Shown here: positions 1 through 64,000 of the stretch, one piece after another
How the letters are laid out: each line of letters begins with the position of its first letter
Numbering within the stretch: the first letter of the stretch is position 1
Source of the DNA: Escherichia coli
GTDB taxonomy: Bacteria; Pseudomonadota; Gammaproteobacteria; Enterobacterales; Enterobacteriaceae
DNA length: 64,000 bases
Assembly (NCBI RefSeq): GCF_045037415.1
Contig: NZ_CP173438.1
Reading direction: 5' to 3' (one strand)
The notes under the pieces: generated by a model
What the model was told of the DNA's origin: nothing
The model's database searches: none
The model's input: the letters and a program-made list of their open reading frames with translations, nothing else
Made by a program: the position numbers and the translations under genes

Positions 1-1749
1 TGGTATCAGCAGCCGATGTATCTTCTGGCCGGTGCCGTCTGGTACAACGTCCTGACACTTATTGGTCATCTGCTGTTCCCGGTCCGCCCGCTGCAGGACA
101 ACCTGGCGCGTTGCTATGAACAACTGGCGCGTTATCTTGAGCTCAAGTCGCGCATGTTTGATCCTGATATTGAAGATGAAAGCCAGGCACCGCTGTACGA
201 TTTGGCTCTCGCCAACGGTCAGCTGATGGCGACATTGAATCAGACGAAACTCTCGCTGCTGACCCGCTTACGTGGCGATCGTGGTCAACGGGGAACGCGT
301 CGCACACTGCATTATTACTTTGTCGCGCAGGATATTCACGAGCGTGCCAGCTCTTCTCATATTCAATATCAAACATTGCGTGAACATTTTCGCCACAGCG
401 ACGTGCTGTTCCGTTTTCAGCGGCTGATGTCGATGCAGGGCCAGGCGTGCCAGCAACTGTCACGCTGTATTTTGCTGCGTCAGCCTTATCAACATGATCC
501 GCATTTTGAGCGCGCTTTTACGCATATTGATGCTGCGCTGGAGCGGATGCGCGATAACGGCGCGCCTGCTGATTTACTCAAAACACTGGGATTTTTACTG
601 AACAATTTACGTGCCATTGATGCCCAACTGGCAACAATTGAATCAGAACAGGCCCAGGCACTGCCCCATAATAATGACGAAAATGAGCTCGCTGATGACA
701 GCCCGCACGGATTGAGTGATATCTGGCTGCGTCTTAGCCGTCACTTCACGCCGGAATCCGCCCTCTTCCGTCATGCGGTAAGAATGTCGCTGGTGTTGTG
801 CTTCGGCTACGCCATCATTCAGATAACCGGAATGCATCACGGGTATTGGATCTTGCTGACAAGTTTGTTTGTCTGCCAGCCAAACTATAACGCCACGCGC
901 CACCGCCTGAAGTTAAGGATTATTGGTACGCTGGTAGGTATCGCAATTGGTATTCCTGTGCTGTGGTTTGTGCCATCATTGGAAGGGCAGCTGGTGCTGC
1001 TGGTTATTACCGGCGTGCTCTTTTTTGCCTTCCGTAACGTGCAATACGCCCATGCAACGATGTTCATCACACTTTTGGTGCTACTGTGTTTCAACTTGCT
1101 GGGTGAAGGTTTTGAAGTGGCGTTACCTCGCGTAATCGATACGCTGATTGGTTGTGCCATTGCGTGGGCGGCAGTGAGCTACATCTGGCCTGACTGGAAG
1201 TTTCGCAATCTGCCGCGAATGCTCGAACGCGCCACAGAGGCCAACTGCCGGTATCTCGATGCCATACTGGAACAATACCATCAGGGGCGTGATAACCGTC
1301 TGGCGTATCGTATTGCCCGCCGCGATGCACACAACCGTGATGCTGAACTGGCGTCGGTGGTATCAAATATGTCCAGCGAACCGAACGTTACCCCGCAAAT
1401 TCGCGAAGCCGCGTTTCGGTTGCTGTGCCTTAACCATACGTTTACCAGCTATATCTCAGCCCTCGGTGCTCACCGGGAGCAGTTAACTAATCCTGAAATT
1501 CTGGCGTTTCTTGATGACGCCGTTTGCTATGTTGATGACGCGCTACATCATCAACCTGCTGATGAAGAACGCGTCAATCAGGCATTAGCTGGCCTGAAAC
1601 AGCGGATGCAGCAACTTGAACCACGGGCAGACAGCAAAGAACCTCTGGTCGTACAACAAGTTGGGTTATTGATTGCATTACTGCCAGAGATTGGTCGTCT
1701 GCAACGCCAGATTACTCAAGTTCCGCAGGAAACTCCTGTTTCGGCGTAA
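1..1749 (+). CDS. yccS: Inner membrane protein YccS, 5'-truncated at window edge (C-terminal ~577 codons present)
   Basis: ORF 16..1749 continues in frame to position 1 with no stop; hydrophobic multi-TM sequence; K-12 synteny (convergent overlap with sxy). Confidence 0.8.
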   Translation, partial: WYQQPMYLLAGAVWYNVLTLIGHLLFPVRPLQDNLARCYEQLARYLELKSRMFDPDIEDESQAPLYDLALANGQLMATLNQTKLSLLTRLRGDRGQRGTRRTLHYYFVAQDIHERASSSHIQYQTLREHFRHSDVLFRFQRLMSMQGQACQQLSRCILLRQPYQHDPHFERAFTHIDAALERMRDNGAPADLLKTLGFLLNNLRAIDAQLATIESEQAQALPHNNDENELADDSPHGLSDIWLRLSRHFTPESALFRHAVRMSLVLCFGYAIIQITGMHHGYWILLTSLFVCQPNYNATRHRLKLRIIGTLVGIAIGIPVLWFVPSLEGQLVLLVITGVLFFAFRNVQYAHATMFITLLVLLCFNLLGEGFEVALPRVIDTLIGCAIAWAAVSYIWPDWKFRNLPRMLERATEANCRYLDAILEQYHQGRDNRLAYRIARRDAHNRDAELASVVSNMSSEPNVTPQIREAAFRLLCLNHTFTSYISALGAHREQLTNPEILAFLDDAVCYVDDALHHQPADEERVNQALAGLKQRMQQLEPRADSKEPLVVQQVGLLIALLPEIGRLQRQITQVPQETPVSA

Positions 1750-2341
1750 GAGAGTCAGCCCATTCTGCAAGCTCCTGGCGGCGTGCCACTGGGAGCGCAG
1801 CTTCATGAATGCCGATAATGGCCCCTTCAAGCATAAACAGAATCTTTTCTGTCACCAGACAGTTTTGCTGCCGCAGTCGCAACCAACACATTTTTGCCCC
1901 AAGTATACGTAACGCCCGTACATCCTTAATCCCCACCTCCCCGAGAATCGCTTCCAGATGAAAAGACATATTGGGCAAATCTTTCAGTCTTTCCCGGGTA
2001 TTGCGCGTGCTTTTCTCTTTCAGCGCTGCATCGAGAGAATATTTCGACAGACGCACCAGCTTCAGTTGATTTCGCCATAGACTTTCATCAACTCGATAGT
2101 AATTGAGGGTAACGGATCGGCCACACTTTTTATATGTCAGCCAGACAGGCGGATGTTTTACACAGTACTGTGCACTTTGCTCACAAGCCCGAAGATACAA
2201 CTCACCATCAGAAACCATCGCAAACACCGTGTCGTCAACGGTCAGGCTGTAACTACCAAACAATGATCGGTATTCAATTGTGCCCAACGTTGCCAGGTAT
2301 TCTTGTGATTTATAGATCCGCTTATAGGAGAGGCTTTTCAT
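1712..2341 (-). CDS. sxy: Competence/CRP-S regulator Sxy (TfoX), 209 aa
   Basis: 209-aa ORF, sequence recognised as Sxy; position next to sulA as in K-12. Confidence 0.88.
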   Translation of the reverse strand: MKSLSYKRIYKSQEYLATLGTIEYRSLFGSYSLTVDDTVFAMVSDGELYLRACEQSAQYCVKHPPVWLTYKKCGRSVTLNYYRVDESLWRNQLKLVRLSKYSLDAALKEKSTRNTRERLKDLPNMSFHLEAILGEVGIKDVRALRILGAKMCWLRLRQQNCLVTEKILFMLEGAIIGIHEAALPVARRQELAEWADSLTPKQEFPAELE

Positions 2342-2517
2342 AAAATTCCTTTTAAAATCATAACATAAAAGAATGATTCACATTAACGGATCCGTTAACT
2401 ACGAAAATAGGCAACTTATTCTTAAGGGGCAAGATTAATTTATGTTTTCCCGCCACCAACGACAAAATTTGCGAGGCTCTTTCCGAAAATAGGGTTGATC
2501 TTTGTCGTCACTGGATG

Positions 2518-2537
2518 TACTGTACATTCATACAGTA
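2518..2537 (+). promoter_or_regulatory. LexA SOS box upstream of sulA
   Basis: TACTGTACATTCATACAGTA matches the CTGT-N8-ACAG LexA consensus, about 25 bp upstream of the sulA start. Confidence 0.8.
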
Positions 2538-2559
2538 ACTCACAGGGGCTGGATTGATT

Positions 2560-3069
2560 ATGTACACTTCAGGCTATGCACATCGTTCTTCGTCGTTCTC
2601 ATCCGCAGCAAGTAAAATTGCGCGTGTCTCTACGGAAAACACTACAGCCGGGCTTATCAGTGAAGTTGTCTATCGCGAAGATCAGCCCATGATGACGCAA
2701 CTTCTACTGTTGCCATTGTTACAGCAACTCGGTCAGCAATCACGCTGGCAACTCTGGTTAACACCGCAACAAAAACTGAGTCGCGAATGGGTTCAGGCAT
2801 CTGGGCTACCCTTAACGAAAGTAATGCAGATTAGCCAGCTCTCCCCTTGCCACACCGTGGAGTCAATGGTTCGCGCTTTACGCACGGGCAATTACAGCGT
2901 GGTGATCGGTTGGTTGGCAGATGATTTGACTGCAGAAGAGCATGCTGAACTTGTTGATGCGGCAAATGAAGGTAACGCTATGGGGTTTATTATGCGTCCG
3001 GTAAGCGCATCCTCTCACGCAACGAGACAACTTTCCGGGCTAAAAATTCACTCTAATTTGTATCATTAA
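2560..3069 (+). CDS. sulA: SOS cell-division inhibitor SulA, 169 aa
   Basis: Translation from [11 protein letters not shown] matches SulA; track ORF starts 2 codons upstream at 2554. Confidence 0.9.
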
Positions 3070-3424
3070 GTAAATTTAGGATTAATCCTGGAACTTTTTT
3101 TATCGCCCAGCCAATGCTTTCAGTCGTGACTAATTTTCCTTGCGGAGGCTTGTCTGAAGCGGTTTCCGCGATTTTCTTCTGTAAATTGTCGCTGACAAAA
3201 AAGATTAAACGTACCTTATACAAGACTTTTTTTTCATATGCCTGACGGAGTTCACACTTGTAAGTTTTCAACTACGTTGTAGACTTTACATCGCCAGGGG
3301 TGCTCGGCATAAGCCGAAGATATCGGTAGAGTTAATATTGAGCAGATCCCCGGTGAAGGATTTAACCGTGTTATCTCGTTGGAGATATTCATGGCGTATT
3401 TTGGATGATAACGAGGCGCAAAAA

Positions 3425-4477
3425 ATGAAAAAGACAGCTATCGCGATTGCAGTGGCACTGGCTGGTTTCGCTACCGTAGCGCAGGCCGCTCCGAAAGATA
3501 ACACCTGGTACACTGGTGCTAAACTGGGCTGGTCCCAGTACCATGACACTGGTTTTATTCCTAACAATGGTCCGACCCACGAAAACCAACTGGGTGCAGG
3601 TGCTTTTGGTGGTTACCAGGTTAACCCGTATGTTGGCTTTGAAATGGGTTACGACTGGTTAGGTCGTATGCCGTACAAAGGCGACAACATCAACGGCGCA
3701 TACAAAGCTCAGGGCGTTCAGCTGACCGCTAAACTGGGTTACCCAATCACTGACGATCTGGACATCTACACTCGTCTGGGTGGTATGGTATGGCGTGCAG
3801 ACACCAAGGCTAACGTACCTGGTGGCGCATCCTTTAAAGACCACGACACCGGCGTTTCTCCGGTCTTCGCTGGCGGTGTTGAGTATGCGATCACTCCCGA
3901 AATCGCTACCCGTCTGGAATACCAGTGGACCAACAACATCGGTGATGCACACACCATCGGCACTCGTCCGGACAACGGCATGCTGAGCCTGGGTGTTTCC
4001 TACCGTTTCGGTCAGGGCGAAGCAGCTCCAGTAGTTGCTCCGGCTCCAGCTCCGGCACCGGAAGTACAGACCAAGCACTTCACTCTGAAGTCTGACGTTC
4101 TGTTCACCTTCAACAAAGCAACCCTGAAACCGGAAGGTCAGGCTGCTCTGGATCAGCTGTACAGCCAGCTGAGCAACCTGGATCCGAAAGACGGTTCCGT
4201 AGTTGTTCTGGGTTACACTGACCGCATCGGTTCTGACGCTTATAACCAGGCTCTGTCCGAGCGTCGTGCTCAGTCCGTTGTTGATTACCTGATCTCTAAA
4301 GGTATCCCGGCAGACAAAATCTCCGCACGTGGTATGGGCGAATCCAACCCGGTTACTGGCAACACCTGTGACAACGTGAAACAGCGTGCTGCACTGATCG
4401 ATTGCCTGGCTCCGGATCGTCGCGTAGAGATCGAAGTTAAAGGCATCAAAGACGTTGTAACTCAGCCGCAGGCTTAA
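3425..4477 (+). CDS. ompA: Outer membrane protein A, 350 aa, variant surface-loop allele
   Basis: Signal peptide [21 protein letters not shown], beta-barrel, APAPAPAP hinge and C-terminal OmpA/peptidoglycan-binding domain; track ORF 3338..4477 includes 29 spurious upstream codons. Confidence 0.95.
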
Positions 4478-4490
4478 GTTCTCGTCTGGT

Positions 4491-4520
4491 AAAAAACCCC
4501 GCTGCTGCGGGGTTTTTTTT
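4491..4520. terminator. Rho-independent terminator between convergent ompA and matP
   Basis: AAAAAACCCCGCTGCTGCGGGGTTTTTTTT: GC stem flanked by A and T runs. Confidence 0.8.
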
Positions 4521-4552
4521 CGCCTTGCGTAAATTGAACTGACTTTTGACAG

Positions 4553-5005
4553 TTATTCCTTACCCAGCAATGCCTGCAGATCCTGCTTCAAAGAAGACAT
4601 TTTATTCGCGTATTTCTCTTTGTTTTCCGCATCTTCAATCAGCTGAACAATCGTTTCAGAAAGCGTTTTACCGCGACGCTGCGCAAGGCCAGCCAGACGT
4701 TGCCAGACGATAAATTCCAGATCGATCGATTTTTTGCGCGTATGCTGGTGTTCCGCATTAAAATGGCGCTTCCGTCTGGCCCGAATGGTCTGCTTCATGC
4801 GATTGACCAGTTCCGGATTCATATGCTTGTCAATCCAACCATTTACCAGCACGGGTTCATTTTCCAGCGAGAGCAACTCATCGACGGCTTCCTGGGCGGC
4901 ACTGGCTTCTATGTAACGGGTGATTAACTCCCCTTCGCGGTGCTTCTTCACCAGATACTTCCATTTCCAACCGCTTTCAAGATTTTCAAGTTGTTGATAT
5001 TTCAT
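4553..5005 (-). CDS. matP: Macrodomain Ter protein MatP, 150 aa
   Basis: 150-aa ORF recognised as MatP (YcbG); K-12 synteny. Confidence 0.9.
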
Positions 5006-5190
5006 AGCGATCTCAATGTTACCGTGTAACTCTTTACAGAATATCAGCTTTTTAGGCCAGTGAAGAAAAGAATCTCCATCCTGTGAGCTTTAACGCCCAT
5101 GCCAGGCGTATTGTCGTTGCTTTCTACGTGTGCTGCAGTGCCGGTTACGGTATAATCGCGGCTTTGACAACAGACTAAAAAACATCAACT

Positions 5191-6951
5191 TTGACCATTA
5201 CGAAACTTGCATGGCGTGACCTGGTTCCTGATACCGATAGCTATCAGGAAATATTTGCTCAGCCACATTTGATTGACGAAAACGATCCTTTATTCAGTGA
5301 TACTCAACCGCGACTGCAATTTGCGCTGGAGCAGTTGCTGCATACGCGAGCATCCTCCTCTTTTATGCTGGCGAAGGCCCCGGAAGAGTCTGAGTATCTG
5401 AATCTTATTGCTGATGCCGCGCGTACGCTACAAAGCGATGCAGGCCAACTGGTGGGCGGTCACTATGAGGTTTCCGGCCACACCATCCGCTTACGTCACG
5501 CAGTGAGTGCAGATGATAATTTTGCGACTTTAACGCAAGTTGTCGCTGCCGACTGGGTAGAAGCAGAGCAACTCTTTGGCTGCCTGCGTCAGTTTAATGG
5601 CGATATTACCCTGCAGCCTGGTCTGGTGCATCAGGCAAATGGCGGTATTCTCATCATCTCTTTGCGTACACTGCTGGCGCAACCTCTGCTGTGGATGCGG
5701 CTGAAAAATATCGTTAACCGCGAGCGTTTTGACTGGGTTGCGTTTGATGAGTCGCGCCCTCTCCCCGTCTCTGTGCCTTCGATGCCATTGAAGCTGAAAG
5801 TCATTCTGGTAGGCGAACGCGAATCATTGGCTGATTTCCAGGAGATGGAGCCAGAGCTTTCAGAGCAGGCTATTTATAGCGAATTTGAAGATACTCTGCA
5901 GATTGTCGATGCGGAGTCAGTAAGCCAGTGGTGTCGCTGGGTGACATTTACCGCCAGACATAATCACTTACCAGCACCGGGAGCGGATGCCTGGCCGGTA
6001 CTTATCCGCGAAGCAGCACGCTACACTGGTGAACAAGAAACACTTCCGCTTAGCCCGCAGTGGATCCTCCGCCAGTGTCAAGAGGTCGCCTCCCTGTGTG
6101 ATGGCGACACCTTCTCCGGCGAGCAGCTAAACTTAATGCTACAGCAGCGTGAATGGCGCGAAGGTTTCCTCGCTGAACGCATGCAGGATGAGATCCTTCA
6201 GGAGCAAATCCTGATTGAAACCGAAGGCGAACGCATCGGGCAAATTAACGCCCTTTCGGTCATTGAATTTCCGGGTCATCCACGCGCTTTTGGCGAACCT
6301 TCTCGCATTAGCTGCGTTGTGCATATTGGCGATGGTGAATTCACCGACATCGAACGCAAAGCGGAGCTTGGCGGCAATATCCATGCGAAAGGGATGATGA
6401 TCATGCAAGCGTTCCTGATGTCGGAACTACAGCTTGAGCAACAGATCCCCTTCTCAGCATCGCTGACATTTGAGCAGTCATACAGTGAAGTGGATGGCGA
6501 TAGTGCCTCGATGGCTGAACTCTGCGCTCTGATCAGCGCCCTCGCCGATGTGCCGGTGAATCAGAGTATCGCTATCACAGGTTCAGTCGATCAGTTCGGT
6601 CGCGCCCAGCCAGTCGGTGGTTTAAATGAGAAAATCGAAGGCTTCTTTGCTATTTGCCAGCAACGTGAGTTAACGGGGAAACAAGGTGTCATTATCCCCA
6701 CTGCTAACGTTCGCCATTTAAGTCTTCACAGTGAACTGGTGAAAGCGGTAGAAGAAGGCAAATTCACCATCTGGGCAGTAGACGATGTGACTGACGCACT
6801 GCCGTTATTATTAAATCTGGTGTGGGATGGCGAAGGCCAGACGACGCTGATGCAAACCATCCAGGAACGTATCGCACAAGCATCGCAACAGGAAGGACGT
6901 CACCGTTTTCCATGGCCATTACGTTGGCTGAACTGGTTTATTCCGAACTGA
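5191..6951 (+). CDS. ycbZ: Putative Lon-like protease YcbZ (LonH), 586 aa, TTG start
   Basis: 586-aa ORF beginning [10 protein letters not shown] on a TTG codon; K-12 synteny. Confidence 0.85.
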
Positions 6952-6962
6952 TCGGACTTGTT
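6946..6962 (+). promoter_or_regulatory. Putative FadR binding site of the fabA promoter
   Basis: AACTGATCGGACTTGTT resembles the FadR operator as recalled; lies upstream of fabA and overlaps the ycbZ 3' end. Confidence 0.5.
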
Positions 6963-6963
6963 C

Positions 6964-6981
6964 AGCGTACACGTGTTAGCT
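6964..6981 (+). promoter_or_regulatory. Putative FabR operator of fabA
   Basis: Palindrome AGCGTACACGTGTTAGCT immediately upstream of fabA. Confidence 0.5.
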
Positions 6982-7019
6982 ATCCTGCGTGCTTCAATAA
7001 AATAAGGCTTACAGAGAAC

Positions 7020-7538
7020 ATGGTAGATAAACGCGAATCCTATACAAAAGAAGACCTTCTTGCCTCTGGTCGCGGTGAACTGTTTGGCGCTAAAGGCCCG
7101 CAATTGCCAGCACCAAACATGCTGATGATGGACCGTGTGGTCAAAATGACCGAAACGGGTGGTAACTTCGACAAAGGGTATGTTGAAGCAGAGCTGGATA
7201 TCAATCCGGATCTGTGGTTCTTCGGATGCCACTTCATTGGTGATCCGGTTATGCCGGGATGCCTGGGCCTGGACGCAATGTGGCAGCTGGTAGGGTTCTA
7301 CCTCGGCTGGCTGGGCGGCGAAGGTAAAGGTCGCGCGTTGGGCGTAGGTGAAGTGAAATTCACAGGTCAGGTGCTGCCGACGGCGAAAAAAGTGACCTAT
7401 CGTATTCACTTTAAACGCATAGTTAACCGTCGTCTGATTATGGGCCTGGCTGATGGCGAAGTGCTGGTTGATGGTCGTTTGATCTATACCGCCAACGACC
7501 TGAAAGTCGGTCTGTTCCAGGATACGTCTGCCTTCTGA
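7020..7538 (+). CDS. fabA: 3-hydroxydecanoyl-ACP dehydratase/isomerase FabA, 172 aa
   Basis: Translation from [14 protein letters not shown] matches FabA; track ORF 6822..7538 is an upstream in-frame extension. Confidence 0.95.
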
Positions 7539-7556
7539 TAATAATCAGACAGAGTA

Positions 7557-7595
7557 TAAAAAGGCGAAACCTCCGCAATGCGGAGGTTTCTTTTT
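7557..7595. terminator. Bidirectional rho-independent terminator between convergent fabA and rmf
   Basis: GAAACCTCCGCAATGCGGAGGTTTC hairpin flanked by A-run and T-run. Confidence 0.8.
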
Positions 7596-7607
7596 AAAGA
7601 GACAGAA

Positions 7608-7775
7608 TCAGGCCATTACTACCCTGTCCGCCATGGCTTCTCGCCAGCCTCCCAGCCATTGTGACCTTTGATTCAGCGTCTGATAGGGACACATTTCTTT
7701 TGAGCGTCCGGCGATGCCGGCCTGATAACCACGTTGATGTGCCCGTTCCAGGCGATCTCGTTTTTGTCTCTTCAT
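7608..7775 (-). CDS. rmf: Ribosome modulation factor Rmf, 55 aa
   Basis: Manual minus-strand translation MKRQKRDRLERA...DRVVMA*; below the track length cutoff, so absent from the ORF track in this frame. Confidence 0.85.
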   Translation of the reverse strand: MKRQKRDRLERAHQRGYQAGIAGRSKEMCPYQTLNQRSQWLGGWREAMADRVVMA

Positions 7776-8030
7776 GCCTCGTTTCCCTCATACTGGTTTC
7801 TGGTGGAAAAGAAAACAGTGATTACTAAATATGCAACCACAGTTAAGCAATACCGCGAATCATAACTGCCGTCAATGCGCAAAATTCACGCCACTGTCAT
7901 ATTTGTGAGCTACACGGGCATGTCGGTTGTACAAAAAATGTGAAGAGGAACAACTTTTTCCGCACGTTAGAAACAAAAAAACCGCCTCAGGCAACATACC
8001 GGAGACGGTTATATTTACAAATCTTTATGA

Positions 8031-8594
8031 TTAAGGTAGACGCTTTATCTCTTGCGCAATAGAAGCGGCTTCCTGACTCCAGACACGGGCCAGCACTTTA
8101 ACCATCTCATCGTAACCATCCTGAGTTTGCACTCCTTCCAGACGGAACGGACGTTTGATCAGTTGTCCCTGGTGGTTCAACAGCCACTCACCACTGACAA
8201 TGACCTTGCCATCATAGCGACCGTTAAACTCCGTGACGGTAACATTGAGCGTGTCCTGGGCGCTTCCCAGAGGCTGGGAGGCAACCACCCAGCCGGGCAG
8301 TTGCGTACTCAGGTTGGCAACCAGGGTGTTGCGCAACTGTTGATCCAACGGGCTGGCCCACAAGTTGTTGTTGGCAATCACATACTTCACATCACTGGTT
8401 TGATAAACCACACCATTCCCCGCCAGATAGTCAGGAACAGCGACCTGCTCAACCCATAACAGGCGATTACCCTGGCTGGCGGTGCTTTGTGTACCGCTCT
8501 GCACCACAGGTAACTGGTAATAGTTTTTATTAATTTCACCGGAGCTGCATCCGGCCAGCCACAGTGCCGCAATCGTCACTAGCCACTTTTTCAT
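8031..8594 (-). CDS. pqiC: Lipoprotein PqiC (YmbA), 187 aa
   Basis: Lipobox LAGC signal peptide; synteny with pqiAB. Confidence 0.88.
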   Translation of the reverse strand: MKKWLVTIAALWLAGCSSGEINKNYYQLPVVQSGTQSTASQGNRLLWVEQVAVPDYLAGNGVVYQTSDVKYVIANNNLWASPLDQQLRNTLVANLSTQLPGWVVASQPLGSAQDTLNVTVTEFNGRYDGKVIVSGEWLLNHQGQLIKRPFRLEGVQTQDGYDEMVKVLARVWSQEAASIAQEIKRLP

Positions 8595-10231
8595 TGTTTC
8601 GCCCTCTTCGGCTCTGGATCTTTTTTGTCCTTCGCTTCAAATACCAGCGCGTTACTCTTCTCGTTGAGCGTTTTCAGCACCGGTTGCAGTTCTCGCAACA
8701 CCTGATCAAGGCGCTGCATATCCGCCACCATCTTGTTGTAGGCTGCGGAACCAGGCTGGAAGCCCTGCATACTGCGATTCAATTCACGCAACGTTGACTG
8801 CATATCCGTCGGTAACTGCTGCATCGACTGGCTGGCGAGGATCTTGTTCATGCTATCCAGCGTCGTTTGCAGGTTTTTCATTGTGCGCTGACTTTCAGAA
8901 AGCGTACTGGTTGCCTGTTCAATCATCGGATTCAGTGGCAGTTTGTTGATCTTATCCAACGCTTCCATCAGTCGTTGCTGGATTTGCGCCAGGCCGCCGC
9001 TGACGGTCGGGATAATCTGATAACCATTAAATTCACGAATACCGGTTATTGCAGGCGTATTTGGATAGAAATCGAGATCAACATACAGTGCGCCAGTGAC
9101 CAGGTTTCCGGTTTTCAGCGATCCGCGTAAACCACGTTTCAACAATTCGCCAAGGTGCTCAACAACATCCGCATTTTCGCCAAGCTGCATTTTCAGCCGC
9201 TCTGGCTCGATACGAATCAGTACCGGAATACGGTAATCATCGTTAAATGTCTGACGCATATTCGGCGCAAAGAATGGCACTTTGCTTACGGTACCCAGGC
9301 GAATACCCCGGAATTCTACCGGAGCTCCCGGTTGCAGACCGCGTACCGAATCTTTAAAGAACATCAGATAATCAATGTGATCGGTGTACAACGAATCCTG
9401 AATGCTCTTCTGATCATCATACAAAACGAAAGCTGTTTTCGGTGCCACTGGCTGCCCTAAATCCAGACCTTCCGGCACATCAAAGCTGACACCGCCACTA
9501 AGCAGCGTTGTCAATGAGCCCATCTCCACACGCATTCCCGCTGACGTCAGATCAACCGCAATGCCACTATCTTTCCAGAAACGAACATTGCTGGTCACCA
9601 GTCGGTCATAAGGTGCATTGATGAACAGTTGATAGCTGATATTGCGTTTTTGCGTATCGAAAGTGCTGGTTTCAACCGAACCTACCCGATAGCCACGGAA
9701 CAGCACCGGATCCCCTGGCGAGAGCTGCCCGGCTTTTTTGCTATCGAGAAGCACACGGATACCTTTCGCATCAGGCGGGGCCAACGGTGGCGAGTCCAGC
9801 AAATCGTATTTATCCATTTTGCTGCCTTTCGCGCCTGGCTGCAGTTCGATATAAACCCCAGACAGCAGCGTTCCCAGGCCGCTAATCCCTTCTCGACCAA
9901 TCTGCGGTTTCACCACCCAAAAGACGGTATCTTTATGCAGCAATTTTTCCATACCGGAATTCAGCCGCGCTTTGATTTCAACGTGCGTCAAATCATCAGC
10001 CAGTGTGGCGCTTTCAACCACGCCGACGTCAACGCTACGGCTTTTAATGGTGGTTTTGCCACCTTCAATTCCTTCCGCATTCGCGGTGATCAGGGTCACT
10101 TCCGGTCCCTGATGGCTGTAATGATAAAAAAGAACCCAGGCCCCAATGAGCGCCGTGACGATAGGAAATATCCACACGGGAGACCAGTTCTTCACTTTCT
10201 GGATTTTGGCTTCCCCATTATTAGATTCCAT
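8591..10231 (-). CDS. pqiB: MCE-domain intermembrane transport protein PqiB, 546 aa
   Basis: Translation from MESNNGEAKIQKV; track ORF extends 20 codons upstream to 10291. Confidence 0.9.
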   Translation of the reverse strand: MESNNGEAKIQKVKNWSPVWIFPIVTALIGAWVLFYHYSHQGPEVTLITANAEGIEGGKTTIKSRSVDVGVVESATLADDLTHVEIKARLNSGMEKLLHKDTVFWVVKPQIGREGISGLGTLLSGVYIELQPGAKGSKMDKYDLLDSPPLAPPDAKGIRVLLDSKKAGQLSPGDPVLFRGYRVGSVETSTFDTQKRNISYQLFINAPYDRLVTSNVRFWKDSGIAVDLTSAGMRVEMGSLTTLLSGGVSFDVPEGLDLGQPVAPKTAFVLYDDQKSIQDSLYTDHIDYLMFFKDSVRGLQPGAPVEFRGIRLGTVSKVPFFAPNMRQTFNDDYRIPVLIRIEPERLKMQLGENADVVEHLGELLKRGLRGSLKTGNLVTGALYVDLDFYPNTPAITGIREFNGYQIIPTVSGGLAQIQQRLMEALDKINKLPLNPMIEQATSTLSESQRTMKNLQTTLDSMNKILASQSMQQLPTDMQSTLRELNRSMQGFQPGSAAYNKMVADMQRLDQVLRELQPVLKTLNEKSNALVFEAKDKKDPEPKRAKQ

Positions 10232-10235
10232 ACTG

Positions 10236-11489
10236 TCAGGACTCCTCATGCTCTGATTCAGGTTGACGATCCCACGACAAACGCGGGTCAAACGTCATAG
10301 CAGAAAACATTGTCATTATGACGACTAAAGCAAACATTAATGCACCCATTGCCGGATAAATACTCATTAAACCTCCCATACGCACCAGCGCCGAGAGCAC
10401 CGCGATAACGAAAACGTCAATCATCGACCAGCGGCCTACAAACTCAACAACTTCATAAATCAAATGCATTCTTTCACTGTCGCGCTTGCCGTGTCCTTTG
10501 GCATCCCAACACAGCCACGCAATGGCGATCATCTTTAACGTTGGCACCATAATACTGGCCAGAAAAATCACCGCAGCGACGGGATAAGAGCCTTCGCTCC
10601 ATAACAGAATGACCCCAGCGAGAATCGTCGACGGCATCTTCGAGCCTAATAAATCCGTCACCATGATGGGCAAAATATTAGCCGGAAGATACAGCATGAT
10701 AGACGTTACAAGCAGCGCGAGTGTCCATTGCAGGCTGTTTCTACGCCGAACGTACCCTTTGGTACTACAACGCGGGCACACGGGTTCATCAGCAGGAAGG
10801 ATTGCCGTACAACAGGAACACGAACGCAGCCCCTGGCGTATCCCCGTGACGCCTGGTTTTAGCGGCTGGCGCAGTTCTGGCATCGGGGCGATGTCGTCCC
10901 ATAACCAGCGACGATCAACGCACTGAAAAGCGCGCAGTTGCAGGACACAAAATAAACACCAGGGGAGAAAGCTGCTGCCTACCCCAATGCTGCCGTAAGC
11001 CATCAGTTTAACGAAACTGACCAGCACACCCGCGAGGAAAATCTCCGCCATTCCCCAGGTTTTGAGTTGAAAAAGCACCCGTGCCAGTTGCTCTTTTAAA
11101 CGGACCGGTAATTCCGCGCGATTCACCAGTAACAGAATGGTTATCAGACAAAACGCGGGAACCAGTTGCACAAACAACAGGAAAAAGGTGCCGAGGCTGG
11201 CGTAGTCCTCAGAAAAAAGCACGCCGGGAATTTCCAGTAATGTAATTTCACTGGTAACTCCTGCAACGTTCATATTCACAAAAGGAAACAAGTTGGACAG
11301 CAACAGCATGAACAGTGCAGCCAACGCATAGGCGGTGGGACGCTGCCGAGGGGCATCCCACGCCACGGTTAACGTTGTGCCACACCGGGGACATGCCGCT
11401 TTCTGACCATGCTCAAGGCGCGGTAACGCCACCAGCATGTCACACTGCGAGCACAGGATGTGCTTCGCGGCATGATGATGTTCGCACAT
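10236..11489 (-). CDS. pqiA: Paraquat-inducible protein A PqiA, 417 aa
   Basis: 417-aa membrane protein with paired Cys motifs; synteny. Confidence 0.9.
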   Translation of the reverse strand: MCEHHHAAKHILCSQCDMLVALPRLEHGQKAACPRCGTTLTVAWDAPRQRPTAYALAALFMLLLSNLFPFVNMNVAGVTSEITLLEIPGVLFSEDYASLGTFFLLFVQLVPAFCLITILLLVNRAELPVRLKEQLARVLFQLKTWGMAEIFLAGVLVSFVKLMAYGSIGVGSSFLPWCLFCVLQLRAFQCVDRRWLWDDIAPMPELRQPLKPGVTGIRQGLRSCSCCTAILPADEPVCPRCSTKGYVRRRNSLQWTLALLVTSIMLYLPANILPIMVTDLLGSKMPSTILAGVILLWSEGSYPVAAVIFLASIMVPTLKMIAIAWLCWDAKGHGKRDSERMHLIYEVVEFVGRWSMIDVFVIAVLSALVRMGGLMSIYPAMGALMFALVVIMTMFSAMTFDPRLSWDRQPESEHEES

Positions 11490-11618
11490 TGGTACTCCTT
11501 AATGATGCGCTATTTTGCAGATGACTAACAAAGTGTTGGTTTTCATGCCTGATAAACCCAGTACATCAGGCAATTTTACCGTTGTCAGCAGTCTCTGTTT
11601 AAATCGACTATTTTGCGA

Positions 11619-13526
11619 TCAGCCACCATTTTTTAACGCTTCAAGATACTCCCAGCGTTCAAAGGCTTGCTCCAGCTCCTGCTCTGCAGCAGCCATATCA
11701 GCGAGTACTTTTTGCGTCTGCTCATGCGGCTGACTGAAGAAGGAAGCATCCGCCACTTGCGTCTGTAAAGCTTCCAGCTTCGCCTCCAGATCTTCAAGCA
11801 ATTGCGGTAGCAGCTCCAGTTCACGCTGCAATTTATAGCTTAGTTTGCTACTGCTGCGTTTTACAGTTTCTGCTTTTGGCGCGGCGGCTTCTTCGCTTTT
11901 TTTCACCGCAGGCTGTTTGAGCGCCACATACTGTTCTTGCTGACCACGGGCATCATGATAACCGCCGACATAACGACCAATTTTACCGCCGCCTTCGAAG
12001 ATCCAGCATTCTGTAACGGTGTTATCGACAAACTGACGATCGTGGCTAACCAGCAATACCGTGCCCTGATAGCTGTCGATCAGTTCTTCCAGCAGTTCCA
12101 GCGTTTCGACATCAAGATCGTTGGTCGGTTCGTCAAGAATCAATAAGTTGCTTGGTTTGAGGAACAAACGCGCCAACAACAAGCGGTTACGCTCACCGCC
12201 AGAAAGCGCACGTACCGGCGTCATCGCCCGTTTTGGATGGAACAGGAAGTCCTGCAAATAGCCCAATACGTGGCGTGGCTTGCCGTTAACCATCACCTCT
12301 TGCTTACCTTCGGCAAGGTTATCCATCACCGTTTTATCGGGATCCAGTTCCGCGCGGTGCTGATCGAAATAAGCCACTTCCAGTTTGGTGCCAACGTGAA
12401 TACGCCCGCTGTCTGCTTGAAGCTGACCGAGCATTAGTTTCAGCAGCGTGGTTTTGCCGCACCCATTCGGACCAATCAGGGCAATTTTGTCGCCGCGTAG
12501 AACCTGGGCAGAAAAATCTTTCACCAGTTGCTTACCGTCAACCTGGTAGCAAACGTCCTCCATTTCGAAAACGATCTTACCGGAGCGGCTGGCTTCTTCC
12601 ACCTGCATCTTTGCGGTACCCATCACTTCGCGACGTTCACCACGCTCACGACGCATTGCTTTCAGGGCGCGTACGCGGCCTTCATTACGGGTACGACGTG
12701 CTTTGATCCCCTGGCGGATCCACACCTCTTCCTGCGCCAGTTTGCGATCGAACTCGGCATTTTGTAATTCTTCCACGCGCAGGGCTTCTTCTTTTTCCAG
12801 CAGGTACTGGTCGTAATTCCCTGGATAGGTCACCAGCTTGCCGCGATCGAGATCAACAATGCGCGTCGCCATATTGCGGATAAACGAACGGTCGTGGGAA
12901 ATGAAAATAATTGTCCCATTGAAGGTTTTGAGGAACCCTTCCAGCCAGTCGATGGTTTCAATATCCAGGTGGTTAGTCGGTTCGTCGAGCAGCAATACGC
13001 GCGGATTGCTCACCAGCGCGCGTCCTAATGCCGCTTTACGCAACCAGCCACCGGAAAGCGACGACAGCGCAACATTAGGATCTAATCCCAGTTGCGCCAG
13101 CACTTCGTTGATGCGGTTTTCCAGCTGCCACAGGTTGTGGTGATCCAGCTGTTCCTGAACCTTCGCCAGTTCGTTGAGATTTTTCTCGCTCGGGTCGTTC
13201 ATCACCAGGCGCGAAATATCGTGATAGCGTTTCAGGTATTCCGCTTGTTCTTCAATGCCTTCGGCAACGAAATCATAAACGCTACCCTCAACGTTACGCG
13301 GCGGATCCTGTTGCAGACGAGCTACAATCAAATCTTGCTCGTAAATAATGCGACCGTCATCCAGCCCCTGTTCACGGTTGAGGATCTTCATTAACGTCGA
13401 TTTGCCTGCGCCGTTACGACCCACCAGACAAACACGTTCGTTATCTTCGATATGCAGTTCTGCGTTATCGAGAAGCGGCGCGTCGCTGAACGACAGCCAT
13501 GCGCCATGCATACTGATTAATGACAT
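11619..13526 (-). CDS. uup: ABC-F family ATPase Uup, 635 aa
   Basis: Two ABC cassettes (Walker A GRNGAGKST and GPNGCGKTT) and C-terminal coiled coil. Confidence 0.92.
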   Translation of the reverse strand: MSLISMHGAWLSFSDAPLLDNAELHIEDNERVCLVGRNGAGKSTLMKILNREQGLDDGRIIYEQDLIVARLQQDPPRNVEGSVYDFVAEGIEEQAEYLKRYHDISRLVMNDPSEKNLNELAKVQEQLDHHNLWQLENRINEVLAQLGLDPNVALSSLSGGWLRKAALGRALVSNPRVLLLDEPTNHLDIETIDWLEGFLKTFNGTIIFISHDRSFIRNMATRIVDLDRGKLVTYPGNYDQYLLEKEEALRVEELQNAEFDRKLAQEEVWIRQGIKARRTRNEGRVRALKAMRRERGERREVMGTAKMQVEEASRSGKIVFEMEDVCYQVDGKQLVKDFSAQVLRGDKIALIGPNGCGKTTLLKLMLGQLQADSGRIHVGTKLEVAYFDQHRAELDPDKTVMDNLAEGKQEVMVNGKPRHVLGYLQDFLFHPKRAMTPVRALSGGERNRLLLARLFLKPSNLLILDEPTNDLDVETLELLEELIDSYQGTVLLVSHDRQFVDNTVTECWIFEGGGKIGRYVGGYHDARGQQEQYVALKQPAVKKSEEAAAPKAETVKRSSSKLSYKLQRELELLPQLLEDLEAKLEALQTQVADASFFSQPHEQTQKVLADMAAAEQELEQAFERWEYLEALKNGG

Positions 13527-13537
13527 TACTATTCCTT

Positions 13538-15646
13538 TCAGGCTGCGGTAATCAGCCAGCAGTTGTGGATCTGGCGGTTACGGGCGAAATCCTGGGAGAG
13601 CGTTTTTTGCGTAATTTCTTGTGCTTTCAGTCCCAGTTTCGCCAGGCCGTCGAGATCCATACGGAAGCCGCGTTTGTTGTTCGAGAACATGATCGTCCCA
13701 CCTGCACGCAGCAGACGTTTCAAATCTTTCATCAGCGCCAGATGATCGCGCTGAACATCAAACGCATCTTCCATTCGTTTTGAGTTAGAGAAGGTTGGCG
13801 GATCGATAAAGATCAGATCGAACTGTTCATTTGCCTCACGCAGCCACGCCAGGCAATCGGCCTGAATCAGGCGATGCGCACGCCCGGTTAGGCCATTCAG
13901 ACGCAGGTTGCGTTCTGCCCACTCCAGATAAGTACGCGACATATCCACGGTGGTGGTGCTGCGCGCGCCGCCTAATCCCGCATGCACGGTGGCGCTACCG
14001 GTATAGGAGAACAGGTTGAGGAAATCTTTGCCTTTGCTCATCTGACCGAGCATACGACGGGCGATACGGTGATCGAGGAACAGACCGGTATCGAGGTAAT
14101 CCGTCAAGTTCACCCACAAGTGAGCGTTATATTCGGTAACTTCAAGAAACTCGCCCTTCTCGCCCAGTTTCTGGTACTGATTTTTGCCCTTCTGGCGTTC
14201 ACGGGTTTTCAGCACCAGTTTGTTTGGCGCAATCCCCAGTACCGAAATGGTTGCAGCGATAATATCGAACAGACGCTGACGCGCTTTGTGCGCATCAATA
14301 GTTTTTGGCGGCGCATACTCCTGCACCACCACCCAGTCGGCATAACGGTCAACGGCAACGTTATATTCCGGCAGATCGGCATCATACAGGCGATAACATT
14401 CAATCCCTTCCTGACGTGCCCACTTCTCGAATTTTTTGAGGTTCTTACGCAGGCGGTTGGCGTAGTCTTCCGCTACCATTGCCGGTTTGCTGTCTGGTGT
14501 GCTTTCGGCAACGTGGTAGTTTTTCTGTACGCAGTCCAGCGGGCCGTTTTTCGCCTTGTACTGTTTGTCTGCACGCAGCTGCAGGCAGCTTAGCAGATCC
14601 GGCGAGGCACTAAACAAAGAGAGATTCCAGCCACCGAACTGGTTTTTCATGATTCGGCCCAGCAGACTATGCAGCGCAATCAGCGCCGGTTCGCTGTCCA
14701 GACGTTCACCGTATGGCGGGTTGCTCAACACTGTACCGTACGGCCCTTTCGGCAGCGGATTGGTCAGTTGCGCGACATCTTTCACCTCAAAGGTGATCAG
14801 TTCACCAATCCCCGCAAGACGGGCGTTAGTGCGCGCACGTTGAATCACCCGGGCGTCGCTGTCCGAACCGTAAAAATGAGAGCTATACTCTGCCAGGCCT
14901 TTACGGGCGCGAGTTTGCGCTTCCGCTTTCACTTCCTGCCAGATAGCTTCATCATGCTGCGCCCAGCCGCTAAAGCCCCAACGGCCACGGTGCAAGCCCG
15001 GTGCGCGGTCGGTCGCCAGCATCGCTGCTTCAATCAGCAACGTACCAGAACCACACATTGGATCGAGCAGTGGTGTTCCTGGCTGCCAGCCGGATCGCAT
15101 CACAATCGCGGCTGCCAGGGTTTCTTTGATCGGTGCAATACCAGCACGATCACGATAGCCACGCAGATGCAAGCCATCACCACTGAGATCAAGGGCGATA
15201 TTGGCGGTTTCTTTATGCAGCCAGACGTTAACGCGAATATCCGGCGCATCGCGATCAACATTGGGACGTGGCAGATTTTTCCGCGTGAAAGCATCGACGA
15301 TCGCGTCTTTCACTTTCATCGCGCCGTACTGGCTGTTGCGAATGGTGTCATTTAAACCACTGAAATGGACAGCGAAGGTCGCGCCAGGATTAAACATCTC
15401 TGTCCAGTTGATCGCCTGAACGCCGAGATAGAGGTCTAAATCACTGTAAACCTTACACTCGCCCAGCGGCAACATAATACGCGAGGCCAGGCGGCTCCAC
15501 ATCAGGCTCTGGTAAACAAGCCGTGTGTCGCCCTTGAAATGGACCCCACCCTGAACCACCTGGCATTCAACGGCCCCCAGGTTTTCCAGTTCAGTTTTTA
15601 ACAGCTCTTCCAGCCCACGGGCCGTACTGGCAAACAGAGAATTCAT
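13538..15646 (-). CDS. rlmL: Bifunctional 23S rRNA methyltransferase RlmKL (RlmL), 702 aa
   Basis: 702-aa ORF recognised as RlmL (YcbY); synteny. Confidence 0.9.
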
Positions 15647-15743
15647 ATCGTCACTTTTACTCTAAGAAAATTGTTGCGCATTATAGCTAATAAGCGCGTC
15701 ATGTCATAAAGTTGAGGGCTTATTTTCATTTGAGGACCGCACC

Positions 15744-16853
15744 GTGGCGACATTAACCCGGCTTTTTATTCATCCTGTTAAATCGATGCGCGGCATTGGT
15801 CTTACACATACCCTGGCAGATGTCAGTGGTCTGGCCTTCGATCGCATCTTTATGATCACGGAACCTGACGGTACGTTTATTACCGCTCGCCAGTTTCCGC
15901 TAATGGTACGGTTTACTCCTTCACCCGTGCATGATGGCTTGCATCTCACCGCACCAGATGGCAGTAGCGCATATGTTCGTTTTGCTGATTTCGCCACACA
16001 AGACGCACCAACCGAAGTTTGGGGCACACATTTTACCGCGCGAATTGCGCCAGATGCGATCAACAAATGGCTAAGTGGATTTTTCTCCCGCGAAGTGCAA
16101 TTACGCTGGGTGGGGCCACAAATGACCCGGCGCGTGAAACGCCACAACACTGTACCCCTGTCATTTGCTGATGGCTATCCTTACCTTCTTGCTAACGAGG
16201 CCTCGTTACGTGCTCTCCAACAACGTTGTCCGGCCAGTGTAAAAATGGAGCAATTCCGCCCCAATCTGGTGGTTTCCGGTGCATCGGCCTGGGAAGAAGA
16301 TAGCTGGAAAGTGATTCGCATTGGTGATGTCGTGTTTGATGTGGTTAAGCCTTGTAGCCGCTGTATTTTCACCACCGTCAGCCCAGAAAAAGGGCAAAAA
16401 CATCCGGCAGACGAACCATTAAAAACGCTGCAATCTTTCCGTACTGCCCAGGATAACGGCGATGTCGATTTTGGTCAGAATTTAATTGCCCGTAATAGCG
16501 GCGTGATTCGCGTTGGCGATGAGGTGGAAATTCTGGCAACGGCTCCAGCTAAAATTTACGGCGCAGGTGCCGCTGATGATACTGCCAACATCACGCAACA
16601 ACCGGACGCAAACGTAGATATTGACTGGCAGGGACAGGCATTTCGTGGAAATAACCAACAGGTGCTGCTGGAGCAATTAGAAAATCAGGGAATTCGTATC
16701 CCTTATTCTTGCCGCGCAGGCATTTGTGGAAGTTGCCGTGTTCAGCTTTTAGAAGGCGAAGTCACGCCGCTAAAAAAATCAGCAACAGGCGATGATGGCA
16801 CTATTCTTTGCTGTAGTTGTGTACCGAAGACTGCGCTTAAGCTGGCGCGTTAG
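15744..16853 (+). CDS. ycbX: MOSC / 2Fe-2S ferredoxin domain protein YcbX, 369 aa
   Basis: C-terminal ferredoxin-type Cys cluster; synteny. Confidence 0.88.
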
Positions 16854-17392
16854 ACTGCCTGTTCGAGGCTGAAGCTGTCAACATTAACCTGCGGTTTCAG
16901 CCTGTCGTTCATGATTTTAATGGCGTCGCCCAACTGCATCGCGCGACCCGCAATAACAACGCAGGGTTGTGCCAGTAGACATAGCGCGGCATTCTCGCCA
17001 GATTCAACGACCAGTAAATTCACTTGCTCGTGAGTGTCGCTCAACCAAACGTAGGCCGCATCGCCCGGCATGGGCATCCACATTTCACCATGAGATACAA
17101 AATGCCAGCTTTTCGGCATTTGCGGTTTGAGATAACGAATTGCTACCAGTGCATTCAGCACCAGTTCGGCTTTTTGTTCTTTAGATAAATTAAAATCGCG
17201 GCACTTTTCTTCAAAAGAGAAATAGAGCGCGGCGTCATCAACGCAAAAACCTGCGGGAGAAAAGGCATCTGGAGTCAACATTTTGCGCGCAAAACGTGAG
17301 CGAAATAGCATACCATTGGCTAAATCGAGCATCATTCGATCGTGCTCTTCATCGTAATACCAACGCCAGTTATCGTCTGGTTTAATTCGCAT
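16850..17392 (-). CDS. zapC: Cell division protein ZapC, 180 aa
   Basis: Translation from [16 protein letters not shown]; track ORF extends 12 codons upstream. Confidence 0.85.
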
Positions 17393-17565
17393 CTGCCACT
17401 CCCCAACCTTATAAAACCGCAGCGACACAATCCATTGTCGCTTCGCTTAATAACCTCAACAATAAAAGTACAAAATGTCTAAATAAGCAACAGCGATGAA
17501 TATAAAACAACCAGGGCTGAAAATAAAGCCCTGATTATCTTATAAAGAGGAATTTGAAGAAATAA

Positions 17566-18576
17566 TTAGATATGGGTAACGATTTCTTTAATCAGCGGCG
17601 GACCTTTAAAAATAAAACCAGAATAAATTTGCACCAGTGAGGCACCCGCAGCAATCTTTTCACGCGCAGCGATAACCGAGTCAATGCCGCCAACACCAAT
17701 AATCGGCAAGCGTCCGTTTAATTCCTGTGACAAGCGGCGAATAATTTCGGTGCTTTTTAACTGAAGCGGACGACCACTTAAGCCACCGGTTTGATCACAA
17801 TTTTTCATTCCCTGAACCAGAGAACGATCGAGTGTGGTATTGGTTGCAATAACGCCATCAATATTATGGCGAACTAAACTATCGGCAACCTGGATCAATT
17901 CTTCTTCAGAAAGATCCGGCGCGATCTTCACTGCGATCGGCACATATTTATGGTGCATCACTTGCAAATCATTTTGTTTATTTTTAATCGCAGTTAAGAG
18001 ATCATCCAGCGCTTCACCATATTGCAGTGTGCGTAATCCTGGGGTATTTGGCGATGAAATATTGATGGCGATATATCCCGCATAGGCATAGATTTTTTCC
18101 ATACAAATCAGATAGTCATCTTTACCCTGCTCCACCGGCGTATCTTTATTTTTGCCGATGTTAATACCCAGAACGCCGTCATAATGGGCTTTTTTTACGT
18201 TCTCTACGAGGTTATCAACGCCAAGATTATTAAAGCCCATACGGTTGATCAAACCTTCGGCATCTACCAGACGAAAGAGACGCGGCTTGTCATTACCTGG
18301 CTGGGGACGTGGCGTGACGGTACCGATCTCGATGGATCCAAATCCCATCGCGCCTAACGCGTCAATGCACTCCCCGTCTTTATCAAGACCGGCTGCCAGA
18401 CCAAGCGGATTTTTAAACGTCAGGCCCATGCAGTTAACAGGTTTCGCAGGCACTTTCTGCCGCACCAGTGCTTCAAACGGCGTTCCTGTAATACGGCGTA
18501 ATTGCTGAAAAGTAAACTCATGAGCGCGCTCTGGATCGAGCTGGAAAAGGGCTTTACGAACGAAGGGGTAGTACAT
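17566..18576 (-). CDS. pyrD: Dihydroorotate dehydrogenase (quinone) PyrD, 336 aa
   Basis: Translation from [21 protein letters not shown]; track ORF begins at an upstream TTG. Confidence 0.93.
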
Positions 18577-18662
18577 GAACTCTCCTGGATTCCCGGTGTG
18601 CAAACCGGGGGCGTATTATGTGCGAGTTCGGACCAAAAGGGAATTGACCTGCGGCAATAAAT

Positions 18663-18677
18663 AGCAAACGTTTTCTT
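18663..18677. promoter_or_regulatory. Putative PurR box upstream of pyrD
   Basis: AGCAAACGTTTTCTT resembles the PurR operator consensus as recalled; pyrD is a known PurR target. Confidence 0.5.
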
Positions 18678-18812
18678 ATTGCGCTTTTTTTATGCTTTTT
18701 TTGGCTTTTCTTCCTCAGATAAATCATTTCGACTCGCGGACGCCCTCTGTCAGACTGACCGAATTGTTATCAATGTTAACAAAACAAGAACAATTGGTTA
18801 TAAGGAGAGAGT

Positions 18813-19388
18813 ATGCGTGTCATCACCCTGGCGGGTAGTCCTCGATTTCCTTCTCGCTCCAGCTCCTTGCTGGAATATGCGCGGGAAAAACTAAATGGCC
18901 TGGATGTAGAGGTTTATCACTGGAATTTGCAAAACTTCGTCCCGGAAGATCTGCTTTATGCTCGTTTCGATAGTCCGGCACTCAAGACCTTCACCGAACA
19001 GCTGCAACAGGCCGATGGGCTGATTGTCGCCACGCCTGTGTATAAAGCCGCCTATTCCGGTGCACTGAAAACCCTGCTCGACCTGCTGCCAGAACGTGCG
19101 TTGCAAGGCAAAGTGGTGCTGCCGCTGGCGACAGGCGGCACCGTGGCCCATCTGCTGGCGGTCGATTATGCCCTTAAGCCAGTTTTAAGTACGCTGAAAG
19201 CCCAGGAGATCCTGCACGGCGTGTTTGCCGATGACTCGCAAGTAATTGATTACCAACACAAACCCCAGTTCACGCCAAATCTGCAAACTCGTCTTGATAC
19301 CGCGCTAGAAACTTTCTGGCAGGCGTTGCACCGCCGCGATGTTCAGGTTCCTGACCTACTGTCTTTGCGAGGTAATGCCCATGCGTAA
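18813..19388 (+). CDS. ssuE: NADPH-dependent FMN reductase SsuE, 191 aa
   Basis: 191-aa ORF recognised as SsuE; first gene of ssuEADCB. Confidence 0.9.
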   Translation: MRVITLAGSPRFPSRSSSLLEYAREKLNGLDVEVYHWNLQNFVPEDLLYARFDSPALKTFTEQLQQADGLIVATPVYKAAYSGALKTLLDLLPERALQGKVVLPLATGGTVAHLLAVDYALKPVLSTLKAQEILHGVFADDSQVIDYQHKPQFTPNLQTRLDTALETFWQALHRRDVQVPDLLSLRGNAHA

Positions 19389-20340
19389 GATCATTAAACT
19401 GGTGCTGGCGGGTTTACTTAGCGTCTCTACGATTGCGGTTGCTGCAGAATCCTCGCCTGAAGCGTTACGTATAGGCTATCAAAAAGGCAGTATTGGTATG
19501 GTGCTGGCAAAAAGCCACCAGTTACTGGAAAAACGCTATCCGCAAACAAAAATCTCCTGGGTCGAGTTCCCCGCTGGCCCACAGATGCTGGAGGCGTTAA
19601 ACGTTGGCAGTATCGATCTCGGCAGTACCGGGGATATTCCGCCAATCTTTGCCCAGGCTGCCGGGGCTGATTTGGTATACGTGGGCGTCGAGCCACCGAA
19701 GCCCAAAGCCGAAGTGATTCTGGTGGCAGAAAACAGCCCGATCAAAACCGTAGCCGATCTTAAAGGTCACAAAGTTGCCTTTCAGAAAGGTTCCAGTTCG
19801 CACAATCTTTTACTGCGAGCCCTTCGCCAGGCCGGGCTTAAATTCACGGATATTCAGCCCACTTACCTGACGCCTGCCGATGCCCGCGCCGCGTTCCAGC
19901 AAGGTAACGTTGACGCCTGGGCTATCTGGGATCCCTACTACTCCGCTGCATTATTACAGGGCGGCGTGCGGGTGCTGAAAGACGGCACCGATCTCAATCA
20001 AACTGGATCGTTTTATCTGGCAGCTCGTCCGTATGCAGAAAAAAACGGCGCTTTTATTCAGGGTGTGCTGACAACCTTTAGTGAGGCCGATGCGTTAACC
20101 CGCAGCCAGCGCGAACAAAGCATCGCTTTACTGGCAAAAACGATGGGCTTACCGGCACCGGTTATTGCCTCGTATCTGGATCATCGTCCTCCCACCACCA
20201 TCAAACCGTTGAGCGCTGAAGTTGCCGCCTTACAGCAGCAAACGGCAGATCTGTTTTATGAAAACCGTCTGGTGCCGAAAAAAGTCGATATTCGCCAGCG
20301 CATCTGGCAGCCCACTCAACTGGAAGGAAAACAATTATGA
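19381..20340 (+). CDS. ssuA: Alkanesulfonate ABC transporter periplasmic binding protein SsuA, 319 aa
   Basis: Translation from [14 protein letters not shown] with signal peptide; overlaps the ssuE stop. Confidence 0.9.
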
Positions 20341-21482
20341 GTCTGAATATGTTCTGGTTTTTACCGACCCACGGTGACGGGCATTATCTGGGAACGGAAG
20401 AAGGTTCACGTCCGGTTGATCACGGTTATCTGCAACAAATTGCGCAAGCGGCGGATCGTCTGGGCTATACCGGTGTGCTGATCCCGACGGGGCGATCGTG
20501 TGAAGATGCGTGGCTGGTGGCGGCGTCGATGATCCCGGTGACACAACGGCTGAAGTTTCTTGTCGCCCTGCGCCCCAGCGTAACCTCACCTACCGTTGCC
20601 GCCCGCCAGGCCGCCACGCTTGACCGTCTCTCTAACGGACGTGCGTTGTTTAACCTGGTCACAGGCAGCGATCCCCAAGAACTGGCAGGCGACGGCGTGT
20701 TCCTTGATCATAGCGAGCGTTACGAAGCCTCGGCAGAATTTACCCAGGTCTGGCGGCGGTTGTTGCTTGGCGAGACTGTGGATTTCAACGGCAAACATAT
20801 TCATGTACGCGGGGCCAAACTGCTCTTCCCGCCGATTCAACAGCCTTATCCTCCGCTTTACTTTGGCGGATCGTCAGATGTCGCCCAGGAGCTGGCGGCA
20901 GAACAAGTTGATCTCTACCTTACCTGGGGCGAACCACCGAAACTGGTAAAAGAGAAAATCGAACACGTGCGGGCGAAAGCTGCCGCGCATGGACGCAAAA
21001 TTCGTTTCGGTATTCGTCTGCATGTGATTGTTCGTGAAACCAACGACGAAGCGTGGCAGGCCGCCGAGCGGTTAATCTCGCATCTTGATGATGAAACTAT
21101 CGCCAAAGCACAGGCCTCATTCGCCCGAACGGATTCCGTAGGACAACAGCGAATGGCGGCGCTACATAACGGCAAGCGCGACAATCTGGAGATCAGCCCC
21201 AATTTATGGGCGGGTGTTGGCTTAGTGCGCGGCGGTGCCGGGACAGCGCTGGTGGGCGATGGTCCTACGGTCGCCGCGCGAATCAACGAATACGCTGCAC
21301 TTGGCATCGACAGTTTTGTGCTTTCGGGCTACCCGCATCTGGAAGAAGCGTATCGGGTCGGCGAGTTACTGTTCCCACATCTGGATGTCGCCATCCCGGA
21401 AATTCCCCAGCCACAACCGCTGAATCCACAAGGCGAAGCGGTGGCGAATGATTTTATCCCCCGTAACGTCGCGCAAAGCTAA
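20337..21482 (+). CDS. ssuD: FMNH2-dependent alkanesulfonate monooxygenase SsuD, 381 aa
   Basis: 381-aa ORF recognised as SsuD; synteny. Confidence 0.92.
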
Positions 21483-21493
21483 GGAACACGATG

Positions 21494-22285
21494 ATGGCAA
21501 CGCCAGTGAAGAAGTGGTTATTGCGCGTTGCCCCCTGGTTTTTACCGGTGGGCATCGTGGCGGTGTGGCAACTGGCCTCCTCGGTTGGCTGGCTATCGAC
21601 GCGTATTTTGCCCTCACCGGAAGGAGTGGTGATGGCGTTCTGGACGCTCTCTGCCAGCGGCGAACTGTGGCAGCATCTGGCGATCAGCTCCTGGCGTGCA
21701 CTGATTGGTTTTTCAATTGGCGGATCGCTGGGATTAATTCTGGGGCTGATTAGCGGGCTGTCACGCTGGGGTGAGCGACTGCTGGATACCTCAATTCAGA
21801 TGTTGCGCAACGTGCCGCATCTGGCGCTGATCCCGCTGGTGATTTTGTGGTTTGGCATTGATGAATCCGCAAAAATCTTTCTGGTGGCGCTCGGTACGCT
21901 ATTCCCCATTTATATCAACACCTGGCATGGCATCCGTAATATCGACCGTGAGCTGGTGGAGATGGCACGTAGCTATGGATTATCCGGCATGCCGCTGTTT
22001 ATCCATGTGATCCTGCCTGGTGCCCTGCCCTCAATTATGGTCGGTGTGCGTTTTGCTTTGGGCCTGATGTGGCTGACGCTGATCGTTGCCGAAACTATTT
22101 CTGCCAATTCCGGCATTGGTTATCTGGCGATGAATGCGCGGGAGTTTCTGCAAACGGACGTGGTGGTAGTCGCCATTATTCTTTACGCCCTGCTCGGCAA
22201 ACTTGCTGACGTCAGCGCGCAGCTGTTAGAGCGTCTCTGGTTGCGCTGGAACCCGGCTTATCATTTGAAGGAGGCCACGGTATGA
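21494..22285 (+). CDS. ssuC: Alkanesulfonate ABC transporter permease SsuC, 263 aa
   Basis: Multi-TM permease; start placed at the second Met (MATPVKK), track ORF starts one codon earlier. Confidence 0.88.
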
Positions 22286-23049
22286 ATACTGCTCGTCTGA
22301 ACCAGGGCACACCATTGTTGCTCAATGCAGTAAGCAAACATTACGCGGAAAATATCGTCCTGAACCAACTGGATTTACATATTCCAGCAGGTCAGTTTGT
22401 GGCGGTGGTGGGCCGCAGCGGTGGTGGCAAAAGTACCCTGCTGCGCCTGCTGGCAGGTCTGGAAACGCCAACCGCAGGCGACGTGTTAGCGGGCACCACA
22501 CCGCTGGCTGAGATTCAGGATGATACGCGAATGATGTTTCAGGACGCGCGTCTGCTGCCGTGGAAATCGGTGATTGATAACGTTGGGTTAGGCCTTAAAG
22601 GCCAGTGGCGCGATGCCGCGCGTCGGGCTCTGGCTGCGGTAGGACTGGAGAATCGCGCGGGGGAATGGCCTGCCGCACTTTCTGGCGGGCAGAAACAACG
22701 TGTGGCGCTGGCAAGGGCGCTGATTCATCGACCAGGTTTATTGTTGCTTGATGAACCACTCGGTGCGCTGGACGCTTTAACGCGACTCGAGATGCAGGAT
22801 TTGATTGTATCACTCTGGCAGGAGCACGGCTTTACCGTCTTGCTGGTGACGCATGATGTGAGCGAAGCGGTAGCGATGGCTGACCGGGTGTTGTTAATTG
22901 AAGAGGGAAAAATTGGTCTGGATTTGACGGTGGATATCCCCCGTCCGCGCCGGTTAGGGTCGGTACGATTAGCAGAGCTGGAAGCGGAAGTATTGCAGCG
23001 GGTGATGCAGCGTGGTGAATTTGAAACTCGCCTGAGAAAACAGGGGTAA
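22282..23049 (+). CDS. ssuB: Alkanesulfonate ABC transporter ATPase SsuB, 255 aa
   Basis: Walker [10 protein letters not shown]; synteny. Confidence 0.9.
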
Positions 23050-23091
23050 ATTCTCCGAATGGCGGCGCTATTGCCGCCATTCGGTTATTTA

Positions 23092-25704
23092 TCAAGCCAG
23101 TGCTTTGGTGATCTTCTCGTACAGATCGCCAGAGAGATTTTCCAGCCCTTTCAACTGTTCCAGCGCCGCGCGCATTTTCTCCTGACGTTTGGCATCGTAA
23201 CGTTTCAGGCGAATCAACGGTTCAATCAGGCGCGAAGCCACTTGTGGATTTCGGCTGTTCAGGTCGGTAAGCATTTCCACCAGGAACTGATAACCGCTGC
23301 CATCTTCGGCATGGAACGCTGCCGGGTTGCTGCCCGCAAATGCGCCAATCAATGAACGAATGCGGTTCGGGTTGCTCATGGTAAATGAGCGATGCTGCAA
23401 CAGACCACGTACCGTCTCCAGCACATTCGCCGCCGGGCTGGTGGCTTGCAGGATAAACCATTTATCCATCACCAGACCATCCTGATGCCACTTGTCGTCG
23501 TACTCCTGCATCAGCGCGTCACGGCATGGCAGTTGTGCAGCAACCGCCGCAGAAAGCGCCGCCAGCGCATCGGTCATATTGTTCGCTTCGTGGAACTGTT
23601 TGCTCACCAGCACATCAGCCAGATGCGTTTCACCAAAAGCGAGGAAGCGCAGGCAGGCATTACGCAGAGTGCGTTTTGCAATATCTTCATGCTCAACACG
23701 GTACTCGCTCTGGTAATTCGCGTTGTAAATAGCCAGCAGCTCATCTGCCAGTTCAGTCGCCAGAGTACGAGTGAGTGCTTCGCGTACTTCGGCAATAGCA
23801 ATCGGATCGATGATATCGAACAGTTCTGCCATTTCATTGACGGAAGGCAGCGTCAGGATTTCTGCCGCCAGCGCCGGATCAATCTTCTCATCGAGCAGCA
23901 CCGCGCGGAAAGCGTCAGCCACATGCACCGGCAGAGACAACGGCTGCCCTTGCTGATGACGGGCGACGTTCAGCTTGATGTAGGTTGCCAGCAAACTTTG
24001 CGCCGCGTCCCAGCGAGAGAAATCATTACGCGCATGACGCATCAGGAAGGTCAGTTGCTGATCGCTCCACTTATATTCCAGTTTCACTGGCGCAGAGAAT
24101 TCGCACAGCAGCGCAGGCACCGGCTGGAAGTAGACATTATCAAAAACAAAGGTCTGTTCCGCCTGGGTGACGTTCAGCACGGAATTCACCGGATGACCGC
24201 CTTTCTGCAACGGGATCACTTTGCCTTCGTTGTCATACAGTTCGATGGCAAACGGAATATGCAGCGGTTGTTTTTCTGCCTGATCCGGCGTAGCTGGCGT
24301 GCGCTGGCTGATGGTCAGGGTGTACTGCTCAGTTTCCGGATTGTAGTCGTCTTTGACGGTCACAACCGGCGTGCCGGACTGGCTGTACCAACGGCGGAAA
24401 TGGGAGAGATCGACATTCGACGCATCTTCCATCGCCTGCACAAAATCGTCACAGGTCGCTGCGCTACCATCATGACGCTCGAAATAGAGCTGCATCCCTT
24501 TCTGGAAATTTTCTTCGCCAAGCAGAGTGTGGATCATACGAATCACTTCCGCGCCCTTCTCGTAAACGGTCAGGGTGTAGAAGTTGTTCATTTCAATGAC
24601 CATATCCGGGCGAATTGGGTGCGCCATCGGGCTGGCGTCTTCTGCAAACTGCAATCCGCGCATGGTGCGCACATTATTGATACGGTTTACCGCGCGGGAA
24701 CCAAGGTCAGAGCTGAATTCCTGATCGCGGAAGACGGTTAAACCTTCTTTCAGACTGAGCTGGAACCAGTCGCGGCAGGTGACACGGTTGCCGGTCCAGT
24801 TATGGAAATATTCATGGCCGATAACGCGTTCAATATCGAGGTAATCTTTGTCGGTGGCGGTGTCGGTGCGGGCCAGCACATATTTGGAGTTAAAGATATT
24901 CAGCCCCTTATTCTCCATTGCGCCCATATTGAAGAAATCCACCGCGACGATCATATAGATGTCGAGGTCATACTCCAGGCCGAAGCGTTCTTCATCCCAT
25001 TTCATGGAGTTTTTCAGCGAGGTCATTGCCCACGGCGCACGATCAAGGTTGCCACGATCGACATACAACTCCAGCGCCACTTCACGACCAGAGCGGGTAG
25101 TGAAGGTATCGCGCAGTACATCAAAATCACCAGCCACCAGCGCAAACAGGTAACACGGTTTCGGGAATGGATCCTGCCACTGTACCCAATGACGTCCATT
25201 TTCCAGTTCACCTTGCGCAACGCGGTTACCGTTGGAAAGCAGGAAGGGATATTTGGTTTTATCGGCAATAATTTTGGTGGTAAAACGCGCCAGCACGTCC
25301 GGGCGGTCGAGATAATACGTAATATGGCGGAAACCTTCGGCTTCACACTGGGTGCAAAGCGCATCGCCTGACTGATAAAGCCCTTCCAGCGCAGTATTCG
25401 CCGCCGGGCTAATTTCATTAACGATCTTAAGCGTAAAACGCTCCGGCAAATTACTGATGACCAGTGCGCCCTCTTCTTCTTTCCAGGCGGTCCACGGCTC
25501 ATCATTAATATGAACAGAAACCAGTTTGAGGTCTTCGCCGTTGAGACGAAGCGGAACATCTGATGCACCATGACGGACAGCCTGGCTGACCGCGGTAACG
25601 ACCGTCTTTTGCGCGTCCAGGTCAAAGGTCAAGTCAATATCAGTAATCTGGTAATCCGGCGCACGATAATCGTGACGGTATTTGGCTTGTGGCTGTTGAG
25701 TCAT
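23092..25704 (-). CDS. pepN: Aminopeptidase N, 870 aa
   Basis: 870-aa M1-family metallopeptidase with HEYFHNWTGN zinc motif. Confidence 0.95.
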   Translation of the reverse strand: MTQQPQAKYRHDYRAPDYQITDIDLTFDLDAQKTVVTAVSQAVRHGASDVPLRLNGEDLKLVSVHINDEPWTAWKEEEGALVISNLPERFTLKIVNEISPAANTALEGLYQSGDALCTQCEAEGFRHITYYLDRPDVLARFTTKIIADKTKYPFLLSNGNRVAQGELENGRHWVQWQDPFPKPCYLFALVAGDFDVLRDTFTTRSGREVALELYVDRGNLDRAPWAMTSLKNSMKWDEERFGLEYDLDIYMIVAVDFFNMGAMENKGLNIFNSKYVLARTDTATDKDYLDIERVIGHEYFHNWTGNRVTCRDWFQLSLKEGLTVFRDQEFSSDLGSRAVNRINNVRTMRGLQFAEDASPMAHPIRPDMVIEMNNFYTLTVYEKGAEVIRMIHTLLGEENFQKGMQLYFERHDGSAATCDDFVQAMEDASNVDLSHFRRWYSQSGTPVVTVKDDYNPETEQYTLTISQRTPATPDQAEKQPLHIPFAIELYDNEGKVIPLQKGGHPVNSVLNVTQAEQTFVFDNVYFQPVPALLCEFSAPVKLEYKWSDQQLTFLMRHARNDFSRWDAAQSLLATYIKLNVARHQQGQPLSLPVHVADAFRAVLLDEKIDPALAAEILTLPSVNEMAELFDIIDPIAIAEVREALTRTLATELADELLAIYNANYQSEYRVEHEDIAKRTLRNACLRFLAFGETHLADVLVSKQFHEANNMTDALAALSAAVAAQLPCRDALMQEYDDKWHQDGLVMDKWFILQATSPAANVLETVRGLLQHRSFTMSNPNRIRSLIGAFAGSNPAAFHAEDGSGYQFLVEMLTDLNSRNPQVASRLIEPLIRLKRYDAKRQEKMRAALEQLKGLENLSGDLYEKITKALA

Positions 25705-25922
25705 AAATAACCTTTAGCATCTTTTATAGAGTCTGGTGTTCAGTCTATTCCTGTTGCGTAAATCGCGCTATGCAGAATCTTCATCTTTTCAGGTACAAAC
25801 GCCTTTATTGCTACATTTTTATAACATACACCGCGTTATGCCATCGACCAGAAAGGTGGCATATGGTGTGATCGGGGTTCAATAAATTGCGAAACAAGGT
25901 ATACTCCAGCAGTTCCTGAAGA

Positions 25923-25939
25923 TGTTTATTGTACTAAAC
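25923..25939. promoter_or_regulatory. Putative NadR (NAD) box upstream of pncB
   Basis: TGTTTA-N6-TAAAC palindrome about 30 bp upstream of the pncB start. Confidence 0.45.
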
Positions 25940-25969
25940 GCTCCTGTACGAGGACGCTACTGCGCACAT

Positions 25970-27172
25970 ATGACACAATTCGCTTCTCCTGTTCTGCACT
26001 CGTTGCTGGATACAGATGCTTATAAGTTGCATATGCAGCAAGCCGTGTTTCATCACTATTACGATGTGCATGTCGCGGCGGAGTTTCGTTGCCGAGGTGA
26101 CGATCTGCTGGGTATTTATGCCGATGCTATTCGTGAACAGGTTCAGGCGATGCAGCACCTGCGCCTGCAGGATGATGAATATCAGTGGCTCTCTGCCCTG
26201 CCTTTCTTTAAGGCCGACTATCTTAACTGGCTACGCGAGTTCCGCTTTAACCCGGAACAAGTCACCGTGTCCAACGATAATGGCAAGCTGGATATTCGTT
26301 TAAGCGGCCCGTGGCGTGAAGTCATCCTCTGGGAAGTTCCTTTGCTGGCGGTTATCAGTGAAATGGTACATCGCTATCGCTCACCGCAGGCCGACGTTGC
26401 GCAAGCCCTCGACACGCTGGAAAACAAATTAGTCGACTTCTCGGCATTAACCGCCGGTCTTGATATGTCGCGCTTCCATCTGATGGATTTTGGCACCCGC
26501 CGCCGTTTTTCTCGCGAAGTACAAGAAACCATCGTGAAACGTCTGCAACAGGAATCCTGGTTCGTGGGCACCAGCAACTACGATCTGGCGCGTCGGCTTT
26601 CCCTCACGCCAATGGGAACACAGGCACACGAATGGTTCCAGGCGCATCAGCAAATCAGCCCGGATCTAGCCAACAGCCAGCGAGCTGCACTTGCTGCCTG
26701 GCTGGAAGAGTATCCCGACCAACTTGGCATTGCGTTAACCGACTGCATCACCATGGATGCTTTCCTGCGAGATTTCGGCGTGGAATTTGCCAGTCGTTAC
26801 CAGGGCCTGCGCCATGACTCTGGCGACCCGCTTGAATGGGGTGAAAAAGCCATTGCACATTATGAAAAGCTGGGAATTGATCCACAGAGTAAAACGCTGG
26901 TTTTCTCTGACAATCTGGATTTACGCAAAGCGGTTGAGCTATACCGCCACTTCTCTTCCCGCGTGCAATTAAGTTTTGGTATTGGGACTCGCCTGACCTG
27001 CGATATCCCCCAGGTAAAACCTCTGAATATTGTCATTAAGTTGGTAGAGTGTAACGGTAAACCGGTGGCGAAACTTTCTGACAGCCCTGGCAAAACGATC
27101 TGCCACGATAAAGCGTTTGTTCGGGCGCTGCGCAAAGCGTTCGACCTTCCGCATATTAAAAAAGCCAGTTAA
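25970..27172 (+). CDS. pncB: Nicotinate phosphoribosyltransferase PncB, 400 aa
   Basis: Translation from [22 protein letters not shown]; track ORF extends 16 codons upstream. Confidence 0.92.
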
Positions 27173-27180
27173 TATCATCA

Positions 27181-27206
27181 GGGAGCTAATCGGCTCCCTT
27201 TTTTTA
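27181..27206 (+). terminator. Rho-independent terminator after pncB
   Basis: GGGAGCTAATCGGCTCCCTTTTTTT. Confidence 0.7.
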
Positions 27207-27340
27207 CCTTTAATTCCGAAATCTTTCGCTGCATTTGCGAATTCTGCTTGTCTGATTGCAGATGCCAGGTAACATAGGTATCCCCCCATTTACGGGTGGA
27301 CAAGTGTTTATTTTTTCCGACTATTAACAGAGAGAATATT

Positions 27341-28741
27341 ATGAGCGTTGTGCCTGTAGCCGACGTACTCCAGGGCCGCGTAGCCGTTGACAGCGAAGTC
27401 ACCGTGCGCGGATGGGTACGTACCCGCCGAGATTCAAAAGCTGGCATCTCCTTCCTCGCCGTTTATGACGGTTCCTGCTTTGATCCTGTACAGGCTGTCA
27501 TCAATAATTCTCTGCCCAATTACAATGAAGACGTCCTGCGTCTGACCACCGGCTGCTCGGTCATTGTAACGGGTAAAGTCGTGGCGTCGCCGGGCCAGGG
27601 GCAACAATTTGAAATTCAGGCCAGCAAGGTTGAAGTTGCTGGTTGGGTTGAAGATCCAAACACTTACCCGATGGCGGCAAAACGCCACAGCATTGAGTAT
27701 CTGCGTGAAGTCGCTCACCTGCGTCCGCGCACAAACCTGATTGGTGCCGTCGCGCGCGTTCGCCATACGCTGGCGCAGGCGCTGCATCGCTTCTTTAACG
27801 AGCAGGGATTCTTCTGGGTTTCAACGCCACTGATTACCGCATCTGATACCGAAGGTGCAGGCGAAATGTTCCGTGTTTCTACGCTGGATCTGGAAAACCT
27901 GCCGCGTAACGATCAGGGCAAAGTGGATTTCGACAAAGACTTCTTTGGTAAAGAGTCTTTCCTGACCGTATCTGGCCAGTTGAACGGCGAAACCTACGCT
28001 TGCGCATTGTCCAAAATTTATACCTTCGGCCCGACTTTCCGTGCTGAAAACTCCAACACCAGCCGTCACCTGGCGGAATTCTGGATGCTGGAGCCGGAAG
28101 TGGCGTTTGCTAACCTGAACGATATCGCAGGTCTGGCTGAAGCCATGCTGAAATATGTCTTCAAAGCGGTTCTCGAAGAACGCGCTGACGACATGAAATT
28201 CTTCGCTGAACGCGTAGATAAAGATGCCGTTTCACGTCTGGAACGCTTCATTGAGGCCGATTTCGCGCAGGTGGATTACACCGACGCAGTGACCATTCTC
28301 GAAAACTGCGGCAGGAAGTTTGAAAACCCGGTTTACTGGGGCGTCGATCTCTCTTCTGAGCATGAGCGTTATCTGGCGGAAGAACACTTTAAAGCACCAG
28401 TAGTGGTTAAAAACTATCCGAAAGATATTAAAGCGTTCTATATGCGCCTTAACGAAGACGGTAAAACCGTTGCGGCTATGGACGTTCTGGCTCCGGGCAT
28501 CGGTGAGATCATTGGTGGCTCCCAGCGTGAAGAACGTCTGGACGTGCTGGACGAGCGTATGCTTGAAATGGGCCTGAACAAAGAAGATTACTGGTGGTAT
28601 CGCGATCTGCGTCGCTACGGTACTGTTCCGCATTCAGGTTTCGGTCTTGGTTTTGAACGCCTGATTGCTTACGTAACTGGCGTGCAAAACGTACGTGATG
28701 TTATTCCGTTCCCACGTACTCCGCGTAACGCCAGCTTCTAA
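27341..28741 (+). CDS. asnS: Asparagine--tRNA ligase AsnS, 466 aa
   Basis: Translation from [13 protein letters not shown]; class II aaRS motifs. Confidence 0.95.
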
Positions 28742-28755
28742 TTTAGTGTCTTCAA

Positions 28756-28783
28756 GAGCCAGCGCCCGCTGGCTCTTTTTTTA
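28756..28783 (+). terminator. Rho-independent terminator after asnS
   Basis: AGAGCCAGCGCCCGCTGGCTCTTTTTTT. Confidence 0.75.
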
Positions 28784-29129
28784 TCCTTTCTGTCAAGTTA
28801 TCTGTTTGTTAAGTCAAGCAATCTATTTGCAACCCTGCCATAACGATCATCCTGTTACGGAATATTACACTGCAACATTTACGCACAAAAAATAATCTGC
28901 ATTCTTATTGCGGATTAGTTTTTTCTTAGCTGATAGCACAATTTTTATACGATTTTTTGGCATTCTGGATGTCTGAAAGAAGATTTTGTGCCCGGTCGAT
29001 AAAGTTTCCATCAGAAACAAAATTTCCGTTTAGTTAATTTAAATATAAGGAAATCATATAAATAGATAAAAATTGCTGTAAATATCATCACGCCTCTATG
29101 GAAATATGACGGTGTTCACAAAGTTCCTT

Positions 29130-29215
29130 AATTTTTACTTTTTGTCACACATTTTTTCTTTTTGAAACCAAATCTTTATCTTTGTAGCACTTTCACGGTA
29201 GCGAAACGTTAGTTT
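29130..29215 (+). promoter_or_regulatory. ompF upstream regulatory region (OmpR binding sites F1-F3, approximate)
   Basis: AT-rich tract TTTTTCTTTTTGAAACCAAATCTTTATCTTTGTAGCACTTTCACGG resembling the ompF OmpR-site region as recalled; 600-bp asnS-ompF spacer. Confidence 0.5.
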
Positions 29216-29343
29216 GAATGGAAAGATGCCTGCAGACACATAAAGACACCAAACTCTCATCAATAGTTCCGTAAATTTTTATTGACAGAACTTATTGACG
29301 GCAGTGGCAGGTGTCATAAAAAAAACCATGAGGGTAATAAATA

Positions 29344-30432
29344 ATGATGAAGCGCAATATTCTGGCAGTGATCGTCCCTGCTCTGTTAGTAGCAGGTACT
29401 GCAAACGCTGCAGAAATCTATAACAAAGATGGCAACAAAGTAGATCTGTACGGTAAAGCTGTCGGTCTGCATTATTTCTCCAAGGGTAACGGTGAAGACA
29501 GTTACGGTGGCAATGGCGACATGACCTATGCCCGTCTTGGTTTTAAAGGGGAAACTCAAATCAATTCCGATCTGACCGGTTATGGTCAGTGGGAATATAA
29601 CTTCCAGGGTAACAACTCTGAAGGCGCTGACGCTCAAACTGGTAACAAAACGCGTCTGGCATTCGCGGGTCTTAAATACGCTGACGTTGGTTCTTTCGAT
29701 TACGGCCGTAACTACGGTGTGGTTTATGATGCACTGGGTTACACCGATATGCTGCCAGAATTTGGTGGTGATACTGCATACAGCGATGACTTCTTCGTTG
29801 GTCGTGTTGGCGGCGTTGCTACCTATCGTAACTCCAACTTCTTTGGTCTGGTTGATGGTCTGAACTTTGCTGTTCAGTACCTGGGTAAAAACGAGCGTGA
29901 CACTGCACGCCGCTCTAACGGCGACGGTGTTGGCGGTTCTATCAGCTACGAATACGAAGGCTTTGGTATCGTTGGTGCTTATGGTGCCGCTGACCGTACC
30001 AACCTGCAGGAAGAGTCTCCCCTTGGCAAAGGCAAAAAAGCTGAACAGTGGGCTACTGGTCTGAAGTATGACGCGAACAACATCTACCTGGCAGCGAACT
30101 ACGGTGAAACCCGTAACGCTACGCCGCTCACTAACAAATTTACAAACACCAGCGGCTTCGCCAACAAAACGCAAGACGTTCTGTTAGTTGCGCAATACCA
30201 GTTCGATTTCGGTCTGCGTCCGTCCATCGCTTACACTAAATCTAAAGCGAAAGACGTAGACGGTATCGGTGATGTTGATCTGGTGAACTACTTTGAAGTG
30301 GGCGCAACCTACTACTTCAACAAAAACATGTCCACCTATGTTGACTACATCATCAACCAGATCGATTCTGACAACAAGTTGGGCGTAGGTTCCGACGATA
30401 CCGTTGCTGTGGGTATCGTTTACCAGTTCTAA
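29344..30432 (+). CDS. ompF: Outer membrane porin OmpF, 362 aa
   Basis: Signal peptide [22 protein letters not shown] and trimeric porin sequence ending VYQF. Confidence 0.95.
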
Positions 30433-30458
30433 TAGCACACCTCTTTGTTAAATGCCGA

Positions 30459-30488
30459 AAAAACAGGACTTTGGTCCTGTTTTTTTTA
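30459..30488 (+). terminator. Rho-independent terminator after ompF
   Basis: AAAAAACAGGACTTTGGTCCTGTTTTTTTT. Confidence 0.8.
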
Positions 30489-30616
30489 TGCCTTCCAGAG
30501 CAATCTCACGTCTTGCAAAAACAGCCTGCGTTTTCATCAGTAATAGTTGGAATTTTGTAAATCTCCCGTTACCCTGATAGCGGACTTCCCTTCTGTAACC
30601 ATAATGGAACCTCGTC

Positions 30617-31807
30617 ATGTTTGAGAACATTACCGCCGCTCCTGCCGACCCGATTCTGGGCCTGGCCGATCTGTTTCGTGCCGATGAACGTCCCGGCAAA
30701 ATTAACCTCGGGATTGGTGTCTATAAAGATGAGACGGGTAAAACCCCGGTACTGACCAGCGTGAAAAAGGCTGAACAGTATCTGCTCGAAAATGAAACCA
30801 CCAAAAATTACCTCGGCATTGACGGCATCCCTGAATTTGGTCGCTGCACTCAGGAACTGCTGTTTGGTAAAGGTAGCGCCCTGATCAATGACAAACGTGC
30901 TCGCACGGCACAGACTCCGGGTGGCACTGGCGCACTACGCGTGGCTGCCGATTTCCTGGCAAAAAATACCAGCGTTAAGCGTGTGTGGGTGAGCAACCCA
31001 AGCTGGCCGAACCATAAGAGCGTCTTTAACTCTGCAGGTCTGGAAGTTCGTGAATACGCTTATTATGATGCGGAAAATCACACTCTTGACTTCGATGCAC
31101 TGATTAACAGCCTGAACGAAGCCCAGGCTGGCGACGTAGTGCTGTTCCATGGCTGCTGCCATAACCCAACCGGCATCGACCCTACGCTGGAACAATGGCA
31201 GACACTGGCACAACTCTCCGTTGAGAAAGGCTGGTTACCGCTGTTTGACTTCGCTTACCAGGGTTTTGCTCGGGGTCTGGAAGAAGATGCTGAAGGACTG
31301 CGCGCTTTCGCGGCTCTGCATAAGGAGCTGATTGTTGCCAGTTCCTACTCTAAAAACTTTGGCCTGTACAACGAGCGTGTTGGCGCTTGTACTCTGGTTG
31401 CTGCTGACAGTGAAACTGTTGAACGTGCATTCAGCCAAATGAAAGCGGCGATTCGTGCTAACTACTCTAACCCACCAGCACACGGCGCTTCTGTTGTTGC
31501 CACCATCCTGAGCAACGATGCGTTACGTGCGATTTGGGAACAAGAACTGACTGATATGCGCCAGCGTATTCAGCGTATGCGTCAGTTGTTCGTCAATACG
31601 CTGCAGGAAAAAGGCGCAAATCGCGACTTCAGCTTTATCATCAAACAGAACGGCATGTTCTCCTTCAGTGGCCTGACAAAAGAACAAGTGCTGCGTCTGC
31701 GCGAAGAGTTTGGCGTATATGCTGTTGCTTCTGGTCGCGTAAACGTGGCCGGGATGACACCAGATAACATGGCACCGCTGTGCGAAGCGATTGTGGCAGT
31801 GCTGTAA
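30617..31807 (+). CDS. aspC: Aspartate aminotransferase AspC, 396 aa
   Basis: 396-aa ORF recognised as AspC ([36 protein letters not shown]). Confidence 0.95.
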
Positions 31808-31820
31808 GCGTTAAAACCGA

Positions 31821-31849
31821 TGAAGCCCGCTTGAAAGCGGGCTTTTTTA
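31821..31849. terminator. Bidirectional terminator between convergent aspC and gloC
   Basis: GAAGCCCGCTTGAAAGCGGGCTTTTTTAT. Confidence 0.75.
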
Positions 31850-31856
31850 TGCGCCT

Positions 31857-32504
31857 TTACCAGACAGGCATTTCGTCTTGCAAGAAGGGATTATGCAGGC
31901 GCTCATAACCGAGAGTGGATAATGGTCCGTGACCCGGAATAAATGTCACGTCATCCCCCAGTGGCAGCAATTTATCTTTGATTGAAGAAATCAGTTGATT
32001 GTGATCGCCACGCGGGAAATCACTGCGCCCTACTCCGCCTTTGAAAATAACATCGCCAGAAATGAGCAGCCTTGCCTGCTCATTAAAAAACACCACATGA
32101 CCCGGCGTATGCCCGGGGCAATGTAACACCTGTAAAGTCACATTCCCTATGCTGATGGTATCGCCTTCGTTCAGCCAACGATCTGGCGTCAGCGGCTGGC
32201 ACTCTTCCAGACCAAACATACGACTTTGCGCAGGCAAGCCTTGCAGCCAGAACTCATCTTCTTTTTCCGGGCCAAAAACCGGCACGCCGTAATGTTGCGC
32301 CAGTTCCGCCGCTGCGCCAACGTGGTCCAGATGACCATGAGTCAGCAGGATCTGCATCAGTGTCAGGCCGCTGGCATCAACTTCCTGTTTGATTTTTTCC
32401 GCATCGCCGCCAGGATCGACCAGTGCGGCCAGACGGGTTTGTTCACACCAGATCAATGAACAGTTCTGGGAGAATGCGGTGACCGGAATAATACGATAGT
32501 TCAT
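31857..32504 (-). CDS. gloC: Metallo-beta-lactamase fold hydroxyacylglutathione hydrolase GloC (YcbL), 215 aa
   Basis: HxHxDH motif (THGHLDHVG); synteny. Confidence 0.85.
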
Positions 32505-32530
32505 ACTGCCCCTGTTTCGTTAAGCGATTA

Positions 32531-33079
32531 CTACCAGTGCCGTGCTGGCCCGGTATCAATATGCACAAAGTTACTACGTGGGTAATATCCTACACCACCT
32601 GCGCGCATAGATAACGCGGCTTTGCGAATATTGCTTAACGCGATACCTTCAATGTGGAAATCCATCGCCTGGCCTTTGGTGTGATAGCTTTTCTTCGCTA
32701 CTCCACGGCTGCGGGCGCGTAGTTCATTGTTGGTATCAATGGAACGATAACCGGAAATGAGTTGCACCGGTTTGCGGGTGCCTAACAACCCTTGCAGGCG
32801 ATACAACTGGTCGAATAATCCTGGGTCGATGGACTTTATTTTGTTCGCGCGGTAATCGCGGAAAAAATGGTTAAGTTTTGCCAATTCTTCCTGAATATAG
32901 CCTCTGCCATCGAAAAACTCCGCTTTGATTGACTCTCCGGTATGAAGATTATTGAGTGTCAAAATGCGCGGGCGTGGGGTAGAGAGTGTTGCAAACGCCG
33001 GGGTCGGCAGGATGGCGGCACCGAGTGCAACGCCACCAAGCGCCAGCAGTTTGCGGCGATTAGCGTCGAATTTGTCCAT
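32531..33079 (-). CDS. mepK: Peptidoglycan L,D-endopeptidase MepK (YcbK), 182 aa
   Basis: Translation from MDKFDANRRKLLALGG with Tat-like signal; synteny. Confidence 0.82.
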   Translation of the reverse strand: MDKFDANRRKLLALGGVALGAAILPTPAFATLSTPRPRILTLNNLHTGESIKAEFFDGRGYIQEELAKLNHFFRDYRANKIKSIDPGLFDQLYRLQGLLGTRKPVQLISGYRSIDTNNELRARSRGVAKKSYHTKGQAMDFHIEGIALSNIRKAALSMRAGGVGYYPRSNFVHIDTGPARHW

Positions 33080-33259
33080 GATAATCAAGTCTACAGGTCA
33101 ATGTTATCGTTTATATGCACTTCTGGCGCACAAGAGGCACCTTAACCGCCCGTAAAGAAGACGTCAAGATGACTCAACCCCAGCAGTGACGGGGGCTGCA
33201 GAGAATCGCCCCCGATCATGCTAATTATTACGACAACTGATTTCCCCGAACTGCTTCAT

Positions 33260-35107
33260 TTACCTGATTAATTGTTCCGCTTTCGATACAATTTGCGAGC
33301 TGGATCGCGCAGGCAGATCATAATTGTAAATATCTGTACGATACTGGGTACGACCATCAGCACCAACAAAGGCCGTCAGATAGTAGAGATTCACCGGAAT
33401 CGACTGCCGAATATTGACGTAACGCGTATCGCCCTGCTTCAGCGCATCAGAAATACGTTTGTCATTCCATCCTGCATCCTGCAACAGCATATTCGCCAGA
33501 TCGGAAGCTTTATTCACTCGTACACAGCCTGAGCTCAATGCGCGTGTATCACGTTTGAACAGATTGTGGTTCGGCGTGTCATGCAAATAAATGGCCTCTG
33601 AACTCGGCATATTGAATTTATAGCGCCCCAGCGAGTTCCGTGGGCCTGGAGCCTGCTGGAAACGGAACGGTAAATTCGAGGCCGTGATTGTAGACCAGTC
33701 AACCTGCCATGGGTCAATCGCTTCTCTGCTGTTCCAGCCGCGCATCACCGTATAGCCATGGCTTTCGAGATATCCCGGATCGTTGCGCACTTTCGGCAGA
33801 ATATCTTTGCGTGCCAGAGTTGGTGGTACGTTCCACGGCGGGTTTACCACTACGTTGTTAAGTGCACTGCTCATCATCGGCGTTTTGCGATCGGGGCGAC
33901 CGACAATGACTCGCGAATCCAGCACCTGATTGCCGTTCTGATAGTAGACCAGCGAATAGGCTGGAATGTTAACCATGATCCCGGTAGAAAGCTCTGTTGG
34001 CAGCAAGCGCAATCGCTGGATGTTGAGTGCCAACACGCCAGCACGCTGGGCGGGCGTTACGTTTAACCAGTCACGCGTTGCCGGGCCAATAGCACCATCT
34101 GCTCCCAATCCTTGCCATGCCTGAAAACGTTTAACGGCTTCCACCAGTTCATTATCGTAGGCGGCGCGAACGGCAGGCGCAGGTTTACTACGAGACGTAG
34201 TTTGTTTGTCCATCAGCTTAGTTTCTGCTGTTTCAACAGTAACAGCCGATGGGCTGACTACCGCGTCAGTTGGCGTGTCATCGCCAGGTAGCGTAATTTT
34301 CGGTCCCCCGTCCAACATGCCTGTACGTTGCAATATTTCGCGCAACGCCGGTACGTCGTTACTCCACTGTCCTGGGCGCAACGTTGCTTTACCGGTCAGT
34401 TGAGGCCACGGTTTGGTGTCACTGAGTAAGGCCAGTAACGATTCATGCATCGCCGCATATTGCGGATGCTGCGGTGCCAGTCCTGCAACAAACGTCGGCA
34501 ATTGACCTTTATCCAGCGCCAGCTGCCATTGGTTAATCACCGAAAGCGGCGGCGTTGCAAGCGCATAAGGTTTACTGCTATATAGCCAGCGAGTGCCTTT
34601 GACCGGAATATTTGCAATGAAATGGAGATAGCCCATCATCGCATCAGAGAGCACCACGTCGCGTGCCATCCCGTTAACACCAGGATCGGTCAGTAACTCT
34701 ACCCATTTATTAAACTGCGGCTGGAAACCGGCAATCGCCACCTCTGCCAGCTGTTGCTGGAAGGCTTTAACAGCATCACGGTTTTCCCACATGGGTTGCA
34801 TATCGCGTGCGGCATACAACAATTGAAGCTGGTTAAGATAAACCGGCTTATAACCTGCGGGTAATTGAGATTCGATTTGCGTGCGGGCTTTTTCAGCCGC
34901 ACCTTCAGGCAATGGCTGGATCCCCGCCATTATTGCCGTGGCTTGCGCCTGCGGCAGTGCCTCGCCCTGTTCACTGACAGCCACCGGGCTGTCGCCAGGG
35001 ATTACTTCAGGCTCATCGGCCTGCGCATTGAACAGTGGAGCGAATGTTACGGCCAGGCACAAACTGATTGCCGACAGCCGACGACCACACATCATATTAA
35101 GCAACAT
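33260..35107 (-). CDS. ldtD: L,D-transpeptidase LdtD (YcbB), 615 aa
   Basis: 615-aa ORF with signal peptide; synteny next to mukB. Confidence 0.88.
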
Positions 35108-35367
35108 CCCTTGCCCCCTGTTTTTATCATACTCTGAATAGCCAGGCTGTTATTTTACGACTTGCCTGTACAACGCCAATACTCACGAAAGTATGACGAG
35201 CAAGCCTGTTACTCATCAGGCTTATCTTCAGTATATAAACGCCGATACGTTTTTACATAACCTAATGTAAAGAAGTTTAAAGAAAAGCGCGCCGTAATGT
35301 GCCACTTTTTTAGTGCAGAAACGGAGTTTTCGGAAAAAGAAAAGGCGGCATTGCTGCCGCCTTAATT

Positions 35368-38300
35368 TTAACTCGCCTGAGAAGGCGCTTCGTCACTTCC
35401 TGGAAGCGTTTCAGGGAGTTGAGGCGCAAATCCTCGCAGGCCGACGACGTGAACGTGTTCGGTATTCTGGAAGACTTTACGTACCAGTTTATAGGTGGTG
35501 CCTTTCTCCGGGCTGATATTTTCCGGCGCTGCGATAATGAGCTGCATTTGCAAACGTTCACACAATTCAAACAGCGTGGCGATGGAACGGGCGTCCAGTC
35601 GCGCTGCTTCATCGAGGAACAGCAGGCGGCAAGGAGAGATATCTTTACCGCGCAGGCGGCGAGATTCATCTTCCCAGCTTTGTACCACCATCACCAGAAT
35701 CGACATACCGGTACCAATCGCCTCACCGGTCGACAATGCACCAGACTCTGCACGCAACCAGCCATCGGAACCACGGTTAACCTCAACTTCCATTTCCAGA
35801 TAGTTGCGGTAATCCAGCAGTTCTTCACCGATGGTCTGCGGCGTGCGCTGCCCCATATCAATCTGCGGGTTAAGACGTTGATACAGTTTCGCCAGCGCTT
35901 CTGAGAAGGTCAGGCGGTTGCTGTTAAACAGATCCTGATGCTGCTCGTGCTGTTCAGAGAGCACATCCAGCAGCATGGCGTGCGTTTCACGTACGTTCAC
36001 GTTCAGACGTACGCTGTTCACCTGGCCAAACGATACGTTCTGCAACCCCTGGTTGAGCATACGGATACGGTTCTGCTCGCGCTGAATGGTTTTGCGAATG
36101 ATGTTCGCCACGCTGCGGGAACTGATCGCCAGTTTCTGTTCACGAGAGGTTAATTCTTCGGTCAGACGGCTAAGCTCGATCTCCATCTGTTCGATAGCTT
36201 CCACCGGATCATCGGTACGAATAATATCCTGACGAATACGTTCACGCAGATGCTGATAAACCGCCACGAAGAACTGAATTTTACGTTCCGGACGTTTTGG
36301 ATCTTCCGACATCCGCAGCACGTCGCGCAGATGTTCGTTATCCGCCACCGCCAGACGCAGCGCACCTAACGCCTTATCCGACATGGAGCGCAAATCATCA
36401 GCGGAGAGATAAGCCAGCTCACGACGGTGTAAGCGACGCTCAACGCCATTATCTTTCACCATGCGCATCACCGCACACCAGCCCGCTTTGGCGGTCACTA
36501 CCTGCTCGCGCATCTCAAAGTAATCCCGCTCCAGCTTGCGCAGTTTACGGGTCAGGTTGTCCATCTCCGCTTCGCAGAAGGTAAGCGCTTTTTCCAGTTG
36601 ATTGCGTCGTGAACGGTTATTGCTCAGTTGCGCGTGCAACTCGTCACGGCGAATACGTGCCCGCTCTTCTGCCCCGCTATCAGCACGCACGCCGATATCC
36701 TGCAATTCACGTTGCAGATCGTTAAGTAGCTCTTTTTTGGTGTCATACGAACTTTTCAGCGAAGCCAGCACCTGGTTGTACTGATTCAACTGCGCTGCGT
36801 GTCCGCGCAACGCTTCACGAGCGCGGGTACGCTCCGCTTCCGCCTGTTCCAGACGTTCACGCAGTTTTTCGTTGAGATCGCTGTTACCGCTAAGCATTTC
36901 TGCCGAGTCAGAGTAGCTAAAGTGCGCACGACGCTGCACCACTTCCGTCAGGGCAAACGCCTGCTGACGGGCATCGCGCTGCATCTGCTGAGAGTACGCG
37001 TAATCTTCTTTTAATTGTTCGAACTGTTCCGGGTCGCTCTGCAATACCGAAACGATCGGCTCCAGTTTCGCCAGTTGATTGCCAAACTGCTGAACAAAAC
37101 GCGCGGCTTCCTGGGCTTCATCCAGACGTTCGCGGATTTCATCGACGCGATCCGCCAGGCTGTCATCAGCCAACAGGTTGAGACGCGGCAGAATGCGGTT
37201 CAGCGCCGTAACGCCCTCTTTCGCCTGCTCAAACTGAATACGCTGCTGCTGGTTATCATTTTCATGATTACTCAACGCCCGTTCCAGTTCGACGCGACGG
37301 CTGTTCAGTTGACGGATTTCTGCTTCCGGGTCAGACTCAAACGCCACCGCCAGATGACTGCCGATAAAGCGGCTGAACGCCTGATGCAGACGCTGGGTTT
37401 TCTGTACATCAAAGGAAAGCGTGGCGAAGCGTTCGGAAAGCACTTCCCGCTCGGCATGGAGGCTTTCAATACGGCTTTCACGCGCAGCACGACCAAACAG
37501 CGGCACTTCCGGGAAACGTGAATAACGCCACTGACGATCGGCGATTTTCACCACCACCGCTTTTTCCAGCTCATCAACGCTGAACACGCTGTCATCGAAT
37601 GACTGCGGATCCCCTTCGATCAAATAGAGATCTTCCGGGCAATCGGTCAAGCCTTCCAGGTGTTCGGTTACCTGTGACAGATCTGGCACCACGATGGCGT
37701 GGCGTGACGGGCCATACAGTGCTGAGAAGTACGGCGCATCTTCCAGGCTAACGTCGTCATAAATTTCTGACAGCAGCACACCACCAAAACGCTCCGCCAG
37801 CGCGTTCAGACGCTGATCTTCAGAACCACCTGGCTGGCTTAAACGTTCGATCTCTTCATCGACGGCGTTTTTGCGCGCGCCTACTTCATCGCGTTCAACA
37901 ATTGCCTCGCGCTCACGCTCCAGCAACTGTTGCAGAAATTCGGTGACATCCTGGCTGGAGGTGAACTCTTCGCCGCACTGTTCGCTCAACTGGTTGAGAC
38001 TGTTTTGCGCTGCCAGCCAAACCGGCGCACGCTGCATCAAACTCTGAATGCGAGACTGCAGCTGTTCCTGCTCCTGGCGCAGTGCCATCCGCTCTTCTCG
38101 GGCGTTAGAGACGCTATCGGAAAGAGAGGCAATGCGTGCTTCCAGCTCCTGATGCAGAGCTTCCAGTTCATCAATATCAAAATTCTTGCCCTGACGTTTG
38201 CAGAAATCTGCCAGCAGACGCTCAGCTTCTTGCTGCTCACGCAGACGCTGTTCCAGTTCGCTTAAGCGCATCCGCAACGGCTGAACCTGCTCTGCCAGGT

Positions 38301-39828
38301 GACGCTGATCGACCCCTTCGCGCAATAGTTCGCGAGCGACATCCCACGCCTCGTTACGCGCCAGCGGGCCGTTGATTGCCACCACCAGCTGATAAGCCTG
38401 CTCAAACTGGCTGTGCGCGGTTTGCGCCATGCTCATTTTCTGCTCAAGAGAGAGCATTTTTTCGGTCGCTTCCAGCTCTTTCGCCTGGAAGGTTTCCAGC
38501 CATTCGGCAGCGCTGTCGGCGGTTAAGTCCGGCAGATGGCACAGTTCTTTGGCACGATTAAGCGCAGCAATCGCCTGGTTATACTGGATCGCGCGCGTTT
38601 GCTGGACGTCCAGCGCCTGCTGGTAGTCAGCAAGCTGGCTTTTCAGCTCGTCCACTTCCAGTTCGGCAGCTTCCGCACGAGCCTCGTTCTCTTCCTGGCG
38701 TTCGATGGCTTCTGCCACCACTTCGTTTTGCTCTTCCAGACGGATCTGCAGCTCATCGAGATCCGCTTCGTAGCGTTCGATCTTCTCCTGCTGACGCAGT
38801 GCGGTTTGCACCAGGTTCAGGTGATCGCTGGCCGCCTGATAATCCGCTTCCAGATCGCCTTCGGCACCGTTGTGCTCAGCCAGCTCTCGCGCCATGTCGA
38901 CGTGTTTGTACTGCTCAGCCGCCAGTTGCTGACGCGAAGTATGTAGCTCGCGACGAAACTCCAGGGCCTTATCGAGATGAACACGGCGCTCGTTGGCGTG
39001 ACGCATGTAGTCCGCCGCCACGTAGTTGGTGGCTTCGCTGATCAGATGCTTAAACAGGTCACGGTCCGACTGGGTGACACGAATCGCTTCCAGCGTCATG
39101 CGGTTTTCACGCAGCGCCGCTTCCATGTCCTGGAACGCTTTCCACACCCCACTGTTTTCCGGCAACAGGTAGTCGCGCAGAGAACGAGTAATGGCGCTGG
39201 AGATCCCGCCATACAGCGAGGCTTCGATCAGACGATAGAATTTACTACGGTCAGACGCTGAGCGCAGACGACGCGCGATGATGCCCAGATCGAACATCAG
39301 CGAGTGGTAATCGGTAATGGAGTTGAACTGTTTAAACTGCACGCCTTCCATCGCCTCGAGCTTGTCTTTCAGCTCGTTAAGCGGCAGCACGCGCGCCTGG
39401 CGTTCGTTCAGAGTTTCGGTCACCAGTTGTGTCGGCTGCACCGACATCGGCAGTCCCTGAATGGCAAACGGCTTGATATCCACTTTACGATCGCGTCCGG
39501 CAACCTGTTGCAGACGCACACCGACCACCACGCGCTGGTGACGCGAGTTAATGGTGTCGAGCATCGAATAACAGACACCCGCTTTCAGCTTACCGTGCAG
39601 ACCTTTATCGCGCGAACCGCTGGTGGCCCCGGCTTCCGTAGTGTTACGGAAATGCAGCAGGGTCAGATCGGGGATAAGCGCCGTAACGAACGCCGCCATG
39701 GTGGTGGATTTACCCGCCCCGTTACCGCCAGAAAGCGTCGTGACCAGCTCGTCAAGGTCAAAAGTTCGGGCAAAAAAGCCGTTCCAGTTAATCAGCGTCA
39801 GTGAGCGAAATTTACCGCGTTCAATCAT
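35368..39828 (-). CDS. mukB: Chromosome partition protein MukB (SMC-like), 1486 aa
   Basis: N-terminal Walker [10 protein letters not shown], long coiled coils; start overlaps the mukE stop (TAATG). Confidence 0.95.
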
Positions 39829-40532
39829 TATTCTTCCTCTCCGCTATCTGGCTGACTCTCTTCGGTTTCATCGTTGAGTTGCAGATGATTTTCAATCGGC
39901 ATTGCTTCACCATCACGAATCAGGCGACGCTGTGCTTCACGGGGATCGTCGCCAGCACGCACATCGGCGCCGAAGCGGAACACCGATTCGGTAATGCGGA
40001 ACTTGCTGCTGTCGTGGCCCATAAACCACACCATGCCTAAACGACGCAGACGGTTGAGCGAAGAACGTACTTTTTCCTGCAACTTCTGACGGTCAACGTC
40101 TGAACCGGTTGAACGGTTGTTCACCAGTTTCAGCAGTTTCGCTTCATCGGCCAGGGTGAGCAGTTCGTCGTACAGTTCCTGTTGAGTAAAAATCCCCTCA
40201 TTCGCCAGCCGTTCCGGGCTGAGATAGAGATAACAGAGGATTTTCCCGACCATCATATCCAGTTCCGACAAGACGGAACGAGGGATCAGCGTGGTGGAAC
40301 GTGGGCGTAGATAGAAGAACCCTTCCGGTGCACGAATAAGCTCAACGTTATAACGCGCGTAAAACTCTTCCAGATATTCCTGAAAATCCATCAGGAATGC
40401 ATGATTATCCAGTTCGTCGAGGCCAATATGGCGGCCTGAACGTAAGGCGCTATCCAGCGCCGGAAATAACGGATTCGCCAGCGCCTGCGCCAGCTTAACC
40501 GGCATCACTTGTTCAATATTTGTCGATGACAT
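39828..40532 (-). CDS. mukE: Chromosome partition protein MukE, 234 aa
   Basis: Translation from [16 protein letters not shown]; overlaps the mukF 3' end. Confidence 0.88.
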
Positions 40533-41835
40533 GCGCCTGTACCTTGGCTCCGTAATCATTAATCGGCTGCCATTTCGCTGGCAGTCCGGTGAAATCTGCT
40601 TGCGCTACGCCAAGACGTACCGCCTGATCAATAACAATGCGCGCAACGTCAAAGTGACGTGCACGCGGATACTGTGACAGATATTCGCGTACCACCAGAC
40701 CAAGATCCAACGGCACTTGTCTGGTTTTGTACACGGCAAGTTGTTCTTCGATGATCGCCGCCAGCTGTTCGCGGATCTCGTTAAACTCTTCGTACTCCAG
40801 ATCCTCAGGAAGTTCCCCAGTCACTTCTTCATCGCGCAGTACCATCTCTTCGTCACGCATATCCAGCAGACGATCGGCATTGGCATAAGTTAGCGCCCAC
40901 GGCTCATCAAAATAGGTTTGTACCGACTGACGTAACCGCTGAGCAAAGACGCGGTTTTTATCCATATCGATCGCAGTACGAATAAATTTGTGTACGTGGC
41001 GGTCGTAGCCAATCCACAAGTCGATGGATTGCTGGCCCCAACTGATAATACGGTCGAGTTTGCTCTGAAGATCGAACACCAGACGATCGACAAAATGCAG
41101 GTCGTCATGGGTCATCGTCGCATCCTGAATGCGTAACAGGTTGGCCTGCAATTTATCGCCTGCCGCTTCCAGCGTATCCTGCAATTCACGCAGCGTTCCG
41201 GAAGTTTCTGAAAGCAACAATTCACAGCTGGAAATCGCCGCCCGCCAGTCTTTGTTCAACAACTGGGCGATATCATCCTTCACCTGCTGCTGCTGTTCAT
41301 CCATCAGACGTTGCGTCAGGTCGATACTGTCGAAAATTTCTGCTACCGAATATTTCAGTGGCGCATAAACATTGCGGTGCCAGTGAAATTCATCACCGCC
41401 CTCTTCGGCGGCATCTGCTGCGCGTTTGAGCTCACCCGCCACAATCGACAATTGCATAGAAAGGCGCAGCGTAGAAAACTCGCGCTGACGAATGTAATAG
41501 TCAGTGATGCCGATGCCGAGCGGCGTCAGACGGTAAATTGCGTTCCCTTCCGCCTGCTCGCTGGTAAAGCGGTTCAGCAGACGTTGACGCACCATGTCGT
41601 TGATCGCGTTGTTGGCGCGCACGCCGATGGTTTCGCTGGTTTGCTCAAACGCATCACTCACATGGCGGAATGCATCCACCAGCTCGCCTTCACTCATCTC
41701 ACCATCCAGACGCTCGCCGTTCAGCGTGGCAACCGCCAGCAGAAAAGAGAGTCGGTCTACCGGCAGCGAGATGGAGAAGTCATTTTTTCTGGCCCAGGCA
41801 ACCAGTTCGGGGACTGTCTGGGAAAATTCACTCAT
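40513..41835 (-). CDS. mukF: Chromosome partition protein MukF (kleisin), 440 aa
   Basis: 440-aa ORF beginning [21 protein letters not shown]. Confidence 0.92.
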
Positions 41836-42617
41836 ACTTTATCCTTGCTCTGCGGTTTGCGCGCGGTGACATGAATATAACGCCCCAGGGTAATATACGG
41901 TTCCTGACGGCAATAACGCGTTTCTAATTCAAGTAATGCTTCATAGCAGTCGCGCTGCTGGTGCTTCTCACGCAGATAATCATGAAACACGCGAACGCCT
42001 GTCTTACCCAGAATTTGCCAACCAGCTTCTTCCAGCCACAGATAAACCTGCGCCGGGTCGCGTGGATAATCTGGCGAAAGCGTCCGTTTTTTCTTTTTCG
42101 GCATTCCCGCCTGCACGTAATCAAAATTCCCGGCGACCATGTTATGCATCAACAAACCATGCGCATTGTAGAACATTAACGACAACACGCCGCCTGGACG
42201 CAACACTGACCACAGGGTCTGTAATACGCTGCGGGGATCGGCCACCCACTCGAGCACCGCATGGAACAATATCAGATCAACGGGCGTTTCCAAATGCGAA
42301 GCAACATCCTGAGCGGCGCAATGTATAAATTGCATGTTGTCGCTCACACCTTTTGCTTCTGCCGCCTGTTTTGCGCGGTCGATCATCTGCGCAGAAAGAT
42401 CGCATAAAATGACCTGATGCCCGCGCTCGGCCATTTTGATTGCGGTCTGCCCTTCTCCACCGCCAGCATCCAGCACACGCAGTTTTTGCGGGCCTATTTC
42501 TGCCAGCACGCGATCGAGATCCTGCCACAGAATAGCCTGTCGAAGCTGCCCTTTGGTGGTGCCGTAAATGTTACGGGAAAACTTTTCCGCAATATCATCA
42601 AAATTGCGATCCTGCAT
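41832..42617 (-). CDS. cmoM: tRNA methyltransferase CmoM (SmtA), 261 aa
   Basis: SAM-binding motif VLDAGGGEG; first gene of the cmoM-mukFEB operon. Confidence 0.85.
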
Positions 42618-42752
42618 TGCTTTCTCCACCGGTTGGCTAAGACGTTTTCTGATAAAGACGCTATTTTGTCACAGCCACGGCGAGAATGAACCCGTCTGGT
42701 GTAATATCGCTGGCGATCCCTTGCTATATGGTTAAAAAAGGAACCAGAAAGG

Positions 42753-43532
42753 ATGCTTTTTACACTGAAAAAAGTGATTGGCAATATGTTGCTGCCACTT
42801 CCGCTAATGTTGTTGATTATTGGCGCTGGCCTGGCGCTGCTGTGGTTTAGCCGTTTTCAAAAAACCGGGAAGATTTTTATTAGCATTGGGTGGCTGGCGC
42901 TCTTGTTATTGAGTTTGCAACCGGTAGCCGACCGCCTGCTGCGTCCCATCGAAAGCACCTATCCGACATGGAATAATTCGCAAAAAGTGGACTATATCGT
43001 GGTGCTCGGAGGTGGTTATACCTGGAACCCGCAGTGGGCGCCGAGCTCTAATTTAATCAATAACAGTCTGCCACGCCTGAATGAAGGTATTCGCTTATGG
43101 CGCGAAAATCCGGGATCAAAACTGATCTTCACGGGAGGCGTAGCTAAAACCAATACGGTGAGCACAGCCGAAGTCGGTGCCAGAGTTGCGCAATCGCTGG
43201 GCGTGCCGCGCGAGCAAATTATCACCCTGGATTTGCCAAAAGATACCGAAGAAGAAGCTGCAGCAGTGAAACAGGCGATTGGTGACGCACCTTTCCTGCT
43301 GGTGACCTCCGCATCACATCTGCCGCGGGCGATGATCTTTTTTCAGCAGGAAGGGTTAAATCCGCTACCAGCCCCGGCGAATCAGTTGGCCATCGACTCG
43401 CCGCTTAATCCGTGGGAACGGGCAATCCCTTCTCCGGTTTGGTTGATGCATAGCGACCGCGTTGGCTATGAAACGCTTGGCCGGATCTGGCAGTGGCTGA
43501 AAGGTTCGTCAGGCGAGCCACGGCAAGAGTGA
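42753..43532 (+). CDS. elyC: Envelope biogenesis factor ElyC (YcbC), 259 aa
   Basis: 259-aa ORF with N-terminal TM segments; synteny. Confidence 0.85.
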   Translation: MLFTLKKVIGNMLLPLPLMLLIIGAGLALLWFSRFQKTGKIFISIGWLALLLLSLQPVADRLLRPIESTYPTWNNSQKVDYIVVLGGGYTWNPQWAPSSNLINNSLPRLNEGIRLWRENPGSKLIFTGGVAKTNTVSTAEVGARVAQSLGVPREQIITLDLPKDTEEEAAAVKQAIGDAPFLLVTSASHLPRAMIFFQQEGLNPLPAPANQLAIDSPLNPWERAIPSPVWLMHSDRVGYETLGRIWQWLKGSSGEPRQE

Positions 43533-44402
43533 TTTTGATGCCAGATCGAAGTTACGCCGATTAAATCGTCCGGTGTTGACCAGTTGCGCAACTTCATCCC
43601 ATAACACATACAACCAACGCCGCCAGATGAACGACTCCGCCACTGGCGCGCGTTGCAGATAACTCCAGAGCAAATCTTCCGCCAGAGAATTATCCATTAG
43701 TCGGAACAGTTCGTATTCTCGCGGTGCCCAAAGCATTAGTCCCGGTCCGACCATCGCCAGTAACTGATCGCTGCGCGAATCTTTCAGCATGCTGCGTAAA
43801 CAGAAGTTACCGTGAATCAGTACACAATTGTCGTTAAAGCCTTCAAATAATGCCGGGAGACATTCGCGAGTGCGAAACAGGATCCGCTTATCCTGCATCG
43901 ATAGACCGGTGTTATTGAACTGATTGAGCGTGGTCCATAGCACTTCAACATGTTGCCGGTACCATGAGGGCCAGAAATTTTCCTGAGTATTGTCGACCGC
44001 GCCGACGCAACCACGACTGTCCTGACGGTGCCAGGCCAGTAAGGCTTCAACGATTTGGTCTTTGAGTTGTTCCCAGCGTTCTGGTGTTCGGGCTGGTGCC
44101 TCCACCGAAACACCACGCATTCGCTCCAGTAGCAGGACATCGGGGCCGGGGTGTTCTTCATGCGTCATCACACCATAAATAGTCGGCATACGGACAGTCC
44201 CACTTCTTGCCAGCATGGTGGTTTTCCATGCCAGTTGTCGGGCTTTTCCGGGCGTACTAAAGCTTCTTGCCATTAACGGCATTGGGTTTCCCTGGCTGTC
44301 ATACAAAGCCCACAACGCCGTATCCGCTTTTTCATTGACGCACTCAATACGACTGAGTTTTTCGCCCAGTAAATGGCTTAATTCGGCACGCAGCTGTTCC
44401 AT
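43509..44402 (-). CDS. ycbJ: Putative kinase-fold protein YcbJ, 297 aa
   Basis: 297-aa ORF; synteny. Confidence 0.82.
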   Translation of the reverse strand: MEQLRAELSHLLGEKLSRIECVNEKADTALWALYDSQGNPMPLMARSFSTPGKARQLAWKTTMLARSGTVRMPTIYGVMTHEEHPGPDVLLLERMRGVSVEAPARTPERWEQLKDQIVEALLAWHRQDSRGCVGAVDNTQENFWPSWYRQHVEVLWTTLNQFNNTGLSMQDKRILFRTRECLPALFEGFNDNCVLIHGNFCLRSMLKDSRSDQLLAMVGPGLMLWAPREYELFRLMDNSLAEDLLWSYLQRAPVAESFIWRRWLYVLWDEVAQLVNTGRFNRRNFDLASKSLLPWLA

Positions 44403-44555
44403 TCAGATTACCCTCATAAAAGCTACTGCTTTCATAATGAGCGCCAATATAAAAGATGTCACCTGAATGAGATCAATTGTTGAAAAGAAAAATTGAGGAA
44501 AATCGTAACGGTACGACACTCCTCCCAAAATTGGCTGGAGTGTCGTGAAGTGAAA

Positions 44556-45481
<926 letters not shown>

Positions 45482-45532
45482 AGTTCCTCCAGATGGATCG
45501 GGTTATGAATGCATAAATCTTATCATAATCAT

Positions 45533-46765
45533 TTATGCGACGGGGTCTATTTCCCAGCCGGCGCGGCAATCAGTAAAGAGGCCTTGCGAGCAGCGTCCTA
45601 ATGTCACCCGCGTTGCCTGCTGCCAGTTAGCGAAATCAGTAATCGCCTGACGTAACCCTTTTTGCAGCGTTGTCGTTGGTTTAATGCCTTCCTGTAACCA
45701 CAGAGAGATAACTTCAAGGATGCCTTTCTGGCGATGCATTTTGGAATCCATTCGCCCAACTAATTGCCCACGATGTAATAACGGCAGAACAAAATAGCCA
45801 TACTGGCGTTTCGGCGCTGGGGTATAGCACTCCAGCCGGTAGCTAAAATCAAAAAGCTGCTCCGCGCGTTTGCGATCCCAGACAACAGGATCAAAAGGCG
45901 AAAGTACCGCGCTGTGCGTTGCAGTGAGCTTTCCGGCGAGCGCACGCTCGAGTAGCGGCAGCAAATCAGCATGCAGCCAAAGATTGCCCAATTTTTCAAC
46001 ATGCACAGCAATGATTTGCTGCTGTTCAGCCCTCGCTTCACGCCACGCCGCCAGTGCCGGACGTTTTAGCCGGTAGTAATCTGCCAGCCACTGTTCGCGA
46101 AATATTCCCAGGCTACGCGCACTGTTATCCAGCATGATGATTTCTGCTTCTGCTTGCGAAACGAGATCGCGCTCATCATCCCAGTCAGGCATGACACGGT
46201 GGGTTAAATCATAAACGCGCTGGAAGTTGCGCCGTTCAATCACCATCACCTTTCCGGCAGTAAATAAACCTTCCAGATGTCGTTTATGCGGCTTCCACTC
46301 CCACCAGCCGCTTGCACCTTTACGAGGATGCTCAAAATCGGCTGAACGTACCGGCCCCCTATCATGAATATGCTGAATTAACAGTGCAATTTCCGCCGCA
46401 TGTTCCTGCATCCAGGCGTCTTTATATTTCCAGCCCATTTTTTCAGGTGCCAGCATGCGGTGGCGAATAAGACGAAAATCGCTACGCGGCATAAAGCAGG
46501 CTTCATGCGCCCAGTATTCCATTAATTCGCCACGCGCCAGAGACTCATCCAGCCACTGGGCAGGATAATTTCCCAGACGACTGAAAAGCACCAGATATGG
46601 GCTACGGGCAACAATATTGATGGTATCGATTTGCAGCAAGGACATGCGGGAGATCGTTGCCGGAATATCCTCCAACGACGCTCGACGGTGGGGTTTGTTT
46701 AACAGGCCTTGTGCAGCGAGATGAAGATTACGCGCATCAGCAAGGGAGAGGTGCGGCAGAGACAT
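45533..46765 (-). CDS. ycaQ: Winged-helix DNA-binding protein YcaQ, 410 aa
   Basis: 410-aa ORF; synteny. Confidence 0.85.
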   Translation of the reverse strand: MSLPHLSLADARNLHLAAQGLLNKPHRRASLEDIPATISRMSLLQIDTINIVARSPYLVLFSRLGNYPAQWLDESLARGELMEYWAHEACFMPRSDFRLIRHRMLAPEKMGWKYKDAWMQEHAAEIALLIQHIHDRGPVRSADFEHPRKGASGWWEWKPHKRHLEGLFTAGKVMVIERRNFQRVYDLTHRVMPDWDDERDLVSQAEAEIIMLDNSARSLGIFREQWLADYYRLKRPALAAWREARAEQQQIIAVHVEKLGNLWLHADLLPLLERALAGKLTATHSAVLSPFDPVVWDRKRAEQLFDFSYRLECYTPAPKRQYGYFVLPLLHRGQLVGRMDSKMHRQKGILEVISLWLQEGIKPTTTLQKGLRQAITDFANWQQATRVTLGRCSQGLFTDCRAGWEIDPVA

Positions 46766-46801
46766 TCATGACTCCATCAATCGAACGCTGCCGCGGCGTA
46801 A

Positions 46802-47788
46802 CTAGTTGCCAGAAGCCAGCGAAGTTAGTTGCGCAAGCAGTTTCGCTGGTTCATCACCTGAAAGCTGTGCGTCTACAGGCAAATACCACCAATTTTCTTC
46901 TGCAAAGGCCCGGCATTTCACCGCATCTTTTTCAGTCATTACCAGCGTTTGTCCGGCGCTTACCAACGCGCTGACATCCGCATGATTCAAAAACTGATGA
47001 TCGGCCAGCGGTACACATTTTTCGGGTTGTACGCCACACATCTTCAGCGTGGCAAAAAAGCGCGGCGGATGCCCAATCCCCGCAATCGCCACCACATGTT
47101 CAAGCTGAGCAACGTCACAACGTGTACCGGTACGTAAATTCACCGCCTGACCCGGCAGCAGATGCATGGGGATTTCACCGCTGCGGGGGACACCGCCGTT
47201 GACGATTACCGCATCAACCAACTTTAAGCGCCCTGCTCGCTCACGCATTGGCCCCGCCGGCAACCACCAGCCATTGCCAAAGCGACGCACACCATCAATA
47301 ACGACAATTTCCACATCACGCGCCAGACGATAATGCTGTAAACCATCGTCAGTTACGATGATCTGCACATCAGGGTGTTGCGCCAGAATGGCTTTTACCG
47401 CGTCAGAACGCACGGGAGAAACCGCAACAGGCGCGCCAGTGCGTTGATAAATCAACACAGGCTCATCACCCGCCTGTGCTGTGGTGGTATCTGCCGACAA
47501 TAACAGCGGATAAGATTCAGCCTTACCACCATATCCCCGCGATACGACCCCCACGCGAATACCGCGCTGTTGCAGCTGTTCCACCAGCCAGACAACGACC
47601 GGGGTTTTTCCGTTGCCGCCTGCAGTGAGATTTCCAACCACGACAACCGGTACGGGGGCACGCCAGGCGCGCTTCAGTTTTAGTTTATAGCAAAGACGGA
47701 TCGCGCCACTCACCAGGCCATACAACCAGGAGAGTGGCAGCAATAGCCGCCATAAAGGGGACTCACCAGACCAGATTTTTTCGATCAT
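46802..47788 (-). CDS. lpxK: Tetraacyldisaccharide 4'-kinase LpxK, 328 aa
   Basis: P-loop [12 protein letters not shown]; overlaps the msbA 3' end. Confidence 0.92.
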
Positions 47789-49533
47789 TGGCCAAACTGC
47801 ATTTTGTGAAGTTGCGCGTAAACGCCACGGTGCTCAAGCAAATCGTTATGCGTACCGCGTTCCACAATGACACCATCCTCGACAACCACGATTTCGTCTG
47901 CCTTTTCAATGGTAGACAAGCGGTGGGCAATCACCAGAGAGGTACGGTTTTTCTGCAACTCATCCAGTGCTGCCTGAATCGCACGTTCGGATTCGGTATC
48001 CAACGCCGAGGTAGCTTCGTCCAGAATCAGTATCGGGCTATCACGCAACAAGGCTCGAGCGATAGCAATACGCTGACGCTGACCGCCAGAGAGCAACACG
48101 CCGTTTTCACCAATGACTGTATCGAGACCGTTATCCATCTTATTGATGAAGTCCATGGCGTAGGCCATACGCGCAGCTTCTTCAATTTGCTCACGGCTGT
48201 ACTGTTCAGTCCTTGCGTAAGCAATGTTGTTGGCAACCGTATCGTTAAACAGATGGACATTCTGCGACACCAGAGCAACCTGGTTACGTAACGACGCCAG
48301 GGTATACTCGCGCAGATCGTGACCATCCATCAGGATTTCGCCTTCATCAATATCGTAAAAACGTGTGATTAGGCTGGCGATGGTTGATTTACCTGAACCA
48401 GAGCGGCCAACCAGAGCAACCGTCTTCCCTGCCGGAATTTTCAGGTTGATGTTACGCAATGCAGGCACATCACGTCCCGGATAAGTAAAGGTGACATTGC
48501 GAAACTCCACGTCGCCAGTCGCACGCTCGATCACGCGCTTACCTTCGTCTTTCTCCTGCTCACTGTCCAGAATGGTAAACAGCGTCTGACAAGCCGCCAT
48601 ACCGCGCTGGAACTGGGCGTTAACGTTGGTCAGCGATTTCAGCGGACGCATAAGTGCAATCATTGAAGAGAAAACAACGGTAATCGTACCGGCAGTCAGG
48701 CTATCCATGACACTTGGGAAGCTTGCCGCATACAGAACAAACGCCAGCGCCAAAGAGGCGATCAGCTGAATGATCGGATCAGAGATGGAAGAGGCTGAAA
48801 CCATTTTCATCCCCTGAAGACGCATTCGGTTGCTGACTTTATCGAAGCGTTTCGTTTCCACTTCCTGACCACCGAAAATCAATACTTCTTTATGGCCTTT
48901 CAGCATTTGTTCGGCGCTGGTGGTCACCTGCCCCATGGTGTTCTGCATGTTTTTACTGATGTTGCGAAAACGCTTCGATACAACGCGAATCGCAATCGAA
49001 ACAATCGGTGCCAGCACAATCAAAATGATCGACAGTTGCCAACTGTAATAGAACATCATGATGAACAGGCCGATGATCGACGCACCTTCACGCACAACAG
49101 TAATCAGTGCGCCGGAAGAAGAAGAAGCGACCTGTTCGGAATCGTAGGTGATACGTGACAACAGCGTACCCGTTGACTGTTTGTCAAAGAATGAAACCGG
49201 CATTCCCATCATGTGACCAAACAGGCGGCGACGCATAGTCATTACCACCTTTCCTGATACCCAGGAGATACAGTAGCTGGAGATATAGCTGGTGATACCA
49301 CGTAAAATCATCAGCCCGATCACCACCAGCGGCATCCACATCAGCACGGAGCGATCTGTTTTACCAAAGCCATCATCAAGAAGTGGCTTAAGGAGCGATA
49401 ACATGAAGGTATCGCTGGCTGCGTTGAGGATTAACGCTACGCCCGCCACGATCAGACCCGCTTTAAAAGGCGCAATGGTTGGCCACAGTCGGCGGAACGT
49501 CTGCCACGTAGAGAGATCTTTGTCGTTATGCAT
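47785..49533 (-). CDS. msbA: Lipid A export ABC transporter MsbA, 582 aa
   Basis: 582-aa fused TMD-NBD with Walker [10 protein letters not shown] and signature LSGGQRQR. Confidence 0.95.
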
Positions 49534-49569
49534 TCAAAAAACCAGCATTTGTTGAAATAGCCGCATATT

Positions 49570-51834
49570 CTACCCGTTATCCACTGGCACGCCAAACCAC
49601 TGATGATACCAACGAGGTAAAATTTGCTCTCTGAGGCTGCTAATCCACCAGCCTTGCGCTGAAAAATTGACCGTTATTTGCCCCTGATGTGGAGTATCAA
49701 GCCACTTATAACCCTGTTGATGATAGCGATATTTAACTTTGCTTGAGGGCAGTCGCCATGCGTTATAGCGCGATGCCGATGCGAGTGCCACTTTTCCATT
49801 CACTCGCTGAATTAATGGCAACGATGATGAGGTATTACTGCCATGGTGAGGTACCTGAAGTAATGTTGCCTGCATTTGCTGCCAGTAACGGCTTAGCATC
49901 TTTTGTTCAGCGGGGGCTTCAATATCACCGGTTAGAAGAATGCTATTCGTCCCGTCATCAATCTTAACCACACAGGAATGGTTATTTCCTTTATCGTTGC
50001 TACCTTGTAAAGGCCAGTGCGCGCTGAAACGCAATCCTTGCCATTGCCACGCTTCGCCACGCACACAGGGCTGATGATGTTCCCAGTTTAACGGACTTCG
50101 GATCCATAACATCGGCCATGTGTGCAATATTGAGTCCAGCCCTCCCCGGTGATCCAGATGTTCATGACTCAAAATAACGCCTTCCGGTTCAAGATTATGC
50201 CAGTGGAGCCAGGGGATAATCAGTTGTTGCCCACTATCCCCTTCGGGCCAGGCCAGTCCCGTGTCATAGAGAATCGCTTTGCCGTTTCGCGCAATGACCA
50301 TTGCCAGCCCCTGCCCGACATCAAGTATGTACACTTGCCACTCGTCAGGTCGAGGTTTTTGCCACAGCGGCAAGCACATCAGCAAGCCTACAGCCACACA
50401 CATTGCTGGCAACGTTCGCCAGGCGTTTAATCGCCATACCACCAGTAAGAACCATGGGGAAAATGTTAGCCATTGCCAACGTTCAGCAATGTTGATCCAC
50501 CCTTCCGGCAAACTCTTTAACCCCCAGAAAAGTAAAGCCAAAGACCGGTCGGCAAGAAACCATAACCCTTGTTCCAGAATAAACGGCCCGCTTAAATGCA
50601 CAACCATCGCGGCGAGAATCAACGGAACCGTGATAAATGTCACCAGGGGAATTGCAAAAAGATTTGCAATAAACGAGGTCAGACTAATGCCATGAAATAT
50701 GACAATTTGCACGGGCATAAGCAGGAGGGTGATTCCCAGTTGCAGATGGATGAGGGAAACAACCGCGCGCAATACCGGCGGCAGCTGCCACTCCGGACAG
50801 GGAAACCACTGATACCAAAAAATCAGTGCCGCGACCGCAGCGGCAGAAAGCCATAAACTTTGCGAGAGAATGGCAACAGGATCCATCAGCAAAATTGCCG
50901 CCAGACAACATATCCATACATCCCAGCCACTCCATTGTCGTCCACTTAACTTAAGCATTCCCCAAATGGCAAGCGCCACCACGGTACGCAATGCAGGAGG
51001 TTGCATTCCCGTAAGCCAGGCATAAAAAGCAGCACAGCAGATTCCACCAATTAATGGCATTTGCCAGTGGAGCCAGCACCCAGGCAGAAAAACTTGCCCA
51101 CCGCGAATGAGTCCTGCAGCCAGCAACGCCGCAAAAGCGATGTGCAATCCTGATATCGCCATTAAATGCGCCGTTCCAGTATCACGCATGATATTTTTGA
51201 TTTCTTTGGGGACGGATAACCGTTCCCCCATACCTAATCCAAGAATAACCGCGTTCCACATATAGGGTTGCAGCGTTGTTTGTAGTGACGCCAGATACTG
51301 TGCACGCAGGCTACAATTCGGTTCAATGACACTTGCCTGCAGAAAACGGCCGGTGAGCGGTTGATGCTGGGCAATGGCATAACGCTGGCTATCAAAGCCG
51401 CCATCATTAAGTTGACCATGAACTGCACGAACTTTGAGTTTCATTGACCATACTTGTCCGGCACAAACCGCTTGCGGAAGATATTCGCCATACAGTACGA
51501 GGCCTGGCGCAGGGAATATACGTCGACCTTGTAGATGAGTAATTTGACCGTAATGAGTGGTCATGCCGTCAGTAGCAATGATCTCAACAATTGCATCCTG
51601 CGTCGCGCCAGTTAAGGTTTCTCCTGCCCACAAAATTTGCTTTGCTGCTAATATGCCCCAAACGAAAAACAGCAACGTCAGCGCGATATAACGGACGGTT
51701 TTAACAGGGATAAATGCCAGTACACAGGCGAAGAGAGTCAGAAACGCAAGGGTTACTGTCCCTGGCAATTGGGGCAAAATCAGCAACGGAAAAATTCCGC
51801 AAATTATGCATACGCCGACTGTCGTTATTTTCAT
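49570..51834 (-). CDS. ycaI: ComEC/Rec2-family inner membrane protein YcaI, 754 aa
   Basis: Translation from MKITTVGVCIICGIF; polytopic with C-terminal metallo-beta-lactamase-like region; track ORF extends 10 codons upstream. Confidence 0.85.
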   Translation of the reverse strand: MKITTVGVCIICGIFPLLILPQLPGTVTLAFLTLFACVLAFIPVKTVRYIALTLLFFVWGILAAKQILWAGETLTGATQDAIVEIIATDGMTTHYGQITHLQGRRIFPAPGLVLYGEYLPQAVCAGQVWSMKLKVRAVHGQLNDGGFDSQRYAIAQHQPLTGRFLQASVIEPNCSLRAQYLASLQTTLQPYMWNAVILGLGMGERLSVPKEIKNIMRDTGTAHLMAISGLHIAFAALLAAGLIRGGQVFLPGCWLHWQMPLIGGICCAAFYAWLTGMQPPALRTVVALAIWGMLKLSGRQWSGWDVWICCLAAILLMDPVAILSQSLWLSAAAVAALIFWYQWFPCPEWQLPPVLRAVVSLIHLQLGITLLLMPVQIVIFHGISLTSFIANLFAIPLVTFITVPLILAAMVVHLSGPFILEQGLWFLADRSLALLFWGLKSLPEGWINIAERWQWLTFSPWFLLVVWRLNAWRTLPAMCVAVGLLMCLPLWQKPRPDEWQVYILDVGQGLAMVIARNGKAILYDTGLAWPEGDSGQQLIIPWLHWHNLEPEGVILSHEHLDHRGGLDSILHTWPMLWIRSPLNWEHHQPCVRGEAWQWQGLRFSAHWPLQGSNDKGNNHSCVVKIDDGTNSILLTGDIEAPAEQKMLSRYWQQMQATLLQVPHHGSNTSSSLPLIQRVNGKVALASASRYNAWRLPSSKVKYRYHQQGYKWLDTPHQGQITVNFSAQGWWISSLREQILPRWYHQWFGVPVDNG

Positions 51835-51988
51835 GCACCCTCCCTGTTTATAGAAAGTGTGCAACTTTGTTGAACGGTTGTCTGGTGGGAGTTTTGCGTT
51901 CCCCGAGGCACGTTCAGAAGAATTTAACGATAGGGTGAAAACTGCTCAAAACTCTGCGAGGCAGCTTCCAGTTCCAGATTAGAGAAAT

Positions 51989-52015
51989 GAAAAAAGCACC
52001 CGACAGGTGCTTTTC
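51989..52015 (-). terminator. Rho-independent terminator after ihfB
   Basis: Minus-strand transcript GCACCTGTCGGGTGC followed by a T run. Confidence 0.7.
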
Positions 52016-52039
52016 TCGCGTTCAAGTTTGAGTAAAAAC

Positions 52040-52324
52040 TTAACCGTAAATATTGGCGCGATCGCGCAGTTCTTTACCTGGTTTAAAGTGAGGAACGTAT
52101 TTTCCTTCCAGTTCTACTTTATCGCCAGTCTTCGGATTACGTCCGGTACGTGGTGCGCGGTAGTGCAAAGAGAAACTGCCGAAACCGCGGATTTCAATAC
52201 GCTCGCCCTGCGCAAGAGTCGAGGCCATATGCTCCAGCATCTCTTTTACTGCATCTTCAACCGTCTTGGCGGGAATGTGCGATTGCTGGGTGGCAAGTCT
52301 TTCTATCAATTCTGACTTGGTCAT
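52040..52324 (-). CDS. ihfB: Integration host factor beta subunit, 94 aa
   Basis: [30 protein letters not shown]... recognised as IHF-beta. Confidence 0.95.
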
Positions 52325-52483
52325 GATTCCTCCGGTTCCTTAAAGGCAAATTAAGCGGCTGCTGTTGCTACATTGATTAAGGGCGGCCGTAGCCGCCCTT
52401 AGTGCTTGATTACAGGACGAAACCTGCAATCTGTCAAGTAAACTCAACAAACTTCGGAATAAAAATCCCGAAGAGTCAGAGAA

Positions 52484-54157
52484 TTACTCGCCTTTAGCTG
52501 CTTTGAAAGCTTCAGCCATTGCGTTGTTGGAGAAGTTTGCATCTTCCTGTTTGTTAACAGTTGCGATTGCATCTTTCTCGTCAGCTTCGTCTTTCGCACG
52601 AACAGACAGGCTGATTGCGCGGTTTTTACGATCAACGCCGGTGAATTTAGCTTCAACTTCGTCGCCAACGCTCAGAACCAGGGTAGCGTCTTCAACGCGG
52701 TCACGGGATGCTTCAGAAGCACGCAGGTAACCTTCAACGCCGTCAGCCAGTTCTACGGTTGCGCCTTTAGCGTCAACTGCAGTTACTTTACCGGTTACGA
52801 TAGCGCCTTTCTTGTTCAGAGCAACCCAGTTGTTGAACGGATCTTCTGCGAGCTGTTTAACGCCCAGGGAGATACGTTCACGTTCTGCGTCAACCTGCAG
52901 AACAACTGCAGCGATTTCGTCGCCTTTTTTGTATTCACGAACTGCTTCTTCGCCTGCAACGTTCCAGGAGATGTCAGACAGGTGAACCAGGCCGTCGATG
53001 CCGCCGTCCAGGCCGATGAAGATACCGAAGTCAGTGATAGACTTGATTTTACCTTCAACACGGTCGCCCTTGTTGTGGGTTTCCGCGAACTGCTGCCACG
53101 GGTTAGCTTTGCACTGTTTCAGACCCAGGGAGATACGACGACGTTCTTCGTCGATATCCAGAACCATAACTTCCACTACATCGCCAACGTTAACAACTTT
53201 GGACGGGTGGATGTTTTTGTTGGTCCAATCCATTTCGGAAACGTGTACCAGGCCTTCAACGCCTTCTTCGATTTCAACGAAGCAGCCGTAGTCGGTCAGG
53301 TTGGTCACGCGACCAGTCAGTTTGGTACCTTCCGGATAACGTTTAGCGATAGCTACCCACGGATCTTCGCCCAGCTGTTTCAGGCCCAGGGATACACGGG
53401 TACGTTCGCGGTCGAACTTCAGCACTTTAACAGTGATTTCGTCGCCCACGTTGACGATTTCGCTCGGATGCTTAACGCGTTTCCAGGCCATGTCAGTGAT
53501 GTGCAGCAGGCCGTCAACGCCGCCCAGATCAACGAATGCACCGTAGTCAGTGAGGTTCTTAACGATACCTTTAACTTCCATGCCTTCCTGCAGGTTTTCC
53601 AGCAGCTGATCGCGCTCTGCGCTGTTTTCGGATTCGATAACGGCACGACGAGAAACAACAACGTTGTTGCGCTTCTGATCCAGCTTGATTACTTTGAATT
53701 CAAGCTCTTTGCCTTCCAGGTGCAGAGTGTCACGCACCGGACGAACATCTACCAGAGAACCTGGCAGGAACGCACGAATACCGTTCAGCTCAACAGTGAA
53801 GCCGCCCTTAACTTTGCCGTTGATAACACCGGTAACAGTTTCAGCATCTTCGTAAGCTTTTTCCAGCGTGATCCAGGCTTCGTGACGTTTAGCTTTCTCA
53901 CGGGACAGCAGAGTTTCACCGAAGCCGTCTTCTACTGCGTCCAGAGCAACGTCAACTTCGTCACCTACCTGGATTTCCAGCTCGCCCTGGGCGTTTTTGA
54001 ACTGCTCAGCCGGGATGGCGGACTCAGATTTCAGACCAGCGTCAACCAGTACTACGTCTTTGTCGATAGCAACAACAACGCCACGAACGATAGAACCCGG
54101 GCGGGTTTCGATTTCTTTTAAGGACTCTTCAAAGAGTTGAGCAAAAGATTCAGTCAT
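52484..54157 (-). CDS. rpsA: 30S ribosomal protein S1, 557 aa
   Basis: Six S1 repeats; N-terminus [26 protein letters not shown]. Confidence 0.95.
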
Positions 54158-54267
54158 GTTTAATCTTCAGGTTTATATTTAACGTCCACCTGGCTCCATG
54201 CCGGATGGGGTTGTTTAACATACCCGCTGTCATTCCATTGCAACGGGGGTACTGCAAATTCGGTCGC

Positions 54268-54951
54268 TTATGCGAGAGCCAATTTCTGGCGCGCGTATTG
54301 TAGCGCTTTTTCAATCACTTGCTCAATGCTTAAGGTGGTGGAATCCAACACTAAAGCATCGGCTGCCGGAACCAGTGGCGCTACCGCTCGATTACGATCG
54401 CGGTCGTCACGTTCTTTGATCTCGGCCAAAAGGCGCTCAAAGTTAACACTAAAGCCCTTCTCCTGCAACTGTAGCATGCGGCGATGCGCACGTTCTTCCG
54501 AGGAGGCGTCAAGGAAAATTTTCACTGGCGCATCAGGGAATACCACCGTTCCCATGTCGCGCCCATCGGCAATCAGGCCTGGTAATTCGCGAAACGCGCG
54601 TTGGCGACGCAATAATGCTTCACGAACGCGTGGGAATGCCGCGACTTGTGAAGCAGCATTCGCCACCTCCTGAGTACGAATTTCGCCGCTGACATCTTCC
54701 CCTTCGAGGATCACTTCCAGATTGCCGTTGGTTGACACAAAACGTACATCCAGATGGGATGCCAGCGGCACCAGCGCATCTTCCGATGCAACATCAACAT
54801 GGTGATGTAATGCCGCTAGTGCCAGTACGCGATAAATTGCACCCGAATCCAGCAGATGCCATTGCAACGCTTCCGCCATAGCCTTACACAAGGTGCCTTT
54901 CCCTGCACCGCTTGGGCCATCAATGGTAATAACCGGGGCAATTGCCGTCAT
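54268..54951 (-). CDS. cmk: Cytidylate kinase, 227 aa
   Basis: P-loop GPSGAGKGT; synteny upstream of rpsA. Confidence 0.95.
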
Positions 54952-55123
54952 CTTTATCTCCTTAAAACAGGCGTACCGTTAACATAACCGCGCGCATTAT
55001 ACGCGCCGACGCCACAAATCGTTAACGTTGTGTGCAAAAACCAGTTTTGTCTGTATTCAGATGGGGATTTATTGCGCAATTATAGCGGGCTGGCAGAAGA
55101 CCAGCCCGAAAGATGACAATGAT

Positions 55124-55886
55124 TTACTTACCAGAGGCGATACGATCACGGATGTGTTGCGCACGCTCTGTTGATGGTGGGTGAGAATCAAACATGGACT
55201 GGGTGTGACCGCCATCCAGGCTAGCGAGTTTTTCAAAGCTACCAACCAGCCCCTGGGTACTGATGCCACGTTTCTTCAACAGATCAAAGGAGAAATCATC
55301 TGCTTCTGACTCTTTATCACGGGAGTATTTAGCATTGATAGCGCCTTCTGCGATATCACCCAATTGTGAGCGGGAAAGCTGGGAAGCCACACCGCTGGTA
55401 GCTGAAATGGCATCGCGTGCGGCCACGATCGCATAAGAAGCTTTCATTTCAGCCAGCGAGTGACCCAACGCGACGTGGCCCAGTTCATGGCCCAGAACGC
55501 CTTCAATTTCGTTGTCGTTCATCATGTCCATCAGGCCACTGTAGACACGAACACAACCGTTCGCCATCGCCCATGCGTTGACGTCGCTGGTCATATAAAC
55601 CTTATAGTTGACTGGCGTGCCATTAATATTGTTACCCAATGCTTTGGCGATTTTTGCCAGACGTTTCCCGTACTTGCTGGATTTGCTTGCCACTTTATTG
55701 CCGCTGTCCATTTCGACACAGCCCTGATTGGCGATTGCTTTAGCATCAGCATCGCTTAATGTTGCGGCTTTATAAGCATTCAGACCTGAGCTGATAGCCA
55801 AATCGGTATTAATACCGTGCGTATTCTGACATCCTGTCAGTAAGGCTGCAGAGGTCGCAATCGCCAGCAATAATTTAGTATTCTTC
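55124..55886 (-). pseudogene. ycaL: Zn-metalloprotease lipoprotein YcaL: coding body intact but native ATG start and RBS displaced at the prophage junction
   Basis: In-frame codons for KNTKLLLAIATSAALLTGC (lipobox) and HELGH zinc motif are present, but the codon where Met1 is expected reads CAG, an in-frame TAA lies 16 codons upstream, and the first usable start is a TTG at codon 7 with no SD. Confidence 0.55.
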
Positions 55887-55961
<75 letters not shown>

Positions 55962-55962
55962 T

Positions 55963-56040
<78 letters not shown>

Positions 56041-56049
56041 TTGCAGATA

Positions 56050-56439
56050 TTACTCTTTTTTCTCCGTATCTGCATCGGGTTCATCAGCAAATAGCTTGCC
56101 CTGCATCCGATCCAGTTCTTCTTTTCTTACCCGCTTAACCACGCTGTAGACCCACTGAAGCGAAACACCAAATTTGCGGGCCAGTTCGTGGTGGTTGCGT
56201 CCGTTAAACTCCCTGAAGATTTCCCGGTCGCGCTGACTGACCTTCCATACCATGCCCATCGGGAAATAAACGTTTTGCCCGCCCCAGACCTGCATCATTC
56301 GGTTCGCGACGGCCTGACCAATCTGGTCGGCAACTTCGGGCTCAATATCAATAATCTCGCGAACGGTCTCAGAGGTATGCTGTGCCAGTTCCACCAGGAG
56401 TTCCGGCCCCTTACTTCGAAACTGATTCAGGTCGCTCAT
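56050..56439 (-). CDS. mor: Mor/C-family transcriptional activator (Mu middle-operon regulator homologue), 129 aa
   Basis: Same length as Mu Mor; motifs GGQNVYFP and REFNGRNHHELARKFGVSLQWVYSVVKRVR parallel the Mor HTH region as recalled. Confidence 0.75.
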   Translation of the reverse strand: MSDLNQFRSKGPELLVELAQHTSETVREIIDIEPEVADQIGQAVANRMMQVWGGQNVYFPMGMVWKVSQRDREIFREFNGRNHHELARKFGVSLQWVYSVVKRVRKEELDRMQGKLFADEPDADTEKKE

Positions 56440-56860
56440 GTTTGACTCCCGCAGCTCTGCGCTGCCACTTCTTCAGTTTCTCAATAACACTGCTTGCCTG
56501 TTCAGTACTGAGCCAGCGCAGGGCGCTGATGCCCGTTTCCCGCTTGATCCACCTCGCTAATGCATTTTCTGAACGGTCACGAACAATGCCGGCAGCAGCC
56601 ATTTCAAGCCATAGCGCACGAATTTTCCTGGACTGCGGATGGTTATCAAGCGGTAAACCGGAGCTGGCTTTTCTGGCTGGTTTAACGCGAAAGCCTTTCT
56701 TTTTCATGGATTCCAGCACGCAGTTTAGTTGTGTGGTATCCATTCCTTTGGTTGAGGCTTTACCGGTCAGCCCCTGTAACATCTGGCGGTAGGTGTCTTC
56801 ATCCATACCCAGTTCATTACGGGCAATATGGATAAGCTGTATCAGGCGTTTTTTCTGCAT
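56411..56860 (-). CDS. GemA-like protein (Mu gp16 / DUF1018 family), 149 aa
   Basis: N-terminal LIQLIHIARNELGMDEDTYRQMLQGLTGKASTKGM resembles Mu GemA/gp16 as recalled; sits immediately upstream of mor as in Mu. Confidence 0.55.
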   Translation of the reverse strand: MQKKRLIQLIHIARNELGMDEDTYRQMLQGLTGKASTKGMDTTQLNCVLESMKKKGFRVKPARKASSGLPLDNHPQSRKIRALWLEMAAAGIVRDRSENALARWIKRETGISALRWLSTEQASSVIEKLKKWQRRAAGVKHERPESVSK

Positions 56861-56861
56861 A

Positions 56862-57068
56862 TCATCTCCTTTTTTTCAGTCTGTCGGCAACAATGTCGGT
56901 TGCAGCTGGCAGGGTGACTGGCCAGAACAACATGACGGCGGTCATGTACAGGATGTAATGCGCGGTGTCGTAGTGCCTGCCATAGCCCAGGGAACGATGA
57001 AGTCTTGCGCTGCATGATCCTGCGTACATATACCAGAAAAGAAAACAGACAATGGTTTCAGTAGTCAT
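56862..57068 (-). CDS. Small hydrophobic protein, about 68 aa (start at internal Met of track ORF 56862..57224)
   Basis: MTTETIVCFLFWYMYAGSCSA... predicted TM segments; packed between neighbouring genes. Confidence 0.3.
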   Translation of the reverse strand: MTTETIVCFLFWYMYAGSCSARLHRSLGYGRHYDTAHYILYMTAVMLFWPVTLPAATDIVADRLKKRR

Positions 57069-57288
57069 TCTGAATACCTCCCCATTCGATATGAATATTA
57101 CGGGCAGCAATGACAGGGTCGTTATTCCACCATGCACCTGACATGTATTTTTCAACCTGTTCGCGTCCGGCAATAACACCAATTGTGATCCCCGGCCTGA
57201 CGTTCTTAAAAAAGGCGCGGGCAAAAAGGTATCTGGCAGATATTCGGCAGGCTTTTAATTTCCGGCTTTTACCTGATAGCGTAATCAT
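57058..57288 (-). CDS. Hypothetical phage protein, 76 aa
   Basis: Start overlaps the stop of the upstream gene (coupled arrangement); no recognisable motif. Confidence 0.35.
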   Translation of the reverse strand: MITLSGKSRKLKACRISARYLFARAFFKNVRPGITIGVIAGREQVEKYMSGAWWNNDPVIAARNIHIEWGGIQNDY

Positions 57289-57968
57289 CTGGCCTCCAGT
57301 TTCTGTTGTTCCTGCCCACTGACCGGGCGGTGCAGTCTGACGTTCTGCCCTTCACGAAACCCCGCATAGCGCGAGGCGTCGCCATTGCGGCTTCTTCCCG
57401 GTTTACGCGCCCTGGTGGTTTGCGTCTGCGGGTATTTATGTTCCAGCCACTGCTGCATCAGTTCACGCTCATCATCGGTCAGGGCAAAGGACTGTATTTC
57501 ACTGATAACGGCCAGCACCCAGCCTTCGGCAAACTGGTCTCCACGGCTGGTGCGGGTGGCGGTTTTTATTCTTTTGTTCTGTGCACTGATATACTGCTGA
57601 CGCGCCTTTTTCAGCTGACGGGCCAGCACTTCCCAGGTGTATGCAGCCAGTGCCGCACGTTCCCGGTTGCCGTAGAACCCCACAGACGGATGCGTGCCGG
57701 GGTGAATGATGGAGTTAACACCAAATACCTCGCGGATGATGTTCATCAGGCCCAGCATGTAGCGCGGTGGACGGAGACTGCCTGTCGGCCAGTAGTGACT
57801 GATGGTTTCATCAATATCACTCATAGCAATGTCGGAATGTGTGATGCCGTGAACATCCATCAGTTTACGGGCTCGGCGCAGTGCCAGAGCGGCCTCGTGC
57901 GGGTTGCCGGATGCGGCCAGCGCCAGCAACTTTTTCAGTTTCTCAATGTGTTTATTCTGGTCTGTCAT
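57285..57968 (-). CDS. Hypothetical phage protein with DUF2786-like N-terminal motif, about 227 aa
   Basis: KHIEKLKKLLALAASGNPHEAALALRRARKLMDVHGI motif; start placed at the second Met to avoid a 40-nt overlap (track ORF 57285..58004). Confidence 0.45.
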   Translation of the reverse strand: MTDQNKHIEKLKKLLALAASGNPHEAALALRRARKLMDVHGITHSDIAMSDIDETISHYWPTGSLRPPRYMLGLMNIIREVFGVNSIIHPGTHPSVGFYGNRERAALAAYTWEVLARQLKKARQQYISAQNKRIKTATRTSRGDQFAEGWVLAVISEIQSFALTDDERELMQQWLEHKYPQTQTTRARKPGRSRNGDASRYAGFREGQNVRLHRPVSGQEQQKLEAR

Positions 57969-58180
57969 TGTTCTGTATCTCCGGTATTTTTCTGCCGTTT
58001 CCATGCCCGGACAGCGTCGGACAGCTCTTTCAGGCTGTATGCTGCTTTAAGCTTTTCCCATAACCACTGTGTTGTTATGTGCATCAGCAGGGCAGCCAGG
58101 GCTGCCCCCGCACTGAGGCATGTCGCCAGGCCAGTAAGAATCAGTGTCCATGCGGTGATTTCCCTGAGTATGTCAGCCAT
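57965..58180 (-). CDS. Small membrane protein, 71 aa
   Basis: Single predicted TM helix (WTLILTGLATCLSAGAALAALLM) followed by a charged tail. Confidence 0.4.
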   Translation of the reverse strand: MADILREITAWTLILTGLATCLSAGAALAALLMHITTQWLWEKLKAAYSLKELSDAVRAWKRQKNTGDTEQ

Positions 58181-58194
58181 TGAATGCCTCCCGG

Positions 58195-58491
58195 TTACTC
58201 GTTCGTGTAAATCACGCCCAGTCGTGCAGCCAGACGTTCCAGTTTTTTCTGTTTGTGGAAGTCAATCAGCCGGTCCATCCCCTGAAGGCGCAGTTGCTCT
58301 GTCATGATTTCCACGTCTGCCAGCTCTGCCGCGAGGTCACTTTCGCTGCCCTGTCCGTTCAGGTTGCGGGCGGCACTGGCCGCCAGTTCAGCGGCCTCTT
58401 CTGCCAGTTTCAGGGCCTGTGCGTCCGGCCCGAAACGCTGCAGGGCCAGACGGTAGAGGGCGGTGCGGGTGAGTTCGGTGTTTCGTGTCAT
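58195..58491 (-). CDS. MazG-like nucleotide pyrophosphohydrolase-domain protein, 98 aa
   Basis: EEAAELAA...AAELADVEIM pattern typical of the small all-alpha MazG/HisE fold. Confidence 0.5.
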   Translation of the reverse strand: MTRNTELTRTALYRLALQRFGPDAQALKLAEEAAELAASAARNLNGQGSESDLAAELADVEIMTEQLRLQGMDRLIDFHKQKKLERLAARLGVIYTNE

Positions 58492-58500
58492 GCCGCGCCC

Positions 58501-58773
58501 TCAGTGCTTCCGGCTGACGGTGATGTGCAGGCCGCCTTCTGCAGTGGTTTCCATCCGGTACGGCACCTCATGCTCTGCCGTGTGGGTGAGTGTGTTCATC
58601 AGTACCTGCAGGGCAGCCTCCTTTCCGTTGGTCGCCACAATGGCCTGTGTGGCCATGCTGATTAGCGCCGTCAGGACGTGCTTCACATCGGTGAGGTCGC
58701 GGCATTCACACTCGTTGACATAGTGTTCAACAAGGGTTCGGGTGCGCTGTCGTGCTTCCTGTGGGGTAATCAT
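58501..58773 (-). CDS. Hypothetical phage protein, 90 aa
   Basis: ORF in operon context, coupled to the downstream gene; no motif recognised. Confidence 0.4.
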   Translation of the reverse strand: MITPQEARQRTRTLVEHYVNECECRDLTDVKHVLTALISMATQAIVATNGKEAALQVLMNTLTHTAEHEVPYRMETTAEGGLHITVSRKH

Positions 58774-58964
58774 TGCGAGTCCTCCCTGTCAGGGCGGGAG
58801 AATTCCATGACGGGCACGTCTGCCGAAAAATGCTGGCTGCAGTACGGGCAGACCAGGGTGACGCGTACCGCAGGGATGTGGTATTTACCGGACATCACGG
58901 CGATGGCGCTGTGAAAACGCAGGGCTGTTATATCCCTCTCGCACTGAATACATTTAAATATCAT
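58770..58964 (-). CDS. Small zinc-ribbon protein, 64 aa
   Basis: CxxC (CIQC) ... CxxC (CPYC) pairs. Confidence 0.45.
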   Translation of the reverse strand: MIFKCIQCERDITALRFHSAIAVMSGKYHIPAVRVTLVCPYCSQHFSADVPVMEFSRPDREDSQ

Positions 58965-59061
58965 GATTTAATTCTCCTCTGTTTCCGGCGTGCAGAAGCC
59001 CGCGGCGCTGACGTCGGAATAAAAAAGAAAATGTTTTTATTAAATAATTAACGTGGTGTGT

Positions 59062-59592
59062 TTACTGCACATCCTGCTCAAAAGGAATTATTGAAAAATC
59101 CTCAATGTCGCTTTTAATGGAAATACCGGGAATATTTTTCACGGCCTCTTTTTCATTCAGGATAGCGTCTTTATTTATTTCCTCTTTTACACGAATAAAG
59201 CGCTCAAGCCCCAGACGTCTCAGTAATTCAATAACATTATCCGCCCCACGGATACTGACTGATGGCGGACGGTTTCGCCACTGCACCTCGCCGGTGGTGA
59301 GGTTAGCGAACTTCACCTTCCCGTTGCCGGTCAGTTCATCACGGTGTGCCTCACACCATGTCTGAATACCGGACTGCAGTTCGGCCATGCGTTTTTTCAG
59401 GCTCTCGGTGAGCGGGGCATAACGTGCGGTGATATCGCCAATGGCGTCATTCATTTCTGTTTCAGCCCTGACCAGTTCACGTTGTGCGTCACCGAGTAGT
59501 CTGATTCCCTCAATGACCTCTTCACGTGTCCCCGGCACCCAGAGTGCTGCTGCGGCCTTGATACGTTTTGCACCTTTTGTACTTTTTGCCAT
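59062..59592 (-). CDS. gam: Gam-like host-nuclease inhibitor / DNA-end binding protein (Mu Gam family), 176 aa
   Basis: MAKSTKGAKRIKAAAALWVP...TEMNDAIGDIT...WCEAHRDELT...VSIRGADNVIELLRRLGLERFIRVKEEINKDAIL...FSIIPFEQD closely parallels Mu Gam as recalled. Confidence 0.85.
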   Translation of the reverse strand: MAKSTKGAKRIKAAAALWVPGTREEVIEGIRLLGDAQRELVRAETEMNDAIGDITARYAPLTESLKKRMAELQSGIQTWCEAHRDELTGNGKVKFANLTTGEVQWRNRPPSVSIRGADNVIELLRRLGLERFIRVKEEINKDAILNEKEAVKNIPGISIKSDIEDFSIIPFEQDVQ

Positions 59593-59619
59593 TTTTTATG
59601 ATTTCTCCAGTTGTGCTGA

Positions 59620-59889
59620 TTACCACAAAGATTCCGGCCACACGACGCGACAGCCGTGCAGTTCGAAAACGCCCTGACGGAAATATCCCCTGTGGTCATG
59701 TCCGGTATACAGATAACAGGCCTTTCCCTGCTCAAGCATGCGCATGCAATGCGCACTCCGGGAAACGCGGATGACAGGTTTGTTACCCCTGATGGTGATG
59801 CTTTGTACATCCGTGTTCGTCGCCTTAAGCGCCATAATGGCTGACTGCACTTTGCTGATTTGCTGGTTGATACCTGTGGTGGATTTCAT
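59620..59889 (-). CDS. Hypothetical phage protein, 89 aa
   Basis: ORF between the MuB-like gene and gam, where Mu carries kil; no motif recognised. Confidence 0.4.
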   Translation of the reverse strand: MKSTTGINQQISKVQSAIMALKATNTDVQSITIRGNKPVIRVSRSAHCMRMLEQGKACYLYTGHDHRGYFRQGVFELHGCRVVWPESLW

Positions 59890-59891
59890 TA

Positions 59892-61097
59892 TTAAACCCC
59901 TTTGACAACGTCAGCGTTGACCTGTGGAACCCCGATTTCAGCGGCCAGATTCATGGCGGCTATTACCAGGTTACTGACGGCCAGCGGATACAGCAGGCTG
60001 ACCATATTTTTACGGTGACTTCCCGGATTGCTCAGGCGGGCACGTATGGCATCCACTGCACCGGCGTCCATAATGTCCGTCAGCTGTTTACCGGCCCGTT
60101 GCAGTTTGAACGTCAGAAATTCTTCAAGGTTATTGTCCAGAGGCAGAAGTTCGACCACCTCACAGCGCTGAACGACTTCACGGACTTCCATATTGCGTTC
60201 AGACAGTTTTGTCGCCAGTTCCGGCTGGCCAATCAGCACGATGGACAGCAGTTTTTTGAAACCGGACTCCAGCTCAAAAAAGCGTTTGAGGTGTTTCAGT
60301 GTCGGAATGGGCAGACTGTGGGCCTCCTCAATCACCAGAACGTGGCTGAACCCCGCCTGGCTGCTGTCTTTCAGGACGCGATGCAACTGGCGAAAACGGG
60401 CGTCCTGACTGCGTCTGATGCTTTCCAGTGGTGCGATGGTACTGATAATGGCTTCGGCAATAGCTGCTGCCTTCAGGGTTTTCCCTTTCACATCGTTGTC
60501 TTCCATAGCGATGATGTATGGCTCGATAACAATTACCGGCGCATTCTCGCGGTTGATACGTTCAGTCAGGTCGCGGCGCAGCGTGGATTTACCCGCACCG
60601 GACTCACCGATGACGGCCATAAACCCACCATGACGGGCTGTCTGGTACAGCGCCTCACGCACGTAGCGAATGTCCGGGGTGGTGAACACATCATCAGAAC
60701 CCTGCATGGCTTCGTCGGCGAACGGGTCACGGAAAAGACCAAACGCTTTTTTGGTTGCTGGAAATAACACCTGTTTTTTGAGTAACATATTCTCTTCCTC
60801 ACTGAGGCTCGTTTTATCTGTGGTACCCGCTGTACGGGGCGTGGCCGCGCCCTGTACAGCATCAAAACTCTTCGTTGTATCAATCCCCTGACTTTCCAGC
60901 CAGGACGCAAGACGCCGGCGCACTTCTCCGGGGCTGGTGCGGGGCCACGCGTTATGATTCACAATCTGGGCCAGCGTGGCCTCAGAAACATCGACAGCTC
61001 TCGCCACCACCGCCTGTGGAATACGGGCCTCTTTCAGTTGCTGCTTCAGTACCAGCATGTTTCCCTCCTCAGTTGCCGTTAACAATGCTGATAACAC
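59892..61097 (-). CDS. MuB-like transposition ATPase (N-terminal HTH plus AAA+), up to 401 aa
   Basis: Walker A GESGAGKST, N-terminal Xre-like HTH (AVVARAVDVSEATLAQIV); immediately downstream of the transposase; start uncertain (the Met at 61058 would remove the overlap with the transposase gene). Confidence 0.8.
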   Translation of the reverse strand: MLSALLTATEEGNMLVLKQQLKEARIPQAVVARAVDVSEATLAQIVNHNAWPRTSPGEVRRRLASWLESQGIDTTKSFDAVQGAATPRTAGTTDKTSLSEEENMLLKKQVLFPATKKAFGLFRDPFADEAMQGSDDVFTTPDIRYVREALYQTARHGGFMAVIGESGAGKSTLRRDLTERINRENAPVIVIEPYIIAMEDNDVKGKTLKAAAIAEAIISTIAPLESIRRSQDARFRQLHRVLKDSSQAGFSHVLVIEEAHSLPIPTLKHLKRFFELESGFKKLLSIVLIGQPELATKLSERNMEVREVVQRCEVVELLPLDNNLEEFLTFKLQRAGKQLTDIMDAGAVDAIRARLSNPGSHRKNMVSLLYPLAVSNLVIAAMNLAAEIGVPQVNADVVKGV

Positions 61098-62838
61098 TGC
61101 TGCGGGCCGGTGTGGTCAGCGTGGCCATGACTTCATCCAGTGCGGCTTCCGGTACGCCGTCCGGGTACTGTGCCGTTAACTGGCGGTAATGTTCCGGCGT
61201 CCAGGTAAGGCCGTCGGCGCTGAACTTATCGCGCAGGGCTTTCGCGGCCTCCACATGAGTCATGGGACGTTGTTCAGTGCGCGGCCCGCGTACGTCAGAG
61301 GCCTGACCACGCTTCGGCATATAGGCCGGAAGTGTGGTGTCGTCGATATGTTTATACGGGTCAAGCCGCCCGCCGAACGGCAGCGCCTTCGCCTTGCGTG
61401 CGGCGGCTGCATCTGCGGCGTTGTCTGTACCGGTAACCAGCGCTTCGGTTTCTTTTGCCGCCATCTGTGCCGGGGTTTCCGGCAGGGCTTTGTAACTTTC
61501 GCCAAATACCGCCGCGCCTTCAGCAAAGCCAAACTCGTTCTTTCTGACCTCTTCGACCAGGAAGAACGTCTCGTGGCCGTCCTCACCGGTCAGAACCACC
61601 TGTGCCACATCGCTGCGCCATGGGTTACGGGTAATCATCAGTTTTTCACCAACCAGTACGCCCGGTACCGTTGATACGTCAAATTCAGTGCCCCGGAACG
61701 AGACACGAAGTTTTGGCGTGACTTTGCGGAGTTCTGGTGCCGCCACAGCCAGTTCACGACATACCTCAACGGAAGGCGCTTTTTTCAGCTGCTCAGCAGT
61801 AATCTTCAGCCAGATATCCGTGCGGGTTTTACCGTGGCGGCTGTGAACAGCCGTGGCGTTAAAGTGGCTGCGCCATTTCGCGGCCAGCGCGTTGAGTTCT
61901 TCCAGACTGTGAACCGGCCGGAACTTCAGACCCGGCTCCAGCTTGCGTTCGATAATGTCACGCGCCTTTTCCACCTGTCCGGTGGCGCGGGCGTTATGCG
62001 GCTTGTGCGCTATCAGGTCGATGCCCAGTGAGCGGCACATGTTTTTCGTCATACCCGCGGTGTTTGCCGAGCCGGGGTCGAGATAGAGTATTTTCGGCAC
62101 GCCGTGCAGCACGTCTGCGCCGCCACGCTCCTGCATGGCGTTGATAAGCACAGAACACAGGTTCTCACCTGATTCCGCGCCCGTCACATACTCAACGTAA
62201 ATCCAGCCGCTGGCATGGTCGGTAATCTCGTAACTCCACACGCGGTCACTGGCGATACGGGCAAGGTTAGCGGGCTTGTTCTTGTAGAACTTCGCGCTGT
62301 CCATCACCTGCAGCCCTTTATGTCCATTGCTCAGGTAGTAAAGCGTGCAGAGTGAGGCGTCAATCTGCCAGACATGATTGGGATGCAGACTGGCCACTTC
62401 GGTATGTGGTGCAGGGGCATCCAGTTGTTCCGGGTGCAGGCCATAGTTACGCAGAGCACGGCTGATGGCATCTTCAGACAACGGGAAAAACTCACTGGTG
62501 GTTTCATCTGTTCTGCCTGCGGTGATAAAGCCGTTAGCCCGCAGGGTTTCCACTGCATCTGCGATGGAATAGAGACGCTTACCGTTCTTGCGGGTGGCCT
62601 CACGCAGTGTGGCAGATATCAGCGCGGCTTCGTCGCGGGTCAGGGCGCTGCGCCCGGCATCGGCGCGTTTTTTGCGTTTATCAGTCACAGATACCTCCTT
62701 CAGCCTGCGCAGCAGAGTGGCGCGGGACATGCCAAGTTCAGCACAGGCAGCGTCGTATATTGCACCGCGTTTACCATGCCCCGCGTCACGTGCCGCGCGG
62801 GCTGTTTCAACCAGTTTTTCAGTCAGTGCCGGGGTCAT
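61069..62838 (-). CDS. DDE (rve/Mu-type) transposase, 589 aa
   Basis: N-terminal HTH; catalytic core with VWQIDAS ... YLDPGSANT ... ATGQVE arrangement. Confidence 0.85.
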   Translation of the reverse strand: MTPALTEKLVETARAARDAGHGKRGAIYDAACAELGMSRATLLRRLKEVSVTDKRKKRADAGRSALTRDEAALISATLREATRKNGKRLYSIADAVETLRANGFITAGRTDETTSEFFPLSEDAISRALRNYGLHPEQLDAPAPHTEVASLHPNHVWQIDASLCTLYYLSNGHKGLQVMDSAKFYKNKPANLARIASDRVWSYEITDHASGWIYVEYVTGAESGENLCSVLINAMQERGGADVLHGVPKILYLDPGSANTAGMTKNMCRSLGIDLIAHKPHNARATGQVEKARDIIERKLEPGLKFRPVHSLEELNALAAKWRSHFNATAVHSRHGKTRTDIWLKITAEQLKKAPSVEVCRELAVAAPELRKVTPKLRVSFRGTEFDVSTVPGVLVGEKLMITRNPWRSDVAQVVLTGEDGHETFFLVEEVRKNEFGFAEGAAVFGESYKALPETPAQMAAKETEALVTGTDNAADAAAARKAKALPFGGRLDPYKHIDDTTLPAYMPKRGQASDVRGPRTEQRPMTHVEAAKALRDKFSADGLTWTPEHYRQLTAQYPDGVPEAALDEVMATLTTPARSSVISIVNGN

Positions 62839-62853
62839 AGCTTGTCTTCCCTG

Positions 62854-63171
62854 TTATCCGATTCTGGCGGCAATTTTTCTGGCGAGGTCGCACAGTGTTT
62901 CGCCATCGCAGGTTTTCACCACGGTATTTACCGGTTGCGGTGCAACTACCGGGCGTAATGCTGACTGATTCTGCAGACGTCTTATCTGCTGCATCAGCAT
63001 CACCTCCATCGTCAGTACAAACGGGTGCGTCTCCTGTGCGGGTACGCAGATTTCACCGGAAGGGGTCACCACGCGGAAACCCTGCACCATCTCCGGCAGC
63101 AGATTACACAGTGCGTGCCCCAGTGCCTCCGGGCTGTCCATCAGGGTATTTTGTGTGTTATTCGTATTCAT
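62854..63171 (-). CDS. Hypothetical phage protein, 105 aa
   Basis: ORF immediately upstream of the transposase; start overlaps the stop of the upstream gene. Confidence 0.4.
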   Translation of the reverse strand: MNTNNTQNTLMDSPEALGHALCNLLPEMVQGFRVVTPSGEICVPAQETHPFVLTMEVMLMQQIRRLQNQSALRPVVAPQPVNTVVKTCDGETLCDLARKIAARIG

Positions 63172-64000
63172 TACTGCATATCCTCCGGTCGGTTGATTTC
63201 AGGTTCCGGTTCGGTCAGCCAGGCGGGGGCATCGTTACCCGATGGAGCGGCCTCAAGGTCAAACGTCTCACGTAATGCATGAACACTGCGTTCAATCTGG
63301 CAGACCAGACCGGCCATGAAATCTCTGGGGGTATCGATCATGTTTTTGGTGCAGTATTCACACAGGGTCTCAAAAACACTGGACAGCCGGACGGCGATAG
63401 CCGATTCGGCCTCAACCGCTAATGCCGTCACTTCCGCCCGCAATTTTTTCAGTTCTTCGTCTGGCGGCGGAGGTTGCAGGCGCGATTTCTTCTCCAGTTT
63501 TGTGGCCAGTTCGTTGATTTTTTCGTCCTTTCCGGCAAGCACCTGTTGCTGAGCTGCGTTGGTTTCGCGCGCTTCACGCAGGGCGGCCTTCAGTTCGCGG
63601 CTGGTCATGCGATCAATATCATCAAGCGTTGCACCGGCGACGGTTCCACCATCAGCTAATGCGTCGAGTTCTTCGTCATCCAGAACCATCAGTTCATATA
63701 ACTTGGTTTTTCCCAAAACGCTCAGCGCTGAGCGTTTTGGCTGTTCATCTCCATTGCCGAGAAATTTCACGCTGGCCTGCATCATGCGACGAGCTACCTG
63801 TGGTGCTAATCCGAGGTCGTTTTCCAGAATATTTGTGAAATCACCATGCGGTTCATTTTCTTTTAAGATGATCAGCCGCTTACCCGCTTCCAACATAGAT
63901 TCAGCACTCTGCGCCATATAAAAACGTGCTTCGTGAACGATGCGTTCACGTTCATAAGGCAGTCCATCACCAAACTGCTGCATGATCTCCATGCGATGCT
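63171..64000 (-). CDS. Hypothetical phage protein, at least 273 aa, probably 5'-truncated by the window edge
   Basis: Long ORF with coiled-coil-like C-terminal half; reading frame stays open to position 64000. Confidence 0.45.
   Translation of the reverse strand, partial: HRMEIMQQFGDGLPYERERIVHEARFYMAQSAESMLEAGKRLIILKENEPHGDFTNILENDLGLAPQVARRMMQASVKFLGNGDEQPKRSALSVLGKTKLYELMVLDDEELDALADGGTVAGATLDDIDRMTSRELKAALREARETNAAQQQVLAGKDEKINELATKLEKKSRLQPPPPDEELKKLRAEVTALAVEAESAIAVRLSSVFETLCEYCTKNMIDTPRDFMAGLVCQIERSVHALRETFDLEAAPSGNDAPAWLTEPEPEINRPEDMQ

Follow-up and report, generated by a model that had tools for sequence, protein, structure and literature searches.

The ompA gene in a 64,000-nt stretch of Escherichia coli DNA (RefSeq contig NZ_CP173438.1; this whole stretch is hereafter called the window) encodes a protein whose exposed loops differ from those of K-12 OmpA. 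This raises the questions of whether the allele is peculiar to its strain, how the difference arose, and what it would mean for the phages and other ligands that recognise OmpA at the cell surface. A sequence-only reading had described a variant surface-loop allele with a lengthened loop 3, and had suggested that such an allele may alter phage susceptibility in a strain that also carries a prophage. Our analysis shows that the window allele is one of two major, long-described classes of E. coli ompA and not a strain peculiarity, and that the K-12 allele is no more 'wild type' than the long allele. Very probably, the locus is an intact chromosomal ompA carrying the major natural class with the long loop 3, which is old and inherited with its lineage, and whose surface tips set ligand recognition.

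Identity and setting of the gene

The coding sequence lies on the plus strand at 3425..4477 and, read by translation, runs from ATG 3425 to TAA 4477, specifying 350 amino acids and a stop; the extent and identity proposed by the sequence-only reading are exact, and NCBIfam, Pfam and synteny agree with them. The initiating ATG is preceded by a GAGG Shine-Dalgarno sequence, read directly from the letters, and opens the canonical 21-aa OmpA signal peptide (3425..3487, plus strand), which is the same as that of K-12; PDB constructs of the mature chain start at residue 21/22. Because the ribosome-binding site and signal peptide both favour ATG 3425, a longer open reading frame started by TTG at 3338 is rejected as an artefact of mechanical ORF listing, and the extension is not real. 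The 350-aa product matches the NCBIfam porin OmpA equivalog NF008071 over residues 1-350, with 675.2 bits against a cutoff of 277. Within it, the Pfam OmpA_membrane domain (PF01389) is found at residues 23-199 (267 bits), and the periplasmic, OmpA-like peptidoglycan-binding domain (PF00691) at residues 226-321 (85 bits; 4100..4387, plus strand). A proline-rich linker of 16 aa, visible in the translation, joins the barrel to the C-terminal domain (4016..4063, plus strand); it is the same as in K-12 and corresponds to mature residues 173-188 (PMC5413513).

When the open reading frames of the window are set against the K-12 annotation, the gene order is sulA-ompA-matP with matP convergent, which is also the order at Salmonella loci. 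The sulA-ompA intergenic region (3070..3424, plus strand) is expected to hold the ompA promoter and long 5' UTR and is 99.2% identical to K-12, with 3 mismatches and 1 gap column. The window gene is an intact, normally placed chromosomal ompA.

In the gap between ompA and matP lies an intrinsic terminator hairpin, AAAAAACCCCGC-UGCU-GCGGGGUUUUUUUU (4488..4524, plus strand), which folds at -21.7 kcal/mol (z = -5.6) and has an A-run and a T-run on its sides. It is probably a bidirectional terminator between the two convergent genes. A simple consensus scan for terminators and promoters missed the ompA terminator at 4488-4524 and returned hits at chance level only, and an Rfam scan of the whole window gave nothing at ompA. 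The sole Rfam family to reach its gathering score in the window is the PyrD leader (RF02373, 97.9 bits) at 18571-18644 on the minus strand, upstream of pyrD.

Position of the loop differences and class of the allele

Differences are given here in mature K-12 numbering relative to BW25113 OmpA (346 aa), with the full-length, K-12-type protein of PDB 3NB3 as a cross-check; both alignments present the same picture. The K-12 sequence on which the sequence-only reading relied proves accurate, and all of the loop motifs that it quoted are present in both alignments, including the loop 3 longer by four residues. Window OmpA and K-12 OmpA (pattern I,alpha; PDB 1BXW, 1QJP and 3NB3; OmpA-short, 9FZC) share the gene, the locus, the signal peptide, the eight strands, loop 4, the linker and the periplasmic fold. 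The two proteins have 337 of 346 alignable residues in common, with zero differences at barrel positions outside the sites in loops 1 to 3, whereas the loop-coding segment has diverged by 8.3% at the nucleotide level.

Loop 1 carries N25P (motif FIPNNGP), encoded by CCT at 3560..3562 (plus strand) in place of the K-12 codon AAC, the loop being assigned from Liao 2017. In loop 2, the codons at 3683..3691 (plus strand) specify Asp-Asn-Ile for K-12 Ser66-Val67-Glu68, that is, S66D, V67N and E68I, turning SVE into DNI (motif KGDNINGAY). The K-12 loop 3 sequence SNVYGKN (residues 108-114) is replaced by a segment of 11 aa (3809..3841, plus strand), which combines S108A, Y111P and N114D with a four-residue insertion, GASF; the corresponding 12 nt, or four codons, fall at about 3824-3835 (plus strand), a gap placement that depends on the alignment. 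The sequence-only reading held that both the barrel core and the periplasmic domain match K-12. This is correct for the barrel core but not for the periplasmic domain, which carries N203T (FTFNK; codon 4106-4108, plus strand) and G251A (NQALSE; codon 4250-4252, plus strand).

The published loop map (Liao 2017, PMC5413513), in the numbering of Pautsch & Schulz, assigns residue 25 to the mobile stretch 22-28 of loop 1, residues 66-68 to the 'highly mobile' stretch 65-68 of loop 2, and residues 108-113 to loop 3, with residue 114 opening the next strand. The claim that the differences are exposed is borne out on this map, since residues 25, 66-68 and 108-113 belong to loops 1-3 and not to transmembrane strands, while N114D sits at the boundary of loop 3 and strand 6 and is not strictly in the loop. 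[quoted passage not shown] In a comparison of ten OmpA proteins (E. coli, Shigella, Salmonella and Yokenella), every indel in the barrel occurs at the three loop sites. The assignment of the barrel differences to extracellular loops 1-3 is thus supported, with the topology taken from published structures and from identity to 9FZD. An AlphaFold2 prediction from a shallow alignment of ten sequences had a mean pLDDT of 34, and the barrel is absent from that model.

Several classifications of ompA alleles converge on the window sequence. Compared with Table 3A of PMC5413513, it has the outer loops of the class known as OmpA-long, III,delta or C1 (Pro25, DNI at 66-68 and a loop 3 of 11 residues), and its loop 4 motif, DAHTIG, contains the His of pattern III and not the Asn of pattern II. 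C-terminal pattern delta is defined by A175, T203 and A251 (Liao 2017, PMC5413513 Table 3B), and all three residues are present. The window protein and the 9FZD type therefore share all seven defining positions (P25, DNI66-68, loop 3, the loop 4 His, A175, T203 and A251) and no difference between them is detectable, the crystal construct being without the periplasmic domain, where identity follows from the pattern definition and an exact-sequence look-up. Judged by its sequence, the allele is OmpA-long, which is pattern (III,delta) of Liao and C1 of Nielsen; the comparison with known ompA alleles that the sequence-only reading had proposed ends in a match. Table 3A of PMC5413513 puts the His/Asn site of loop 4 at position 149; counting along the mature K-12 chain gives His151, which is position 155 in long alleles and equivalent to Asn155 in the long S. 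flexneri numbering of the Sf6 work.

This class has a considerable history. Outer-loop pattern III was recorded in 14.1% of 78 environmental isolates (Liao 2017, PMC5413513 Table 3A), and (III,delta) in 41 of 400 isolates by Liao 2022 (PMC9560509), where it was equated with the C1 of Nielsen 2020, a pattern relatively commoner in neonatal-meningitis isolates (PMC6995065). Liao 2017 (PMC5413513) credits the earlier description of the loop 3 forms ANVPGGASF and SNVYG to Gophna 2004 and Power 2006, and the classes OmpA-long and OmpA-short have since been reported from about 86,000 genomes (Commun Biol 2025, PMC12259851). Our own searches place the allele among common ones. A Megablast search of 5,426 complete E. 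coli genomes found ompA in 5,425; 729 of these records are at least 99% identical to the window gene, and strains SA186, AVS0536 and GIMC1409 have it at 100% nucleotide identity. In an evenly spaced ranking of 30 rows, H1-H12 have the 1,053-nt gene and H13 onward the 1,041-nt gene, from which we estimate that about 38-41% of complete E. coli genomes carry the long allele. The exact protein, named 'porin OmpA' (UniProt A0A061YKB8), occurs on at least 1,000 public contigs. The finding is already known, in that the allele has been named, surveyed in populations, crystallised and tested with phages, and no new biology is added here.

Related sequences vary at the same loops. The OmpA of Shigella flexneri and S. 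dysenteriae, a pattern II-like long type (P0015), is identical to window OmpA in loops 1, 2 and 3, but differs in having Asn for His in loop 4 (DANTIG), Leu for Met161, N203 and G251, and in P0015 the linker is two residues shorter. A natural E. coli OmpA of 349 aa (P0010) has a duplicated loop 2 triplet (KGSVESVENGAY) and represents a further case of length variation at a loop tip. Plasmids account for five of the ompA-like places in the collection; on the E. coli plasmid NZ_CP097216.1 (4,668 bp), a gene for an 'outer membrane beta-barrel protein' at 635-978 resembles ompA nucleotides 199-554 with 90.4% identity.

Divergence and descent of the loop-coding segment

Nucleotide identity between the window and K-12, together with dS estimated by the Nei-Gojobori method, varies sharply along the gene. 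Codons 1-43 are 100% identical with a dS of 0; codons 44-175, by contrast, are 91.7% identical with a dS of 0.26, comprising 19.5 synonymous differences, and dN/dS is about 0.17 across this whole segment. Identity is 99.6% in codons 176-264 and 96.6% in codons 265-350, with a dS of 0.063 over codons 176-350 as a whole. The flanking genes are at 98.8% and a dS of 0.044 (sulA), and 97.8% and a dS of 0.10 (matP). Between the window and two Salmonella ompA genes, codons 44-175 show a dS of 0.43-0.63. By these synonymous distances, the loop-coding segment is several-fold older than its flanks, its divergence being roughly half that between E. coli and Salmonella.

Such depth bears directly on one conceivable origin, in which the loop changes would be recent, strain-specific escape mutations, with an OmpA-dependent phage or host immunity, for example, as the selecting agent. 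The location of the changes is what might be expected from this, since K-12 mutants that resist phages K3 and Ox2 are altered at residues 25, 70, 110 and 154 (as cited in PMC12032242), and three of these residues, 25, 70 and 110, mark the places where the window allele differs. A dS of 0.26 with 19.5 synonymous differences in codons 44-175 nevertheless rules out recent point mutation. The same nucleotide sequence occurs in unrelated entries, and the loop motifs recur in Shigella and Salmonella. Given also the 729 records at 99% identity or more and the number of contigs with the exact protein, we regard this origin as refuted and accord it practically no credence.

A second possibility is a recent import of the barrel-loop segment by recombination, the donor being another species or a distant Escherichia lineage. 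The abrupt mosaic relative to K-12, falling from full identity in codons 1-43 to 91.7% and returning to 99.6% after codon 175, has the appearance of an import; it also agrees with the published view that ompA evolves by local intragenic recombination of hypervariable loop segments (bioRxiv 10.1101/2021.09.21.461324). Loops 1 and 2 are, moreover, identical to those of Salmonella OmpA. Salmonella enterica OmpA shares the DNI of loop 2, a long loop 3 that contains PGG and has KD or KN as its last residues, and in some serovars FIPNNGP, but its loop 3 sequence differs (for example SNTLGGESTKN or SNKSNVPGGPSTKD) and its overall identity to the window is 94% for protein and about 91% for DNA. As codons 44-175 are only 89-90% identical to the two Salmonella genes, at a dS of 0.43-0.49, Salmonella is rejected as a recent donor. 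The long class is, furthermore, present in about 40% of E. coli genomes on many backgrounds, and the chromosome around the gene is about as frequent as the gene itself: many genomes, including Ecol_AZ146, p4A and FDAARGOS_1265, match the first 25 kb of the window at 100% identity, and this flank is at least 99% identical in 670 complete E. coli genome records, compared with 729 for ompA alone. This similarity in frequency fits vertical descent in this lineage, and recent import is on these grounds improbable.

The pattern instead fits an allele of an old class that, in this lineage, was inherited with the surrounding chromosome. Earlier recombination between E. coli lineages is compatible with that explanation. 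Because Salmonella OmpA shares FIPNNGP, DNI and a long loop 3 of the PGG type, the comparison suggests that the long type came first and that the short K-12 type is derived. Codons 265-350 and matP are more diverged from K-12 than are codons 176-264, a contrast suggesting that a second boundary of recombination lies within the region coding for the periplasmic domain (window 3950-4477).

Ligand recognition at the loop tips

As a member of an old and widespread class, the window protein would be expected to act as an ordinary OmpA, with its eight-stranded barrel, proline-rich linker and periplasmic peptidoglycan-binding domain. The tips of extracellular loops 1-3 would constitute the surface patch read by Gp38 adhesins (T2/K3/Ox2-like), by Sf6, and by antibodies and nanobodies, and the same patch is probably read by colicins and the F-plasmid protein TraN. 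Since it is in the tips forming this patch that the alleles differ, a cell bearing the window allele would be predicted to evade ligands adapted to the K-12 loops and to attract those adapted to the long type. Our analysis supplies the identity of the allele, its positions, its frequency and how deeply it has diverged; the effects on phages and nanobodies come from published papers.

The idea that loop alleles of this kind change phage susceptibility is supported by isogenic tests already published. Eight natural OmpA variants from the ECOR collection have been expressed in MG1655 delta-ompA (PMC12032242). Phages with type 1 Gp38, FL08 and AV119, infect all eight, but those with type 2 Gp38, FL12, FL18 and FL20, infect variants 1, 3 and 4 only, in which loop 2a is paired with either loop 3a or loop 3b; in these permissive variants the modelled contact is the loop 2 residue E89, the Glu68 of SVE. 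MG1655 was the isolation host. From the isolation host, the E89 contact and the description 'loop 2a plus 3a/3b', we infer that alleles with DNI and a long loop 3, like that of the window, would not serve type 2 phages as receptors. Shigella OmpA is the secondary receptor of phage Sf6. Infection by Sf6 is ten times poorer when the cells have K-12 OmpA than when they have the S. flexneri protein, whose loops 1-3 are those of the window allele; D66, N67 and P111, picked as informative positions, matter (bioRxiv 10.1101/509141).

Nanobodies draw the same distinction, in that Nb39 binds only strains with the long isoform and Nb01 only those with the short isoform (PMC12259851). The window allele is expected to be a long-type receptor, Nb39-positive and Nb01-negative, because its barrel is identical to the target in the Nb39 co-crystal. 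The same paper reports that O-antigen and capsule often mask OmpA in clinical strains, and the weight of the allele in vivo may be lower in view of this masking.

It might be argued that the allele is functionally neutral and makes no difference to phages, colicins, conjugation or immunity. Barrel assembly does not require the loops (Koebnik 1999, as cited in PMC12032242), Sf6 binds K-12-type and Shigella-type barrels in vitro with similar, nanomolar affinity (bioRxiv 10.1101/509141), the broad-range type 1 Gp38 phages make no distinction among the eight variants, and patterns I and II behave alike in attachment to corn stover (PMC5413513). Neutrality is, however, difficult to reconcile with type 2 Gp38 phages that tell natural variants apart when the background is isogenic, with the strict isoform specificity of Nb01 and Nb39, or with the ten-fold difference in Sf6 infection, which extends to genome ejection. 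According to PMC9560509, ompA alleles also alter surface properties in MG1655. We consider neutrality very improbable and favour an allele whose loop tips do affect recognition.

The sequence-only reading was right that the strain carries a prophage. The early region of a Mu-like prophage extends from about 56,050 to 64,000, running past the right end of the window, and contains genes for Mor, gp16, Gam, an ExeA/MuB-like ATPase, a DDE transposase and a DUF3102 protein; the insertion adjoins ycaL. The window is identical to Ecol_AZ146 over 53,000-64,000, and in that genome a transposable Mu-like prophage of about 37 kb lies between ycaL and aroA, with a recombinase beside its tail-fibre genes. 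A link between prophage and OmpA is rejected: the Mu-like transposable phage is about 52 kb from ompA, and neither our analysis nor the literature consulted shows a connection between the two.

Conjugation offers a further setting in which the allele might matter. OmpA is the partner of the F-plasmid protein TraN-gamma, and the loop 4 change G154D blocks both conjugation and certain phages (PMC10516633); in the literature consulted, the TraN tests cover K-12 OmpA, the G154D mutant and Klebsiella OmpA. One could imagine that the long-loop allele, in this lineage, which is identical to strains of the Ecol_AZ146 type, sets which therapeutic T-even phages are usable and alters the efficiency with which F-type plasmids with TraN-gamma are received. 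We think this unlikely, but if it were true, a natural ompA allele acting as a barrier or gate to conjugation would be new.

The clustering of changes at the loops suggests selection on them, dN/dS over the whole segment being about 0.17. Both classes persist in the species, and we infer that the most likely cause is diversifying or frequency-dependent selection at the cell surface, while local recombination would shuffle the long and short classes. For E. coli more broadly, the class of its ompA allele helps to predict recognition by OmpA-dependent phages, nanobodies and loop-based vaccines, a use to which published work already puts it.

Follow-up and report, generated by a model that had tools for sequence, protein, structure and literature searches.

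The window, the whole 64-kb stretch of DNA analyzed here, carries pyrD on the minus strand and ssuE on the plus strand as divergent neighbors. According to the sequence and the list of open reading frames, the two genes are separated by a spacer of 236 bp (positions 18577 to 18812). The original prediction had placed about 230 bp of regulatory sequence between them at exactly these coordinates, and both the position and the regulatory character of the spacer are borne out by the features described below. The pyrD start codon occupies 18574 to 18576 on the minus strand, and the ATG of ssuE begins at 18813. Strain AVS0225 is 100% identical over a 2-kb query (17500 to 19500), the gene limits mapped from its RefSeq annotation agree with those of the window, and its PyrD protein (WP_001295934.1) is shared with CFT073. 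The features of the locus are as follows.

17566 to 18576, minus strand: pyrD, quinone-dependent dihydroorotate dehydrogenase, 336 amino acids (open reading frame list and RefSeq annotation mapped from AVS0225)
18571 to 18644, minus strand: PyrD leader, a cis-regulatory 5' leader with hairpin CCCGGTTTGCACACCGGG (Rfam RF02373)
18636 to 18657, minus strand: conserved block AAAGGGAATTGACCTGCGGCA upstream of the pyrD leader (most positions conserved to 90% or more in 68 Enterobacteriaceae spacers)
18662 to 18677, no strand assigned: PurR-operator-like box TAGCAAACGTTTTCTT (match to ACGCAAACGTTTTCNT with 2 mismatches; the left K-12 breakpoint, 18675/18676, falls here)
18676 to 18744, no strand assigned: 69-bp spacer segment, probably ancestral, in place of 7,087 bp in K-12 (alignment breakpoints)
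18719 to 18729, plus strand: block ATAAATCATTT upstream of ssuE (in 68 spacers, all 11 positions show at least 70% conservation and 8 of them at least 90%)
18745 to 18812, plus strand: ssuE-proximal promoter core and ribosome-binding site (conserved blocks 18745 to 18756, 18762 to 18779 and 18793 to 18808; 96% identical to K-12)
18813 to 19388, plus strand: ssuE, NADPH-dependent FMN reductase, first gene of ssuEADCB, which extends to 23049 (open reading frame list and AVS0225 RefSeq annotation)

The PyrD leader is matched over its full length (1 to 74 of 74) with a score of 97.9 bits against a gathering threshold of 47, lies directly 5' of pyrD, and is nearly invariant across 68 empty-site spacers, that is, spacers in which pyrD and ssuE adjoin. 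Footprinting of these 68 spacers delimited conserved blocks at 18577 to 18620, 18636 to 18657, 18659 to 18675, 18690 to 18702, 18719 to 18731, 18745 to 18756, 18762 to 18779, and 18793 to 18808. The block AAAGGGAATTGACCTGCGGCA is a putative pyrD promoter region. The adjacent box TAGCAAACGTTTTCTT is the sole match in the 64 kb, at no more than two mismatches, to the 16-bp sequence ACGCAAACGTTTTCNT, which we take to be the PurR operator consensus (0.23 matches expected), and its core GCAAACGTTTTC is conserved across genera; pyrD is under PurR control. On the ssuE side, ATAAATCATTT is a candidate activator site (of Cbl or CysB type) of the ancestral ssu promoter; the K-12 sequence aligned to it reads AATTTATATTT. 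A consensus promoter scan of 18450 to 18950 found no sigma-70-like site on either the pyrD or the ssuE side, and the lack of a recognizable -35/-10 pair for ssuE is as expected because the ssu promoter is activator dependent. The single "terminator" returned for the same interval was rejected because it is the hairpin of the pyrD leader, read from the wrong strand.

Comparison with K-12 W3110 confirmed that, as stated in the original prediction, seven elf/ycb genes lie between pyrD and ssuE in that strain. The order there is ycbF-ycbV-ycbU-elfG-elfC-elfD-elfA, and the gap between pyrD and ssuE amounts to 7,255 bp. Two alignment blocks connect the alleles, the left one pairing window positions 18500 to 18675 with 11001 to 11177 of the K-12 locus (L001) and the right one pairing 18745 to 18900 with 18265 to 18420. 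In K-12 the left block ends 10 bp before the stop codon of ycbF, and the right block begins 68 bp upstream of the K-12 ssuE ATG. Homology to K-12 is thus lost after 18675 and regained at 18745, so that 69 bp in the window stand against 7,087 bp in K-12, which comprise the seven-gene elf operon and the upstream region of elfA. The 69-bp segment has no meaningful similarity to the K-12 insert on either strand. Searches of the 64-kb window with the Elf proteins (tblastn) gave nothing matching (best E value, 0.12), and searches with elf DNA (blastn) gave a sole hit, one 21-nucleotide match with an E value of 0.38. The claim of a clean presence/absence polymorphism of the seven-gene operon is therefore supported, K-12 being occupied and the window empty.

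The two alleles differ unevenly across the spacer. The pyrD leader and putative promoter match K-12 at 100% as far as 18657, and identity is 96% over the 68 bp next to ssuE (-1 to -68), whereas it reaches just 45% between -69 and -135. In an ungapped, colinear comparison this 45% exceeds the shuffle mean of 29% (P of ∼0.001), the best score lies at zero shift, and motifs including ATTTTCAG and ATTT-G are aligned at equal distances in elf-bearing and empty alleles. The K-12 sequence from -69 to -135 may accordingly correspond in position to the sequence in the window, though strongly diverged from it, and the right boundary is not perfectly sharp. If a copy of the ssu upstream region was kept in the elf allele in this way, the true insertion point would comprise the ∼14 bp that separate this region from the PurR box, a placement that is suggestive only.

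Beyond the spacer, ssuEADCB (window 19000 to 22500) is unusually diverged from K-12, with 91 to 97% identity in 250-bp bins, while the pyrD side is mostly at 95 to 99%. K-12 also has an extra element of ∼146 bp in the rlmKL-ycbX spacer (L001 8022 to 8163), absent from the window at 15647 to 15743; by eye it is ERIC-like, with CTAAGA on either flank.

The direction of the change was addressed with a sample of 80 pyrD loci from other species, scored for ssuE and elf genes; its genus sampling is incomplete, in that Escherichia fergusonii, E. marmotae, E. ruysiae, and the representative genome of E. coli are absent from it. In 67 of the 80 loci, ssuE lies 227 to 256 bp from pyrD with nothing in between. 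Holders of the empty site include E. whittamii, Escherichia sp. MOD1-EC7003, the divergent "E. coli" SCPM-O-B-8794, and many members of Citrobacter, Enterobacter, Kosakonia, Klebsiella, and Kluyvera. Alignment of the 69-bp segment gave 94% identity with E. whittamii and also succeeded for Citrobacter, Kosakonia, and Enterobacter; its strongly conserved blocks include TTATGC and ATAAATCATTT. The window spacer is orthologous to the ancestral unoccupied site because a deletion cannot recreate sequence that is absent from the K-12-type allele. The elf-less arrangement is thus the ancestral one, and the window holds no deletion scar.

These data bear directly on simple deletion, by which a B2 ancestor of K-12 type would have lost the ∼7-kb operon through illegitimate or repeat-mediated recombination, the spacer being the resulting scar. 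Such an event could not restore 69 bp that are missing from the K-12 allele and kept both in E. whittamii and in other genera. Moreover, the window contains no elf gene remnant or insertion sequence, whereas a true deletion, in strain VE-T9, leaves IS1 and a ycbF fragment. Short direct repeats, which had been suggested as a feature to look for at the junction, were not found at the ends of the K-12 insert, nor were terminal inverted repeats; the repeats of note are confined to the paralogous chaperone genes ycbF and elfD. Simple deletion is therefore highly improbable.

A further arrangement occurs in several loci of the sample. In E. albertii (L008 6975 to 11008), Salmonella enterica subsp. 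arizonae (L017 7182 to 11008), and five further loci (L041, L043, L048, L059, and L077), pepN is found upstream of pyrD, and the interval between the two genes gave no sign of ssuEADCB. The pepN-pyrD gap is a few hundred base pairs in E. albertii, S. enterica subsp. arizonae, L043, L059, and L077, and several kilobases, of unexamined content, in L041 and L048. Together with the other two arrangements, this gives three states of the locus in Enterobacteriaceae, namely, pepN-pyrD, pepN-ssu-pyrD, and pepN-ssu-elf-pyrD.

Of the 80 loci, only that of Escherichia sp. E1V33 and three from Pseudocitrobacter have elf genes at the pyrD-ssuE site, with the same seven genes in the K-12 order. The pyrD-side junction is common to all elf-bearing forms and consists of the ycbF stop codon, 10 bp, and GAAAACGTTTGCG(T/C)TTTTTTTG, while Escherichia and Citrobacter empty sites read GAAAACG(T/A)TTGC-TATTTATTG at that junction. 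On the ssuE side, CCGACAG is common to K-12 and E1V33, and CTGTCAG or a close variant occurs in all empty alleles. Junction-linked single-nucleotide differences at 18658 to 18663 and at 18748/18750 set the K-12 variants apart from every empty allele, outgroups included, and alignments place the K-12 junction-proximal variants (CCGACAG and GCG-T-run) in E1V33 as well. A single old insertion of elf is suggested because the pyrD-side junction is common to K-12, E1V33, and Pseudocitrobacter.

The K-12 insert has a GC content of 46.5% versus 51 to 55% in its flanks, and elf is roughly twice as diverged as the flanks in comparisons of K-12 with both E1V33 and Pseudocitrobacter. Nucleotide identity between K-12 and E1V33 is 74 to 84% in elf and 89 to 92% in the flanks; for Pseudocitrobacter the corresponding values are 60 to 74% in elf and 76 to 84% in pyrD/ssuE. 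The similar ratio in the two comparisons is explained equally well by transfer and by rapid evolution following vertical descent. At the protein level, the E1V33 Elf proteins (L006 3113 to 9890) are 73 to 86% identical to those of K-12, and PyrD and SsuE are 98 to 99% identical.

The lower GC content of the elf segment, together with the clean empty site, would also fit a history in which elf had been carried by a site-specific mobile island whose precise excision restored the attachment site. No integrase, transposase, recombinase, or tRNA was found in the K-12 elf segment or the adjoining annotation, however, and Rfam gave no match in the whole 64-kb window besides the PyrD leader, and hence no tRNA. 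The insert has no flanking direct or inverted repeats, and next to the junction the two haplotypes have different sequences, not a duplication. The probability of an excised island is close to nil.

Within E. coli, the contiguous pyrD-ssuE form was found in 1,354 of 5,426 complete genomes and the K-12 elf segment in 4,073 of them, at least 80% of the segment being held by 3,998 and less than 80% by the other 75. The contiguous and elf-bearing sets are almost exactly complementary, which indicates that short-form genomes lack elf altogether. This complementarity serves as a proxy for the refuting possibility named in the original prediction, elf genes elsewhere in the same genome, and makes it improbable. 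In a sensitive search of elf-less genomes, the best match to elfC had ∼63% identity over 41% of the gene, and such matches represent other ushers (of an auf-like operon, fimD, and sfmD). A 93-bp probe spanning the 69-bp segment hit 1,341 E. coli genomes, once in the chromosome of each; it is 100% identical in Nissle 1917 and APEC O18 and occurs also in an APEC strain of serotype O2:K1:H4. Collapse of the locus by an assembly or sequencing artifact is ruled out, as CFT073 is one of 1,354 genomes, finished independently, that have the same contiguous arrangement.

From the identity of the locus to CFT073 and Nissle, the window is probably of B2 type at pyrD-ssuE. The 236-bp spacer of the B2 strain CFT073 is identical, the gene order is the same, and the two sequences are colinear at 98.98% identity over 37 kb. 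A difference lies in the ssuB-pepN spacer, which measures 226 bp in CFT073, with REP-like GCCGGATG/GCCTGATG units, and 74 bp in the window (23016 to 23089), where it has a simple GC-rich hairpin, CCGAATGGCGGC...GCCGCCATTCGG. In strain AVS0747 (NZ_CP124467.1), the flanks are 100% identical to those of the window, and an IS4-like ISVsa5 element within ssuE splits that gene into two annotated fragments.

The elf/ycb presence/absence polymorphism is already known, patchy, and ordinary, and the work of Wurpel et al. is among the published accounts of it. Ycb has been linked to phylogroups A, B1, D, and E and Auf to B2 (PMC3559732). González-Alba et al. (2019) reconstructed a loss of ycb in the G+B2 sublineage (PMC6896753), and a 2025 study found ycb in all ST38 strains and in none of the ST69 strains examined, both sequence types belonging to phylogroup D (PMC12058657). 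The phylogroup F strain SMS-3-5 carries elf, and a second elf-less set (2012C-4221, which is ST5350 and O162:H6, and GMM076) has flanks ∼97% identical to the window and a spacer that differs at a single site.

Such a distribution leaves room for loss by allelic replacement, in which the E. coli ancestor would have borne elf and the ancestor of B2 and G, and separately ST69-like lineages, would have exchanged the whole elf-bearing haplotype for an empty, ancestral-type allele of a different Escherichia lineage, through homologous recombination within pyrD and ssuE. The patchiness is in keeping with it, elf being absent from B2, G, and ST69 and present in ST38 (phylogroup D) and SMS-3-5 (F), and so is the near-B2 spacer, one site away, within the non-B2-like flanks of the second elf-less set. 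The published reconstruction of loss in G+B2 counts against retention (PMC6896753), and parsimony within E. coli points to loss if B2+G is nested among F, D, and E and these all carry elf. Loss of that kind would need replacement by an empty allele. On the other side, simple retention takes fewer events if B2 is the earliest-branching phylogroup, as stated in PMC3559732, and no recombination tract could be resolved around the empty site in 2012C-4221 and GMM076 from 250-bp identity bins and a SNP table, the 5' part of pyrD and the spacer being too conserved to delimit one. Allelic replacement is possible but, on balance, unlikely.

The window very probably represents the uninterrupted ancestral divergent control region of pyrD and ssuEADCB, typical of B2 and some other lineages, with the K-12 form derived from it. 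Under this explanation, the spacer corresponds block for block to that of other Escherichia lineages and of most Enterobacteriaceae, with nothing cut out, whether B2 never had elf or regained the empty allele by recombination, and the K-12-type form would have arisen when the ∼7-kb, lower-GC, seven-gene elf/ycb operon was inserted between the PurR box and the upstream region of ssu. The common pyrD-side junction points to one old insertion, without mobile-element marks, and the elf haplotype would later have been inherited and also exchanged by homologous recombination through its conserved flanks.

Two linked proposals go further and are advanced tentatively, with the balance leaning slightly against the pair. 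The first is that elf/ycb may be one ancient insertion haplotype, shared across Escherichia and Pseudocitrobacter, that spread by homologous recombination, with B2 keeping the original empty allele instead of having lost the fimbriae as published. The second is that the K-12 ssu upstream region, the base of the Cbl/CysB/IHF model, may be haplotype specific and strongly diverged, with B2 and most Enterobacteriaceae using a different, highly conserved element, ATAAATCATTT.

The finding has little consequence except for correct annotation. Lack of Ycb/ELF is a recognized lineage marker for B2-type E. coli, both extraintestinal pathogenic and commensal, which bear the related Auf, and the additions made here are only small, namely, the ancestral status of the empty site and one elf-haplotype junction across two genera. 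With the empty site as the ancestral state, the published "loss" should be read as retention or allelic replacement and not as deletion. The upstream region of ssuE in K-12 differs from the form found in a quarter of sequenced E. coli genomes and in most Enterobacteriaceae, which could affect the use of K-12 as a model for sulfonate-sulfur regulation in other strains.

Several known systems can be set beside the window. The empty spacers of other Enterobacteriaceae share its architecture and conserved blocks, with sequence divergence as expected between species, although those of Kosakonia and Enterobacter have ∼10 extra bp beside the PurR box. Auf and Ycb are described as closely related and mutually exclusive (PMC3559732). 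The elf-less strain N24 carries, adjoining glgP, a seven-gene, two-chaperone chaperone-usher operon (L086 3788 to 10953) with an usher ∼63% identical to elfC, which fits the Auf operon of the literature; Auf occupies another chromosomal locus, outside the window. Strain VE-T9 (L087 4011 to 5218) resembles the window in lacking the elf operon at this site, but it has a truncated ycbF and IS1, the outcome of an independent IS-mediated deletion of most of the operon, whereas the window has neither and keeps the ancestral spacer. The chaperone-usher locus for ELF (E. coli laminin-binding fimbriae) in K-12 is flanked by the same genes as the spacer in the window. Finally, the Cbl-activated K-12 ssu promoter is matched by the window in its core sequence (96% over -1 to -68), but the K-12 stretch directly upstream of the ssu -35, where the Cbl site presumably lies, is not conserved (45%, -69 to -135), and in its place the window has the pan-enterobacterial ATAAATCATTT.

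Follow-up and report, generated by a model that had tools for sequence, protein, structure and literature searches.

The window, a 64,000-base stretch of an Escherichia coli chromosome, carries an ompF gene lying between asnS (which ends at 28741) and aspC, an arrangement shared with K-12 MG1655 and the ST131 strain EC958; the gene is annotated as ompF in EC958, AZ146, and K-12 alike. Its product scored 788 bits with the NCBIfam equivalog model NF007446 ("porin OmpF", cutoff 583) and stayed under the cutoffs of the paralogue profiles, PhoE (474 bits, cutoff 599) and OmpC (462 bits, cutoff 484). The Pfam family PF00267 (Porin_1) matched the protein end to end with 461 bits. Taken together, the equivalog score, the locus order, and the Porin_1 match identify the gene as ompF and, judging from the sequence, it is the chromosomal ompF of a strain of the pandemic E. 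coli clone ST131, which belongs to phylogroup B2. The features of the locus and of the rest of the window are collected in Table 1.

Table 1. Coordinates of ompF, its variable sites and flanking signals, and other features of the window. Loops of OmpF are given in residues of the precursor.
Feature	Position	Strand	Remarks
ompA	3425-4477	+	350 aa
pyrD/ssuE junction	17566-19388, about 18604-18812		cell-surface difference from K-12
Four promoter SNPs vs K-12	29132, 29143, 29146, 29150	+	in or adjoining distal OmpR-binding box F1 (presumed placement)
ompF coding sequence	29344-30432	+	362 codons plus stop; ST131-type allele plus one private SNP
ompF signal peptide, codons 1-22	29344-29409	+	mature PDB chains begin at query residue 23; same as K-12
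Codon 52	29497-29499	+	GAC (D) vs K-12 AAC (N): N30D, L1; also in ST131 EC958
L5 hypervariable patch	30009-30033	+	9 of the 25 differences from K-12 in 25 nt; A202E, Q203S, N207K
Codon 262	30127-30129	+	CTC (L) vs ATC (I): I240L, small beta-hairpin of L6; GATC lost
Codon 306	30259-30261	+	GAC (D) vs GAA (E): E284D, tip of L7; in ST131, absent from IHE3034
ompF intrinsic terminator	30464-30487	+	CAGGAC-TTTG-GTCCTG then T8; read from sequence
aspC	30617-31807		
ycaI/comEC	49570-51834	-	ComEC-family YcaI
Mu-like prophage segment	about 56050-64000		adjoins ycaL
OmpF loop L1	47-61		
OmpF loop L2	89-101		
OmpF loop L3	125-153		
OmpF loop L4	181-194		
OmpF loop L5	218-231		
OmpF loop L6	258-274		
OmpF loop L7	306-308		
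OmpF loop L8	339-352		

An AlphaFold model of the protein, built from an alignment of 68 full-length diverse porins obtained in a representative search, had a pLDDT of 92.4 and showed the strand and loop pattern of the 16-strand, eight-loop porin layout. It could be superposed on OmpF crystal structures with TM 0.99 and RMSD of 0.7-0.8 Å over 340 residues, in agreement with the OmpF fold, in which L3 is folded into the lumen. The loop boundaries were derived from this model and checked against the anchor residues of a published OmpF simulation study, namely K25 in L1, R235 at L6, G285 in L7, and L3 spanning residues 102-135 (PMC12152960). In the same study Gly285 is the RMSF peak of L7, and the constriction zone is formed by R42, R82, R132, D113, E117, and D121 (PMC12152960). 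Regulation by OmpR/EnvZ and MicF and the function of a trimeric diffusion channel are predicted for this OmpF.

The ompF promoter is OmpR-dependent and has a weak -35 element. Upstream of ompF, 17 of 602 bases differ from K-12, including the one at 28870 and four, between 29132 and 29150, that according to the published ompF promoter map presumably lie within the distal OmpR-binding box F1 or directly beside it. The 121-nt promoter haplotype is at least 99% identical in 650 records, being thus a haplotype of the lineage and not a private one. Altered expression resulting from the F1-box haplotype was considered and set aside, as published expression data for ST131 report no ST131-specific difference in the OmpF level (PMC7177473). 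A consensus scan listed neither the ompF promoter nor the ompF terminator; our guess is that the latter was missed because flanking A/T pairs extend its stem into the T run. The 184-nt spacer between ompF and aspC differs from that of K-12 in one base.

Comparison with ompF of K-12 MG1655 (b0929) revealed 25 nucleotide differences and exactly six amino acid replacements (precursor/mature numbering): N52D/N30D, A224E/A202E, Q225S/Q203S, N229K/N207K, I262L/I240L, and E306D/E284D; mature numbering is used below. The same six are the sole mismatches in HMMER alignments to the OmpF chains of PDB entries 3hw9, 4gcp, and 1opf. The original prediction had named four motifs in which the protein departs from K-12 OmpF, KDVDGIGD among them. 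The replacements found in the pairwise alignment correspond to these motifs one-to-one, so that its comparison with K-12 was accurate; the exact identity to K-12 OmpF that would have spoken against a difference is excluded by the 25 nucleotides and six residues. With the K-12/B protein (P02931; PDB 2OMF, 1OPF, 3HW9) the window OmpF shares the gene, the locus, the length of 362 aa, and 356 of 362 residues, including the entire signal peptide, barrel, turns, L2, L3, L4, and L8, and it differs from it by the six loop residues, 17 synonymous differences (NG86), and the 17 upstream SNPs.

According to the structural model, all six replacements are located in extracellular loops, with three in L5 and a single one each in L1, L6, and L7, as had been expected of substitutions presumed to be surface-exposed. 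Relative to K-12, the barrel and the periplasmic turns are free of replacements, as are L2 (the latching loop) and L3 (the constriction loop), which agrees with the initial description of the gene as otherwise canonical. Loop residues make up 119 of the 340 residues of the mature protein; the chance of all six replacements falling in loops is 0.35^6 = 0.002, or 0.015 when the L5 trio is taken as one event. The clustering of differences in L5 (nine in 25 nt) has a Poisson probability of about 1e-8 per 25-nt segment, or about 5e-7 when corrected. Through the substitutions, the net charge of the loops becomes one lower than in K-12. All six positions are highly variable across the 68 porin-family representatives, with position 240 preferring hydrophobic or aromatic residues. 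As the differences from K-12 are confined to residues 30, 202, 203, 207, 240, and 284, the charged residues of the constriction are intact, and permeability should be unchanged compared to K-12 OmpF. Lesions linked to carbapenem or cephalosporin resistance, such as truncations, IS insertions, or mutations of the pore lining, are absent from the allele; the gene being intact and free of such lesions, the channel should behave like that of K-12.

The whole window differs from the ST131 strain Ecol_AZ146 by three bases, with no indels. The best matches of ompF were EC958, JJ1886, SE15, and many O25b:H4-ST131 isolates, each with one mismatch, and no identical ompF was found among 5,426 complete genomes. 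Compared to EC958, a single base is changed, A to C at 30127, which yields I240L. In other words, the window ompF agrees at 1088 of 1089 nucleotides, and its product at 361 of 362 residues, with the ST131 OmpF allele (WP_000977908.1; EC958, JJ1886, SE15, Ecol_AZ146), and the promoter haplotype and flanks are also those of this allele, the A to C change being the only difference. This standard ST131 allele, 99.9% identical to the window ompF, occurs in hundreds of complete genomes; 562 records contain ompF at least 99% identical to that of the window. The ST131 protein is found on about 999 contigs, and the K-12 protein on at least 1000. Since only one base separates the window ompF from that of EC958, five of the six substitutions (N30D, A202E, Q203S, N207K, and E284D) can be assigned to the allele inherited by ST131.

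Parts of this allele are distributed differently among E. coli strains. The 61-nt L5 segment is present exactly in 549 genomes and with 95-99% identity in a further 487; those sampled from the latter band had one mismatch each and included 'clone D i2' and an APEC O2:K1:H7 strain. Exactly or nearly so, the L5 patch is carried by about 1,045 of 5,426 genomes (~19%), including the B2 strain IHE3034, which has EESSLGK at the L5 position. The L5 block is the form that this known hypervariable region takes in B2, whereas the last third of the gene (3' end), with E284D, is peculiar to ST131. In ten alleles sampled across the identity range, most amino acid polymorphism was found in L1, L5, and L6; the allele furthest from the others also had differences in L4 and a few changes in L2 and the strands. 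This much more divergent ompF is carried by about 9% of complete E. coli genomes, 482 records falling in the band of 80-90% identity. One example is NZ_CP086623.1 (RIVM_C037794), with ~90% nucleotide and 93% amino acid identity, a one-residue insertion in L4, a six-residue deletion in L6, and changed L1 and L5; beside this ~90%-identity allele, that of the window appears as a mild variant. In strain 97-3250, ompF is a frameshifted pseudogene.

Loop-restricted mosaic variation of OmpF and OmpA and its link to phage receptors are already known. Porin genes of E. coli evolve mosaically, with five major OmpF groups and hypervariable regions in the extracellular loops; HVR4 and HVR5 coincide with L5 and L6 and with the binding sites of phage K20, and the ST131 strain SE15 was among the strains analysed (bioRxiv 10.1101/2021.09.21.461324). 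Binding of K20 is blocked by substitutions in loops 5, 6, or 7 that leave the channel unaffected, monoclonal antibody epitopes of OmpF have been placed on L1, L4, and L5, and the loops of OmpF and OmpC vary under both phage and immune pressure. Among 58 E. coli OmpF sequences, 30 variable positions were described, forming ten variants that largely follow phylogroup. The variation in the window is like that of the published hypervariable regions in being confined to loops and arranged in blocks (bioRxiv 10.1101/2021.09.21.461324; PMC12175518), and, as far as these articles cite them, like that of Petersen 2007 and Chen 2006. Nothing substantive sets the window allele apart from the published OmpF groups, and only the singleton I240L stands outside them.

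Pairwise Nei-Gojobori (NG86) estimates between the window and K-12 gave whole-gene dN/dS of 0.135 for ompF, 0.033 for aspC, and 0.021 for asnS, with dS of 0.071, 0.067, and 0.044, respectively. Within ompF, the barrel and turns had dN = 0 and dS = 0.048, the loops dN = 0.030 and dS = 0.136, and dS of the exposed loops reached 0.22. Loop dN/dS was about 0.2 (pairwise range 0.10-0.31) and thus below 1. In nine alleles, loops contained 12 of 13 replacement-polymorphic codons but 19 of 36 synonymous-polymorphic codons (Fisher p = 0.017). A foreign origin of the whole ompF gene was rejected because its dS is like that of aspC next to it. L5 does not appear to resemble the loop sequences of K-12 OmpC and PhoE, so gene conversion from ompC or phoE is improbable.

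These values could be produced by neutral drift between phylogroups A and B2, with neither diversifying or balancing selection nor recombination: a loop dN/dS of 0.2 fits relaxed purifying selection, the closeness of dS in ompF and aspC makes whole-gene foreign import unneeded, and the six positions are unconstrained across the family. However, uniform drift would predict neither the three to five times higher dS of exposed loops compared to the barrel (0.22 vs 0.048) nor the cluster in L5 at P of about 5e-7; moreover, blocks are shared discordantly among alleles, and published analyses report both mosaic recombination and positive selection in ompF. We consider drift of this kind unlikely. 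The matrix of polymorphic sites in nine alleles shows three blocks: one at L1 in strain 504239, one at L5 in the B2 strains, and one at the 3' end that is specific to ST131. In this small sample of nine alleles, the four-gamete test found four of 378 site pairs incompatible; hence the case for recombination rests mainly on the clustering of blocks and on published work. As to positive selection, pairwise dN/dS alone would be no demonstration of it, since much the same would be seen if relaxed constraint on loops acted together with recombination. The rise of dS together with dN, at a dN/dS well below 1, is what one expects of old recombining polymorphism, and so the data point to old loop haplotypes moved by recombination rather than to a recent adaptive burst.

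The mechanism may be pictured as follows. Intragenic recombination would shuffle old loop variants of ompF, and the variation would be kept by agents that dock on the loops, such as OmpF-specific phages (K20 with loops 5-7), antibodies (L1, L4, and L5), colicins, and toxins of contact-dependent inhibition; perhaps frequency-dependent selection maintains the loop haplotypes. Such changes would alter surface recognition and not permeability, being presumably neutral for permeation. Overall, a chromosomal ST131 ompF with loop variation caused by recombination, encoding a predicted trimeric 16-stranded general-diffusion porin, is very probably the best explanation of the locus.

The original prediction had gone further and, from ompF together with ompA, suggested a diversification of the outer surface in this lineage. 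The ompA product is longer than that of K-12 (346 aa), and the gene has 95.0% nucleotide identity to its K-12 counterpart; the 13 aligned differences include substitutions in outer loops 1-3, a four-residue insertion, and two changes in the C-terminal domain. Similar outer-loop variation is found in the ompA alleles described as ompA1 and ompA2 (Power 2006; Liao 2022, PMC9560509). The loops of both ompF and ompA do differ from K-12, and to that extent the suggestion holds; as a statement about the lineage it is overstated, because both genes are shared old alleles. Five of the six OmpF changes belong to the fixed ST131 allele, and many genomes have an ompA that matches the allele of the window with 100% identity, while 729 records reach at least 99%. 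I240L alone is particular to this genome; being a conservative change, it may have no effect or may be an artefact.

The strongest form of the suggestion would regard the substitutions, I240L included, as recent lineage-specific adaptive diversification, an escape from OmpF-dependent phage, colicin, or antibody. It is in line with the positions of the changes, which occur in loops known for phage binding or antigenicity (L5-L7 for K20; L1, L4, and L5 for monoclonal antibodies), I240L being in L6, and with the loop-variant ompA in the same window; an ompA2-type allele has been reported to lower phage sensitivity (PMC9560509, citing Power 2006). However, five of the six changes are fixed in ST131 and the L5 block is present in ~19% of complete genomes, so these changes predate the lineage. 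Raised loop dS with dN/dS of ~0.2 argues for old polymorphism, many genomes share the very same ompA allele, and I240L is a conservative change at a position preferring hydrophobic residues, which makes it probably a packing residue and not an exposed epitope. Recent adaptive escape is therefore very unlikely, and shuffling of old loop haplotypes remains the preferred reading.

Several other differences were observed in the window. The fimbrial operon elfADCG-ycbUVF, which in K-12 occupies 7.2 kb between ssuE and pyrD, is absent, and pyrD and ssuE are adjacent; as a consequence, the distance from ompA to ompF is about 8 kb shorter than in K-12. The end of the window is occupied by a Mu-like prophage segment, recognized by the annotation of the collinear Ecol_AZ146, with genes for the Mor activator, gp16, Gam, a DDE transposase, and an ExeA-like ATPase.

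The remaining change, I240L, is so far limited to the genome studied. The exact protein was found on one 5.3-Mb contig (WP_404999083.1/XKM74082.1) among ~15 billion proteins, and the 81-mer around the substitution occurred in none of the 5,426 complete genomes. In the porin family, the corresponding column contains F (17), I (14), Y (14), L (5), and V (2) among 68 sequences. This preference for hydrophobic or aromatic residues suggests that the side chain is packed within the L6 hairpin and does not form an exposed epitope.

Nanopore consensus errors concentrate at methylation motifs, and the substitution hits the adenine of a GATC site, which EC958, AZ146, and K-12 all retain. It could thus be a sequencing or base-calling artefact at a Dam-methylated site, the true allele being the ST131 consensus. 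The coincidence with the motif is in favor of an artefact, considering that A or T of GATC account for only about 0.9% of window bases; so is the methylation of more than 99% of GATC adenines in ST131 EC958 (PMC4659465), and so is the restriction of the variant to one contig, with none in the 5,426 complete genomes.

The two other private substitutions of the window bear on the same question. At position 25968, A replaces the C present in every close relative checked; this site precedes the ATG of pncB by 2 nt and so falls between the start codon and the ribosome-binding region. The SNP at 50326 causes M503I in YcaI, and the 81-mer around it was found in none of the 5,426 genomes. By our estimate, a total of three private changes in 64 kb, with no synonymous one among them, would be rather high for a terminal branch of ST131, which again favors errors. 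On the other hand, neither the pncB nor the ycaI SNP is located in any of the known ST131 methylation motifs (GATC, CANCATC, GAGACC, AACN4CTTT, RTACN4GTG, ATGCAT, and CCWGG), the absence of indels in 64 kb argues for a well-polished assembly, and an isoleucine-to-leucine change is also what would be expected of a harmless real mutation. An artefact is accordingly possible but doubtful, and a real neutral variant has roughly even chances. It is improbable that the change is adaptive in any way, and hardly credible that it is a real, recently selected receptor-escape mutation reshaping the L5/L6 surface toward phage, colicin, or antibody; if that were true, the escape could have followed exposure of the strain to phage or to immunity in a patient. 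Most likely, I240L is a neutral private polymorphism or a sequencing error, and not an adaptive change.

In sum, the ompF gene of the window represents an inherited and widely shared ST131/B2 loop polymorphism with one trivial or doubtful singleton. The result places the window on an ST131 chromosome and is otherwise of little import beyond bookkeeping. I240L serves as a caution that single-genome variants at GATC sites need to be checked against reads. For work with ST131, K-12 OmpF is an inexact surrogate at L1, L5, and L7 when OmpF-dependent phages, antibodies, or vaccines are chosen.

What the first reader, a model, noticed from the sequence alone, without database searches (positions are those of the whole stretch)
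56862..57288. Two overlapping small ORFs with ambiguous gene boundaries
The track gives 56862..57224 (120 aa) and 57058..57288 (76 aa) overlapping on the same strand in different frames. The tidiest model is a 76-aa gene followed by a roughly 68-aa hydrophobic protein starting at an internal Met, but a programmed overlap cannot be excluded.
Basis: seen in the sequence. Interest (0 to 1): 0.35.

Follow-up and report, generated by a model that had tools for sequence, protein, structure and literature searches.

The report
Two ordinary coupled small phage genes
The apparent long overlap comes from listing the longest possible reading frame: the locus holds two ordinary small prophage genes (76 and 68 amino acids) that overlap by only 11 bases, as public annotations already show.

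Summary
Both ORFs exist on the minus strand exactly as described: 56862..57224 (120 aa, TTG start) and 57058..57288 (76 aa). They overlap by 167 nt, and the long ORF lies in the +1 frame of the short one. The 120-aa ORF is not a gene. Only its last 68 codons (ATG at 57068) are coding. A 68-position PHROG profile matches residues 53-120 end to end, and every homologue starts at that Met. The ATG has the only strong Shine-Dalgarno site (GGGGAGG, 8-nt spacer, -12.8 kcal/mol); the TTG has none. RefSeq/PGAP and GenBank annotate 68 + 76 aa. In relatives of the 76-aa gene the +1 frame carries stop codons in 11 of 24 distinct sequences. pN/pS is 0.17 in the 76-aa frame and 2.2 in the +1 frame. An open +1 run this long arises by chance in 5-8% of synonymous resamplings. 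The real arrangement is an 11-nt stop/start overlap (ATGACTACTGA), typical of the tightly packed early operon of this BcepMu-like transposable prophage (…DUF2786, 76 aa, 68 aa, gemA, mor). The 68-aa product is a predicted two-helix membrane hairpin. The 76-aa product is a small basic helical protein. Neither has a known function. Low interest.

The parts
57058..57288 (-). 76-aa gene (phrog_3681; RefSeq WP_000631813.1). It encodes a small basic helical protein of unknown function. The start ATG is at 57288 and forms an ATGA overlap with the stop of the upstream DUF2786/DUF7168 gene.
   Evidence: Full-length PHROG match, 1-76 of 76, E=6.5e-55. Annotated in PGAP and GenBank. Homologues of 72-76 aa in Escherichia, Salmonella, Citrobacter, Proteus, Serratia and Klebsiella. 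pN/pS 0.17 in this frame. SD GGAGG, -9.3 kcal/mol.
56862..57068 (-). 68-aa gene (phrog_6436; RefSeq WP_000206212.1). It encodes a predicted two-helix membrane hairpin and is the true coding part of the 120-aa ORF.
   Evidence: The PHROG profile (68 positions) matches residues 53-120 of the 120-aa ORF and 1-68 of the 68-aa product, E=2.2e-45. All family members begin at the same Met. Annotated as 207 nt by PGAP and GenBank. The AF2 best model has pLDDT 90 with helices 2-26, 35-47 and 49-67.
57077..57083 (-). Shine-Dalgarno site GGGGAGG for the 68-aa gene, 8 nt upstream of the ATG. It lies inside the conserved Trp-Gly-Gly codons of the 76-aa gene.
   Evidence: Duplex energy with the 16S anti-SD is -12.8 kcal/mol, the strongest of all 12 in-frame start candidates. 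TGGGGNGG is present before the downstream start in Mu-like and P22-like relatives.
57058..57068 (-). The real 11-nt stop/start overlap, ATGACTACTGA. The ATG of the 68-aa gene lies 8 nt upstream of the TGA of the 76-aa gene.
   Evidence: Read from the sequence. The same ATG at offset -8 is found in all Mu-like relatives, including loci with a different downstream gene (L042) or a different upstream gene (L074).
57069..57224 (-). 52-codon upstream extension of the 120-aa ORF. It is the non-coding +1 frame of the 76-aa gene.
   Evidence: No SD before the TTG at 57224 (+0.4 kcal/mol). Stops occur in this frame in 11 of 24 distinct homologous sequences; one is in a 96%-identical E. coli prophage (L023) and comes from a change that is synonymous in the 76-aa frame (GTC to GTG). 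pN/pS is 2.2. 49 of 53 third positions of the 76-aa frame vary, and these are second positions of the +1 frame.
56858..56864 (-). Junction TGAtATG between the 68-aa gene and gemA (gp16), with a 1-nt spacer. The gemA SD AAGGAG lies in the last codons of the 68-aa gene.
   Evidence: Sequence; ORF list; SD -8.7 kcal/mol; GemA Pfam hit E=8e-41.

Best explanation
The locus holds two separate, ordinary protein-coding genes in the leftward early operon of a BcepMu-like transposable prophage. One is a 76-aa gene (57288 to 57058). The other is a 68-aa gene (57068 to 56862) whose ATG lies 8 nt before the stop codon of the 76-aa gene, giving an 11-nt overlap. The 120-aa ORF is simply the 68-aa gene plus 52 codons of the +1 frame of the 76-aa gene that happen to lack a stop. 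Ribosomes start the 68-aa gene at ATG 57068, using the GGGGAGG Shine-Dalgarno site embedded in the conserved Trp-Gly-Gly codons of the upstream gene. Because the upstream stop is only 8 nt past this ATG, the two genes are probably translationally coupled, as are their neighbours (ATGA with the DUF2786 gene, TGAtATG with gemA). That would make all of them co-expressed from the early transcript. What is shown: the gene boundaries, the SD, conservation of one frame only, and the family boundaries. What is inferred: translational coupling; that the 68-aa product is an inner-membrane helical hairpin; and that both proteins are accessory early (host-modulating) factors of unknown activity.
For: The PHROG 6436 profile (68 positions) aligns end to end with residues 53-120 of the 120-aa ORF, and PHROG 3681 (76 positions) with the whole 76-aa ORF. 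PGAP on identical and variant E. coli prophages, and GenBank PQ738613 (100% identical), annotate 207-nt (or 216-nt allele) plus 231-nt genes with the same 11-nt overlap. All 40 listed E. coli genome hits carry two hypothetical proteins there. An exhaustive HMMER search of 1.8 billion representatives finds only small proteins of 64-71 aa aligned from residue 1-3; the longer ones are contig-end or frameshift artefacts. The family alignment has an invariant M1 and no N-terminal extension. SD energies are -12.8 kcal/mol at ATG 57068 and +0.4 at TTG 57224. The +1 frame has stops in 11 of 24 distinct homologues. Variable sites by codon position are 27/14/49 of 53. Mean pN/pS is 0.17 in frame 0 and 2.19 in frame +1 over 54 pairs. 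The chance probability of the open run is 0.05-0.08. The 68-aa homologue keeps the same ATGnnnnnTGA junction behind a different upstream gene in L074. The 76-aa gene sits before unrelated downstream genes in other phages. The genes are therefore independent modules.
Against: There are no expression data for this prophage, so low-level initiation at the weak in-frame GTG/TTG codons (57182-57110; SD -2 to -6 kcal/mol) cannot be formally excluded. Within the closest E. coli relatives (at least 95% identity) the +1 frame is mostly open, but these sequences carry too few substitutions to be informative. Coupling itself is inferred from geometry alone.
Confidence: 0.93

Rival explanations
1. True dual coding: the 120-aa ORF is translated from TTG 57224, or from an in-frame GTG/TTG further down. 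That would give an N-terminally extended isoform of the membrane protein encoded within 167 nt of the 76-aa gene.
For: The frame is open for 62 codons upstream of the ATG, and several near-cognate starts exist. The extension has a hydrophobic stretch (Kyte-Doolittle 1.77).
Against: No SD precedes the TTG (+0.4 kcal/mol). The profile and all homologues stop at the ATG. Stops interrupt the extension in 11 of 24 distinct relatives, including a 96%-identical one, through a change that is synonymous in the other frame. pN/pS is 2.2. The openness is within chance.
Confidence: 0.02
2. Programmed +1 ribosomal frameshift from the 76-aa frame into the 68-aa frame, producing a fusion protein.
For: Database proteins P0002, P0003, P0004, P0008 and P0009 are exactly such fusions. 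The region contains A5, T6 and G4 runs.
Against: Each fusion is a singleton cluster on a contig of about 1-1.5 kb. Four of the five break at a different homopolymer and one carries a deletion of about 37 nt, which is the signature of sequencing or assembly indels. There is no prfB-like CUU-UGA motif or other known +1 shift site at the stop (TAC TGA A; from the sequence, judged against established knowledge of prfB/oaz-type sites). The +1 frame is closed in many relatives. No complete E. coli genome annotation shows a fused or joined CDS here.
Confidence: 0.01
3. The membrane protein starts at the next in-frame ATG (57029), giving 55 aa and leaving a 28-nt intergenic gap instead of an overlap.
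For: An ATG exists at 57029.
Against: No SD is present (-0.9 kcal/mol). Residues 1-13 are conserved across the family (M1, L10, F11 and W12 invariant). They form the first half of the predicted helix 2-26. Relatives of the 71-aa allele lack an ATG at that position.
Confidence: 0.03

Closest known systems
Short stop/start overlaps (ATGA, ATGnnnnnTGA) with translational coupling in phage and bacterial operons
   Same: The start codon lies a few nt upstream of the preceding stop, and the SD is embedded in the end of the upstream gene. The arrangement repeats along the operon: ATGA at 57285-57288 and at 57965-57968, TGAtATG at 56858-56864, and a 29-nt gemA/mor overlap.
   Different: Nothing unusual. 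An 11-nt overlap is longer than the commonest 1- and 4-nt overlaps but well within the normal range. Coupling was not measured here.
PHROG families phrog_6436 (68 aa) and phrog_3681 (76 aa), both of unknown function
   Same: Full-length, end-to-end profile matches.
   Different: None. These families have no assigned function.
Early ('semi-essential') region of Mu and BcepMu-like transposable phages (Gam … GemA, Mor)
   Same: The setting is the same: between gam and gemA/mor, in a run of small accessory genes behind an rve-type transposase and an AAA+ B-like protein. The element ends in a TG…CA terminus (PMC2628397 for the BcepMu-type termini).
   Different: Neither small protein has a detectable homologue in phage Mu itself (tblastn against 50,697 phage records found only PhiKM, Phi06_2974 B and KP12, plus three non-Mu phages for the 76-aa protein).
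Programmed frameshift genes (prfB +1; dnaX, IS3 and phage tail-chaperone G/GT -1)
   Same: Two same-strand ORFs overlap in different frames.
   Different: There is no slippery site, no conservation of the second frame, and no conserved fusion product.

Membership tests
phrog_6436 (small membrane protein upstream of gemA) | Full-length match to the 68-position family profile | tested here: met
   E=2.2e-45, residues 1-68 to profile 1-68. In the 120-aa ORF only residues 53-120 match.
phrog_3681 (76-aa early protein) | Full-length match to the 76-position family profile | tested here: met
   E=6.5e-55, residues 1-76 to profile 1-76. 17 invariant columns across 26 homologues.
Dual-coding (overprinted) gene pair | Second frame stays open across homologues | tested here: not met
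   Stops in the +1 frame in 11 of 24 distinct homologous sequences.
Dual-coding (overprinted) gene pair | Purifying selection in both frames, seen as suppressed synonymous change in the overlap | tested here: not met
   49 of 53 third positions vary. pN/pS is 0.17 in frame 0 and 2.19 in frame +1.
Programmed ribosomal frameshift | Conserved slippery or shift-prone site, and a fusion product conserved among relatives | tested here: not met
   No known shift motif in the sequence. The fusions in databases are singletons with breakpoints at different homopolymers.
Translationally coupled overlapping stop/start | Downstream start within a few nt of the upstream stop, with the SD inside the upstream gene | tested here: met
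   ATG 8 nt upstream of TGA. GGGGAGG lies 8 nt upstream of the ATG. The junction is conserved in relatives.
Translationally coupled overlapping stop/start | Downstream translation depends on upstream translation | not testable with these tools
   Needs reporter fusions with a premature stop in the upstream gene.
BcepMu-like (Mu-like) transposable prophage | rve-type transposase, AAA+ B-like protein, Gam, GemA and Mor; TG…CA termini | tested here: met
   Pfam hits: rve, AAA_22, Phage_Mu_Gam, GemA, Mor. An identical terminus …AATCA at 55887 joins three different host flanks. Only one end lies in the window.

The most novel reading that the evidence does not exclude
The most novel reading not strictly excluded has two parts. 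First, the invariant Trp-Gly-Gly motif of the 76-aa protein is kept partly because its codons (TGGGGAGG) serve as a portable ribosome-binding site for whatever gene is placed downstream, so the 76-aa gene would act as a mobile 'expression adaptor' module in Mu-like and P22-like phages. Second, the 76-aa and 68-aa proteins could be uncharacterised host-takeover or exclusion factors. A functional N-terminally extended isoform of the membrane protein is the other reading that remains possible, but it is very unlikely.
Probability: 0.05. Interest if true: 0.3.

Novelty: already known. Interest (0 to 1): 0.07.

Why it matters
It matters little. The result removes a spurious 120-aa gene call and fixes the boundaries of two small prophage genes, in agreement with existing RefSeq, GenBank and PHROG models. 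The only residual value is that both proteins belong to narrow, uncharacterised families. The 68-aa family is a membrane hairpin always placed just upstream of gemA, with 8 matches among 1.8 billion representative proteins. Both sit in the early host-modulation region of a prophage detected in 628 of 5,426 complete E. coli genomes, several of whose strain names I recall as ST131. They are candidates for functional study, but nothing here suggests an unusual mechanism.

Tried and rejected
Pfam, NCBIfam and PADLOC gave no hit for either small protein; the only match was a chance-level JetC hit at E=0.026. A profile search of PDB sequences with the 76-aa alignment found only chance matches at E of 4 or more. 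AlphaFold2 of the 76-aa protein gave a low-confidence three-helix model (pLDDT 57.5), and Foldseek of it against BFVD found nothing below E=5. I therefore draw no conclusion about its fold. The 68-aa model is a helical hairpin (best model pLDDT 90, the other four 59-68). Foldseek against PDB gave only non-significant matches to transmembrane helices of PSI and Na+-NQR (E of 2 or more). Rfam at E up to 1 found no RNA family in 55800-59700. The promoter/terminator scan found nothing inside 56862-57288 and no excess over shuffles. PHROG scans of the plus-strand ORFs that overlap the region (57110..57322, 56793..57017, 57306..58307 and others) found nothing. Literature searches returned no paper on these two proteins. 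I considered a programmed +1 frameshift, prompted by the fusion proteins, and rejected it as homopolymer sequencing error. I first suspected the prophage was a deletion remnant ending after mor, and rejected that: the same terminus joins three different host flanks, which fits the BcepMu layout.

Full report
**Observation.** They share 167 nt (57058-57224). The 120-aa ORF is in the +1 frame of the 76-aa ORF. The internal Met is the ATG at 57068-57066 and yields a product of exactly 68 aa, MTTETIVCFLFWYMYAGSCSARLHRSLGYGRHYDTAHYILYMTAVMLFWPVTLPAATDIVADRLKKRR.

**Context.** The locus lies in a tightly packed leftward operon with this gene order:
- rve-type transposase, 61069..62838
- AAA+ B-like protein, 59892..61097
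- Gam, 59062..59592
- several small ORFs, including a MazG-like one (58195..58491)
- 71-aa membrane ORF, 57965..58180
- DUF2786/DUF7168 protein, 57285..57968
- the 76-aa ORF
- the 68-aa ORF
- GemA, 56411..56860
- Mor, 56050..56439

It is therefore the early arm of a Mu-like prophage. GenBank files the 100%-identical record PQ738613 (Escherichia phage PhiKM) under Bcepmuvirus. Downstream of mor are ycaL (M48 peptidase), cmk and rpsA, which are host genes.

**Which gene model is right?**
1. Profile boundaries. phrog_6436 is a 68-position profile. It aligns 1-68 to residues 53-120 of the 120-aa ORF, and 1-68 to the 68-aa product (E=2.2e-45). phrog_3681 (76 positions) aligns end to end with the 76-aa ORF (E=6.5e-55).
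2. Public annotation. GenBank PQ738613 and RefSeq/PGAP annotate a 207-nt gene (WP_000206212.1) and a 231-nt gene (WP_000631813.1) with an 11-nt overlap. Variant E. coli prophages carry a 71-aa allele (WP_000123379.1) that starts at the same ATG. Klebsiella phage KP12 has 70-aa and 76-aa genes. The locus was detected in 628 of 5,426 complete E. coli genomes, and every listed hit has two hypothetical proteins there.
3. Homologue N-termini. An exhaustive HMMER scan of 1.84 billion representative proteins found only 8 matches. The genuine family members are 64-71 aa and align from residue 1-3. The family alignment has an invariant M1 and no extension.
4. Start signals. Among the 12 in-frame ATG/GTG/TTG codons, the ATG at 57068 has by far the best anti-SD pairing (GGGGAGG at 57077-57083, 8-nt spacer, -12.8 kcal/mol). 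The TTG at 57224 has none (+0.4).
5. Conservation by frame. I collected 55 viral-contig loci encoding relatives of the 76-aa protein, which gave 24 distinct gene sequences.
   - The +1 frame has a stop downstream of the TTG position in 11 of the 24. One of these, L023, is 96% identical; there a GTC to GTG change is silent in the 76-aa frame and creates TGA in the +1 frame.
   - Over the 53-codon ungapped core, variable sites by codon position are 27/14/49. Third positions of the 76-aa frame are nearly saturated, and these are second positions of the +1 frame.
   - Nei-Gojobori pN/pS averages 0.17 in the 76-aa frame and 2.19 in the +1 frame over 54 pairs.
6. Chance. Synonymous-codon resampling of the 76-aa gene gives an open +1 run of at least 62 codons in 8.2% of trials, and a start-codon extension of at least 52 codons in 4.9%. 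The window's +1-frame stop density gives P=0.07. With dozens of gene junctions per window, such an extension is expected now and then.

**Independence of the two genes.**
- The 76-aa gene also occurs in P22-like and other phages, upstream of unrelated genes (DUF4222, or ORFs of 76, 161, 209 and 299 aa), usually with an ATGA junction.
- In L074 an 84%-identical homologue of the 68-aa gene follows a different upstream gene. It keeps the ATGnnnnnTGA 11-nt overlap and sits directly upstream of gemA.
- L019 combines the other allele of the 76-aa C-terminus with the 68-aa allele, so recombination has occurred within a few bases of the junction.

These are mosaic modules with a boundary at the junction.

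**Frameshift hypothesis.** The protein search with the 120-aa ORF returned five 'fusion' proteins that join the 76-aa frame to the +1 frame (P0002, P0003, P0004, P0008, P0009). Each is a singleton cluster on a contig of 1.0-1.5 kb. Four of the five break at a different homopolymer (A5, T6, G4) and one carries a roughly 37-nt deletion. That is the pattern of sequencing or assembly indels, not of a programmed event. There is no known shift-prone motif at the stop (TAC TGA A). I reject this hypothesis.

**Mechanism.** The 68-aa gene is translated from ATG 57068 using the SD that is embedded in the Trp-Gly-Gly codons of the 76-aa gene. The upstream stop (TGA, 57058-57060) lies 8 nt past this ATG, so terminating ribosomes are in position to reinitiate. 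Neighbouring junctions are of the same kind: ATGA at 57285-57288 and at 57965-57968, TGAtATG at 56858-56864, and a 29-nt gemA/mor overlap. No promoter-like or terminator-like site lies inside the locus. Coupled co-expression from the early transcript is the most likely mode of expression. This is inferred, not shown.

**The proteins.**
- The 68-aa product is predicted as a helical hairpin with helices 2-26, 35-47 and 49-67, a kink at the invariant W49-P50, and a basic loop. The best model has pLDDT 90, but the other four have 59-68. Hydropathy maxima are about 1.8.
- The family has invariant L10, F11, W12, G17, A21, L23, H24, Y33, W49, P50, L53, P54 and D58. In every genomic context I examined (the window and loci L001, L002, L004-L007, L074) the gene lies directly upstream of gemA.
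- The 76-aa product is basic at its N-terminus and has a highly conserved core, YLFARAFFKNVRPGI.IGVIAGREQV..YMSGAWWNNDP...A.NIH..WGGI. The structure prediction was poor (pLDDT 57.5).
- No Pfam, NCBIfam, PADLOC, PDB or Foldseek match gives a function for either protein.
- Neither protein has a homologue in phage Mu itself.

By position they are accessory early genes, and their activity is unknown.

**Comparison with what is known, and verdict.** This is a standard short stop/start overlap in a phage operon, and it is already annotated correctly in RefSeq, GenBank and PHROGs. The 167-nt 'overlap' comes from listing maximal ORFs. Novelty: already known. Interest: low (0.07).

Noticed in passing
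window 55887 (element end); 55850-56055: The window and two other E. coli prophage copies (L005, L007) are identical downstream of mor up to …CTCAAGTCTAATCA (minus strand; last base 55887). Beyond that they diverge into three different host flanks. In the window the flank begins within the ycaL start codon. The mor gene therefore lies 163 bp from a genuine TG…CA transposon terminus, as in BcepMu-type phages whose early arm points to the left end. The prophage is not a deletion remnant, and the rest of it lies beyond 64000. Strain SK1144 (L004) has a different sequence after mor.
   Followed up: partly
window 57077-57085; loci L042-L060: The invariant Trp-Gly-Gly near the C-terminus of the 76-aa protein is encoded by TGGGGNGG. 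This doubles as the Shine-Dalgarno site of whatever gene follows it, in Mu-like and in P22-like or other contexts (junctions ATGnnnnnTGA or ATGA). The third positions vary (GGA, GGT, GGC, GGG), so SD strength differs between copies.
   Followed up: partly
proteins P0002, P0003, P0004, P0008, P0009, P0056: Public metagenome and Logan assemblies contain singleton 'fusion' proteins made by indels at A5, T6 and G4 homopolymers in this locus. One further protein fuses the membrane protein to the GemA N-terminus. These look like assembly or sequencing errors that inflate protein databases.
   Followed up: partly
window 57285-58004 (-) and 57965-58180 (-): The same kind of start ambiguity occurs one gene upstream. 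The maximal ORF of the DUF2786/DUF7168 gene is 239 aa and overlaps the 71-aa membrane ORF by 40 nt. PGAP starts it at 57968 (227 aa), which gives an ATGA junction.
   Followed up: partly
window 57306-58307 (+); L074 74-1117 (-): A 333-aa ORF runs antisense across three early genes, and it is also open (347 aa) in the related locus L074. It has no PHROG match and is not annotated by PGAP. It is probably an antisense frame poor in stop codons, but selection on it was not tested.
   Followed up: partly
window 56862-57068 versus L005/L006/L007 1054-1269: The membrane-protein gene exists as two alleles in E. coli prophages, of 68 aa and 71 aa, about 40% identical in protein. The flanks are otherwise about 93% identical in DNA. 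This is a sharp mosaic replacement bounded by the 76-aa gene junction and gemA. The 71-aa allele overlaps gemA by 8 nt instead of leaving a 1-nt spacer.
   Followed up: partly
window 58195-58491 (-): A 98-aa early ORF matches only the C-terminal half (positions 113-211 of 218) of a PHROG annotated as nucleoside triphosphate pyrophosphohydrolase (MazG-like).
   Followed up: no

What the first reader, a model, noticed from the sequence alone, without database searches (positions are those of the whole stretch)
57285..57968. DUF2786-like protein of unknown function
A protein of about 227 aa carries the KHIEKLKKLLALAASGNPHEAALALRRARKLMDVHGI motif that I associate with the uncharacterised DUF2786 family, followed by a basic, low-complexity C-terminal half. 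Nothing at the equivalent Mu position matches it.
Basis: partly seen in the sequence, partly recalled or inferred. Interest (0 to 1): 0.45.

Follow-up and report, generated by a model that had tools for sequence, protein, structure and literature searches.

The report
Conserved uncharacterised early phage protein (DUF2786/DUF7168)
This is a real, well-conserved but functionally uncharacterised early gene of a Mu-like prophage in E. coli; it is already catalogued in public databases and also occurs on plasmids and other phages, so the finding is ordinary apart from the open question of what the protein does.

Summary
The ORF at 57285-57968 (minus strand, 227 aa) is real and carries the quoted motif. 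It matches Pfam DUF2786 (residues 8-44, E 4e-11) and DUF7168 (residues 46-189, E 2e-25), and PHROG 421 over its full length. The gene is 100% identical in Escherichia phage PhiKM and occurs in 620 of 5426 complete E. coli genomes, where RefSeq calls it "DUF2786 domain-containing protein". It lies in the early operon of a BcepMu/B3-type transposable prophage, in the order MuA, MuB, Gam, MazG-like, this gene, GemA, Mor. It shares ATGA start/stop overlaps with both neighbours and shows dN/dS of 0.09.

He was wrong that the C-terminal half is low-complexity: it is a folded, conserved domain (AF2 pLDDT 94).

Best guess, inferred only: a non-enzymatic nucleic-acid-binding factor that helps a mobile element establish or replicate. 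Already known; low interest.

The parts
57285..57968 (-). CDS, 227 aa, DUF2786 + DUF7168 protein (PHROG 421); the stop codon is included
   Evidence: ORF list and sequence; Pfam; PHROG 421 at E 2e-77 over the full length; identical CDS annotated in phage PhiKM and in RefSeq E. coli genomes; dN/dS 0.09
57837..57947 (-). DUF2786 module (residues 8-44): a two-helix hairpin with an N-P-H-E capping-box-like turn and an AxxAxxxA face
   Evidence: Pfam PF10979 i-E 4.4e-11; AF2 helices 2-18 and 23-40; E25 and A29 invariant, K13, L17, A26, A33, L36 and M37 above 90%
57402..57833 (-). DUF7168 module (residues 46-189): a KH-like beta-loop-alpha-beta-beta-alpha core (about residues 50-125), long helices, and a conserved basic stretch at residues 132-144 (KRxKxxT[KR]TxRxD)
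57288..57401 (-). C-terminal segment (residues 190-227): helix 196-207 with invariant G203 and near-invariant G207, then an extended tail of lower confidence
   Evidence: pLDDT 72 and 64 in the last two blocks; G203 in 141/141 and G207 in 128/141
57965..57982 (-). Translation start region: GGAG at 57979-57982, and ATGA at 57965-57968 where the start codon overlaps the stop of the upstream ORF
   Evidence: Read directly from the sequence
57285..57297 (-). ATGA overlap with the downstream 76-aa ORF (start 57288), whose GGAGG lies at 57293-57297
   Evidence: Read directly from the sequence
57965..58180 (-). Upstream 71-aa hydrophobic (predicted membrane) ORF (PHROG 3958); absent from some E. coli variants of the prophage
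57058..57288 (-). Downstream 76-aa ORF (PHROG 3681, unknown function)
56050..62838 (-). Early operon that holds the gene: MuA-like transposase 61069-62838, MuB-like ATPase 59892-61058, Gam 59062-59592, MazG-like 58195-58491, GemA 56411-56860, Mor 56050-56439
   Evidence: PhiKM annotation mapped onto the window; PHROG hits; no convincing internal terminators
55887..55887 (.). Approximate prophage/host junction; host ycaL lies to the left
   Evidence: In genomes lacking the prophage at this site, the match to window 55600-56300 ends at query base 287; prophage-only matches begin at base 288

Best explanation
Identity (shown). Window 57285-57968 (-) encodes a 227-aa cytoplasmic protein of the DUF2786+DUF7168 family (PHROG 421). 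It is a conserved gene of the early lytic operon of a BcepMu/B3-type transposable prophage. It lies between MuB/Gam and GemA/Mor and has ATGA start/stop overlaps with both neighbours, the arrangement expected for translational coupling.

Mechanism (inferred, not shown). The two Pfam 'domains' form one compact globule. An N-terminal helical hairpin (DUF2786) packs onto a KH-like beta-alpha-beta-beta-alpha core that is extended by long helices (DUF7168). About eleven positions hold conserved Lys/Arg, including the stretch at residues 132-144. The protein most likely acts without catalysis. It would bind a polyanion, either DNA or RNA of the element or a nucleic-acid-bound host complex, soon after induction or entry. 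That would assist establishment or replication of the mobile element rather than transposition chemistry itself, because the same protein is kept by conjugative plasmids, a phage-plasmid and an integrase-type phage. The stated confidence refers to the mechanistic part; the identity part is about 0.97.
Confidence: 0.38

Rival explanations
1. Host-takeover or anti-defence factor acting by protein-protein binding. The basic surface and the divergent KH-like module (no GXXG) would dock onto an acidic host protein, for example a repair, replication or immunity component. This would neutralise or recruit that protein when a mobile element enters or is induced.
For: It sits in early or establishment regions of very different mobile elements, next to known host-interference genes: Gam, an H-NS-like gene, a thermonuclease and a MazG-like gene. 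No conserved element-encoded partner was found, which fits a conserved host target. The GXXG loop is missing. In JBD30 the neighbours Gam and GemA interact with the RecBCD/Gabija axis.
Against: It is not acidic, so it is not a DNA mimic of the Ocr/ArdA type (pI 10.1). It is slowly evolving and of uniform length across Proteobacteria, with 30-40% identity over the full length, whereas most anti-defence proteins are patchy and evolve fast. It behaves as a core rather than an accessory gene in Mu-like early operons. The JBD30 Gabija escape mutations described map to other genes (gp13, gp20, gp47).
Confidence: 0.3
2. Enzyme acting on nucleic acid or a small molecule. The invariant or near-invariant polar residues E25, Y110, R117, R123 and D144 would form an active site.
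For: E25 is invariant, and Y110, R123 and D144 are conserved in 128-139 of 141 sequences. The neighbourhood holds nucleotide and DNA-metabolism genes: a MazG-like gene, Gam and a thermonuclease.
Against: No structural or sequence match to any enzyme fold at a meaningful score. The N22-P23-x-E25 pattern is a typical helix capping box, and A26, A29 and A33 form a helix-packing face. The DUF2786 invariants are therefore explained structurally (inference). No metal-binding or nucleotide-binding motif is present.
Confidence: 0.1
3. Transposition-specific accessory factor, an analogue of the poorly mapped Mu 'arm' (replication-enhancing) function. It would act on the transpososome or on MuA/MuB.
For: In 8 of 12 non-redundant loci it lies in a Mu-type early operon downstream of MuA/MuB. 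It occupies the slot where Mu has gp11 and gp12, between gam and gemA. The assignment of arm to that region is from my memory of the Mu literature and was not checked here.
Against: The family is also kept by elements without MuA/MuB: phiKM1 with a tyrosine integrase, Acinetobacter conjugative plasmids and a Vibrio phage-plasmid. Mu itself lacks it.
Confidence: 0.12
4. Chance ORF or annotation artefact; the real feature would be on the other strand (333-aa ORF at 57306-58307, plus strand).
For: A long antisense ORF does exist.
Against: The antisense ORF matches no PHROG family. No Rfam family is present. The minus-strand frame has thousands of homologues, a confident fold and dN/dS of 0.09.
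Confidence: 0.01

Closest known systems
Pfam DUF2786 (PF10979) + DUF7168 (PF23771); PHROG 421
   Same: Full-length member. Both Pfam models and the PHROG model match, and all 141 sampled relatives show the same length and two-module architecture.
   Different: Nothing differs. These families have no assigned function, so membership does not explain the protein.
Homologues in other transposable phages: Pseudomonas JBD24 gp17 (Casadabanvirus), B3 ORF5 (Beetrevirus), Shewanella MuM16-2 p12, Pasteurella AFS-2018a ORF8
   Same: 33-38% identity over the whole length. Same slot in the early operon, after MuB and Gam or DUF3164 and before GemA and Mor.
   Different: The small flanking ORFs differ between phages. 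None of these homologues has been characterised either.
Type I KH domains (e.g. MEX3C KH1 5www, Nova-2 KH3 1ec6, hnRNP K KH3 1j5k)
   Different: No GXXG loop and no alpha1 helix. No KH Pfam match. Identity is only 12-20%. The core is embedded in a larger helical scaffold. Foldseek E-values are not significant.
Mu gp11 and gp12 (E10-E13), which occupy the same position in phage Mu
   Same: They occupy the same interval between gam and gemA in the early, semi-essential region. Their function is also unknown.
   Different: No detectable sequence or profile similarity. They are 176 aa each rather than 227 aa.
Establishment or leading-region proteins of plasmids and early host-interference proteins of phages (Gam, PsiB, ArdA/KlcA, H-NS-like proteins)
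   Same: A similar ecological niche: early or establishment regions of phages and conjugative plasmids, next to Gam, H-NS-like and nuclease genes.
   Different: No homology to any of them. The protein is basic, not an acidic DNA mimic.

Membership tests
Pfam DUF2786 (PF10979) | Match to the family HMM | tested here: met
   i-E 4.4e-11, model positions 3-40 of 40, residues 8-44. All 141 relatives match at E<=0.001.
Pfam DUF2786 (PF10979) | Conserved K..KK.LAL..S.N..EA..A...A..LM motif in a helix-turn-helix hairpin | tested here: met
   The motif is present at residues 6-42. E25 and A29 are invariant; K13, L17, A26, A33, L36 and M37 exceed 90%. AF2 places helices at 2-18 and 23-40.
Pfam DUF7168 (PF23771) | Match to the family HMM over most of its length | tested here: met
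   i-E 1.6e-25, model positions 2-139 of 140, residues 46-189.
PHROG 421 | Full-length match to the profile | tested here: met
   E 2e-77, profile positions 2-240 of 241. The category is 'unknown function'.
Early-operon gene of Mu-like (transposable) phages | Same strand and operon as MuA/MuB, upstream of GemA and Mor | tested here: met
   Window gene order. The same order holds in 8 of 12 non-redundant loci. ATGA overlaps with both neighbours. No convincing internal terminator.
Early-operon gene of Mu-like (transposable) phages | Transcribed early after induction and silent in the lysogen | not testable with these tools
   Known only by analogy: the pE operon of B3-like phage Fc02, which contains the B3 ORF5 homologue's slot, is on by 10 min (PMC9936078).
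KH domain (type I) | beta-alpha-alpha-beta-beta-alpha fold | tested here: inconclusive
KH domain (type I) | GXXG loop between alpha1 and alpha2 | tested here: not met
   Residues 58-68 (HYWPTGSLRPP) contain no GXXG. The columns are variable with indels, and only P67, P68 and Y/W70 are conserved.
KH domain (type I) | Match to KH sequence profiles | tested here: not met
   No KH family appears among the Pfam hits of the query or of any of the 141 relatives.
KH domain (type I) | Binds single-stranded RNA or DNA | not testable with these tools
   Needs EMSA or anisotropy with purified protein.
DNA-mimic anti-restriction proteins (Ocr/ArdA type) | Strongly acidic surface | tested here: not met
   pI 10.1; family median 9.6.
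Known anti-phage defence system components (PADLOC) | Match to a PADLOC model | tested here: not met
   No family at E<=0.1.
NCBIfam curated families | Match to a curated model | tested here: not met
   No family at E<=0.1.

The most novel reading that the evidence does not exclude
DUF2786-DUF7168 proteins could be a previously unrecognised class of KH-like DNA- or RNA-binding 'establishment' factors. They would be shared by transposable phages, phage-plasmids and conjugative plasmids. They would act together with, or in parallel to, Gam and GemA to shield or process the element's DNA against host end-sensing, repair or immunity pathways (RecBCD or Gabija-type) during entry and early replication.
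Probability: 0.15. Interest if true: 0.6.

Novelty: already known. Interest (0 to 1): 0.25.

Why it matters
The gene itself is not new. The identical protein is on at least 1000 public contigs and is annotated in RefSeq. What remains open is the function of a family with more than 2000 clusters at 50% identity. The family is kept at a fixed position in the early operon of most Mu-like phages, but not Mu itself, and is also a backbone gene of clinically important Acinetobacter conjugative plasmids. A function for it would fill one of the last conserved blanks in the early region of transposable phages. It might also reveal a shared establishment step for phages and plasmids. The confident AF2 model and the list of conserved basic residues make that directly testable.

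Tried and rejected
1. Sequence searches for a characterised relative gave nothing. These were NCBIfam, PADLOC, PDB by phmmer and by family profile (the only hit was a de novo designed helix at E 0.03, rejected as compositional) and Pfam on all 141 relatives (only the two DUFs).

3. Literature searches gave no functional study. DUF2786 has four incidental mentions, and DUF7168, PF10979, PF23771 and IPR024498 have none. The 'phrog_421' hit was a word-start match to phrog_4219. Searches on D3112 early genes and on the Casadabanvirus, Beetrevirus and Bcepmuvirus genera found no study of this gene.

4. I looked for domain fusions using an N-terminal-only profile. It returned mainly short fragments and was not informative.

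Context was sampled instead from annotated phages and plasmids and with the look-up of encoding contigs.

6. Remote homology to Mu gp11 and gp12 was rejected.

7. PHROG annotation of neighbours in the non-Mu contexts gave no hits, apart from a terminase in the Vibrio plasmid.

8. Other features in the interval were rejected: the antisense 333-aa ORF and any known Rfam RNA family in 55800-59200.

9. The alternative 239-aa start at 58004 was rejected on family alignment and gene overlap.

Full report
**Observation**

The minus strand of the window carries an ORF at 57285-57968. It encodes 227 aa starting MTDQNKHIEKL.

An upstream in-frame ATG at 58004 would give 239 aa, but three things favour the 227-aa start:
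- The family alignment begins at the MTDQ methionine.
- The phage PhiKM record and RefSeq annotate a 684-nt CDS.
- The ATG at 57968 overlaps the stop of the upstream ORF (ATGA) and has a GGAG 10 nt upstream.

The stop codon likewise overlaps the start of the next ORF (ATGA at 57285-57288).

The gene is clearly real. A search of 1.84 billion cluster representatives found 2184 relatives at E<=1e-3 and 1115 at E<=1e-10, nearly all 220-245 aa and aligned end to end. Against a 95%-identical E. coli allele, dN/dS is 0.09. The long antisense ORF (57306-58307, plus strand) matches no PHROG family, and no Rfam family lies in the region.

**What it is**

Pfam assigns DUF2786 (residues 8-44, i-E 4.4e-11) and DUF7168 (residues 46-189, i-E 1.6e-25). 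All 141 diverse relatives that I aligned have exactly these two families and nothing else. PHROG 421 ('unknown function') matches over the full length at E 2e-77. NCBIfam and PADLOC give nothing.

- It is basic: 22 K+R against 12 D+E in the C half, and pI 10.1 for the whole protein.
- It is not low-complexity. It is a conserved domain, its entropy is normal, and AlphaFold2 models it at pLDDT above 90 up to about residue 210.

**Context**

The gene belongs to a BcepMu/B3-type transposable prophage. Its early operon runs on the minus strand towards the prophage end at about 55887, next to host ycaL. The order is:
- MuA-like transposase (61069-62838)
- MuB-like ATPase (59892-61058)
- an 89-aa ORF
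- Gam (59062-59592)
- a 64-aa CxxC...CxxC ORF
- a 90-aa ORF
- a MazG-like NTP pyrophosphohydrolase (58195-58491)
- a 71-aa hydrophobic (predicted membrane) ORF
- this gene
- ORFs of 76 and 68 aa
- GemA (56411-56860)
- Mor (56050-56439)

Consensus scans found no convincing internal terminator.

The identical protein is in Escherichia phage PhiKM and on at least 1000 public contigs. The gene is in 620 of 5426 complete E. coli genomes, always annotated 'DUF2786 domain-containing protein'.

**Distribution**

Homologues at 33-38% identity occupy the same slot in many transposable phages. The slot is after MuB and either Gam or DUF3164, and before GemA and Mor. Examples are Pseudomonas JBD24 (gp17) and B3 (ORF5), Shewanella MuM16-2, Pasteurella AFS-2018a, Curvibacter TJ1, Mu-like prophages inside Yersinia and Klebsiella plasmids, and metagenomic contigs.

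I clustered same-strand ORFs from 12 non-redundant loci. GemA and Mor were the only recurrent partners, present in 8 of the 12.

Mu itself has no counterpart. The family HMM finds nothing in Mu bases 1-11000, and hhalign against Mu gp11 and gp12, the genes at the equivalent position, gives probabilities of about 1% or less.

The family is not restricted to transposable phages. It also occurs in:
- about 228 Acinetobacter plasmid records, mostly typed as conjugative. In p1DB007 it lies in a co-directional block between thermonuclease and H-NS-like genes and parAB.
- a Vibrio plasmid that also encodes a terminase, and so is a phage-plasmid.
- the early region of Komagataeibacter phage phiKM1, which has a tyrosine integrase next to tRNA-Ser and no MuA.
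- a contig where it abuts ordinary host genes.

**Expression**

I could not test expression for this prophage. In the B3-like phage Fc02, the homologous reverse-strand pE operon (ner, A, B ... gemA, mor) is silent in the lysogen. It is transcribed from 10 min after thermo-induction (PMC9936078). B3 ORF5, the homologue, lies inside that operon.

**Structure**

With the 141-sequence alignment, AlphaFold2 gives a confident single globule (pLDDT 94.1, pTM 0.86). The elements are helices 2-18 and 23-40 (the DUF2786 hairpin) and a short helix 44-49. Then come strand 52-57, a non-helical loop 58-68, helix 69-82, strands 85-89 and 95-101, and long helices 102-129 and 136-157. The chain ends with helices 165-178 and 196-207 and a less confident tail.

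The KH resemblance is incomplete:
- The alpha1 helix and the defining GXXG loop are replaced by a variable, proline-containing loop.
- No KH profile matches.

I therefore describe a KH-like core and do not file the protein as a KH domain.

**Conservation pattern**

- In the DUF2786 hairpin, the invariant E25 sits in an N22-P23-x-E25 pattern typical of a helix capping box. A26, A29 and A33 form a small-residue packing face. These invariants are most simply structural (inference).
- In DUF7168, conserved polar positions are mainly basic: R117, R123, K132, R133, K135, K139, R142 and R188. Helix 1 adds K10, K12 and K13.
- The family median pI is 9.6.
- Y110, D144, W150, G203 and G207 are also nearly invariant.

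**Most likely mechanism (inferred)**

I think this is a non-catalytic, early-expressed protein that binds a polyanion. The target would most likely be DNA or RNA of the element, or a host complex assembled on nucleic acid. Its role would be to support establishment or replication of the mobile element. It would not take part in transposition chemistry, given its presence on plasmids and an integrase-type phage. I put this at about 0.38.

The main rival, at about 0.30, is a protein-protein host-takeover or anti-defence role. That reading fits the missing GXXG loop and the neighbourhood. In JBD30, Gam and GemA affect the RecBCD/Gabija axis (preprint 10.1101/2025.08.30.673261). Against it, the family is slowly evolving, of uniform length and behaves as a core gene, which is unlike typical anti-defence genes.

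An enzymatic role (about 0.10) and a transposition-specific 'arm-like' role (about 0.12) are less likely, for the reasons given under rival explanations.

**Literature**

Full-text searches found only incidental mentions of DUF2786. One example is a ClpC1 interactome table for a mycobacterial DUF2786 protein. Nothing was found for DUF7168 or the Pfam and InterPro accessions, and there is no functional study of the homologues in Casadabanvirus, Beetrevirus or Bcepmuvirus phages.

**Verdict**

The one correction is that the C-terminal half is the structured DUF7168 domain.

The gene is already catalogued and very common, so it is not novel. What this analysis adds:
- the full two-module definition
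- a confident fold with a KH-like core
- the conserved basic positions
- the fixed position in Mu-like early operons
- the occurrence on conjugative plasmids and non-transposable phages, which argues for a general mobile-element function

Interest is low to moderate.

Noticed in passing
window 57965-58180 (-): The 71-aa hydrophobic (predicted membrane) ORF (PHROG 3958) just upstream is absent from some E. coli variants of the same prophage. In strain IAL7250 the MazG-like gene abuts the DUF2786 gene directly with a 4-bp overlap. The ORF therefore behaves like a small insertion (moron) inside the early operon.
   Followed up: partly
window 58195-58491 (-): A 98-aa MazG-like nucleoside triphosphate pyrophosphohydrolase (PHROG 2245, E 5.5e-34) sits in the early operon of the prophage. 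Mu has no such gene there. It may deplete or sanitise nucleotides or signalling nucleotides.
   Followed up: no
window 59062-59592 (-) and loci L003, L007, L009, L010, L015, L017: Across Mu-like early operons, the slot upstream of the DUF2786 gene holds either a Gam homologue (4 loci) or a DUF3164 protein (5 loci in the clustering, plus B3 ORF6), never both in the loci sampled. DUF3164 may be a functional alternative to Gam.
   Followed up: partly
window 58770-58964 (-): A 64-aa ORF with two CxxC pairs (C5/C8 and C39/C42), probably a zinc ribbon (PHROG 3401, unknown function), lies between Gam and the MazG-like gene.
   Followed up: no
window ~55886/55887: This is the prophage/host junction next to ycaL. 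The early operon (Mor last) reads towards this end, as in B3 and BcepMu and unlike Mu. 357 complete E. coli genomes cover at least 80% of window 55600-56300 across the junction, which suggests a clonally inherited insertion. The gene itself is at varied sites in 620 genomes.
   Followed up: partly
window 57306-58307 (+): A 333-aa ORF lies antisense to the DUF2786 gene and its upstream neighbours. It has no PHROG match and is best read as a shadow ORF of GC-rich coding sequence.
   Followed up: yes
L016 (Acinetobacter baumannii p1DB007) 9696-14601: On conjugative Acinetobacter plasmids the homologue sits in a co-directional block with a thermonuclease, an H-NS-family gene and a 136-aa gene annotated 'type I restriction-modification system subunit M', upstream of parAB. 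This looks like an establishment or stealth module worth its own study.
   Followed up: no
AFDB entry A0AAU8SIV6 (rank 49): One family member (232 aa, 29% identity, TM 0.82) is labelled 'H-NS histone family protein' in UniProt. This is probably an automatic mis-annotation, but it is the only non-DUF name seen for the family.
   Followed up: no
JBD30 early region (literature): A 2025 preprint reports that JBD30 Gam (gp13) and GemA (gp20), the conserved genes either side of the DUF2786 slot, each sensitise the phage to Gabija. This links that part of the Mu-like early operon to DNA-end and RecBCD biology.
   Followed up: partly

Follow-up and report, generated by a model that had tools for sequence, protein, structure and literature searches.

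The window analysed here is a 64,000-nucleotide stretch of Escherichia coli DNA (GCF_045037415.1, NZ_CP173438.1), the last part of which belongs to a BcepMu-like transposable prophage (Table 1). The rest is ordinary E. coli chromosome, as judged from rpsA, cmk and ycaL and from a PyrD leader (Rfam RF02373, 97.9 bits, positions 18571-18644, minus strand), the latter being the sole Rfam family in the window. The 8 kb around the gene under study, which encodes a protein of 71 residues, are 100% identical to Escherichia phage PhiKM (PQ738613), a phage classified as Bcepmuvirus with uropathogenic E. coli as its source. On the minus strand the early operon of the prophage comprises, in order, ORFs of 273 and 105 codons, the transposase, an ExeA-like B protein, an 89-aa ORF, Gam, ORFs of 64 and 90 residues, a MazG-like gene, the 71-aa gene, a DUF2786/DUF7168 gene, a 76-aa and a 68-aa ORF, GemA and Mor, and this arrangement toward the left end is the BcepMu layout. 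The 71-aa gene thus follows the transposase, B and Gam and precedes GemA and Mor, and both its immediate neighbours and the BcepMu-type gene order confirm the initial annotation, which had assigned it to a transposable-phage early operon.

Table 1. Features of the prophage early region in window coordinates
Feature	Position	Strand	Remarks
BcepMu-like transposable prophage	55887..64000	-	left end (5'-TG at 55887) to window edge
Mor	56050..56439	-	
GemA	56411..56860	-	
68-aa protein	56862..57068	-	phrog_6436, function unannotated; between 76-aa gene and GemA
DUF2786 + DUF7168 protein, 227 aa	57285..57968	-	downstream neighbour; phrog_421
ATGA stop/start overlap	57965..57968	-	71-aa gene and downstream DUF2786/DUF7168 gene; sequence reading
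71-aa CDS	57965..58180	-	ATG start, 71 codons plus TGA; PHROG 3958; identical to RefSeq WP_000763554.1
Basic tail, codons 42-71, predicted cytoplasmic	57968..58057	-	7 K/R; invariant K43 and A56; nearly invariant E52
221-bp indel cassette	57984..58204	-	relative to EC11/E30; comparison with sister prophages
Predicted TM helix, codons 8-41	58058..58159	-	34 residues without charge; G17, C21, G25; ends at W41
Short direct repeats, codons 19-32	58085..58125	-	GC-rich
Shine-Dalgarno GGGAGG	58187..58192	-	6 nt 5' of the ATG of the 71-aa gene; direct sequence reading
TAA stop of MazG-like gene	58195..58197	-	
MazG-like NTP pyrophosphohydrolase homologue, 98 aa	58195..58491	-	upstream neighbour; phrog_2245
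64-aa ORF	58770..58964	-	phrog_3401
Gam	59062..59592	-	
Transposase	61069..62838	-	

The left end of the prophage is fixed by three comparisons that all agree, namely with a sister prophage at another site, with the uninterrupted ycaL locus and with the start of the PhiKM match. It falls within the start codon of ycaL, a host gene for a metallopeptidase (window 55870-55890), where the native ATGAAGAAT has become CAGAAGAAT and the region upstream of the gene is now separated from it by the prophage. As a consequence, ycaL is probably silenced, or made solely from a TTG further downstream. The PhiKM record is a permuted partial genome that begins with the late genes, and window position 55887 corresponds to its position 20577; owing to this permutation the right and left phage ends are joined inside the record (20576/20577).

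Several other early genes of the prophage deserve mention. The 98-aa MazG-like protein aligns with the phrog_2245 profile in the C-terminal half of the latter alone (113-211 of 218) and is a short form of the NTP pyrophosphohydrolase family. The product of the 64-aa ORF contains two CxxC pairs and is zinc-ribbon-like; its counterpart in Klebsiella phage KP12 is a 62-aa ORF, and at this position the ORF annotated for PhiKM runs on the other strand, whereas RefSeq has the one on the minus strand. The 68-aa protein, which likewise has a homologue in KP12, is a second small hydrophobic protein of the early operon and displays two hydrophobic segments on inspection by eye. The KP12 record itself (OM835952, clone KP12_2), although classified within the Vequintavirinae, contains a BcepMu-like early region (transposase, ExeA-like protein, GemA, Mor) which is about 89% identical to the window; the probable source of the record is a transposable prophage that was co-purified, not the phage it is named after.

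The 71-aa reading frame, whose limits and length agree exactly with those given in the initial annotation, encodes MADILREITAWTLILTGLATCLSAGAALAALLMHITTQWLWEKLKAAYSLKELSDAVRAWKRQKNTGDTEQ, beginning with MADILREITAW and ending with NTGDTEQ*. Its Shine-Dalgarno element directly follows the stop codon of the MazG-like gene, and its own stop codon overlaps the start of the DUF2786/DUF7168 gene, from which translational coupling of these two genes is inferred. The gene shares the orientation of its operon neighbours and is closely packed with them. A scan for consensus elements revealed neither a sigma-70-like promoter nor a terminator-like site adjoining the gene on its own strand, whereby weak or non-sigma-70 promoters could escape such a simple scan; across the 8-kb region, sites of either kind are no more numerous than in shuffled sequence. 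Expression of the gene in the prophage state is therefore unlikely, as no promoter-like site lies upstream. No RNA family of Rfam is found within or near the gene.

That this reading frame is a genuine coding gene, conserved as such, follows from several lines of evidence. The protein matches the HMM of PHROG 3958 over its full length (residues 1-71 on profile positions 1-71, E = 1.1e-41), and it is annotated as a CDS in PhiKM as well as by PGAP. A 351-bp query is matched in 620 of 5426 complete E. coli genomes, in 527 of them at a coverage of at least 80%; almost all of these 527 copies are at least 99% identical, they occupy many chromosomal positions, and none resides on a plasmid. The 71-codon frame is intact in 28 of 30 IMG/VR loci. 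A divergent allele (P0012/P0009) is 70-79% identical; its first half differs at 40% of the nucleotides and is nevertheless still open and hydrophobic. HMMER, run exhaustively against 1.84 billion representatives, retrieved relatives of 60-64 residues at 33-40% identity, to which a profile search added more, and homologues at 30-39% identity retain the same architecture.

Comparison with the divergent allele gives dN/dS ratios of about 0.37-0.44 for the N-terminal and of 0-0.18 for the C-terminal half, and within the subgroup of 60-aa proteins the ratio amounts to 0.3-0.66. Selection on the family is only moderate. Rare public variants carry in-frame indels (the triplet AAL gained or lost, or ten codons lost) or frameshifts, most of them being singletons, and they fall in the helix-coding region, so that the constraint on helix length is loose. 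Codons 19-32 contain short GC-rich direct repeats (CTGGC..., GCCCTGGCTGCCCTG), and the variants found there are of the slippage type.

The gene is not a constant component of such prophages. Sister prophages in E. coli strains EC11 and E30 are otherwise collinear and lack it; there the MazG-like gene extends to ...GVMYTGDTEQ* and overlaps the start of the DUF2786 gene directly. Relative to these, the prophage in the window contains a cassette of 221 bp, the junctions of which are ambiguous by 2-3 nt owing to a TAC/AC microhomology. The cassette supplies a new stop for the MazG-like gene (...GVIYTNE*), the ribosome-binding site and codons 1-65 of the 71-aa gene, while the last six codons (TGDTEQ) and the coupling ATGA once formed the 3' end of the MazG-like gene. 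Distant homologues stop where this TGDTEQ tail begins. In a third arrangement, found in six complete genomes, the same slot harbors a gene for a 127-aa Ea22-like protein (phrog_250-type) together with the divergent allele, and this block is flanked by a ACCGGAGA repeat. An equivalent gene is also absent from BcepMu (gp01-gp21) and from Klebsiella phage KP12. The 71-aa gene is accessory and lies outside the core early genes of Bcepmuvirus.

Relatives of the gene reside in rather different mobile elements. In Klebsiella Mu-like prophages they are located in the early operon, immediately before GemA and Mor. In Salmonella lambdoid prophages of the P22 Cro-type they occupy the PL region, with an Ead/Ea22 gene on one side and xis-int on the other, and one lambdoid relative lies in a nin region, where it precedes NinG and the Q antiterminator. 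Others lie upstream of DUF551-type genes, and a further one belongs to an ICE-like locus with shufflon, TraF and TraG/TrwB genes; a micro-synteny of an Ea22-like, a small TM and a DUF551-like gene recurs in several elements. Wherever both flanks can be read, the neighbours are co-oriented and abut or overlap the gene, and for every homologue with readable flanks the surrounding operon is one that lysogens keep repressed. The DNA common to different elements measures about 235 bp, comprising a gene of 183 bp with some 32 bp upstream and 20 bp downstream; such a segment is 98% identical between a Salmonella lambdoid prophage of the P22 Cro-type (L012, 7969-8203) and the ICE-like locus (L013, 7969-8203), and the flanking DNA is unrelated. 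Because the shared DNA is essentially the gene alone, the small TM gene is an independent unit of exchange. Taken from these comparisons, it is a single-gene accessory module which recombination has transferred among transposable phages, lambda-like phages and an ICE-like element of Enterobacteriaceae. A tblastn search with the 71-aa protein and two distant members against 50,697 phage records returned PhiKM only, where the low-complexity filter may mask the helix, and a blastn search with the ICE-like copy against the PLSDB plasmids gave no match.

With regard to its architecture, the protein has a maximum Kyte-Doolittle hydropathy of 1.98 over 19 residues, compared with a commonly used cut-off of about 1.6 for TM segments. 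The uncharged segment of residues 8-41 is preceded by a single K/R with a net charge of -1 and followed by seven K/R, and the 14 aligned family members all show the same asymmetry, with 0-1 K/R on the N-terminal and 5-8 on the C-terminal side of the helix. By the positive-inside rule this asymmetry predicts an N-out/C-in topology. Given these features, the protein is best described as a predicted single-pass protein of the inner membrane with about 7 residues exposed to the periplasm. AlphaFold2, run on the family alignment, yields one continuous helix from residue 2 to 66 with a mean pLDDT of 80. The TM helix and the charged tail proposed in the initial annotation are thereby borne out, and the topology prediction it had suggested as a check returned a single hydrophobic segment.

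Gly17, Cys21, Gly25, Trp41, Lys43 and Ala56 are invariant, and Glu52 nearly so, among family members that are 31-39% identical and one close allele at 70%. Gly17-x3-Cys21-x3-Gly25 corresponds to positions i, i+4 and i+8 on one face of the helix; small residues at this spacing are typical of helix-packing motifs. The helix of the 71-aa allele is furthermore rich in Ala, Gly, Ser and Thr. Trp41-x-Lys43 is located at the predicted cytoplasmic interface and is followed by AYS..E...AV(K/R)A(Y/W)K, a segment whose hydrophobic moment is high (0.5). A lipoprotein or signal peptide is ruled out by the acidic N-terminus, by T, I or V in front of the invariant cysteine (Thr in the present protein), where G, A or S would be usual for a lipobox, and by the approximately 20 hydrophobic residues that follow it.

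All six diverse family members tested match PHROG 3958, a family without functional annotation, and the 71-aa protein is therefore a member of an already catalogued hypothetical family. Scans of six members against Pfam, NCBIfam and PADLOC produced noise only and no holin Pfam, and the corresponding PHROG scan gave no family annotated as Kil, immunity, exclusion or holin at E <= 0.1. Apart from phrog_3958, no PHROG match is better than E = 0.013, and exclusion or immunity does not occur among the annotations of these weaker matches. The best hit of a PDB profile search, a helix of a plant phosphate transporter (E = 0.21), is not meaningful, and a literature search returned nothing on the WP_000763554 protein.

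For the action of the protein we tentatively favor, as a possible rather than a probable reading, a dispensable early-phase factor that would bind a host inner-membrane target through its helix. Within this model we infer membrane insertion and orientation, the timing of expression, helix-helix binding to the host target and any phenotype. The protein would be bitopic, with about 7 periplasmic residues, one helix and a basic, helical cytoplasmic tail of some 30 residues. It would be produced only once the early (lytic) operon of the prophage is switched on, alongside the transposase, Gam, GemA and Mor, and its translation would be coupled to that of its neighbours. The Gly17-x3-Cys21-x3-Gly25 face would then pack against a TM helix of a host inner-membrane protein or complex, a putative target conserved in E. 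coli, Salmonella and Klebsiella, whereas Trp41-x-Lys43 and the juxtamembrane helix AYS..E...AV(K/R)A(Y/W)K would contact the cytoplasmic face of the same target. The activity of the target may thus be altered during early lytic development, either for host takeover or for protection. Repeated movement of the single gene between unrelated elements, together with the invariant residues, suggests that it acts usefully on its own on a conserved host target, and with an external part of only about 7 residues a periplasmic mode of action is disfavored. On the other hand, selection is only moderate (dN/dS 0.3-0.66), the indel and frameshift variants of the helix region point to a loose length constraint, the Gly/Cys/Gly face would suit self-association equally well, and the positive-inside rule is a prediction and not a measurement.

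A more specific effect on the host, by which a small membrane protein would arrest division or growth early after induction via the divisome or another essential membrane component, as a functional analogue of Kil, seems unlikely to us. The position in the early operon, the small bitopic architecture with its conserved cytoplasmic helix and the precedent of SPO1 Gp56, which blocks division (PMC6873191), would fit such a role. However, homology to Mu Kil, a soluble protein encoded directly after gene B, is absent, no Kil-annotated PHROG is matched, and the gene is dispensable and occurs at an ICE-like locus as well.

Similarly doubtful is an exclusion factor that would block the entry of DNA from superinfecting phages, or from conjugative elements, at the inner membrane in the manner of T4 Imm or P22 SieA during the lytic phase. 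The predicted location and the accessory status of the protein agree with this, as do its distribution over different mobile elements, all of which gain from excluding competitors, and the inner-membrane location of the known injection blockers T4 Imm/Sp and P22 SieA (PMC11436027). Without a promoter-like site of its own, and placed in operons repressed in lysogens, the gene would, in contrast, hardly protect a lysogen, and exclusion by expression from the prophage is disfavored for the same two reasons. In addition, only about 7 residues are predicted to be periplasmic, and neither PHROG nor PADLOC returned an exclusion-annotated match. Expression early in the lytic cycle would at the same time be compatible with an Imm-like action.

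A still bolder extension, which we consider rather improbable, is that the family represents an uncharacterised class of 'plug-in' membrane effectors of about 60-70 residues, each encoded by a single-gene cassette that moves among transposable phages, lambdoid phages and integrative conjugative elements. Such an effector would neutralise a single inner-membrane machine conserved in enterobacteria, be it an anti-phage defence effector anchored in the membrane, a route of DNA entry or the like. If this were true, phages and conjugative elements would have in common a new factor of anti-defence or entry control.

The glycine-zipper-like face of invariant small residues and the Ala/Gly/Ser/Thr-rich helix of the 71-aa allele could alternatively serve homo-oligomerisation via Gly-x3-Cys-x3-Gly, so that the protein would act as a self-associating pore or depolarising peptide resembling holins, pinholins or type I toxins. 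This is improbable: the gene lies outside the lysis cassette, a depolarising pore formed early would abort phage development, and there is no similarity to holin PHROGs or to YdfD.

Even less probable is a membrane tether for the product of a neighbouring gene, be it the DUF2786/DUF7168 protein or the MazG-like pyrophosphohydrolase. It would account for the ATGA overlap with the DUF2786 gene, for the location of both E. coli allele types directly upstream of DUF2786 and for the NTP-pyrophosphohydrolase-type gene adjoining in the window as well as in a further locus (L015). Against it, DUF2786 and MazG-like genes co-occur without the 71-aa gene, the neighbours of the homologues are unrelated (GemA, NinG, DUF551-like, Ea22-like), and the exchanged unit is the gene alone. 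An obligate partnership with either DUF2786 or MazG-like genes is rejected, as the neighbours vary.

Finally, a non-functional ORF, spurious or decaying, to which the frameshift and indel variants in public data and the only moderate selection might point, is highly improbable in view of the ribosome-binding site, the operon coupling, dN/dS below 1, the invariant residues retained by distant homologues in several genera and element types, the intact frame in 28 of 30 viral loci and the near-identical copies at many insertion sites in 527 genomes.

About one in ten complete E. coli genomes, ST131 isolates included, carry the 71-aa gene on a transposable prophage. Its mobility as a single gene across phage types and an ICE-like element is a neat and modest finding; otherwise the protein joins the hypothetical small membrane proteins of phages and would not surprise a specialist.

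In order to compare the 71-aa protein with known systems, Kil of phage Mu (Mup05) has to be considered first, as the initial annotation had named a Kil-like factor as a candidate. Both proteins are small (74 aa in the case of Kil) and are specified by early-operon genes of a transposable phage. Kinship, however, is not borne out: in a 42-protein database Mup05 gave E = 3.1 and -0.1 bits by phmmer and E = 1.3 with the family profile, so that a Kil homologue is rejected, and no PHROG annotated as Kil is matched; in the same set, other Mu or BcepMu early proteins lack similarity to the 71-aa protein as well. The premise that the small membrane proteins of such early regions include the Kil type is itself wrong for Mu, since Mu Kil, with a best 19-residue hydropathy of 0.78 as opposed to 1.98 in the 71-aa protein, has no hydrophobic segment and is soluble. 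The positions differ, too: Mu kil directly follows gene B, while five genes separate the B homologue from the 71-aa gene.

Holins and pinholins were compared as well; in the phage 21 pinholin a GxxxSxxxG zipper lines the channel. The 71-aa gene is found outside the lysis cassette, the holin-region genes of PhiKM being located at 32316-34366 and hence apart from the early operon, and it has no holin match in Pfam or PHROGs. YdfD, the 63-aa lysis protein of the Qin prophage, is likewise small with an N-terminal hydrophobic segment, and its gene belongs to the accessory region on the PL side of a lambdoid prophage, a type of region in which the Salmonella homologues are found too; homology is ruled out by an hhalign probability of 0.5% over 7 columns.

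SPO1 Gp56 is a small membrane protein, as are SidA of Caulobacter and YneA of B. subtilis. Gp56 is an early host-takeover protein which on its own inhibits cell division of B. subtilis and attenuates growth (PMC6873191); phage and host are unrelated to those described here, and the comparison is by analogy only. The injection-blocking exclusion proteins T4 Imm/Sp, P22 SieA and HK97 gp15 are small phage proteins of the inner membrane (PMC11436027), and the 71-aa protein is likewise small and predicted to reside there. It differs from them in showing no homology via PHROGs, in lacking a promoter-like site of its own, in belonging to an operon repressed in the lysogen and in exposing only about 7 predicted periplasmic residues.

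A parallel for the preferred reading of helix packing against a host target is offered by AcrZ and the E protein of phiX174. There is no sequence relationship to either, and the analogy is one of mechanism alone. Small N-out/C-in proteins typically act through in-membrane packing of their helix against polytopic proteins, as in the pairs AcrZ-AcrB and phiX174 E-MraY, and like AcrZ and E the 71-aa protein would combine a very short N-terminus outside the membrane with one TM helix and a basic tail in the cytoplasm.
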